A stretch of DNA of 33,465 nucleotides from a virus (taxonomy: Duplodnaviria > Caudoviricetes). The stretch is from positions 1 through 33,465 of the IMG/VR virus record IMGVR_UViG_3300005263_000075; one strand, written 5' to 3'. Positions 1-33,465 of this stretch are shown in pieces; the stretch's first letter is position 1, and each line of letters opens with the position of its first letter. The position numbers and the translations under genes are program-made. The notes below the pieces were generated by a model. That model made no database searches, was not told where the DNA came from, and was given only the letters and a program-made list of their open reading frames with translations.

Positions 1-783
1 TCATTCTTTCACCAGTAAATTGTAAGTTACACCATTTATTGTTACCGGCACAGCATTTAATCCGGTATTTGTAGAACCTCCAGGGGATGAGCTTACATAA
101 TAATCAGAATGATTCTTCTCTCCATAACCAGTTGATAAATACATTGTAGTACCACTAACTTTATAACCGGTCGCATTAACAAATCCGCCAACAGTTAATG
201 ATACAGCATCCCAGGTGAGGAAAGTAACCCCATTAAAAGATATTTTCGCATTGTCAGTAGCAATGATATTCAGGTATGAGTCTCCCTGAGCATCATCACC
301 GAATGATGTTGTTACACCTGTGAATGTTTTGGCACCGGTTATATATTCTGTACCAGACAGATGAACATAGTTAGCGGCTGCCGTAGTAATCGCACCATCA
401 ACGTAACTTTTATTTGTGAGTGATGCTGTATTATCCGGATTATAAACGCACCTCGGAGCTTCGTTCATAAAGAACGTTCGATTCCAAACCTTATTGGCTG
501 AGTCTGTACTTAGTGATGAACCCGGTGTGCCAATTTCTATTTTATTTGTAAATCTTTTTTGTCCCGGTAAGATTTCAAATCCTGTTGGATGTATTACACC
601 CGTCTTCAGAATATAATCTATATCCTTCAGATTTTGATTTATACTATCCGCACCAGGCCTGTCACCTTCATCCCACATACGAAGTTTATAGTACGTGGTG
701 TATCCGCTTGGCGGATCATACTGAGCTGATGCGATGGTTGACATAAGCATCAGGGTTATTAATATTAAGATTAATTTTTTCAT
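1..783 (-). CDS. Tail-fibre-like protein with an N-terminal Sec signal peptide
   Basis: Directly after the tape measure gene. MKKLILILITLMLMSTIASA|Q signal; TTYYKLRMW-x11-NQNLKDID fibre-anchor-like motif; LTNKSYVD and YVHLSGTEYITGAKTF fibre-shaft-like motifs; G/S/T-rich. Confidence 0.65.
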   Translation of the reverse strand: MKKLILILITLMLMSTIASAQYDPPSGYTTYYKLRMWDEGDRPGADSINQNLKDIDYILKTGVIHPTGFEILPGQKRFTNKIEIGTPGSSLSTDSANKVWNRTFFMNEAPRCVYNPDNTASLTNKSYVDGAITTAAANYVHLSGTEYITGAKTFTGVTTSFGDDAQGDSYLNIIATDNAKISFNGVTFLTWDAVSLTVGGFVNATGYKVSGTTMYLSTGYGEKNHSDYYVSSSPGGSTNTGLNAVPVTINGVTYNLLVKE

Positions 784-794
784 GTAATTATATT

Positions 795-3700
795 TTAAAT
801 TGTTCCGTCTAAAGTATCCTTGTTGATTCTTCTAAGTCCCTCTGATATTTTTGGTATCATCTCATCAACAATTTGATTCCATTCGCTGTCACTCAATCCT
901 GTAATCCTATTGGAGTTTACTTGTAAGCTTATACCGGGGTTTACTACTATAGATTTAGAACCCGATGGTGAGCCAAAAGATGCTGGGATGTCAAGTACTG
1001 GTACCTGAAGATTAAATCCTGCCGTGGCATTTGCAAAATATTTGCCGATGTCATTACCCTTATTCATAATATCAAGCCAATAACGATTTGCTGTAAAAGC
1101 AGTGCCTTTTTCACCAACAACATATTCTTTCTTATGAACTATTCCTGCTGGTTCCTTTGGGTCACCATCACCAGTGTATCCGCCACCATCAAAGAGAAAA
1201 CCGAAAATACTACTGATACCCGGTAAAAGAAAGTTTCCTATGGATTCAAAAAATTTAGATGCTGCAAGTTTTGTTAACTCCGCAGTAACATCCTTTATAA
1301 AGATTTGAAATATACTCCTTGCTTCACCAAATACACTGTTCCACATATTACTGAAACTGTTTTCTATTTGTGATATTGCATCGCTAAATCCATTTGTTAA
1401 TATACCTTTTAAAACCTTGTTAGATTCCGTTTCGATTTTTGCAACCTCTTTTATTCTTTCAAGGTCTTTCTGCTTCAGTAAATCGGAACGGGATACAGAT
1501 TCTGCATAAGTACTTACAATGCGTTCTTTTTCTTTTTGGTATTTCTTCTCAATATTGTCTTTTGCAATCGCATATTCATCGTTACTATTTTTTAAGGTGA
1601 TAGATTTTAATTCCTCATCGAGTGATTTCTGAGATTCAATCCGTGCCAAAGAGAGTTCTTTAGTCTTTTCATTTAGAAGTTTTTCAGACTGAAATTTCTT
1701 TTCATCTTCAGAGACCTTAGATTCTGTAACTTTTCGCTCCATTTCCTTGTATGCTAATTCAATATCAGCAGTCTCTTTATCAATTCCATGAAGTACTTTA
1801 GCCTGACGCTTTTCTAGAAATTTATCAACATCACTGATTAATGCATTACGGTCTTTTTCTGCTTTCTTTTGTTCATCGGAAAGTGATTTTTCAAGTTCAA
1901 GCTGTTTGGTTTTTAAGGATTCAATTTTCTCATTCGCTTTGCGTATATCATCAGCCTTAGTAAGAGTGGGAATTAAAATATCTAATTGTTCACGGTATTT
2001 TGTCAAAAGTTCATTCATTTGAGCTACACTGGCATCCCCGCGTTTCAATTGCTCATCCATAATCTTCACCTGAGAATCATATTCGGCGGTTAACTCTTTT
2101 AGTGCATCAAGCTCTTCTTTATCTTTACCGCTGCCTTTTTTCTTTTTTTGACCGCCGCCAGGAGGTTGAGTGTTATTTTCGTTCGTTGCAGTTTCCGCAC
2201 CGGTTAGTGCTTGTCTGACAGGGTCTTCGAATTTACCCCCCTTAGAATCTTTATCTTGATTTCTGAAGGCATTACCTATACGGTTTATGTCACCTTCAAT
2301 CTGATCCATGTGGGCTCTCCAACGAGAAGGATTAAATATTATATCATCAATACTTATATCAGATAAAGTATTTAAAGCTTTAGCAACCGCTATAACAGCG
2401 TTAGCAACATTAGATGCCCAACCAATAAGAGTTTTAAATACATCTATCACGGCATTAGCGTACCAAATAACACCTGCAAACCCTACTCCACCTAAAACTT
2501 TCAGAGCTTCTAATATCTGTGGATTCTGAATTATAAGATCAGTTATTATTTTATTAATTTTAAGAAAAGCTTCAATTGCTGTATTGACAATAACTTTTAA
2601 TAATTCAAATCCATTTTTCGCAAGATCTTTTAAAACGTCGAGCAATACTGAACCGCCATCACCGCTACCCTTAAACATATCAATAACACCACTCATATTT
2701 GTCTTTAGTTCATCCCATGCACCACTAAATTCATCAACTACAAATGACCATAAATCTTTCAAACCTTCCCATAAAGTGGATATTGTTTGTTTAAGATTAT
2801 TAATTGCATCTTCACCGCCAGCCATCGAAGTAACCCATGCTCTAATTGAATCTATATTTTCTGAAATATAAATTGCAATTCCACCGATTGCTGCAATAAC
2901 CGCCCCAATGATTATAGGAAGTCCACCAAGTTCAATGTTTAACGCAGAAAGAATTGGAATAAGCGCAACAGCGGCAATAGCCAGCGCACCTATTAAACCA
3001 ATTGTTGTTTGAATAGCTGGGGATAATGTTCCAAACCATTCGGCTAACCCCTGAACCGCTTTACATATTTCAAGAATTACAGGTGCAAATGCTTTTCCGA
3101 GATATTCTTTAATGTCACCAAATGCATTCTTAGTAATTTCAATTTGCCCTGCAAGGGTTTTTCCAAATGCTTCAGCTGTAATGGATGAGTTATTTGCAAG
3201 CAATGTTTCCATTGCTGCAAATCTTTCAGCTGCAGTATAAGTTTTCCACATAGATTTTGTGGTTTCATCCATTACGATGCCAACTCGTTGTAATGCACCG
3301 GACATTTCAGTTGCACCGGATTTGCCAATCATTATTGCCAGATTCTGAAGATTCATTCCTGTATCACCTGCCCGTGAAAATGCAGATGCAAGATTAAGCA
3401 TCGATGGTGTAAGTCTCTCTATTAATGCACCGCTGATTCCATCGAACGTGGTCATCATTGCCTGCATATTAGTAATATCCTGATCATCGAACGGAGTGAT
3501 TTTATGTAAATCTTCAGCTTGCTTTATTAATGTATTATAAAAATCACCTGCACCGATTCTTTCGAGACCCGCCTGCAATTTATTTTGTACAAGTTCTGCG
3601 TCGGCGTATTCTTTCCCCAGGTCCATTACATATGACTTCAACTCACCAAAAGCAGCTTTTACTTGATTGATTACACCAGTAATAATTTCAAATTTTGCAA

Positions 3701-3932
3701 AGGAATTGAGAGAATTGTTAACGGAATCTTTTACGTTATCAGCGAGCGATGGTAAACTCTTTAAATCATTTTTAAGAGGCTCGAAGTTTATATTATCAAC
3801 ATTTATATTCAAACCTTGTTTCATTTCCGACAAAGTCTGTTTGACCAGAGATAACGCAGCCTTTAAGTCACCTTGAAACTTTTCAAGGTCAACTCTAAAC
3901 TCAAGATTCGCACTTCCTAAATTCTCGGGCAT
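795..3932 (-). CDS. Tail tape measure protein
   Basis: 1045 aa, helical/coiled-coil with a central hydrophobic stretch; C-terminal FDGGGYTGDG..EPAGIVHKKEYVV motif typical of siphovirus TMPs; follows the chaperone genes. Confidence 0.93.
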   Translation of the reverse strand: MPENLGSANLEFRVDLEKFQGDLKAALSLVKQTLSEMKQGLNINVDNINFEPLKNDLKSLPSLADNVKDSVNNSLNSFAKFEIITGVINQVKAAFGELKSYVMDLGKEYADAELVQNKLQAGLERIGAGDFYNTLIKQAEDLHKITPFDDQDITNMQAMMTTFDGISGALIERLTPSMLNLASAFSRAGDTGMNLQNLAIMIGKSGATEMSGALQRVGIVMDETTKSMWKTYTAAERFAAMETLLANNSSITAEAFGKTLAGQIEITKNAFGDIKEYLGKAFAPVILEICKAVQGLAEWFGTLSPAIQTTIGLIGALAIAAVALIPILSALNIELGGLPIIIGAVIAAIGGIAIYISENIDSIRAWVTSMAGGEDAINNLKQTISTLWEGLKDLWSFVVDEFSGAWDELKTNMSGVIDMFKGSGDGGSVLLDVLKDLAKNGFELLKVIVNTAIEAFLKINKIITDLIIQNPQILEALKVLGGVGFAGVIWYANAVIDVFKTLIGWASNVANAVIAVAKALNTLSDISIDDIIFNPSRWRAHMDQIEGDINRIGNAFRNQDKDSKGGKFEDPVRQALTGAETATNENNTQPPGGGQKKKKGSGKDKEELDALKELTAEYDSQVKIMDEQLKRGDASVAQMNELLTKYREQLDILIPTLTKADDIRKANEKIESLKTKQLELEKSLSDEQKKAEKDRNALISDVDKFLEKRQAKVLHGIDKETADIELAYKEMERKVTESKVSEDEKKFQSEKLLNEKTKELSLARIESQKSLDEELKSITLKNSNDEYAIAKDNIEKKYQKEKERIVSTYAESVSRSDLLKQKDLERIKEVAKIETESNKVLKGILTNGFSDAISQIENSFSNMWNSVFGEARSIFQIFIKDVTAELTKLAASKFFESIGNFLLPGISSIFGFLFDGGGYTGDGDPKEPAGIVHKKEYVVGEKGTAFTANRYWLDIMNKGNDIGKYFANATAGFNLQVPVLDIPASFGSPSGSKSIVVNPGISLQVNSNRITGLSDSEWNQIVDEMIPKISEGLRRINKDTLDGTI

Positions 3933-3933
3933 A

Positions 3934-4293
3934 TTATTTTACTTTAAATCCTAATCTGCCGAGACCTGCCAACATCTTTTCTTCAGCTTTAATTTTTTCT
4001 TCCATAGTTAATTTTTTGTTGATGGTTGGTGTGGATATTTTATTATTAAAGGCTTCTAAGAGCTTTGTATTCTTTCCCGTGAAACAACCAGCTATCCAGT
4101 CCATATTTGCATAATGCATTCTGTACATTTCTATTTTATCTTCAAGAGATTTCTCGATTTTATTTTTAAGCATCCACAAACCGAACACATATTCGACCTG
4201 CCAAATCTCGTTGAATTTGGCAGGATCGTTATCTGCGAGTTTAGCGCATATCTCTTTGTATGATAATCTTTGCGAGTCATCACCTGTTATTTC
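3934..4293 (-). CDS. Tail assembly chaperone C-terminal extension (lambda gpT analogue), reached by -1 frameshift
   Basis: Open -1 frame relative to 4287..4658 (ORF track 3934..4398), entered at an A AAA AAG heptamer; abuts the TMP start. Confidence 0.8.
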   Translation of the reverse strand, partial: EITGDDSQRLSYKEICAKLADNDPAKFNEIWQVEYVFGLWMLKNKIEKSLEDKIEMYRMHYANMDWIAGCFTGKNTKLLEAFNNKISTPTINKKLTMEEKIKAEEKMLAGLGRLGFKVK

Positions 4294-4658
4294 TTTTTTT
4301 CCGGGATGCTGGCCTGGTTTGTGGCCGAACCACTTTTCATAGCCTCTTGCAAGGCTATCGAGAAAAAACGTATCAACTCCACAAAATCTTCGTGACACAT
4401 TTCACTTTTAAAGAATTTTCTGTACTGGTCGGTGCCACTTAAAGGGGCGAAGGTTTTGTCGGGGATTTCACAACCGTCGAGCATAAGTGTTGCAATCTCA
4501 GGTAACTTAACTCTGCTGACGAATAGCTCCGAGATTTTCTCATTGTCTATGACTCCCTGAGTAAGAGGGAAGCCTGCAACTTCATCGATTTTATCGAGTG
4601 TTTTAAAAGGGTACTTTGTACCTTTAAATTTTCTGCTGCCAATTTGGATTTCTGCCAT
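4287..4658 (-). CDS. Tail assembly chaperone (lambda gpG analogue)
   Basis: 123 aa ORF upstream of the TMP, ending CCG GAA AAA AAG AAA TAA. Confidence 0.8.
   Translation of the reverse strand: MAEIQIGSRKFKGTKYPFKTLDKIDEVAGFPLTQGVIDNEKISELFVSRVKLPEIATLMLDGCEIPDKTFAPLSGTDQYRKFFKSEMCHEDFVELIRFFSIALQEAMKSGSATNQASIPEKKK
4293..4299 (-). other. Programmed -1 ribosomal frameshift slippery site A AAA AAG
   Basis: In-frame X XXY YYZ heptamer one codon before the stop; the -1 frame reads on as KEITGDDSQRL to 3934. Confidence 0.85.
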
Positions 4659-4667
4659 GATGTAATA

Positions 4668-5327
4668 TTATTTAAAATTAAAAGAAAGTTCTGTTTCAAG
4701 TTTCCAACTTGCGTTGTTATAATCGTAGTATGCACCTCCGTCTACCCCTATCTTGTCAAATAAAGTAATACCGGTTTTAAGTCCTGCATAGTAATTGCGT
4801 TCATCGATGAACGGACCCGATGCATCCCTGAGGAATTTCGGATTTACAGTGAAGCTTCCTCTGATCACCGCATCAATACCTTTCCAGGTCACACGTTTTG
4901 AATCGATTCTGATTGCTCCGCTGTCTGCGTAGGCAATAAATTCAGAGCCGACGTTTGGGAAGATATATTTCTTTAAAAGCGAGTCATGTTCATTCCATCC
5001 GAATGCAATAATGTCTTTACGGTTCTTTTCTAAAGTAAGAATCATGTCCCTATATTGAATAGAGTTCTGAAAAACTGTATCACGGATTATCTGTGCTTCA
5101 GGTACAAGAGGAGTGACATCTCTGAATACAGTTTTATAAATAATATTGTTCCTGTATTTAATACGGTCTTTGTATTCAACTTTAAGAACTGTGTCCGTAC
5201 GTTGTATGTATTGTATTGATGGTCTTGGTGTGTTATCTGCCTTATCAGCCAGCCAAAGTGAAAATAGGAAATAACCTATTATGGCAAGTACTACAAAAGC
5301 TAAAATGTATATAATTGTTTTAGTCAT
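4668..5327 (-). CDS. Membrane-anchored lysis accessory protein, spanin candidate (probable start 5327, MTKTIIY)
   Basis: Directly after the endolysin; single N-terminal TM helix, extended DTV-containing region, amphipathic beta-strand C-terminus ending LSFNFK. Confidence 0.5.
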   Translation of the reverse strand: MTKTIIYILAFVVLAIIGYFLFSLWLADKADNTPRPSIQYIQRTDTVLKVEYKDRIKYRNNIIYKTVFRDVTPLVPEAQIIRDTVFQNSIQYRDMILTLEKNRKDIIAFGWNEHDSLLKKYIFPNVGSEFIAYADSGAIRIDSKRVTWKGIDAVIRGSFTVNPKFLRDASGPFIDERNYYAGLKTGITLFDKIGVDGGAYYDYNNASWKLETELSFNFK

Positions 5328-5334
5328 AAGTTTA

Positions 5335-5916
5335 TTAATTTTGATTATTAAATAATTTCCAGTAAGTATATCTGAATTCAAAAACGCTTTTTGAATAATC
5401 ACCACCAAAAGTATATTTATCTACATCATATCCATTATTGAGTGCCCTTAAAACATTTCCCTGACCACAATTGTATGATGCAACAATAGCCTGCAGAAAA
5501 ATATCATTACCGAGTTTTGCGGCATTGTATCCGTTGCGCTCAAGGAATAAACGTTTTTCTTCAAGCACCAATATTGATTTTTCGAAATATGAGATATAAT
5601 CTGAAAGCGGTGTATCTTCAATAAATTTCGGATAAGAATTAATATCGATTTGAATAAAACCAAAACCGTGATAACGCTTAGAACTTTCACCCGGGCGACG
5701 GCTATAATCACCTTTCATAAGACTGCAGATTGTTTCAAAGTCTTTACCCTGATTTGCGTAACGCAGTATCAGAAAACCAGTTTCCCGGCAGGTAATACCC
5801 GCGAGTAAAGCTTCTGTGTATAGTGAATCACTATATTTATTGTCAGTAAGCTCACGGATTGCGGACCCGAGGTTTTCGTGAATCCAGTTTAATATGTCAG
5901 TATTAGTTTTAATCAT
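5335..5916 (-). CDS. Endolysin, GH23 goose-type lysozyme / lytic transglycosylase fold
   Basis: AGITCRETG (catalytic Glu), HGFGFIQID, ASYNCGQGNV and DKYTFGGDYS match g-type lysozyme motifs. Confidence 0.9.
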   Translation of the reverse strand: MIKTNTDILNWIHENLGSAIRELTDNKYSDSLYTEALLAGITCRETGFLILRYANQGKDFETICSLMKGDYSRRPGESSKRYHGFGFIQIDINSYPKFIEDTPLSDYISYFEKSILVLEEKRLFLERNGYNAAKLGNDIFLQAIVASYNCGQGNVLRALNNGYDVDKYTFGGDYSKSVFEFRYTYWKLFNNQN

Positions 5917-5926
5917 TTTCTTTTTA

Positions 5927-5953
5927 AAGAGCCGCCGGTACAGGACGGCTCTT
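5927..5953 (-). terminator. Hairpin between holin and endolysin (weak terminator or mRNA stability element)
   Basis: AAGAGCCG (5927-5934) / CGGCTCTT (5946-5953) inverted repeat; only a short T run follows on the minus strand. Confidence 0.4.
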
Positions 5954-5974
5954 AATAATTAAATTTGTTATCGA

Positions 5975-6304
5975 TTATTTGGAATGATCTGTCAGATAAT
6001 ACCCGAATAGAAATATTCCTATTGCCTGTGCAGCCGCAACTATAAACGGAGGTATTATTATCTGCCAGAATGCATTAAGCACATATGTTGCTATTGTGAT
6101 AACCGTAGTTATTACTGCCATCACATTTGGCGGAGCTTCTTTAAAGCTGTTTGGGTCTGCAAACAACGTAATAATTGCAATCGCACCTGTAATCACAAAT
6201 GTTGTTACATCCGCTGGAATGGGTGTAACAAACGTATTGATTGCCCAAGCTACCATTGTAACTAAAGCTGTTATAAGACCTGCTAATGTCGTTCTAGGGT
6301 TCAT
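5975..6304 (-). CDS. Holin candidate, about four TM segments
   Basis: 109 aa, almost entirely hydrophobic, immediately upstream of the endolysin. Confidence 0.7.
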   Translation of the reverse strand: MNPRTTLAGLITALVTMVAWAINTFVTPIPADVTTFVITGAIAIITLFADPNSFKEAPPNVMAVITTVITIATYVLNAFWQIIIPPFIVAAAQAIGIFLFGYYLTDHSK

Positions 6305-6310
6305 TTTTTA

Positions 6311-6580
6311 TTAATTATTATTTAAAAGTTGTTTTGATTTGTCAGCTCTTGGATGCAGTGCCTCAAGATCTTGAAGTCGGGCATCCTGAGATGTTGTTTT
6401 GTTCTTTTCTGTCTGCATATCCTGCTGAACAGTTTTCATATCCACTCGTAGATCTTTAATTTCACCGTTTATGGAATACAAGATGAATGAGCCAAAGAAA
6501 CCTATAAGCGTAAAAAGAATACCGAAAACCATTATTGTTATCGTTAATGCACTTTTGTTATTCCCTGTTTGCTCTTCCAT
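6311..6580 (-). CDS. Single-TM plus coiled-coil membrane protein (holin/antiholin-like)
   Basis: One hydrophobic helix then heptads IKDLRVDMKTVQQDM; first gene of the lysis cassette. Confidence 0.5.
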   Translation of the reverse strand: MEEQTGNNKSALTITIMVFGILFTLIGFFGSFILYSINGEIKDLRVDMKTVQQDMQTEKNKTTSQDARLQDLEALHPRADKSKQLLNNN

Positions 6581-6628
6581 TTCTTATATTTATTTATTTT
6601 TTAGTTTTCTGCCTGAGTTTTAAAATCA

Positions 6629-6664
6629 GAGTGCAGGCAGTGGCAAGACGGTCTACCTGCACCC
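6629..6664 (-). terminator. Intergenic hairpin upstream of the lysis cassette
   Basis: Minus strand GGGTGCAGGTAG-N12-CTGCCTGCACTC followed by TGATTTT. Confidence 0.45.
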
Positions 6665-6676
6665 TATGTATCTCCA

Positions 6677-7192
6677 TTACATCGGAAATTTATAACTATA
6701 CCTTATTGGCTTTAGATATTTTTGGTCGTTAACAATTAACTGATTGTTCCAATTTACGAACCTATTGTTTTCGTTTGTGAAATGTTTTCCGGAGCCTTCT
6801 ACTTGTTTTTCAATTCGGTTAAGTTGTAGGTCACCTAATATCACCTGAGAAAAAACACTGTCTGATTCTGCATGCCTGAATATTTTGTAAGTTAGGCAGT
6901 TAAATCTCAATGTTTTTTCAGGCGGTACAATCACATAACTGTTTGCAAGTTTTGCACCATACCTATCAGAAAAATATACAATCAAATTCTTTGATGCAGA
7001 TTGATTGGTTATAATTCCTGTGCGGGTTGCGACACTCGTATACTTAACGGTGTCTTCTGCCGTTTTCACGTACTTAGCAGTTGTACTTGCCTGAATAGGC
7101 TGCTGTGCTTTTGCTTCATTCAGTAACGGCATAGAGAACATAACCAATACTAACAAAATCACTGACAGCCTGAATGCATTTCTGAGTTTCAT
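6677..7192 (-). CDS. Secreted (signal peptide) beta-rich protein, paralogue of the 8562..9404 N-terminal domain
   Basis: MKLRNAFRLSVILLVLVMFSMPLLNEAKA|QQ signal with AxA site; lies right after the major tail gene. Confidence 0.6.
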   Translation of the reverse strand: MKLRNAFRLSVILLVLVMFSMPLLNEAKAQQPIQASTTAKYVKTAEDTVKYTSVATRTGIITNQSASKNLIVYFSDRYGAKLANSYVIVPPEKTLRFNCLTYKIFRHAESDSVFSQVILGDLQLNRIEKQVEGSGKHFTNENNRFVNWNNQLIVNDQKYLKPIRYSYKFPM

Positions 7193-7285
7193 TCTATTTC
7201 CTTTCTTTTTTTCCCGGTGTAATCCCCATTATTCTTTGAGTGCACCCGGTTTGATTTATGTTTATAATTATGATAGTTAATTTTA

Positions 7286-7858
7286 TTAAGCACCCGGTTC
7301 CGGCACAGCTGGCGCAGCATAGCCATCAATCTCAAGAGTACCCAACGTCATCACATTATCAACTTCTTTTGGAAGTGCTACAAAGCTGAATGTAAATGCA
7401 TTTTCTTTATCCTTCACGAATTGAAGCTTTAAGCCACCTGATGATTGAATTTTAAGAAGCGTGATGGTTATGTATTTTGTCTCATCCATAGGACGCGGAA
7501 CTTTATAAATCAATTCAGCTTCCGGAGGAGCAACAAGGTTTGATTTAATTGTGTACGTTAGCTTATTGTTCTCAATATCCTCCACAACATCATTCGGGTC
7601 ACCACCGAGAGCAATAACAAGATTACGCATTGACATCTCGAGCAATACGATAGTTCCTTTTGTATCACGACCAATAATAACTTGTTTAACTGGATCAAGT
7701 GACTGATCAGCCAGGATGTTTAATAGTTTCGGTTGAGATTCGAGGTTAAAATCTCTCGACAAACCTACAAAAGTTGGATTTGCTTCTCCTTTGAATTTAA
7801 GAGATAAATTACCAGCTCCAATTTGTATATCATCCGGGTTAAAGATATTTTCTGCCAT
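7286..7858 (-). CDS. Major tail (tube) protein, siphovirus type
   Basis: IQIGAGNL..FVGLSRD..LLEMSMRNLVIALG..LQFVKDKE..FTFSFVAL pattern of tail tube proteins; AAGGAG RBS upstream; no sheath gene. Confidence 0.85.
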   Translation of the reverse strand: MAENIFNPDDIQIGAGNLSLKFKGEANPTFVGLSRDFNLESQPKLLNILADQSLDPVKQVIIGRDTKGTIVLLEMSMRNLVIALGGDPNDVVEDIENNKLTYTIKSNLVAPPEAELIYKVPRPMDETKYITITLLKIQSSGGLKLQFVKDKENAFTFSFVALPKEVDNVMTLGTLEIDGYAAPAVPEPGA

Positions 7859-7911
7859 TTGTTTAATTCTCCTTTACTTTTAAAAGTTTATTTTCAAAAT
7901 TGTTTTATGTT

Positions 7912-8565
7912 TTAGTGGTTAATCAGTATTTGTTTGCACTTATATTTCCGTTCGTTAAGCATATAAATTGCATTTGAGAAATCAATCTTACCGTAACCGT
8001 TAGTTGGCGAGAAGGGTTGTTTTGTACTTAATTTAGCATAATTAAACGCATCGGATAAACTGCATTTGGAGCTGTCTTTAATACGGGCAAGTTTGCCCGC
8101 TATATATCCGTTAGAGTAACTACTCGCCATTTGCCCCGTAGTATCTTTATCGTAGAAATGTATTGGATAACCTGTCTTATTAGCAGTATCTCCGGCGCCT
8201 GTTGCAACAATAATACTCAATGTATTACCTGTATTAATGTGTGAATTACTGCCCGACGGCATTATAAATAAAATATCTGGGTTATTAATAGCAAGTGACT
8301 GGATTGTAAAACCACCATAACCGGTTGTACTTCTTACTAAAAAGTTAAACCCGGTATTTCTTAATGAATCTATAAATCCTTGATTCAGATAAGAATTAGC
8401 AGAGCGAATCACAGTTATATTATTTAGATTCCCGCCGCAATCTATATAGCCTTGCTTTACACATTCCTCAACGATTGAATCATGCTCACCTCCGTAACCA
8501 CTCACCATAACTTTACTTTGTGCAAAGAGTAAACAGGGAAATAATATGATTAATAATATTCTCAA
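7912..8565 (-). CDS. Secreted miniature subtilisin-like (S8 fold) protein
   Basis: Signal MRILLIILFPCLLFA|Q; HDSIV (HGTxV-like), FIMPSGSN (VxAAGN-like), IVATGA, ASSYSNGYIAG (GTSMAxPxVAG-like) and GYGKIDFSNAI in subtilase order. Confidence 0.6.
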   Translation of the reverse strand: MRILLIILFPCLLFAQSKVMVSGYGGEHDSIVEECVKQGYIDCGGNLNNITVIRSANSYLNQGFIDSLRNTGFNFLVRSTTGYGGFTIQSLAINNPDILFIMPSGSNSHINTGNTLSIIVATGAGDTANKTGYPIHFYDKDTTGQMASSYSNGYIAGKLARIKDSSKCSLSDAFNYAKLSTKQPFSPTNGYGKIDFSNAIYMLNERKYKCKQILINH

Positions 8566-9404
8566 CCTGCGACCCCTATGTAAATAAATCCATTTAAAAT
8601 ATCATCAGAGAAATTGGATCTTAGGTTTCCGTCCATAACACTTCCAACCTGTAAGTATATACAAATGTTGAAAGTATCTTGTATGTTATAAGAAGGACTA
8701 ATAAAATCAAAATTTACATTGTTCAACATAACAAACAGATATGTGTGAGATGAGAAGATTGTATCCGAAGCTGTAATATAATAAGTTCCTGGAGCGTTTC
8801 TTGTTGCAGTTATTGTTACCCCAACAAAGTCATTTTTTAAAACCGTAATTGATGGATTCTGTTCACCAGTTTGAGAGACTGCCAATATGATTTCTTTCTT
8901 CCCGAGTATTTCGGATTGATTTTTAGGATAGAATCCATTGCTATCACTGAATACATAACTATTTGGGAAGTCTGACGCTTTAATTACATTTTCGGAATAA
9001 AGAGAATCAATTGTAACTTTATGTGTAAAATGATAACCGAGTGCTGTGTCAAGATTTAATGATGTCTTCCTGATTACATCAACATCATTTATGTACATTA
9101 TTATGTTTGTCCCGGCGGATTTTCCTTTGCTGATAATTTTTATACCATCAAATTTAATAATGATTTTTTCGCCTTTACCTATTCCTATGTAATTTATAGA
9201 TGAGAATTTACCATCTCGGTCTGGAATATAAGTAAAAACAGAATCGCTGCCGATATTTTCAATTTTGACCGAACGATAACTGTTCACTCCAAAAAATGTA
9301 GTATCGTTAGAAGTGCCGATTGTTTTTCTTATGATCTGTGGGTTCTGTGACATTGCGACATTAGTCGCACAAATCAGTATTATTAATATTATTCGTTTCA
9401 ACAT
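8562..9404 (-). CDS. Secreted (signal peptide) two-domain structural-like protein
   Basis: MLKRIILIILICATNVAMS|Q signal; C-terminal SQTGEQNPSITVLKN..TRNAPGTY..SDDILN resembles phage fibre C-terminal domains (recall, not searched). Confidence 0.55.
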   Translation of the reverse strand: MLKRIILIILICATNVAMSQNPQIIRKTIGTSNDTTFFGVNSYRSVKIENIGSDSVFTYIPDRDGKFSSINYIGIGKGEKIIIKFDGIKIISKGKSAGTNIIMYINDVDVIRKTSLNLDTALGYHFTHKVTIDSLYSENVIKASDFPNSYVFSDSNGFYPKNQSEILGKKEIILAVSQTGEQNPSITVLKNDFVGVTITATRNAPGTYYITASDTIFSSHTYLFVMLNNVNFDFISPSYNIQDTFNICIYLQVGSVMDGNLRSNFSDDILNGFIYIGVAG

Positions 9405-9406
9405 TT

Positions 9407-9859
9407 TTATTTTTGTTTATTTATTATTAAAGCCTTTATTGGAAGTATCATTTGCATACAAGGATTAGCTTCTATCATTGTCATATAGTTTTCACCTCTT
9501 CCGAAATTAATACCTCGAATCTTTACAATAAGCTTGTCTATGATTTGTTTTGTCTTAGTGTACAAATCATCTTTATAGTTTTTAATTTCTTCCTCGGTCA
9601 TGACGTCCAGGTTCTTGCATTCGATTAGCAAATACATCGTGCATTCCTGAGTCGAACCATAAATTGTTGCACAGTCACCCTGACCAAAATTAAACGGCTC
9701 TTCATCAATGATTACTGCAGGATATGCAGTAGGAACAATCAGCTGTGTCCTGGAGACATACTTAATGAAATCTAAACCGAGAGTCGCTTCACCCTCTACA
9801 TAGTCACCCTGATTTCTGTTTGCGTTAATCACTGCAATTATTTTTTCCTGAAGTTCCAA
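9407..9859 (-). CDS. Putative tail terminator / tail completion protein
   Basis: 150 aa, YPAVIIDE motif, position after the neck gene. Confidence 0.55.
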   Translation of the reverse strand: MELQEKIIAVINANRNQGDYVEGEATLGLDFIKYVSRTQLIVPTAYPAVIIDEEPFNFGQGDCATIYGSTQECTMYLLIECKNLDVMTEEEIKNYKDDLYTKTKQIIDKLIVKIRGINFGRGENYMTMIEANPCMQMILPIKALIINKQK

Positions 9860-9864
9860 TTGTG

Positions 9865-10371
9865 TTATGCCTGAAGTTTTAAATTCTTAATTATGAAATC
9901 TGTATTCATCATAAGTGCCATCTTTAAGAATGGAAGTCCCTGTGTTCCGGTCCTTGAAATCTTACGTGCGATTAAGAATGCTATTGCTCTAGCTTTCGCA
10001 TCATCACCTTCCTTTACTGCGCGTCTCATCGTTGTTGGTTTACCCTTAGCATCTCTTAATATTCCTTTTTGGATTACCCATTTAACCAGCGGATCGATTG
10101 GAGGAAAGTGAGCCTTAGTACCTTCATGTTCGTATATGCCATAAGGAACGTTTGCACCAACACCAACGACACCGATGATCTGTCCGGCAGATTCGTAAAC
10201 CTGCTCACGTAAATTCTTTACTAACTCCGCAGATGCGACTGCTTTTTTATCGCGGATGATTCTATCGGCATCACGATGAAGTTTAAGAAGAATAACCATC
10301 AACACTTTTTCGATAGTGCTTCTTACGTTTTTATAATACTCATCAAACTTATTTTCGAAGTTATCTTCCAT
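9865..10371 (-). CDS. HK97 gp10-like neck / tail-component protein
   Basis: VGANVPYGIYEHEGT..GTQGLPFL motifs. Confidence 0.8.
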   Translation of the reverse strand: MEDNFENKFDEYYKNVRSTIEKVLMVILLKLHRDADRIIRDKKAVASAELVKNLREQVYESAGQIIGVVGVGANVPYGIYEHEGTKAHFPPIDPLVKWVIQKGILRDAKGKPTTMRRAVKEGDDAKARAIAFLIARKISRTGTQGLPFLKMALMMNTDFIIKNLKLQA

Positions 10372-10374
10372 TAT

Positions 10375-10830
10375 TTATACTGCAATCATTTTAGTGTGAC
10401 CCGCGATACAGGAATCCGGATTATCATCCGAGTCTGAATCTTTATTTAATTTCCAATCACTAAGAAGCGATTCCGCTGTAGATTTATAACCTGAGATAAC
10501 CTGTTGTATTTCTGCCTCACTCATCATACTTACCTTTGAATCCTTATACCCTGTTGACTTTACAAGACCCGACCCGGAACTAACTTTGCTTATGGTCGGA
10601 AGTATGTAACATAAACAGAAATAAGATTCTGCCAATGCAAATATATGTTTATCGGCATCACCCTCCTCTTTTGCTCTTATTTCATCGTATTTTATTTGAC
10701 CTACAATCTTAATGACATCCCTGCGGCCAAGTGGCATCAACGGAGAAATTTTGGTAGCAGTGTCGACTTTCTCAATGTTGCCAACCTGTTTTATTAATGT
10801 GGTATTAGTTATGTATTGTATGTCTGCCAT
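10375..10830 (-). CDS. Putative head-tail adaptor / head completion protein
   Basis: 151 aa helical protein directly after the capsid gene. Confidence 0.6.
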   Translation of the reverse strand: MADIQYITNTTLIKQVGNIEKVDTATKISPLMPLGRRDVIKIVGQIKYDEIRAKEEGDADKHIFALAESYFCLCYILPTISKVSSGSGLVKSTGYKDSKVSMMSEAEIQQVISGYKSTAESLLSDWKLNKDSDSDDNPDSCIAGHTKMIAV

Positions 10831-10842
10831 TGTTCTGGTTTT

Positions 10843-10878
10843 AAAAAGGGTGCCGAAGTTCGCACACCAACACCCTTT
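10843..10878 (-). terminator. Rho-independent terminator after the major capsid gene
   Basis: Minus strand AAAGGGTGTTGG..TCGGCACCC followed by TTTTT. Confidence 0.7.
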
Positions 10879-10907
10879 CGCTTATTCGTCTTCTTCTCGT
10901 TTTTTAA

Positions 10908-11837
10908 TTATTGTTCTAACTCTCCAATTACTATTGCATCAGGGATTACAAAGTTCGCATCAATATCCATCGAAGATACTATACTGATATTCTGCTTAAA
11001 AATATCCTTATCGCGTTCAACGAGCATCTGCTGACCATATCCTATCGCAAGGTTTTCGGGAAGTGTGAGAAGGATTACTCCTTCAGGCATAACCCATAAA
11101 GGTTCTACAAGAATATCTTCGCAGAATACCGGAGCATTTTTCACTGACATAAGATCACCAAGGGCAGTATTTCTTTCAGCAAGTTCATCTTTGTAAGCCC
11201 TTCTTGTTTTAGGGCTTACTATAAAACTAAGAGCGGCCGGATCAGACTGAAATTCACTTGGAAGTTTATCAAGCATTCCTTTAAAGATTGAAGAATACTT
11301 CATATTAGCATCAAACGGGAATTTATGAGTTGCGGCATGTAAATGGGCTTTTTTATTGATACCGTCTATAATCTTGTAGAATTTGCTTTGAGATTGCTTA
11401 TCACCTTTAAATGCAAGAGCAAGTGAATCGTTTGCCCATTGCTTTGAAAATAGGTCAAACACCTTTGCTTCGAGTGCTTGTTTCATTTCAGGCGTTATCT
11501 CTACATTTCCGCCAATTGCTTTTTGCAGCCAGTCGTAAGTAAGCTTCACCATTGCCATAGCTTTAACTGGCGTGAGTGTTTCAACACCTCTATGGACACC
11601 TGCTAAATCTTCGATAGCTGTATCTTCTAACTTTTCCCTTAAAATCTCTGTGTCGATGCCGAGTCTGTCTAAGTCAAGAGACTTAACTATCCCGGAATCA
11701 ATTCTCATTTTTTTCATAAACCCTGATTTATCTTTCAGAGTCGTTATGAATTCCGTGAGCTGTGCACCGTTCATCAATCCACCAACAGCGAGATCAATGG
11801 CTTCTTTCCACAACTGGATTCTTTCTGAGTTATTCAT
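10908..11837 (-). CDS. Major capsid protein (HK97 fold, PBSX XkdG / P2-like)
   Basis: GGLMNGAQLTEFI, LAFKGD..IIDG, RNTALGD, LLTLPENLAIG, DAIV motifs; follows the protease gene. Confidence 0.9.
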   Translation of the reverse strand: MNNSERIQLWKEAIDLAVGGLMNGAQLTEFITTLKDKSGFMKKMRIDSGIVKSLDLDRLGIDTEILREKLEDTAIEDLAGVHRGVETLTPVKAMAMVKLTYDWLQKAIGGNVEITPEMKQALEAKVFDLFSKQWANDSLALAFKGDKQSQSKFYKIIDGINKKAHLHAATHKFPFDANMKYSSIFKGMLDKLPSEFQSDPAALSFIVSPKTRRAYKDELAERNTALGDLMSVKNAPVFCEDILVEPLWVMPEGVILLTLPENLAIGYGQQMLVERDKDIFKQNISIVSSMDIDANFVIPDAIVIGELEQ

Positions 11838-11879
11838 CTATGTATTATTTAATTAAGTAATGATGTTTAATAAATTTGT

Positions 11880-13031
11880 TTATTTAAGCCCGAGAAAATT
11901 AAATTTTCCAGAACTTTTAGCAACTTCCTCAGACTTGCCTGGTTCCTGACCACTACCCGGGGTAGCTTTCTTTAATTCTTCGTTTTCTTTCTTGAGCGTC
12001 TCGACTGTGGCGGTCAACTCTGTAATTTTTGCATCAGATTCTTTCTTTAATTCTGCTGCCTTTTTTTCGACGGCTTCGTCGATGCTTTTTTGAATGTTCG
12101 GTTCCACTTTATTATCTGTTTTAGTTTCTGAATTTGTTTTAAGTTCGTTAAGTGCATCAATCGCAGCATTTAACTTAGAAAGTGTTGCTTCAGAAAGAGT
12201 CTTTCCGGCTTTCTCAATATCAATTGTATCGCCTTTCATAAGGTCTACTACTATACTTTTGGCAATGTTAATTGAATCTATTTTCGTTTTGAACTGGTCA
12301 ATGTTCGTGAGGATTTGAGTTTTCTTATCTGTTATATTCTCATCATTTAAAACCTGCCGAATTGAATCTGACAGTATCCACACATAGTCCTGTATATCCT
12401 GAGTGCCGACCAGTGCGTTAAAATCTTTTATGACTTTAATTTTATTGTCTTCCATTTTATTATTGTCTGTGTTTAATAAACCTTTAATTAGAGTAATAAA
12501 CTTTTTTACAACTGGTAAATCTTCCTTTGTGATGTCTTCGGAATTTGTGATGCGTTCTGCAGTGCCGTACATTGAGAAACCTGTGAATGTTCCGTCTTTA
12601 ACCTGAGACCATATTTCCTCGTTATCGACTTTCACGACAATAGCCCAGGCTCCAGGATCTTCCGGGTATAACTCGTCACCCTTTGCCACGATGTAGCACT
12701 GTACAATCTTTACATCTTTTGCAATCTGTAAATTATGACCTGTGTCAACTTTAGCAGTCGAATCAAGTTTCGCCATGAAATTATGACAAGCTTTTTCAAC
12801 CTCGTCGGCATTAGCATAGTCACCTTGTGTGTCGACTTTTCCGACGGGATAAACCAATCCGTAAACAAGCCTTTTCTCATCGTCTTTTTTAACTATGTCA
12901 AAATTACGAAGTGCGACAGATGTCGGTAATTCCATTGTACCAGCAGATTTAAAAATGAATTGAGTTTTATTGGCTGCTTTTCCAACGATAGAAATTAAAT
13001 CTATATCAATATTTCTGAGTTCGGATTTCAT
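11880..13031 (-). CDS. XkdF-like prohead serine protease with fused C-terminal coiled-coil scaffold
   Basis: KRLVYGLVYP..DTQGD..EKACHNFM..H..GAW..WSQVKDGTFTGFSMYG; K/E-rich coiled-coil tail. Confidence 0.88.
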   Translation of the reverse strand: MKSELRNIDIDLISIVGKAANKTQFIFKSAGTMELPTSVALRNFDIVKKDDEKRLVYGLVYPVGKVDTQGDYANADEVEKACHNFMAKLDSTAKVDTGHNLQIAKDVKIVQCYIVAKGDELYPEDPGAWAIVVKVDNEEIWSQVKDGTFTGFSMYGTAERITNSEDITKEDLPVVKKFITLIKGLLNTDNNKMEDNKIKVIKDFNALVGTQDIQDYVWILSDSIRQVLNDENITDKKTQILTNIDQFKTKIDSINIAKSIVVDLMKGDTIDIEKAGKTLSEATLSKLNAAIDALNELKTNSETKTDNKVEPNIQKSIDEAVEKKAAELKKESDAKITELTATVETLKKENEELKKATPGSGQEPGKSEEVAKSSGKFNFLGLK

Positions 13032-13085
13032 GATTAACTTTTCATTTCTTTGTTCTATTTTATATTGTTATGCTTCATGGGAGTA

Positions 13086-13138
13086 AATTTAGAATAGCAA
13101 AAGGAAAAAATAAACCTTGATTTTTCAAGGATAGATTT
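13086..13138 (-). promoter_or_regulatory. Late promoter motif, copy 1 (head-tail operon), with CCTTGA-N4-TCAAGG dyad at 13115-13130
   Basis: 44/53 nt identical to 27717..27769 in the opposite orientation; TAAATT -10-like box at the 3' end. Confidence 0.8.
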
Positions 13139-13146
13139 GTAGAGAC

Positions 13147-13175
13147 TTGACAGGTTAATTTATTTAATGTAAATT
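13147..13175 (+). promoter_or_regulatory. Sigma70-type promoter for the small rightward ORFs
   Basis: TTGACA (13147-13152), 17 nt, TAAATT (13170-13175). Confidence 0.65.
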
Positions 13176-13197
13176 TAAAGCAATTAAATATAATGGT

Positions 13198-13416
13198 ATG
13201 AGAATTCCAATTACAATTATTAAAGAAGAAGTGAAGTCAATTACATACAATGGAGAGGTTGTAAGTAAATCAGACTTTACAGAATCGACAGGCAAGTATC
13301 ATTTCAAATATTACATTTCTACATTATCAAAAAAAGGCATTGAACAAATAGGCAAGATAGTCAACAGCTTTGAGATATACGTTGACAAAGTTGGCTGGTT
13401 TAGATGTGAGTGCTAA
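13198..13416 (+). CDS. Hypothetical protein (moron-like)
   Basis: 72 aa ORF behind its own promoter. Confidence 0.55.
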   Translation: MRIPITIIKEEVKSITYNGEVVSKSDFTESTGKYHFKYYISTLSKKGIEQIGKIVNSFEIYVDKVGWFRCEC

Positions 13417-13425
13417 GGAAACCTA

Positions 13426-13451
13426 AAGATTGAATTTAATTATTCAATCTT
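13426..13451. repeat. 10-bp inverted repeat (operator or hairpin)
   Basis: AAGATTGAAT-N6-ATTCAATCTT between two small ORFs. Confidence 0.6.
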
Positions 13452-13490
13452 ATAATTTATATTATTAGTGTTTATTAATTAATATAAATT

Positions 13491-13691
13491 ATGAAATATA
13501 CTTCTAAAGATTTGTTTGAGAAATACGGTACATCCCGTAGTAGGCTGCATCAAATGAGATGCGGATATACAAATACAAAAGGTAATTTTATCAAGCCAAT
13601 ACTTATTGAAGGTAAAGACTGGAACTGGGATAGAGGGATTATCAAATACTCAATATCAACTATAAGAAAGCTTGATAATTATTTTTCTTAA
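13491..13691 (+). CDS. Small putative DNA-binding protein (MerR/excisionase-like HTH)
   Basis: YTSKDLFEKYGTSRSRLHQMR N-terminal HTH-like pattern; LIEGKDW. Confidence 0.45.
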   Translation: MKYTSKDLFEKYGTSRSRLHQMRCGYTNTKGNFIKPILIEGKDWNWDRGIIKYSISTIRKLDNYFS

Positions 13692-13697
13692 AATATT

Positions 13698-14150
13698 TTA
13701 TTCTTTATATTTTATTGTAACAGAAACAATTGTCTTTTCCCAATTAAGCATAAAATATTTGTCAGATGATTCCCAAAAAATGGAGTACGACCGATAACCA
13801 AGCAATACCTCATTTGCTATTGTCCAGTTGAAACTTCTTGCGGCTTCATCATACTTATCATCTTTCTTATAATACGGTCCAAGTCTTTTGCTCAGATAAG
13901 CCCAGCACCCATAGAAAAAATCATCTGTCGTAGTCATTTTATTTAATTGAAGAACTTTCTTTTCCGCACTGTACATAGCCCCATCAAATTCTTGCATATT
14001 TAACTTTGTATAATAAGTATCATCAAAATAAACTTTTGTGTTCCATTTCAAGAACTGTTCTCTATCATCAAGATCAATGCCAAACATTACTTGGCAAAAA
14101 GATACAGACGATGAGAATAAAATAATTAGTAACAAAAACAAGTTTCTCAT
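13698..14150 (-). CDS. Secreted hypothetical protein downstream of the repressor
   Basis: Signal MRNLFLLLIILFSSSVSFC|Q; same strand as the repressor. Confidence 0.6.
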   Translation of the reverse strand: MRNLFLLLIILFSSSVSFCQVMFGIDLDDREQFLKWNTKVYFDDTYYTKLNMQEFDGAMYSAEKKVLQLNKMTTTDDFFYGCWAYLSKRLGPYYKKDDKYDEAARSFNWTIANEVLLGYRSYSIFWESSDKYFMLNWEKTIVSVTIKYKE

Positions 14151-14260
14151 TTTCGCTCCGATAGTTTATTTAAATAATTTAAAAATCAAATTTATAAAGT
14201 ATAATATTAATAATAAAATCAAAACAAAGACAGAAAGCTTTAAGCCATACAAACGAGTAT

Positions 14261-14932
14261 TCATTTTACATCACGGATAATTTTCATTAATTTATATATA
14301 TGATATATATCGCTTCTTTTTACTATTGTCGGTTCATGTTTTGTGTTTACCGAATAAAGCATGATTAGATCGTTCTGTAAGTATTTTATTAATTTTGCAT
14401 TCCCATCCGATGTTTCTGGCTCAGTTTTAAAATTTACAACAACAGTTCTGCCGTTCTTGATTAGATGAGGTTCATCCGAGCATAATAGTAAATCGTTCGG
14501 ATTAATAAACGGTGTCATCGAATCCCCTTTAGCTCTTAATATAAAAGGATTATTTAAGTGACTTACATCGTTAACGGTATAATACTCCGAACCATATTCA
14601 TTCCAGCTATGTAAAGGTAAACCACATCCAACACTTCCTACAAACGGTACCTCTCTTGTTTTAGTTTTGTATAGAACATTGGTTTCATTAACTGTTTTAA
14701 ATGACTTATCAATATATTTATTACCAATTCCGGTAAACAACCATATTAAATTTACATGTGCATTATTAACAAACTTATCTAATATTTCTGTTGAAGGTTG
14801 TGTTCTTCCGGTCTCGTAATCAGATATTAATTGATAGCCAATCCCAATCCGCTGTGCAAACTCTTTCTGAGTTAAGCCCTCTCTTAACTCTTTAACCCTC
14901 TTTTGAAAGGTTTGCTTATTAAAATCTGACAT
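14261..14932 (-). CDS. Phage repressor, XRE HTH plus S24 (LexA/CI-type) autopeptidase; probable start 14932 (MSDFNKQ)
   Basis: LTQKEFAQRIGIGYQLISDYETG HTH; VGCG cleavage-site-like motif; GDSM catalytic Ser; NAKLI Lys. Confidence 0.92.
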   Translation of the reverse strand: MSDFNKQTFQKRVKELREGLTQKEFAQRIGIGYQLISDYETGRTQPSTEILDKFVNNAHVNLIWLFTGIGNKYIDKSFKTVNETNVLYKTKTREVPFVGSVGCGLPLHSWNEYGSEYYTVNDVSHLNNPFILRAKGDSMTPFINPNDLLLCSDEPHLIKNGRTVVVNFKTEPETSDGNAKLIKYLQNDLIMLYSVNTKHEPTIVKRSDIYHIYKLMKIIRDVK

Positions 14933-14950
14933 ATTTAAAATGTGTTTGGC

Positions 14951-15002
14951 AACCGCTTTTAATCTTAACGTGATGATGGTTAAGACATGGTTAAAAACGG
15001 TT
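14951..15002 (-). promoter_or_regulatory. Nested inverted repeat in the repressor 5' leader
   Basis: AACCGCTTTTAA / TTAAAAACGGTT (11/12) enclosing TCTTAAC / GTTAAGA. Confidence 0.45.
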
Positions 15003-15044
15003 AATACTAAATTAATGGGTAGTTGTGAATTTATCAAGTGAATT

Positions 15045-15116
15045 CTTGATATAACGAAGATTTTAACAAAATCGTTAAGTAACGGATTTTGTACTTGACA
15101 AATACGTTATATAACG
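15045..15116. promoter_or_regulatory. Three putative repressor operators, consensus CGTTATATAACG
   Basis: CTTGATATAACG 15045-15056, CGTTAAGTAACG 15073-15084, perfect palindrome CGTTATATAACG 15105-15116. Confidence 0.75.
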
Positions 15117-15125
15117 ATATTTTTG
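15095..15125 (+). promoter_or_regulatory. Early lytic promoter
   Basis: TTGACA (15095-15100), 17 nt containing the perfect operator, TATTTTTG (15118-15125). Confidence 0.75.
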
Positions 15126-15160
15126 TTTAAGAATTCTTTAACAAACGAATTAGAACAAAT

Positions 15161-15511
15161 ATGACATTAAAAGAACAACTGAAGAAAAAGGGTAAATCAA
15201 TCAGAGGTATTGCTAATGACTTACGGCTCAATCATTCTACAGTATTACAGATTCTCGATAATACTTATGATGGAAAGCAATCCACAAAAGAAAGAGTATT
15301 AAATCATATTACATTCGTTCTTGTCGATAAGGATGATCTTAATGATGTGGTTTATTCGAATCATGAACTTTTCATTAGAGCATTAACATTCGCACAACGA
15401 TCACTGAAAAATTTTACTGATGACGAAGCACTTGTATTAATGGAGACAGTTCTGAAATTAAAAAAATATAAAAAACATACCGATGATGAAAAAGAGAATA
15501 AATCAATTTAA
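15161..15511 (+). CDS. Ner/Cro-like HTH regulator
   Basis: LKKKGKSIRGIANDLRLNHSTVLQIL HTH; first early gene, divergent from the repressor. Confidence 0.75.
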   Translation: MTLKEQLKKKGKSIRGIANDLRLNHSTVLQILDNTYDGKQSTKERVLNHITFVLVDKDDLNDVVYSNHELFIRALTFAQRSLKNFTDDEALVLMETVLKLKKYKKHTDDEKENKSI

Positions 15512-15698
15512 CGAAACGCGTAACGTTAAATTAATAAAGATGATGGAAAGGGCAGGATTAAAAGACAAAGTCATAGCCCAAAAAATAGGTATTAGCCCTG
15601 TTTGGTTATCTAAAATCAAGAATGGGAAATGTGTCCCGAAAGAAACAATTTCCAAACTCGAAAATTTCCTTAATGAATTTAATAATAAGGTAGCATGA
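15483..15698 (+). CDS. Small XRE-family HTH protein
   Basis: LKDKVIAQKIGISPVWLSKIKNG. Confidence 0.75.
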   Translation: MMKKRINQFNETRNVKLIKMMERAGLKDKVIAQKIGISPVWLSKIKNGKCVPKETISKLENFLNEFNNKVA

Positions 15699-15737
15699 TA
15701 ATAATTTACAACTCTATTAACCTTTAATTATATCATT

Positions 15738-15923
15738 ATGTACGACTTTGAAAATCAATTGAAAAGGTACAAGAAGAAATGCGCTTTCAACAAGCGGCTT
15801 TACAAAGACCGTAAAGAACTCAGAGATAATCAAAAAGTAAATTCGACTGAGACGAATAAAGTAAATGCACTTCGTGCTTTCAACGATAATTTAAAAACAA
15901 CACGAATAATATGTCTGAACTAA
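15738..15923 (+). CDS. Small basic hypothetical protein
   Basis: 61 aa ORF overlapping the transposase start. Confidence 0.4.
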   Translation: MYDFENQLKRYKKKCAFNKRLYKDRKELRDNQKVNSTETNKVNALRAFNDNLKTTRIICLN

Positions 15924-17887
15924 ATGCATTATTAAATTCTGATTCTTCTCAGGTATCAAGCAATGTCGAAGCAATTAACAAGTTTGCGGATATAGATAAC
16001 CCGGTACTTCGCCTTCAATCTCTGTTGAATTATATAATCGATAATGGTGTGAAAGGGAAACCCGAAACGCTAAAAGTTATCAATCAGTTCAACATCAAAA
16101 TATCCTACTCTTCAATTCAATCTAAAATTAAAATATACAAAGCCGGCGGAGTGGGGGCTCTGAGTAGAAAAGAGAAAACTGACAAAGGAACTGTAAAGAG
16201 TTTTTCAAATGAAGTACTCCAGAAGCTACAAGATATTTATGTCGATGAAATCAAAGGCGGAGTTGTAAAGCGTGCTTATGAAGATACACATAAACACTTT
16301 CGTTCAATCAGCCGTGAATTTATTAATTCAGATACGGGTGAAGTGTTCACTATTAACAACGGATATTTATGCGATTCAAATAATCATCAGATACTTTCGT
16401 ACTACACTACACTTTTTATTCCGGGCGTTTACAGACTTAAACCTGAGGCAATTACAGGCGGTGAATGCGAACTTGAGATTGGTAGTTACGGTGCAGCTGC
16501 AAGATTTTTAAAGATTGTGAAGAAACAATATGGTGATGCGATATTCATGGCAAGGTTTGGAGTTCATGACTATCGTAATAGACGTCAACATGCTCAGAAG
16601 ATTGATTATTCAAAATTAAAACCAACTGAATTAATTTGCGGTGACGGTAAACTTGTCGACATACTCGTCATTAGTGATGACTGGAGACACGTATACCGTC
16701 CGTGGCTGATGGGCTGGATGGATATGCAAAATCGGAGATTCTGTTATCAGGAATCTTTATCAGAAACATCAGAGGCAATAGCAAACAGTCTTGCAGTGGC
16801 GGTCAGCAAATGGGGACTTCCTGAAAGGTGTTTACATGATAATGGCAAATCTTATCTGTCCGGCAGATTCCATCAAATGAAAGAACACCTCGGAATTAAA
16901 ACCCGCAAAGGAACAATCAAACTTGCAAGGGTAAAACCTATCGAATCATTCTGGCACACACTCGACAATCTTCTTAAAACACAAATTGGATATACAGGGA
17001 ATAAACGTGAAGAGTTTCCACAGGATACTAGAGACAGACTTAAATTCATACTTGGCGAGCAACGTGATTTAAAGCGTATTGAAAAAATGTTTAAAGAGGA
17101 AAAACCTGCGGATGGTAATATAGTTAATATTTCTAATCCTGAAGCTCGAATGAAAAACAGCAAGAAACGATTGATGCATATTTCAGAGTTTATTGAATTA
17201 CTCGAAAATAAACTCGAAGAATACCACGAGACAGTCCATCGTGGTTTAATGAAAGATGCAATTGGCAAACAATCATTAAACATAAATTGCACTGATGAGG
17301 TTATTAAATCATTCGGTGACAGGATTAATACTCCGATGGGCAGATACGATTATAAAGTTCAACTTGGGTTCACACCTGCGCGCGCTAACCCTGATACAGT
17401 TTCAATTTATGCAATGAATTATGATACACGTATTTGTCAGCTTAAAACAGGGATAGCATTTAACAATGAAGAATACTATTCAGCAAAGCTCAGGCAGTAT
17501 GCAGGTGAACGTGTACTTATCCGATATACGCATTCAAAGACTGATGCGCTGTATGTGTTTTATTCAGAAGAGTTACAAAAAATAGGAACTGATAAAAAAT
17601 ATATCACATCCGAAGTAATGAATAACCTTAAGTTCATATGCATCGCAGAACGTCAACGTGCCATTCATTATAACGATGAATCATTTAAAGAGTCCATTAT
17701 GCTGCGTAATGCTGAGGAGCGGAAACTACGTAATTCAATCGCTGCAAAACCGGAAGGAAATATTCACTCAATCAGTGCATTGGATTCTCAGATTAAGACA
17801 ATCAACGATGCAGAACAAGACTTTGTAATATCAAACTTAAACAAAGAAAAACCTTTTAAAAAATATAAAGACTTATTCGATGATTAA
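15911..17887 (+). CDS. MuA-like DDE transposase
   Basis: CGDGKLVD, LHDNGKSY, KPIESFW catalytic triad; YHETVHRGL; GIAFNNEEY..VLIRY C-terminal beta-barrel region. Confidence 0.93.
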   Translation: MSELNALLNSDSSQVSSNVEAINKFADIDNPVLRLQSLLNYIIDNGVKGKPETLKVINQFNIKISYSSIQSKIKIYKAGGVGALSRKEKTDKGTVKSFSNEVLQKLQDIYVDEIKGGVVKRAYEDTHKHFRSISREFINSDTGEVFTINNGYLCDSNNHQILSYYTTLFIPGVYRLKPEAITGGECELEIGSYGAAARFLKIVKKQYGDAIFMARFGVHDYRNRRQHAQKIDYSKLKPTELICGDGKLVDILVISDDWRHVYRPWLMGWMDMQNRRFCYQESLSETSEAIANSLAVAVSKWGLPERCLHDNGKSYLSGRFHQMKEHLGIKTRKGTIKLARVKPIESFWHTLDNLLKTQIGYTGNKREEFPQDTRDRLKFILGEQRDLKRIEKMFKEEKPADGNIVNISNPEARMKNSKKRLMHISEFIELLENKLEEYHETVHRGLMKDAIGKQSLNINCTDEVIKSFGDRINTPMGRYDYKVQLGFTPARANPDTVSIYAMNYDTRICQLKTGIAFNNEEYYSAKLRQYAGERVLIRYTHSKTDALYVFYSEELQKIGTDKKYITSEVMNNLKFICIAERQRAIHYNDESFKESIMLRNAEERKLRNSIAAKPEGNIHSISALDSQIKTINDAEQDFVISNLNKEKPFKKYKDLFDD

Positions 17888-18848
17888 TAACAACTCAGCT
17901 AAAAAAATTATTACGTTTGATTCGTATTCAGATGATGCTGAATATACAAACGTAAATGCGGGCAAAATTCAAAAAGCATTAAAGAGGCTTATTGAAGTTT
18001 TAGGGTTTTCACAGAACCAGCTTTCGAGAAAAATTGAGATTTCTTCTTCCGTTCTATCTCAAATTCTGAAGGCAAAGTATGAATACGATAAAGACAATTC
18101 CGTATGGGTTCAGATTGAAAAATTCCTTAATGAAATAAATGGTGACATATTTGAAACCGAACTTTACACAAAGGTTCACAAAATATTAAACCAGACATTT
18201 AAGGAAAAGATAATCACGGTTATTACATCAGCTTCCGGCGCAGGGAAGACACTTGCGGCAAAGAGGTACTGTTTTATAAACCACGATGCAATGCAAATCC
18301 GAATCACAGAGGTATTCAATGTGAAATTCCTTTTACAAAAAATGATGCAGTCAGTTGATGCTGAATGGGAAGGATATTCAAAGCAGCACATGTTTGAATC
18401 ACTTTCCGATATGCTCCGTAAGAAACCACGTTTGTTTGTAATAGATGAAGCTGAGCGACTTCACGTTCCAGAGCTCGAGACACTTCGTGATCTATATGAC
18501 CAGGGCAATATAGGTTTATGTTTAATCGGTCAGGAGATTCTAAGGAAAGTCTTACAAGAAGGTCACACACGGAAAAAGGATTTAGTTCAATTGTATTCTC
18601 GCATTGCCTTCTCGAAAGTCGTAAATATACTTACCCCGAAAGATATAATTATGGTATTCGATAAATTTTGTCCTGATTATGATTTATCGGAAAATAAAAT
18701 CAAGAAGCTGTCTTCGTATTATGCTGCGAAAGGTGGAATAAGGGCAATTGAAAACATTGCTAAATACGCGGCAAAGAATGCAAAGAAATATGAGTATACT
18801 GTTAATGATGAGTTTATTGATAACGTGATTTCAAAAATATCTTTATAA
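17880..18848 (+). CDS. MuB-like transposition AAA+ ATPase with N-terminal HTH
   Basis: FSQNQLSRKIEISSSVLSQIL HTH; Walker A SASGAGKT; Walker B FVIDEAE; LRDLYD; QLYSRI. Confidence 0.93.
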   Translation: MINNNSAKKIITFDSYSDDAEYTNVNAGKIQKALKRLIEVLGFSQNQLSRKIEISSSVLSQILKAKYEYDKDNSVWVQIEKFLNEINGDIFETELYTKVHKILNQTFKEKIITVITSASGAGKTLAAKRYCFINHDAMQIRITEVFNVKFLLQKMMQSVDAEWEGYSKQHMFESLSDMLRKKPRLFVIDEAERLHVPELETLRDLYDQGNIGLCLIGQEILRKVLQEGHTRKKDLVQLYSRIAFSKVVNILTPKDIIMVFDKFCPDYDLSENKIKKLSSYYAAKGGIRAIENIAKYAAKNAKKYEYTVNDEFIDNVISKISL

Positions 18849-18855
18849 GGAGCCG

Positions 18856-19194
18856 ATGACAATGACAGACTTTTATATCACATTAAAGCTTGCAAAGGCA
18901 TTACGGAAAATCGGTATTAAGCAGGTCTCACTGCATTACTACTTTAAGAATACCGGTGTTGTAAAACACATCAGCGATATACCTCAATCATCCGATATGG
19001 ATAAGTTTTGGATTTCTGCATTTATGGATTGTGAACTGGACCCGTATTTACCTGATGGTGTAATCCTTGAGAAGAAAGCCGGAGCATGGACAGCGAAATA
19101 TAAAACATATACATCATCTGATCATTCGATTATTGCTAATGCCAAAGCAGGATTGATATTGATACTCGATAGAAAGGAGTTCATACATTTATGA
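18856..19194 (+). CDS. Hypothetical phage protein
   Basis: AAGGAG RBS; operon-packed. Confidence 0.65.
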   Translation: MTMTDFYITLKLAKALRKIGIKQVSLHYYFKNTGVVKHISDIPQSSDMDKFWISAFMDCELDPYLPDGVILEKKAGAWTAKYKTYTSSDHSIIANAKAGLILILDRKEFIHL

Positions 19195-19604
19195 ATAAAA
19201 TAATAGGTAAAGTATGCGGGTGGAATATAAGAGAAAACACAAAGGAGGCAGATGATGTATTTGTAATTACAAGGAAAATGATATTCGTTACCCGCATTCA
19301 GAATCTCTGGAGACGGCTCATAACTTCAAACCCAAAATACAAAGGAGTTAAAGCCCGTTTAAAGATGATTAGAGTAATCTGCAAACGAGGCAATGGAGTT
19401 GCGATGTATGAAACATACGTAAAGAAGGGGCAGTTTTATTACAACATCTCATCAGAGAGTTTATTTACACTGAACGAACTAAGTGAAGCCACAGCATTTA
19501 TACACGGTATAATTAAGAGACGAATTGAAACGAGTGACACAAATTTAAGAACGGCATCTATTATTAACGAAGCCAAAAGTATTCTCGATGCCGGACATAG
19601 ATAA
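19191..19604 (+). CDS. Hypothetical protein
   Basis: ATGA overlap with the previous gene. Confidence 0.6.
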   Translation: MNKIIGKVCGWNIRENTKEADDVFVITRKMIFVTRIQNLWRRLITSNPKYKGVKARLKMIRVICKRGNGVAMYETYVKKGQFYYNISSESLFTLNELSEATAFIHGIIKRRIETSDTNLRTASIINEAKSILDAGHR

Positions 19605-19839
19605 ATATCTAAAGGAAGCACACGATGCTATTAAAGTGGAATCATCCATAAGAGAAATAACTCTCACGGAATTGATTTCAGAGATACTCGACAAGATGAA
19701 TACATATGAAGTAATCGTTGCAGTTGGCAGATACACATACGTAATTTTTGAAGATTGCAAATACATTTTAAATAATGATTTTTTCGAAAGCAAAATAAGA
19801 CCATTATGGAAACTAACCACAAATTCAAACAGGCCGTAA
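19588..19839 (+). CDS. Hypothetical protein
   Basis: Overlapping operon arrangement. Confidence 0.5.
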   Translation: MPDIDKYLKEAHDAIKVESSIREITLTELISEILDKMNTYEVIVAVGRYTYVIFEDCKYILNNDFFESKIRPLWKLTTNSNRP

Positions 19840-20042
19840 GGCGGAAAATAAATCGTTTAGATCATAAATTAGCAGCTGCAGCAGCTGTAGTATGGGGCGG
19901 TGAAAGGGCGGCAGTTATCAGTTGCACGACGGGAGAAGCAATTATTGCTGTCTCACAGAAAGCAAAAGAATTAGGATTTGATTATCTGGCAATTGAAGTT
20001 TCAAACGAGATAGACATTTTAAAAACACTTTTACAAAAATAA
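19806..20042 (+). CDS. Hypothetical protein
   Basis: Overlapping operon arrangement. Confidence 0.5.
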   Translation: METNHKFKQAVRRKINRLDHKLAAAAAVVWGGERAAVISCTTGEAIIAVSQKAKELGFDYLAIEVSNEIDILKTLLQK

Positions 20043-20052
20043 ATAAATCATT

Positions 20053-20475
20053 ATGGGAAAAGAAGTATTACCAGGACAAACATCGTTTGTCGACACATCG
20101 AAAGATGATACAGCAAATTGGAAGCTCGAGCTGGTCACAAAGAGTCCAATCAAAGACCGTGCAGGTTTATTGAAAGCACTCAGAGAGCATAAGTTCTTGA
20201 ACAATGAAATCAAGAACGAACAAAGGAATTTGAACATAGCCATACAGGACCTTGAGCGGCCGGCTATGAGTCGGATTCATAATATGGAAGTCACAGCAAA
20301 TGAACTTCTAAAGAACATTCAGCAATATGCATCAGATAATATTGTTGAATTTGTGGGTGTTGCAGGTGAGAGAAGACATCTTGACTTACCTGATTTTGAC
20401 ATCTACATCGATCTTAAAAAAGCAGTTAAAATAAAACCAAAGGCATCTTCAACAGGTGCGGAAAGTGAAATATGA
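20053..20475 (+). CDS. Mu Gam-like host-nuclease inhibitor (short form)
   Basis: Coiled coil then IQQYASDNIVEF..RRHLDL, paralleling the Gam pattern; Mu early-region context. Confidence 0.5.
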   Translation: MGKEVLPGQTSFVDTSKDDTANWKLELVTKSPIKDRAGLLKALREHKFLNNEIKNEQRNLNIAIQDLERPAMSRIHNMEVTANELLKNIQQYASDNIVEFVGVAGERRHLDLPDFDIYIDLKKAVKIKPKASSTGAESEI

Positions 20476-20476
20476 A

Positions 20477-21121
20477 ATGGCTATTAAAAAAATCATAAAT
20501 GGTGAAGAACACTGGCAGAACCGTAACGGAAAGTTTATTCCTATCAAAAACATACAGAAGCATATGCGGCGCAAGGATAAAGTTGTAACTGGTATTATCG
20601 CACGCGTCATTCCTCTCAGGGAACGTCTGCAGAAAGAAAAACTTAATATTATTGCAGACATCAATAATTATCTAGGGTGGCACCAAAGAGTAATCTTAAA
20701 AGACGCCGGGATTAAAGATAAGGATCATGACTTCACGGACGGCAATGTTATTCTATCAGATTTCGCAAATACCATTAAAGTAGAACTTAAAATTAATGAG
20801 ACTATGGAATTTGATGAAGGACTGAAGACAGCTGAAAAACTCTGGAAGAATTGTATTAAACGCGGTCTGAAGGATGTCCCGTCCTGGATGCGGGTTGTAG
20901 TTGAAGATACTTTCAGTGTTAATAAGAAAGGAAAGATAAATACACAGCAAGTTTTAAGGCTGACTAAGTATGCGGTAGATGACAAAGAATGGAAGGAAGC
21001 AACGAATATAGCACTCAGATCTATCCAGGTCGCAGGCACGAAGCAGTACCTGAATATGAAAGTGCGACGGGATAAAAATTCAAATTGGGAATCCGTGGGC
21101 TTAAATTTTTCATCATTATAA
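20477..21121 (+). CDS. DUF3164-family protein of transposable phages (probable start 20477)
   Basis: WQNRNGKFIP..KDKVV..GNVILSDF..FDEGL..FSVNKKGKIN..WKEA..LNFSSL pattern. Confidence 0.8.
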   Translation: MAIKKIINGEEHWQNRNGKFIPIKNIQKHMRRKDKVVTGIIARVIPLRERLQKEKLNIIADINNYLGWHQRVILKDAGIKDKDHDFTDGNVILSDFANTIKVELKINETMEFDEGLKTAEKLWKNCIKRGLKDVPSWMRVVVEDTFSVNKKGKINTQQVLRLTKYAVDDKEWKEATNIALRSIQVAGTKQYLNMKVRRDKNSNWESVGLNFSSL

Positions 21122-21135
21122 ATTAAACCGTTCCT

Positions 21136-21162
21136 GTCATTCCAGCGGAAGCTGGAAACCAG
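21136..21162 (+). repeat. REP-like palindrome GTCATTCCAGCGGAAGCTGGAAACCAG
   Basis: TTCCAGC-GGAA-GCTGGAA hairpin; resembles the GTCATTCCCGCGxAxGCGGGAATCC class of bacterial palindromic repeats. Confidence 0.6.
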
Positions 21163-21188
21163 AGAACATAAAAGAAAGGAAAGAATAA

Positions 21189-21344
21189 ATGGGAGCATCG
21201 GTAAAAATAATGTTGAGTCACGATTACTGTCATTTTGAAGTCAGTAAATCGACAGACGACAATATAACAGACAAAGAAATAAACCAAATGCGGAAGGATG
21301 TACAGAAGCTTGCAGATGAAGCGGTGAGGCAATATAAAAAGTGA
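21189..21344 (+). CDS. 51-aa ORF missing from the track (MGASVKIMLSHDYCHFEV..QYKK); possibly the N-terminal half of a split gene
   Basis: Translated by hand; AAAGGA upstream; stop overlaps the next ORF. Confidence 0.6.
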   Translation: MGASVKIMLSHDYCHFEVSKSTDDNITDKEINQMRKDVQKLADEAVRQYKK

Positions 21345-21538
21345 TGAAAAATAGTTTTAACGAGAAGGCGAATAAGAAGTATGACCGGGAGGTCTTCTTG
21401 AAAGAGGTTTACGCTATTCAGGCAAAGAAAGAACCGGACAGAACTGTGCGCGAAATGGCTATGCTAAAGCAATATGAGGACGGCGAATGGGAAAAGCAGT
21501 TTGAGTATAATTATGATTATGAGGACGATCAAATTTAA
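21341..21538 (+). CDS. Hypothetical protein with acidic C-terminus; possibly the C-terminal half of a split gene
   Basis: -1 frame relative to 21189..21344. Confidence 0.55.
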   Translation: MMKNSFNEKANKKYDREVFLKEVYAIQAKKEPDRTVREMAMLKQYEDGEWEKQFEYNYDYEDDQI

Positions 21539-21568
21539 ATACCATTTAAATAACTTTTAATAAATAAA

Positions 21569-21694
21569 ATGAAAAAAAGTTTTTTAGAATCAGGTGGAAT
21601 TCATGGGATACACCAACGCAGAATGAGAAACGAATTAATTGTATGGGCTTTGATAGTTATTGCAATAACAACATTTATAATTTTAACAAATTAA
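21569..21694 (+). CDS. 41-aa single-TM protein (not in track)
   Basis: MKKSFLESGGIHGIHQRRMRNELIVWALIVIAITTFIILTN. Confidence 0.5.
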   Translation: MKKSFLESGGIHGIHQRRMRNELIVWALIVIAITTFIILTN

Positions 21695-21699
21695 CAACT

Positions 21700-21864
21700 A
21701 TGGACATCAACATATCAGGACATAAGGTAGAAACCGAAACACCGTTCCTGCGTAAGCAGGAAACACAGCCAAAGGAAGAAACAATCCGTTTCACTCTTTT
21801 CGTAGTGGGCATTGTTCTCGGCGCTATCGTAACCTTTATCGTCACGTCAGGAGGTATTCACTAA
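21700..21864 (+). CDS. Small single-TM protein (probable start 21700)
   Basis: FTLFVVGIVLGAIVTFIV hydrophobic helix. Confidence 0.55.
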   Translation: MDINISGHKVETETPFLRKQETQPKEETIRFTLFVVGIVLGAIVTFIVTSGGIH

Positions 21865-22055
21865 TGGCGGGATTCATCATAGGTATAGCAATAATTCTGA
21901 TTCTTGTAATCAGATTAATACAGGTCATGCGTTCATACGATGATACGTGTGTTCAGGTGAAGCTTTGTGCAGAAGGTAAAATGATTTGTGACCGTATAAA
22001 CAAATGCAATGCATACAAGAAAGTAACGCGAGCTTCCAGCTTGCGGAAAGGATAA
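21864..22055 (+). CDS. Small N-terminal TM, Cys-rich protein
   Basis: GGAGG RBS, TAATG overlap; hydrophobic N-terminus and four Cys. Confidence 0.6.
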   Translation: MAGFIIGIAIILILVIRLIQVMRSYDDTCVQVKLCAEGKMICDRINKCNAYKKVTRASSLRKG

Positions 22056-22062
22056 ACCGATA

Positions 22063-22425
22063 ATGGAAGACACAGTAAAGCATTCAGGAAGTTCACTCGA
22101 TACCCGCAACCAGGCGTACCTCGATATGATCGCAAACGAGACCGGGTTAAACGAACAGTATAAACTTATCCTGAAGTTCATAATCAATGCCGGCGGGTCC
22201 GCCATATTCGACGAAATCTCCGCAGGTACCGGTATCCCAAAGAATGTAGTTACTGCCCGGGTCCGTGAGCTCGTAAAGGATTACGAAATCCTGTATTGCA
22301 TAAAAGATACAAAGAAAGAAAATCCCATTTCGGGAAAGATGAATACACTCTGGTTCATCAACTATAACAAGTTCAATGAACACAGTCTCGTATTCTCTAA
22401 AAAACCTAAAAGAAAGGTAGCTTAA
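22063..22425 (+). CDS. Winged-helix DNA-binding protein
   Basis: FDEISAGTGIPKNVVTARVRELV..NPISGK..W. Confidence 0.7.
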   Translation: MEDTVKHSGSSLDTRNQAYLDMIANETGLNEQYKLILKFIINAGGSAIFDEISAGTGIPKNVVTARVRELVKDYEILYCIKDTKKENPISGKMNTLWFINYNKFNEHSLVFSKKPKRKVA

Positions 22426-22426
22426 A

Positions 22427-22543
22427 ATGACCATTGAGAAAGTTGAAGTGATTAGGGTTGCTACACTTGATAAATATATCAGTAGGAAAAGAACTTTTAA
22501 TGAAGCATTTAAAGAGGTTTTAAAACAACTTAAAGTAGCATAA
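22427..22543 (+). CDS. 38-aa ORF (not in track) ending LKVA
   Basis: MTIEKVEVIRVATLDKYISRKRTFNEAFKEVLKQLKVA fills the gap between its neighbours almost exactly. Confidence 0.5.
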   Translation: MTIEKVEVIRVATLDKYISRKRTFNEAFKEVLKQLKVA

Positions 22544-22545
22544 CT

Positions 22546-23583
22546 ATGAAACCTAAACTCTACAAATTAACTCCGACAAAAATCCCTTGGGCTGATTATG
22601 TGTGGGGCATTTCAACCGGGTGTGACAAAGTTTCTTCCGGTTGCATGAAATGTTATGCCGAAACATTTGCAATACGTTTCTGGAAGGGCAGACCGTTTAA
22701 CGATGTTCGGTTCCATCCGGAACGTTTAAACTTCGCGGCGCTTAAAACAGAAGGCAATATCATATTCGTAAATTCGATGAGTGATTTATTCCACGGAAAA
22801 GTCTATGATGAAAACATAATACAGGTTATCAATGAGATGTATCTGCATCCAAACCAATGGTTTGTCGTACTGACAAAAAGGCCTAAAAGAGCGAAAGCTT
22901 TTTTTGACACATATAAAAACGCACCATCAAATCTCATCCTTGGTGTCTCAGTCGAAGATGCTTCAACGGCAGAGGAACGTCTCGACTGGCTTCTTAAAAC
23001 CGATGTAAAGCATCGCATCGTTAGCATCGAACCTTATTTGCCTTGGAAAGCTAACACTAAGAAATTCTCCGAGGCCAAAGAAGTTAACATTCAATTTTAC
23101 ACACAGAGTACATTCGCAAAACGCGGCTGGAAAGGGATGCTCGAATGGGTCATCGTCGGTGCCGAAACCGGTCCCGGCAAAAGATATTGCGACCCGAGGT
23201 TCATCGAGAAAATTGTTAATGATTGTTTAGCTACACATACACCAGTATACGTAAAACAAATACACACAAAGAAAGATGCTAAAGGGAAATTCAAAGTATT
23301 AAGTAATCCGTATGACTTCCCTGCACGCCTGCAATATACTCAGTTCATGCGCGATTGCAGCATCGACAGATATATCAATGGTCAGGATTTTAAAGAAGCC
23401 ATTAATTACATGTATCCAAAGCCAGTGATAAATGACAATGACGGGAAATGGACTCACAATAAAATTCCCCATGCCAAACATATTGACAGTAAGAAGCCCC
23501 GGGAATTAAAAAACATCGAGATTATTTCGGTAAATATTAATGGTGGATTTACGGGAATAATTAAACCGGAGGATTACAAATGA
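22546..23583 (+). CDS. DUF5131 / phage Gp37-Gp68 family protein (three-Cys, radical-SAM-like)
   Basis: TKIPWAD..GCDKVSSGCMKCYA, FVNSMSDLFH, LTKRP, SIEP, WVIVGAETG. Confidence 0.9.
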   Translation: MKPKLYKLTPTKIPWADYVWGISTGCDKVSSGCMKCYAETFAIRFWKGRPFNDVRFHPERLNFAALKTEGNIIFVNSMSDLFHGKVYDENIIQVINEMYLHPNQWFVVLTKRPKRAKAFFDTYKNAPSNLILGVSVEDASTAEERLDWLLKTDVKHRIVSIEPYLPWKANTKKFSEAKEVNIQFYTQSTFAKRGWKGMLEWVIVGAETGPGKRYCDPRFIEKIVNDCLATHTPVYVKQIHTKKDAKGKFKVLSNPYDFPARLQYTQFMRDCSIDRYINGQDFKEAINYMYPKPVINDNDGKWTHNKIPHAKHIDSKKPRELKNIEIISVNINGGFTGIIKPEDYK

Positions 23584-23882
23584 AAGTAATAGTAATCTGC
23601 GAAGATCATTCGACATTTGAATTCTCATCAGTATTTATATATCCGTTTTACGATCCATCTGCCGATGCTGAGAAGAGACATCAAATTAGAATATCGCACG
23701 GCACGGTATTCAGCGGAAGCCAACAGGATTACGCAATATACAAATGTGGGTCTGAATTGTTACGGATTGCAGTTCATGCGATTCTTAATAGGACATTCGA
23801 AAGATGTGCTGAACAGAGTGATAGTGAAACGAGAATGATATTCATTCATCTAAGGGAGATTATAAAGGAGGCAGCTGAGTGA
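23580..23882 (+). CDS. Hypothetical protein
   Basis: GGAGG RBS and ATGA overlap. Confidence 0.6.
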   Translation: MKVIVICEDHSTFEFSSVFIYPFYDPSADAEKRHQIRISHGTVFSGSQQDYAIYKCGSELLRIAVHAILNRTFERCAEQSDSETRMIFIHLREIIKEAAE

Positions 23883-24205
23883 TGGGGCAAAAAATAGTAG
23901 CTGTAGGGACCGTAAATAATAATTTCAGTCAAGTGATTGATGCAATGTCAAATGTTTCCTTAACCCGGGCAGGGACAAAAGAATTCCCAAAATGCAAAGT
24001 CTGCGGAGGAGTAGTAGGGATAACAACTTATTCATGGAAATATAAGGATGGTTCTAAATTCATATATGATATGCGTTGCCAAAAGCATTTGCGTAAATAT
24101 GATAAACCTGGCGTTTCTGATAAACAGGATCGTAATGCTCCCTGTTCCTGCGGTTCTGGTAAAAAGTTTAAAAAGTGCTGTATGGGTAAGGAGGTGAAAG
24201 TATAA
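23879..24205 (+). CDS. SEC-C motif protein with an additional putative zinc finger
   Basis: RNAPCSCGSGKKFKKCC at the C-terminus; CKVC..CQKH upstream. Confidence 0.8.
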   Translation: MMGQKIVAVGTVNNNFSQVIDAMSNVSLTRAGTKEFPKCKVCGGVVGITTYSWKYKDGSKFIYDMRCQKHLRKYDKPGVSDKQDRNAPCSCGSGKKFKKCCMGKEVKV

Positions 24206-24834
24206 TGAATTATGTAAATGGTTGCTTAATAAAATCCATATCATTCTCACAAGAAGAAATATTAAAATCTATTATTGATTTGTATATCCCGGGAGGGGTT
24301 TTACATTGTGATGTAACTTATGCCAAAGGTGGTTTTTATAATAATATACCAAAGCCCAATCTTAAATATGATTTGTTGCCACAATCAGAAGACACAGTTA
24401 AAGCAGATTGCAGAGCTTTACCTCTCGCAGATGGTGCATTAGAAAGTCTCGTTTTTGACCCGCCGTTTTTGGCTTCCTGGAGGGTTACTTCACAAATGTT
24501 AAAAATTGAAAAATATTATTCAAGTATACGTGGGATAAAAAATTTACTAAAGATGTATGAGGATTCTATTATTGAATTTTCAAGAGTAATCCAAAACAAC
24601 GGGGTATTAATTGTAAAATGTCAGGACACTATATATGCCAATAAGAATTATTTTAACCATATAACAATACATGACTATGCAAAGACAAATGGTTTTATTG
24701 CTCTTGACTTATTTATACTATTGGCAAAATCAAGATTCATCGGATCAGGCACACAAAGGTCTGCCAGAAAATTCCACTCTTATTTTTGGGTATTTAAAAA
24801 ACGCCGAATTGGTAAGGAGAATGCAAATGGTTAA
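24205..24834 (+). CDS. Putative amino (N6A/N4C) DNA methyltransferase-like protein
   Basis: DVTYAKGGFY SAM-binding-like motif; VFDPPF catalytic motif; GVLIVKCQD; ARKFHSYFWVF. Confidence 0.75.
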   Translation: MNYVNGCLIKSISFSQEEILKSIIDLYIPGGVLHCDVTYAKGGFYNNIPKPNLKYDLLPQSEDTVKADCRALPLADGALESLVFDPPFLASWRVTSQMLKIEKYYSSIRGIKNLLKMYEDSIIEFSRVIQNNGVLIVKCQDTIYANKNYFNHITIHDYAKTNGFIALDLFILLAKSRFIGSGTQRSARKFHSYFWVFKKRRIGKENANG

Positions 24835-26416
24835 ATTTGAAATTATAGATTTATTCTGTGGAGCTGGCGGAACGACTGAAGGCTTTAAGGAAGCAAGATA
24901 TAAAGGAAAGAAAATATGCAAAGTCATAGCCTGCATAAATCACGATGAGATTGCAATCCAAAGTCACGCAGCAAACCATAAGAAGTCAAAACACTTTATC
25001 GAAGACATTAAAACATTCGATGTATCTAAATTCCCTGATTGGTCTCCTGAAGTTGTAAAAATATTGCATGCTTCTCTTGAATGCACAAATTTCAGTAATG
25101 CCAAAGGCGGTCTTCCAAGGGATGCAGACTCAAGAACACTTGCAAATCATTTGTTCAGATATATTGAGTATTTAAAACCTGATTACATAACGATTGAAAA
25201 CGTCAGAGAGTTTTTAAGTTGGGGTGAGCTGGATGAGAAGGGTAAACCTATTTCAAGAGAAAAAGGAAAGGATTATGTGAAATGGGTTGAAGCTGTTAAA
25301 GCTTTCGGGTATGAGTATGAATACCGGCTGTTAAATTCTGCCGATTACGGTGCATATACATCACGTACCAGGTTGTTTATAGTCTTTGCAAAGAAAGGAT
25401 TACCGATTGCATTTCCTGAACCAACACACTCGAAAGTTCCAAACAGAAAATTGAGACTAAAGAAATGGAGGGCAGTTAAAGAAGTGCTTGATTTCAGCGA
25501 TGAGGGGCTTAGTATTTTCGATAGAAAAAAACCTCTTGTTGAAAAGACTCTGGAACGGATTTATGCAGGACTTAGAAAGTTTGCAGATGATGAGAATTAT
25601 ATATTAAAATATATAGGTAATAATACTAAAACTGGAGTAAATAATGGGAAGTCTGTTGATGAACCTTGTATAACAATAACAACACAAAATAGATTAGCTC
25701 TCATTAAGAAATGTTTTCTGTATTCTTACATAAGCGAACAGCCAAAGAGTATTGATGATTCTTTCTATACAATTACAACTCAGCCGCAACATTCGATCGT
25801 CAACACGGAATTTCTGCTTAAATATTACGGGACAGGAAATAATGTGGCAGGAATAAATTGTCCGGCTCCTACATTAACAACTAAAGATAGACTTGCAAAG
25901 ATTAAAGCTGTTTATTTTATGGATCATCAGTTCAGTTCGGGGCAGAGGAATAAAAGCATAGAGGAACCTGCCGGAGGATTAACGACTGTACCAAAACAAA
26001 ACCTTGTAAAAATTGAAAAAGCTTTCCTGATGAATCGACAGTATAACAATGTCGGCAGCGGAATCGATAATCCATGTTTTACTCTCATTGCATCAATGAA
26101 TAAACGTCCCGGGTATATCGTTGTTTCAGAGCTTGGCGAAGTACCGATTTTTATCGATGACTATGATTCCAGAGCAACGAAAAAGATAAAATGGTTTATG
26201 GCAAAACGAGGAATTATTGATGTAAAAATGCGGATGCTTAGAGTATCCGAACTACTTAAAATTCAGGGCTTCCCTGAGAACTATATACTCAAAGGGAACG
26301 ACGAGAACAAAAAGAAATTCATTGGTAATTCTGTCGTTCCAAAAATGGCAAAGAAGATTGCCGAAGCACTGTACAACGAATTAACAATTTTAGATAAACT
26401 TAATAAAGTAGCATAA
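24827..26416 (+). CDS. DNA (cytosine-5) methyltransferase (probable start 24827)
   Basis: IDLFCGAGG, ASLECTNFS, IENVREF, TSRTRLF, RMLRVSELLKIQGFP, IGNSV; AAGGAG RBS 7 nt upstream. Confidence 0.93.
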   Translation: MVKFEIIDLFCGAGGTTEGFKEARYKGKKICKVIACINHDEIAIQSHAANHKKSKHFIEDIKTFDVSKFPDWSPEVVKILHASLECTNFSNAKGGLPRDADSRTLANHLFRYIEYLKPDYITIENVREFLSWGELDEKGKPISREKGKDYVKWVEAVKAFGYEYEYRLLNSADYGAYTSRTRLFIVFAKKGLPIAFPEPTHSKVPNRKLRLKKWRAVKEVLDFSDEGLSIFDRKKPLVEKTLERIYAGLRKFADDENYILKYIGNNTKTGVNNGKSVDEPCITITTQNRLALIKKCFLYSYISEQPKSIDDSFYTITTQPQHSIVNTEFLLKYYGTGNNVAGINCPAPTLTTKDRLAKIKAVYFMDHQFSSGQRNKSIEEPAGGLTTVPKQNLVKIEKAFLMNRQYNNVGSGIDNPCFTLIASMNKRPGYIVVSELGEVPIFIDDYDSRATKKIKWFMAKRGIIDVKMRMLRVSELLKIQGFPENYILKGNDENKKKFIGNSVVPKMAKKIAEALYNELTILDKLNKVA

Positions 26417-26841
26417 TGATAAAACAAATTTACATTGCAAGCTCCTGGAAGAATGTTCATGCAGTCGAATTATTAACCGCTCAGTTGCGGGACCTTGGAT
26501 TTATTGTTATCTCTTGGGTAGAAAATAACTACGGTGAAAACCACAATCACGTAACAAAGAAATTCGACTTTGAAACCTGGGTGAACTCAAAAGAGTCTGA
26601 TCAATCATTTAATTATGATACAGGTGGTGCATCGAGCTGTGATTTATTTATCTATTTAGGCCCGGCAGGAAAAGATGCAGCCGCAGAATGCGGCATAGCC
26701 TGGGCAAGTGGGAAACCGATGATTGGTTTAACTGCTAAAGGTGAGGACTTCGGATTGATGCGGAAAATGTTTGATAAGTGGTTTGACCGTGTTTCGGATT
26801 TATTGCAATATTTAATTCAGCATGTTGACATACAAAAATGA
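26416..26841 (+). CDS. Nucleoside 2-deoxyribosyltransferase-like protein
   Basis: IYIASSWKN..CDLFIYLGPAGKDAAAECGIAWASGKP with the conserved Glu. Confidence 0.7.
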   Translation: MIKQIYIASSWKNVHAVELLTAQLRDLGFIVISWVENNYGENHNHVTKKFDFETWVNSKESDQSFNYDTGGASSCDLFIYLGPAGKDAAAECGIAWASGKPMIGLTAKGEDFGLMRKMFDKWFDRVSDLLQYLIQHVDIQK

Positions 26842-26869
26842 TTATTTATAAATATATAATTACAACTCT

Positions 26870-27139
26870 ATGTTAACAGTATCAGGAAATATTCTTTCTC
26901 TCGGTCTCGTTGTTTACTGCAAGCTTACAGGCAAACAACTTATTATTCAAAAGATACATTATAAAACAAATGTGAATCCTATGTATGTAGTACAGGAGAG
27001 AGAAGTTTCATACATAACTGTCCGTTATCACTCTACAAAGCACGATGAATTTAAAAATGCGGACATTTTTGTTCATGAAATAACTCTGGATAAACCTGCT
27101 TTCAACAACGTTAAAACCCCCTTTAAACATGGGAATTAG
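26870..27139 (+). CDS. Hypothetical protein
   Basis: Operon-packed ORF. Confidence 0.5.
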   Translation: MLTVSGNILSLGLVVYCKLTGKQLIIQKIHYKTNVNPMYVVQEREVSYITVRYHSTKHDEFKNADIFVHEITLDKPAFNNVKTPFKHGN

Positions 27140-27506
27140 TTATAAGCAAATAAAAACAATTTATGCGTGCTTGAAATCCGTTAATAAGGATAATGATTTT
27201 TTACACGAATATATGCCGCTTTGGGTCGGTAAATCATCCGTTAAAGATTTAAATACGAATGACGTAATTGTAATATTAACAAATTTGAATAAGATAGGAG
27301 AGAAAACACCAATCACTTCAGGGAGCCCTACATCCGGTCAGCTGTATCGGATAAGAAAATTGAGTGAAGACCTCGGGCTTAACGAGGTTGAATTAAATAA
27401 ATTTCTATTACGCACAACAAAAAATAAATCAAGTGTGGCAACTCTCACATTTACGGATGCTTCGGCAGTAATAACAGGACTCCGTAAATGGAGCAAACAG
27501 AAATAA
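27129..27506 (+). CDS. GemA-like (DUF1018) regulatory protein
   Basis: QIKTIYA..GKSSVKDL..GQLYRIRKL..LNKFL..ASAVITGLRK. Confidence 0.8.
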   Translation: MGISYKQIKTIYACLKSVNKDNDFLHEYMPLWVGKSSVKDLNTNDVIVILTNLNKIGEKTPITSGSPTSGQLYRIRKLSEDLGLNEVELNKFLLRTTKNKSSVATLTFTDASAVITGLRKWSKQK

Positions 27507-27528
27507 CTGAAAACTTAAAATTAAAATT

Positions 27529-27717
27529 ATGGACAAAAGTAAAAAGACAAACATTTTAGAACCATTAAAAAAAGAAAATAAACAAGAGAATCTTTCGTTC
27601 AGAGTATCCTATTCAGATGGTACAGTATTTCCAATCATAGCGCGTTGTATCGTTGTAGCGAATGCAGTTGCAAGGCTTTATGCCAACGGTAGATCATACG
27701 GAATAAAACAGGTGTAA
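27529..27717 (+). CDS. Hypothetical protein
   Basis: 62 aa ORF ending at the late promoter motif. Confidence 0.45.
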   Translation: MDKSKKTNILEPLKKENKQENLSFRVSYSDGTVFPIIARCIVVANAVARLYANGRSYGIKQV

Positions 27718-27769
27718 AATCTATCCTTGCAAATTCAAGGTTTATTAAAATGTTTTGCTATTGTAAATT
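27717..27769 (+). promoter_or_regulatory. Late promoter motif, copy 2 (activator-terminase-portal operon), dyad CCTTGC-N4-TCAAGG at 27725-27740
   Basis: 44/53 nt identical to the reverse complement of 13086..13138. Confidence 0.8.
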
Positions 27770-27774
27770 AGTGT

Positions 27775-28011
27775 ATGAATAATGATAACATGAATATCGA
27801 CAAAGAAAAAGAAAAAGAGCGGATCATAGAAGATGCCCGGAGATTAGGTATTGCCTCCGAGATAAAGATTCGTAATTTGAGAATACGGAATGAATATAGA
27901 ATCCTACGAAGGTCGCATAAATGCAAAGAAGCATTATTCATTCTGGCAGAGAAATATTTTCTCGACAACAAAACAATTCAATCAGCAGTTTATCAAAAGA
28001 ATAATGAGTAA
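27775..28011 (+). CDS. Mor/C-like late transcription activator
   Basis: IRNLRIRNEY..LAEKYFLDNKTIQSAVY Mor-type HTH; follows GemA as in Mu-like phages. Confidence 0.7.
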   Translation: MNNDNMNIDKEKEKERIIEDARRLGIASEIKIRNLRIRNEYRILRRSHKCKEALFILAEKYFLDNKTIQSAVYQKNNE

Positions 28012-28513
28012 CAATAATAAACAAATATTACCTGAAGCCAAACGTCTATATCTCGAAGGAAGATCACCATCGGACATACTTAAATTGTTTCCGACTTTGT
28101 CAAGTTCAACTTTGTACACCTGGAAAAAGAAATTTAAGTGGGATGAGCTGCGTGATACCAAAATGAAGAAGTTTACAAACTCACCTGAGATACTTCTTGA
28201 TATGCTTGAAGAGTTATTGAGTAAAGTACCGGGGATGCTGGCAAGTGAAGATATAGATGTAAATCAGAAATCTACCAACATCGCAAAAATATCAGATTCT
28301 GTTTCAAAGATTTGTAGTTCAATAAAATCATTATCTAAAGATAAGGATAGATTGTCCGCCATACTTTTCTCAATGGAGGAACTTGGTAATTATATAAATA
28401 TTGCACCCGACAAACATTTATTTGATGATGAGTTTAGAATTAAGTTCGATGCATTGTTATCTGGATTCTCATCACACATTCTCGATAAGTATTCAGAAAA
28501 GGGAATGGGTTAA
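28004..28513 (+). CDS. Terminase small subunit-like HTH protein (DUF1804-like; probable start 28004)
   Basis: AKRLYLEG..STLYTWKKKFKWD; upstream of the terminase large subunit. Confidence 0.75.
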   Translation: MSNNNKQILPEAKRLYLEGRSPSDILKLFPTLSSSTLYTWKKKFKWDELRDTKMKKFTNSPEILLDMLEELLSKVPGMLASEDIDVNQKSTNIAKISDSVSKICSSIKSLSKDKDRLSAILFSMEELGNYINIAPDKHLFDDEFRIKFDALLSGFSSHILDKYSEKGMG

Positions 28514-28540
28514 TTTTTTATAATTAAATAATTAAATGAT

Positions 28541-28738
28541 ATGAGCAAAGAAACACACAAAATTGTCGTTAAGAAAGTATTAATTCAGGAGAGTATCAAT
28601 AAACAGATAAAAGAGTTATTGAGTCTTGCTGAAGAAGAGGGTTTAGTTGTAACGGATCTGCGGTTATCATTAACCCTCGTTGAATTTGGCAGTAGTCAAA
28701 TCGTGGGAGCACATTCAGAATTTAAAGTTTCCATATAA
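28541..28738 (+). CDS. Hypothetical protein
   Basis: 65 aa ORF between the terminase subunits. Confidence 0.5.
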   Translation: MSKETHKIVVKKVLIQESINKQIKELLSLAEEEGLVVTDLRLSLTLVEFGSSQIVGAHSEFKVSI

Positions 28739-28739
28739 T

Positions 28740-30230
28740 ATGAAAGATAAAGATTTTGTAATAAAGTTTGAGAATCTTCGTGGCTGGATTAGAAATTCCG
28801 TTAAGGATTTCTCAGGTGACACACTTGAGAAAAAGGCAGAACGTATTGCCAAAGCTAAAGAAGATAAAATCTTTTTTGCAAAGACTTATTTTCCGCATTA
28901 CATATCAGATGATTTTGCACCGGTGCATACCGAACTCTTTGAACTATCAGACATATACAATAAACCTGTAGTTGTAGCAGGTGCGCGTGAGGTCGCAAAA
29001 TCAACAATAATTTCATTCTTCGATGAGCTGCATAAAACACTTTATAAGTTAAATAAATTTACCGTATTCATTTCTGATACACGTGAGACTGCAGCAACAG
29101 AATTTCTGCTTCCAATTCGGGCGGAACTGGAAGCAAACCCAAGAATCATTGCGGACTTCGGCGAACAAAAGTCTGACTATTGGGGGCTTGAAGATTTCGT
29201 TACTTTATCTGGGAAGAGATTTCTGTCTCTTGGCCCGAGACAAGGAGGAAAAGGAAAAAGAAATAAAGGCTCACGTATCGACAGGGTTATTGTTGAAGAC
29301 TTCGAAAATCTGAATTCATCACGCAAGAAAAGTATTATTAAACGCCGTTTAAAGTACCTTATGTCGGATATAATGAAGTCCACAAATTTCAGAAAGTGGC
29401 AATTTATATTCGTTGGGAATTACTTTTCAAAGAAAACCATTATTCATACACTTCTGACTTCCGATGATTATAAAAACTGGGAGCGCAGAATTTATCCGGC
29501 AATAATTGATGTCAAAGGTAAACAGAAATCTATCTGGGAGGCACGTATGCCGCTCAAGAAGCTTCTCGAGGAGCAAGCTGATGATCCTGTGACATTCAGG
29601 ACCGAACGGATGCAAAAACCGGATGACGATGAAGCTAAATTTAAGGAAGAATGGTTTCAAAAATTTGACATGAAAGACATTTCAGATTCTAAAGGTGAAC
29701 TGCGTTTACCAGTTGTTACCTATCATGATCCGGCAGCAGGAAAAGGAGAAGAGCATTGTTATAAGGCAACAGTTTCACTGGCTGTCGACAAAAAAAATGC
29801 GGACTATTATGTAATTCATGCATACATAAATAAAGATTCAAAGTTTAGAAACATTCAAAAGCATTTTGACATTTCAAAGGAATTCCATTCTGTAGCAGAC
29901 GGCGTAGAATCTAACGGTTACCAGTTGTCACTTAAAGAAGATTACGAGCGTGAAGAGAAACATCGTGGAATCAGGTTAAACTTAAAATTAATTCATCATC
30001 GGGAGTCGAAAGAAGTACGTATTTTACGGCTCGAGTCACCTATTGAACGTGGGCATATAAAGTTTTTAAGAGTTCCCGGGTACACTGGTGTAAACATGCT
30101 TATTGATCAGCTTCTTGATTATCCGGATGGTGATGATATTGACGGACCGGATGCGCTTTCAGGTGCCATCGAAGTTGCAGATCAAGTTATACTTAAAAAG
30201 AAAAATAAATTAAAGGCTAAGGTATTTTAA
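28740..30230 (+). CDS. Terminase large subunit (probable start 28740)
   Basis: FFAKTYFPHY, Walker A-like GAREVAKST, Walker B-like VIVEDFE, nuclease YHDPA..VESNGYQ..DGPDAL. Confidence 0.9.
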   Translation: MKDKDFVIKFENLRGWIRNSVKDFSGDTLEKKAERIAKAKEDKIFFAKTYFPHYISDDFAPVHTELFELSDIYNKPVVVAGAREVAKSTIISFFDELHKTLYKLNKFTVFISDTRETAATEFLLPIRAELEANPRIIADFGEQKSDYWGLEDFVTLSGKRFLSLGPRQGGKGKRNKGSRIDRVIVEDFENLNSSRKKSIIKRRLKYLMSDIMKSTNFRKWQFIFVGNYFSKKTIIHTLLTSDDYKNWERRIYPAIIDVKGKQKSIWEARMPLKKLLEEQADDPVTFRTERMQKPDDDEAKFKEEWFQKFDMKDISDSKGELRLPVVTYHDPAAGKGEEHCYKATVSLAVDKKNADYYVIHAYINKDSKFRNIQKHFDISKEFHSVADGVESNGYQLSLKEDYEREEKHRGIRLNLKLIHHRESKEVRILRLESPIERGHIKFLRVPGYTGVNMLIDQLLDYPDGDDIDGPDALSGAIEVADQVILKKKNKLKAKVF

Positions 30231-31049
30231 ATGAAAAATAATAACAATACTTCAGTCTCTTCTCACAAAATGAAAACTCCTATTTCTTATTATGGGGGCA
30301 AACAAATGCTCGCAAGTCGTATAATTCCGCTATTTCCAAAACACAATTTATACTGTGAGCCATTCTTCGGCGGAGGTGCAATATTCTTTCAAAAAGAACC
30401 ATCCCCGGTTGAAGTAATAAACGATATTGATGGTCGGGTTGTAAACTTTTTCCGTTGCGTAAAAACAGATTTCCAATTACTAAAGTATTTAATACTTCAG
30501 ACCCCGCATTCACGTTCAGTGCATAAAGAAGCTGAGATTGTTTTAAAAAACCCGGAGTTCTATTCAAAGGTTAAACGGGCATGGGCTTTCTGGGTGCAGA
30601 CAAACATGTCCTACGGATGTGCTATATTTGGTGGATTTGCTTATGGTAAAACAAAGAATTCTACAGAAAAGAAAACTATGAATAAGCGAAACAATTTTAC
30701 GGACGAATATGCTAAACGATTGGACTGTGTACAGATTGAAAACAATGATGCAACCAAGATTATTAAATCTCGTGATTCTGTTAATTCTTTCTTTTATTGC
30801 GACCCTCCATACTACAACGCTGATATGGGTCATTACGGTTTTTACACGAAAGATGATTATGTTAAATTACTCGATACTCTCAGTAATATTAAAGGAAAAT
30901 TTCTTCTATCCTCGTACAATTCCGACGTGCTTGATCACTACTCTAAGGAAAAGAAGTGGGATAAGATTGAACACACCATGCTTATGCCAATGAGTAGGAA
31001 TACAAAGACTAAAACGGAAGTGTTAACAGCAAATTATAATTTAAATTAA
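30231..31049 (+). CDS. DNA adenine methyltransferase, Dam/D12 class (alternative start 30270)
   Basis: ISYYGGK, YCEPFFGGGAIF, EVINDID, FYCDPPY, FLLSSY, TEVLTANY. Confidence 0.92.
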   Translation: MKNNNNTSVSSHKMKTPISYYGGKQMLASRIIPLFPKHNLYCEPFFGGGAIFFQKEPSPVEVINDIDGRVVNFFRCVKTDFQLLKYLILQTPHSRSVHKEAEIVLKNPEFYSKVKRAWAFWVQTNMSYGCAIFGGFAYGKTKNSTEKKTMNKRNNFTDEYAKRLDCVQIENNDATKIIKSRDSVNSFFYCDPPYYNADMGHYGFYTKDDYVKLLDTLSNIKGKFLLSSYNSDVLDHYSKEKKWDKIEHTMLMPMSRNTKTKTEVLTANYNLN

Positions 31050-31060
31050 AAATTGTAACC

Positions 31061-32554
31061 ATGAGCAAAAGAAAGAATCCTGTTGTTAAAGTTATCCCGG
31101 TAAAAGGCAAAACTACAACGAAAATAATCGAATTAGAAGTTAGTAAAGACTCACAAACACCTGGAAAGGTAATTGCCCGTACCTATGGTATCGAAGATGC
31201 TCAGGGAATCGTTATTCCCGGGACAACTGGGGTTAAGAAAAGCGATAAAGAAGTTAAAGTAAAAGGCAAAATTAATATTGTCAAAGATTCCGGTCAGAAA
31301 CTTAAAACAACAATGTCTGTAACATACCGTTTGCCTTATATAGACCCGGAAGCGATTAAAGGATTCTATGAAGCTAACCCAGAGCATGTGAGATGTATTA
31401 ATTTAAAAGCTAACTGTATAATTGGTGGAGGTGTTGACATCGAACCAATTGATCCTAAATTAACCGAGTATAAGAATGATAAAGAATATAAGCTACTTGA
31501 AGATTTAATAACAAAACCTGTTAATAAAAACGATGAAGGGCTCATAGAGGTATTAAGAGCTTGGGTAGCTGATAAAGTTAATTTTGGATGGGGGCCATTA
31601 GAAATCGTAAAAAATAATGGAGGCACACTTGGAGAAATCTATTATTTCCCAGCATATGAGGCAAGACTTGTTTATAACGATAGAATAGAAAACGGAGGTT
31701 TTGCAGAGAAAGTCACGGTCATCCAACTTATTAATTCAAGTGAAGCAGTCAGATTTCCAATCTTCAGTGAGAAGAATTTTAAGGATAAAAAGAACCTGAG
31801 ACTAACTATGTTACTCAGGAATATGAATCCGTTTGACCGGTTTTACGGATTTCCGGACTGGTATCCGGCAACTGCAAAACTCATATTATCTTCATTGATA
31901 GATGATTACAATATTAGGTCGTTTAAAAATGATTTGATGTTGAACTTTGTCATTATTGTTGAAGGCGGTGATATTGCGGACGGACAGGATGATGCTATTA
32001 AAACATTTTTATCTGCTAATTATAAAGGAGTAGGTAATGCTTCTAAAGCGCTGTATTTATCAACTGATAATCCTGATGTAAAAGTTCGAATCGAGAAAGT
32101 TCAAAAGGACGGGAGAGAAGCATCATTTAGATTGACTCAAAGTGATACTTCACAAAGCATAATTATTTCACACGGTGTAATTGCTTCCCTTATAGGGATC
32201 AGTCAGTCTGGGAAACTTGGGAATACTTCAGAGAACTATGATTTGTTCCGTGTTATGAACGAAACTGTCATAAAGCCCGAGCAAAAGCAGGTAGCAGATA
32301 AATTAAATTCTCTTATTAGAATAGGACTTGGAATTACTAAGTTTAAACTCGTTCCGAAAGAATTAACATTCGAAAAACTCACTGAGATGGTGAAATTTGC
32401 GACTGAACTTGTAAGAGAAAATATAATTGATGATAACGAAGCAAGACAGTATTTGAATTATGAAACTCGTGAAGTTGACCCTAATACGCTAGCTGACCAG
32501 GTCAGGAATCTGACAAAGCAAGTCCGTATCATTAAAGAATCACTCGAGAATTAA
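31061..32554 (+). CDS. Portal protein (PBSX/HK97-like)
   Basis: HVRCINLKA, FGWGPLEIV, FYGFPDW, YKGVGNA, EASF..IIISHGV, INE-like IIDDNEARQYL. Confidence 0.9.
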   Translation: MSKRKNPVVKVIPVKGKTTTKIIELEVSKDSQTPGKVIARTYGIEDAQGIVIPGTTGVKKSDKEVKVKGKINIVKDSGQKLKTTMSVTYRLPYIDPEAIKGFYEANPEHVRCINLKANCIIGGGVDIEPIDPKLTEYKNDKEYKLLEDLITKPVNKNDEGLIEVLRAWVADKVNFGWGPLEIVKNNGGTLGEIYYFPAYEARLVYNDRIENGGFAEKVTVIQLINSSEAVRFPIFSEKNFKDKKNLRLTMLLRNMNPFDRFYGFPDWYPATAKLILSSLIDDYNIRSFKNDLMLNFVIIVEGGDIADGQDDAIKTFLSANYKGVGNASKALYLSTDNPDVKVRIEKVQKDGREASFRLTQSDTSQSIIISHGVIASLIGISQSGKLGNTSENYDLFRVMNETVIKPEQKQVADKLNSLIRIGLGITKFKLVPKELTFEKLTEMVKFATELVRENIIDDNEARQYLNYETREVDPNTLADQVRNLTKQVRIIKESLEN

Positions 32555-33465
32555 TGTGTATTAAATCAAATATTGAAATTTTAGAAAAAGAACTTACTAA
32601 TCTCGAGTATGTTATTATACAAAAGGATGAGAAAGGTTACAAGAAACTACTGAAGAAGCTCATTACTCTTCAGGTGAATTCGTTTGACAAAAAAGTAAAC
32701 GAAGCTATTGATAAATGCATCAATTACTTAAAATCAGTCGGAGCGGAATCGTTTAATAATGACCATTTAAACTACATTCAAACAGTGTTTGAAATGTCAC
32801 TCGGGAAACATTTGCCATCATTAATGGAGGCAGATTTACTAACTCTAAACACTCAAATATATAAGTTTGGAATTGGTGAGGTTGGAAAATCTGTTAAAAT
32901 GAAACTTGGGTTTGATGTTCCTGATGAAGAAGCGGGTGTCATACTTGGTAAACAAAATTTATTCTGGGTTCAGGATTATTATGGAACTCAGTTAAAAGAT
33001 GAAATTAATAAAATTTTGACACCATATTTTAAATCGGATAAAACAATCAACGAGGTCATTGATGATTTCCAAAAATCGTTTAATAAAATTACTAATAAAG
33101 GTGTTGATTATTTCGAGGGGCTCGCTGAACATACTACTAACCGTGTCCGGGAGTTAGGTAAAATTACTGGTTATGAGAAAGCCGGTATTGAATCATATGA
33201 GATTGTAGCGGTTGTTGATGATCGTACATCGGACATATGTTTGGAAATGAATGGTAAAATATTCGATGTGGCAAGCGGCGTAAATTTCCGCGATACAATA
33301 TTAGGGTTAAGTGATCCCGCCGACATTAAAAATGTCGCGGCGTGGCGCACCCCTGACGAAATCAAGGGACTTTCAGTGGCTGATCTGCCTCCGGGTATGG
33401 AAGTACCGCCATATCATTTTAAATGTCGCACTATAACAGTTGCATATTTTGCTGCTGCTGCTTAA
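32554..33465 (+). CDS. Minor head morphogenesis protein (Mu gpF / SPP1 gp7 family)
   Basis: AVVDDRTSDICLEMNGK..PPYHFKCRT; TAATG overlap with the portal gene. Confidence 0.9.
   Translation: MCIKSNIEILEKELTNLEYVIIQKDEKGYKKLLKKLITLQVNSFDKKVNEAIDKCINYLKSVGAESFNNDHLNYIQTVFEMSLGKHLPSLMEADLLTLNTQIYKFGIGEVGKSVKMKLGFDVPDEEAGVILGKQNLFWVQDYYGTQLKDEINKILTPYFKSDKTINEVIDDFQKSFNKITNKGVDYFEGLAEHTTNRVRELGKITGYEKAGIESYEIVAVVDDRTSDICLEMNGKIFDVASGVNFRDTILGLSDPADIKNVAAWRTPDEIKGLSVADLPPGMEVPPYHFKCRTITVAYFAAAA

Follow-up and report, generated by a model that had tools for sequence, protein, structure and literature searches.

Four genes in the capsid-tail operon of a transposable phage carry predicted export leaders, and the reading that we favor, at a probability of roughly 70%, is that the phage's fibers mature in the periplasm and dock on the tails at lysis. 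The window (the whole stretch of 33,465 nucleotides analyzed here) represents, in trimmed form, a transposable (Mu-like) phage with a long tail that has DDE transposase A and ATPase B genes adjoining repressor/ner, GemA, and DUF3164 genes (Table 1). The split between the terminase/portal and the capsid-tail arms is the same in the relative G001 (locus L001), whose capsid is 48% identical to that of the window. Family searches gave no match for the chaperone candidates at 3934..4658, and relatives hold other lysins in the endolysin slot. A stop codon stands at each end of the window, both sides being cut; the 1..783 gene also occurs on a recorded contig of 102,892 bp. In relatives, hub-like and Dit-like genes continue beyond its equivalent, so the tail module of the window is truncated on the left. 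The host is likely of the Ignavibacteria type, a point on which the genome labels of the relatives disagree.

The original prediction held that four genes interleaved with the structural genes start with a signal peptide followed by Gln, and all four (1..783, 6677..7192, 7912..8565, and 8562..9404) exist on the minus strand with a basic, hydrophobic, small-residue start ahead of Gln. Their predicted Sec/SPI features comprise a basic n-region, a hydrophobic core, small residues at -3/-1, and Gln at +1, with cleavage expected between ASA and Q21, AKA and Q30, LFA and Q16 (in a gene with TTG as start codon), and AMS and Q20, respectively. Leaders were called by a simple heuristic of our own together with family conservation. 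Its first version picked 5 of the 45 annotated window genes, namely 13698..14150, the spanin-like gene, and all of the four except 7912..8565, which has a Pro within its hydrophobic core and was passed over for that reason; a Pro-tolerant version found leader plus Gln in 5 of 47 ORFs, namely all four and 13698..14150. No lipoprotein cysteine was found in the leaders by this heuristic.

The shared strand and tight spacing with the structural genes were likewise borne out by the measured gaps: 8562..9404 follows the 9407..9859 gene by 2 nt and overlaps 7912..8565 by 4 nt, which lies 53 nt from the tube gene, and another 93 nt lead from there to 6677..7192, whereas tape measure and 1..783 are 11 nt apart. 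As to separate promoters, a scan limited to the sigma-70 consensus is uninformative, its 69 sites being at chance level (64.3 in shuffles). The leader set in the operon is more than chance; to judge from sequence, G001 retains the gene order and a leader on each of the four genes, and the presence of the four genes is conserved, not sporadic as in morons. Another leader-type gene, different from 13698..14150, adjoins the repressor in L001.

Table 1. Features of the window and the grounds for their assignment
Positions	Strand	Feature	Grounds or remarks
1..783	-	Exported fiber-like protein (predicted), 260 aa	Family profile, BppL-type matches
604..723	-	Anchor motif, approx. residues 21-60	D.PSGYT..Y.LR.W..G..P.ADS.N.N..DID; family alignments
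795..3932	-	Tape measure protein	phrog_58, E 2e-21
3934..4658	-	Two tail assembly chaperone genes (probable)	Position before tape measure; same slot in L001, L002, L020, L024
4668..6580	-	Lysis block within operon (probable)	Weak matches only
4668..5327	-	Spanin-like	Part of probable lysis block
5335..5916	-	SLT-like endolysin	SLT E 0.041 (weak)
5975..6304	-	Holin-like	Part of probable lysis block
6311..6580	-	Membrane/coiled protein	Rz-like E 0.0079 (weak)
6677..7192	-	Leader+Gln30 protein, 171 aa, conserved domain of approx. 95 aa	After tube gene; no family match
7286..7858	-	Tail tube protein (probable), no leader	phrog_2175 ("protein with Ig domain"), E 2e-8; tube identity from position and size
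7912..8565	-	Leader+Gln16 minimal subtilisin-fold protein	Model pLDDT 80.8; Foldseek subtilisin BPN'
8562..9404	-	Leader+Gln20 two-domain protein	42% over 113 aa to L001 orthologue
9407..10830	-	Tail terminator, neck/tail-completion protein, adaptor (probable), all without leader	Terminator and adaptor by position
9865..10371	-	Neck/tail-completion protein	phrog_5, E 7.7e-6
10908..11837	-	Major capsid protein	Head of late operon; phrog_1623/phrog_3017 matches for 10908..13031
11880..13031	-	XkdF-type prohead protease	PF14550; phrog matches as in the row above
13698..14150	-	Fifth leader+Gln gene, lysogenic moron (probable)	Beside repressor, outside late operon; no glycosylation motif
14261..18848	- and +	Repressor (-), Ner-like genes, Mu-type transposase A and ATPase B (+)	PF01381+PF00717, PF09299, PF13401
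27890..33465	+	Terminase, portal, F-like head gene	Arm opposite capsid-tail operon

The 1..783 product consists of a leader (residues 1-20), Gln21, an anchor (22-58), BppL-like fiber repeats, and a variable C-terminal head, and thus shows the conserved N-terminal attachment region, fiber repeats, and variable C-terminus of a fiber or receptor-binding protein (RBP). Its family is large (111-1019 aa), with a conserved N-terminus and variable C-termini. A leader-free search returned 80 relatives, of which 77 have a full leader and 3 a remnant (miscalled starts, one being the window's own gene), while not one is without; 75 show a small residue plus Gln. These counts comprise related sequences and should not be taken as independent events. 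An anchor-only DNA-pattern scan gave 10 loci on 9 contigs, all 10 with a leader. The carriers are unrelated phages with the anchor in tail or head modules: long-tail modules (L015, L020, L021, L022, and L024), next to baseplate-wedge genes (L017/L018 and L023), after portal/head-morphogenesis genes (L016), or in an unassigned structural block (L019); the family also occurs at L004/L005.

Residues 40-95 of the family profile match residues 10-64 of TP901-1 BppL (E 6e-5; PDB 4hem, 3u6x, and 4v96), that is, the N-terminal helix and first fiber repeat; the match is short, and BppL, unlike what is predicted for 1..783, is a cytoplasmic protein without leader from a phage of a Gram-positive host. 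The window's own protein hits BppL_N (PF18338) with E 2.8e-4 and a score of 20.8, below the Pfam cutoff of 25.8. Atlas neighbors of the family are viral, the T4 gp36 fiber among them at 0.90. The leader-free anchor profile matched no PDB chain, Pfam gave no DUF2793 (PF10983) match in 1..783, no cultured homolog of it was found, and its monomer model (pLDDT 41.8) is unusable.

The anchor is predicted to form a trimer that docks on a GYG tail peptide. At 9 of the 10 anchor loci that could be read, a leaderless neighbor no more than three genes away ends in GYG-x-x-YG. The proteins bearing this peptide are unrelated to one another (some Dit-like, wedge-adjacent, or amidase-like, others of a different kind), and a GYG-type C-terminus was seen at 0 of 5 loci without anchor. 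L016 has the anchor but no GYG neighbor, its 111-aa anchor protein ending in a hydrophobic stretch. The GYG-bearing gene falls outside the window, where the contig is cut, and is seen in relatives only. In JBD30, also transposable and long-tailed, the hub (gp53) has a C-terminus containing a GYG-like repeat, and this end docks in the N-terminal helical bundle of the trimeric RBP (gp54, from the adjoining gene; PDB 8RK3), as described in an excerpt of PMC11445458; gp54 itself carries no leader and is a cytoplasmic product, in contrast to the predicted export of 1..783.

Ordinary phages have C-terminal GYG tails as well: of 48, 26 precede a gene for a leaderless fiber with similar N-terminal spacing, and the C-terminus of the JBD30 hub is matched by one of these tails (8rk3; E 0.0047). 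DUF2793 is found in 17 of these 26 fibers, and cultured Pseudomonas, Klebsiella, Proteus, and other phages provide examples (e.g., JG054 gp25/gp26) in which the gene comes directly after the GYG-x-x-YG C-terminus. These fibers share with the exported anchor a similar W..G-x7-N.N spacing in the N-terminus; unlike the anchor family, they show a leader in 0 of 48 next genes and D-S/T-x-N at the anchor position in 0 of 26. Profile-profile comparison of the exported anchor with the leaderless DUF2793/gp54 N-terminus was weak (probability 2%, E 0.025), just 2 of the 26 leaderless N-termini scored above the best 1% of shuffles against the anchor profile, and JBD30 gp54 gave no score with this profile. 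In the forward ranking the top 45 of 395 were all anchors, although this ranking is to some extent circular, the leaderless set having been chosen by a pattern common to the anchor.

The Bacteroidota-type D-(S/T)-hydrophobic O-glycosylation motif is modified only in noncytoplasmic proteins, according to an excerpt of a review (PMC12871550) whose main text, as excerpted, leaves Ignavibacteria unmentioned. In the four mature chains D[ST][AILVMT] is enriched about fourfold, with 13 occurrences versus 3.24 in shuffles (reached by 0 of 5000), and the reversed-motif control gives 4 versus 3.26. The motif counts are 15 versus 10.5 in other late ORFs (195 of 2000 shuffles) and 13 versus 15.1 in the remaining ORFs; 28 leader proteins hold 145 versus 39.3, and 159 others 142 versus 123.6. 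The anchor's D-S-[ILV]-N is present in 79 of 79 family members, and this invariant D-S could be a helix cap instead of a glycosite. For I. album, an excerpt of PMC5837995 gives a Q-value of 77%. Since Gln at +1 and the motif excess make sense only after export, we take the leaders to be used for export. The idea of folding or modification in the periplasm gains indirect support, both from the motif enrichment and from the leader traced in all 80 relatives.

The 6677..7192 product, 54% identical to its L001 orthologue and with a leader in all 4 family members (window, L001, L020, and L024), is probably a tail decoration protein. The C-terminal part of 8562..9404 resembles leaderless proteins encoded before the subtilase-like gene in other phages (L012/L014), at E 0.014-0.049 only. 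Family and profile searches found no virion homolog of these two or of 7912..8565, and Pfam/NCBIfam gave no match to a T9SS C-terminal domain in any of the four proteins.

The 7912..8565 model resembles subtilisin BPN' (PDB 1sua; Foldseek E 4.9e-6, TM 0.59), and has in common with subtilisin family S8 the fold and the His, Ser, and oxyanion Asn positions (His28 and Ser149 invariant, Asn107 in 9 of 10 aligned members). Unlike S8 enzymes, it has only ~200 aa and no prodomain, and the canonical first-strand Asp position, located by eye, holds Ser in the window and Asp in 2 of 10 members, leaving the Asp-His-Ser triad incomplete; neither a Pfam S8 nor a PDB sequence match was found. The gene is leaderless in 5 of the 8 phage loci carrying it, and no member occurs in the stretches read of anchor loci L020, L022, and L024. 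An exported protease of the phage's own, part of the original prediction, is therefore unsupported as a dedicated maturase; the protein is likely a carried enzyme or binding module.

Leader-bearing structural proteins have precedents. The cultured Bacteroidota phages phi10:1 (gp091-094) and phi18:3 (gp085-087) of Cellulophaga have proteins annotated as structural by MS/MS that carry leader plus Gln, as in the window; those of phi10:1 show no anchor match and no motif enrichment (5 versus 12.7), and the record text shown is silent on leaders. Filamentous phage coat proteins are virion proteins made with Sec leaders as well, but they are membrane-inserted and assembled during non-lytic extrusion, whereas the particle of the present phage is tailed and lytic, and its exported parts would be soluble. 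A virion role for 1..783 is suggested by the TP901-1 RBP match, tail context, GYG partner, and phi10:1 precedent; for the other three, position and conservation are what point to incorporation.

We infer cleavage, pyroglutamate formation, O-glycosylation, trimerization, GYG docking, and lysis timing as follows. Head, tube, tape measure, and hub would assemble in the cytoplasm, together with the leaderless tail protein ending in GYG-x-x-YG. The 1..783 product and its three partners would be exported by Sec, cut by signal peptidase I before Gln, and given a pyroglutamate cap (the host Q-rule) and O-glycans at D-S/T-hydrophobic sites in the periplasm. The anchor would trimerize and then dock on the GYG peptide, as JBD30 gp54 does on the gp53 C-terminus, with the exported parts joining the particle once lysis opens the inner membrane; for the three partners, a place as neck or tail decoration is likely. 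What the phage would gain is probably access to modifications made only in the periplasm (glycan and pyroglutamate), which would toughen or shield the exposed outer parts; disulfide bonds do not explain the export, because three of the four mature chains have one Cys each. Loading onto particles, originally proposed for lysis or later, is placed at lysis in the best reading.

It is rather unlikely that the exported proteins never enter the particle and serve as decoys, receptor blockers, or envelope modifiers, expressed late or in the lysogen from within the tail operon, in the manner of lambda lom and cor or T5 llp. A receptor-binding end would then be expected to be conserved, yet it is the N-terminal anchor that stays constant while the C-terminus differs among members, and GYG-tailed neighbors track the anchor; L016, with its hydrophobic end and no GYG neighbor, speaks for such a role. 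The phage does have moron-type exports, judging by the fifth leader gene, and the subtilase-like domain recurs in a host-type T9SS cargo protein (P0024, its T9SS domain seen by eye); the four proteins, however, have neither such a domain nor, by our heuristic, a lipoprotein cysteine. Q-rule proteins of P. gingivalis phages, which share signal peptide and Gln+1 with the window and are of unknown function, are read as modifiers of the host outer membrane and not as virion parts in an excerpt of PMC10367356, whereas leader-bearing proteins are present in purified Cellulophaga virions.

We consider it improbable that only the fiber joins the particle, the other three being exported lysis or release helpers, or that the route runs via vesicles or T9SS release with later attachment from outside. 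The three genes flank the lysis block and have no virion homolog among our matches, and the subtilase-like protein retains a His/Ser/Asn set, yet in five other phages its leaderless orthologues have head, neck, or tail genes as neighbors, and in L023 a leader-bearing copy directly precedes the anchor fiber in the baseplate block. Least probable is that the leaders do not serve export (downstream start or cytoplasmic clipping, possibly with dual-start cytoplasmic and exported forms): although in-frame Met lies within three leaders (12/14 in 1..783, 18/21 in 6677..7192, and 18 in 8562..9404), gene callers chose downstream starts (P0005 and P0013), the subtilase-like gene is often leaderless, and leader-like N-termini of some P. 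gingivalis phage capsid proteins are attributed to prohead-protease cleavage (PMC10367356, excerpt), in many family members Met is absent from the stretch between start codon and Gln (e.g., P0009, P0011, and P0012; GTG/TTG checked only where DNA was available), upstream starts abut the preceding stop codon, and Gln+1 with the motif excess fits only a post-export state.

Taken more broadly, we hold it an even call that widespread FCB-type phages of several tail types build virions in two compartments, combining a portable cytoplasmic GYG-x-x-YG peptide with an exported, pyroglutamate-capped, O-glycosylated trimeric anchor, so that host-matured glyco-fibers snap on at lysis. If true, periplasmic maturation and docking at lysis would amount to a two-compartment way to build a tailed phage, whose particles would wear the glycan of the last host and could even take up the fibers of co-resident phages.

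The original prediction placed four genes with a leader (a predicted Sec signal peptide) followed by Gln among the virion genes, and all four are borne out as described: a fibre-like gene, a small gene after the tube gene, a subtilase-like gene, and the latter's usual upstream partner. This leader observation is solid. By our own heuristic, leader and Gln occur together in 5 of the 47 open reading frames (ORFs) of the window, the fifth being a repressor-adjacent gene; it is probably a genuine moron and offers a useful contrast within the window. Signal and synteny, proposed as a check in relatives, are both kept in L001 (a locus of the related phage G001), which retains all four leaders in unchanged order. 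After its fibre gene come an extra small leader gene and then leaderless hub-like (803 aa) and Dit-like (158 aa) genes, both named by position (PHROGs gave no match for either); the tail end of L002 is the same. The gene after the tube gene has its leader in 4/4 loci; no family was found for it, and its top score of 0.83 in an atlas search was left without assignment.

The window is a complete 33,465-bp virus record with both ends falling exactly on stop codons, which marks it as a trimmed provirus call. The fibre-like gene is also recorded on a 102,892-bp contig. Transposable-phage genes (repressor, Mu-type transposase, ATPase, DUF3164, and GemA) are accompanied by terminase, portal, and F-like genes on the right arm and by protease, capsid, neck, tube, lysis, and tape-measure genes on the minus strand of the left arm. 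G001, whose capsid is 48% identical to that of the window, has the identical split late-gene layout, so misassembly does not account for the split. No locus came up when viral contigs were scanned with the tube protein alone or with the capsid alone, and a sigma-70 promoter scan of the window stayed at chance level.

Positions of the features discussed, in the window and in other loci
Sequence	Coordinates	Strand	Feature
Window	1..783	minus	Fibre-like gene, leader+Gln
Window	6677..7192	minus	Leader+Gln gene after tube gene
Window	7912..8565	minus	Subtilase-like gene, leader+Gln
Window	7912..7950	minus	Short basic C-terminal strand, K-Y-H-R-K-I-Y-I-K type
Window	8562..9404	minus	Partner gene, leader+Gln
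Window	from 11880..13031	minus	Protease-capsid-tail block, pointing away from repressor
Window	13698..14150	minus	Fifth leader+Gln gene, adjoining repressor
Window	23879..24205		SEC-C-like Cys motif
Window	24205..26416 and 30231..31049		DNA methyltransferase-like genes: one with a PHROGs match, two identified by eye; one of the three separates terminase from portal
Window	27890..33465		Terminase, portal, F-like gene
L001	405..1373		Subtilase-like gene, same basic C-terminal strand
L001	1538..2710		First of tandem tail-tube paralogues, with ~210 extra residues that look Ig-like and leucine-rich by eye
L001	2791..3339		Second tail-tube paralogue
L001 (L007)	15717..16262		Leader-type gene adjoining repressor, unrelated to its window counterpart
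L002	3114..3536		Amidase/amidase-like gene immediately before anchor fibre
L004	6221..6793		Amidase/amidase-like gene immediately before anchor fibre
L005	4299..4874		Amidase/amidase-like gene immediately before anchor fibre
L010	6752..9080		Other-family leader gene(s) amid capsid, neck, tail genes
L014	2719..3378		As for L010
L019	9884..10577		As for L010
L020	6531..9224		As for L010
L024	8051..10232		As for L010
L016	9815..10150		111-aa short anchor protein, Pro-rich linker, hydrophobic C-terminal stretch
L018	15218..20039		Three genes resembling glycosyltransferases by eye, after leader-bearing tail genes; contractile-tail phage
L021	~860..810	minus	Gene upstream of anchor fibre ends at nine-T run; GYG peptide in another frame past the run, overlapping the fibre start codon

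The fibre-like protein has its leader, its Gln, and the invariant segment behind them (residues ~21-60, hereafter the anchor) in common with eight close relatives. Against the TP901-1 receptor-binding protein, the family profile aligns with residues 10-64 (E 6e-5), and its atlas neighbours are viral, a T4 gp36-type fibre among them; the AlphaFold monomer (pLDDT 41.8) was unusable. Of 1.84 billion representatives searched, 497 matched at E<=0.001. Among 154 sequences judged by eye (150 among the matches listed plus 4, from a query that included the leader), 78 have the anchor, preceded in 78/78 by a leader or leader remnant and followed by very different C-termini. To remove the bias of the query leader, a leader-free alignment search was run, in which 7,999 candidates between 124 and 2000 aa long were scored. 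It gave 80 matches: the hydrophobic core is complete in 77 and reduced to a remnant, owing to a miscalled start, in 3; none is leaderless, and a small residue plus Gln is found in 75 of them. When only the anchor was sought, as a DNA pattern, ten loci on nine viral contigs came up, all ten with a leader and not all independent (L015 belongs to the same contig as L001, L017 is nearly identical to L018, and L016 and L023 lie on one contig). Anchor loci occur in long-tail modules, baseplate-wedge blocks, a portal/head block (L016), and an unassigned structural block (L019), while L004 and L005 (from metagenomes) add a further contractile-tail type. A constant N-terminus with variable heads within tail modules is, in sequence terms, a fibre-like pattern, and this N-terminus is always predicted to be exported. 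In cultured phages no anchor was found (best E 0.2, unrelated SSB genes), and a PDB sequence search with the leader-free anchor gave no match. The short anchor protein of L016 is possibly a membrane-tethered decoy or a broken gene.

As a docking site for the exported fibre, we propose a C-terminal GYG-x-x-YG peptide on the leaderless neighbour of the anchor gene. Among 317 ORFs of 18 loci, eight have the pattern G[YFW]G-x-[YWF][GS] within their final 30 residues, namely the subtilase-like gene itself (GYGK) and seven leaderless neighbours of the anchor. Scanning in six frames brought in L019 as well, plus an alternative frame in L021, where the nine-T run may mean a programmed frameshift, phase variation, or a homopolymer error. 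A GYG neighbour is present in nine of the ten readable anchor loci (L016 is without) and in none of five loci lacking the anchor, the window, L003, L020, and L024 ending too early to count. Unrelated proteins carry these tails (Dit-like, amidase-like, wedge-adjacent, and others), which would fit a portable peptide. In L004 and L005 the amidase(-like) protein itself bears the GYG tail, which suggests a virion-bound wall hydrolase as socket.

Scanning for the peptide alone gave at least 120 loci and at least 93 distinct matches, at least 48 of them near the C-terminus. Among the matches listed, 0 of the 48 genes following GYG tails have a leader and 26 begin with W..G-x7/8-[DN].[ND], a pattern shared by 52 of 78 exported anchors and by five of 317 background ORFs, all five being anchors. 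DUF2793 is found in 17 of these 26 (again among the matches listed), and cultured examples exist. Exported anchors and DUF2793 fibres both tend to lie near GYG tails and often show similar N-terminal spacing, but the DUF2793 fibres are leaderless. Homology between the exported anchor and the leaderless N-terminus is the weak link of the docking reading: the top 45 of 395 sequences ranked by a leaderless profile are all anchors, a partly circular ranking; profile-profile comparison gave a probability of 2%; 2 of 26 leaderless N-termini passed against the anchor in the reverse test; and gp54, the receptor-binding protein of phage JBD30, gives no score against it.

We propose, with a probability of about 0.7, the following mechanism. 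The late operon would give rise to cytoplasmic tails displaying the GYG peptide; the fibre and its partners would be exported, cut before Gln, and given a cap and glycans; and the lysis genes of the same operon would breach the inner membrane, whereupon the tail pool and the exported pool could meet. Our inference here covers the docking pair and the loading of proteins onto virions. Fibres are able to attach to finished particles in mixed lysates, as known from T4 work. Like the four proteins of the window, gp091-094 of Cellulophaga phage phi10:1 and gp085-087 of phi18:3 start with leader and Gln, and their sequence records annotate them as structural by MS/MS. The exported proteins might instead be decoys or envelope modifiers, the latter being how five Q-rule genes (Gln at +1 after signal peptide cleavage) of P. 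gingivalis phages are interpreted in an excerpt of PMC10367356; next to the structural annotation of the Cellulophaga proteins, we regard this as unlikely.

The subtilase-like protein is predicted to fold as a minimal subtilisin (pLDDT 80.8; structure match E 4.9e-6, TM 0.59). In its family His28 and Ser149 are invariant, Asn107 is kept in 9/10, and the first-strand Asp in 2/10; the gene has a leader in three of eight phage loci and is leaderless, still amid structural genes, in the other five. The original prediction gave the phage its own exported protease; a dedicated exported maturase is rejected as the core of the system on account of that Asp and those leaderless loci, and the protein behaves as a carried accessory. 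Searches found no such protein in cultured phages, and no PDB sequence match to the family. In L023 the gene lies between a leader-bearing partner and the anchor fibre; the likeness of the window's partner protein to leaderless counterparts is weak (E 0.014-0.049). Some phages with leader genes of other families amid their structural genes carry a leaderless subtilase-like gene. The basic strand that ends the phage subtilase-like proteins (P0014-P0019 included) could be a second attachment tag. Loading of the fibre only, or another route to the particle, seems quite improbable.

The Bacteroidota O-glycosylation motif is, according to an excerpt of PMC12871550, a target of modification solely in proteins outside the cytoplasm. 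In the four mature chains, 13 motifs occur versus 3.24 in shuffles (reached by 0/5000), and the reversed motif control gave 4 versus 3.26. Counts were 15 versus 10.5 in the other 14 late-arm ORFs (195/2000 shuffles), 13 versus 15.1 in the remaining 29 ORFs, and 0 in the probable moron adjoining the repressor. Across ten loci, the counts coming from related sequences, 28 leader proteins have 145 motifs versus 39.3 expected and 159 other ORFs 142 versus 123.6. The anchor's D-S-[ILV]-N is found in 79/79, where D-S could be a helix cap rather than a glycosite. The phi10:1 leader proteins show no enrichment (5 versus 12.7), which counts against the motif as a sign of export. The motif counts in the window are a separate pointer to export of the four proteins. 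Export is strongly implied, and that the leaders go unused is the least probable reading.

The host indicated is an FCB bacterium, most likely of Ignavibacteria type: leaders with Gln at +1 and the glycosylation motif point that way, as does P0024, a host-type relative whose C-terminal domain looks T9SS-style by eye. An excerpt of PMC5837995 gives a Q-value of 77% for I. album. Genome labels of relatives (Bacilli, Methanogenium, Dictyoglomus, Gammaproteobacteria) were dropped as host evidence, being mutually conflicting and probably misbinned. T9SS secretion was rejected, as Pfam and NCBIfam gave no C-terminal T9SS domain in the four proteins, and disulfide-driven export was rejected on finding one Cys each in three of the four mature chains.

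Tailed-phage particles are generally held to be built entirely in the cytoplasm. The absence of signal peptides has even been used as support for phage origin (excerpt of PMC6199706). Excerpts of PMC5723332, PMC8143477, PMC12014285, and bioRxiv 10.64898/2026.03.17.712343 contain no description of exported virion parts, and titles and abstract beginnings in open-licence PMC and bioRxiv yielded no account of periplasmic maturation of tailed-phage parts. If the periplasmic arm is true, the export, pyroglutamate, and glycosylation machinery of the host would shape phage infectivity and host range, many leader-bearing 'morons' of tail regions would be misread virion parts, and glutaminyl cyclase or glycosylation mutants should yield defective particles. 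The proposed anchor/GYG pair reduces the general observation to one compact binding reaction open to direct test, and it may serve as a reusable means of attaching separately folded proteins to phage tails.
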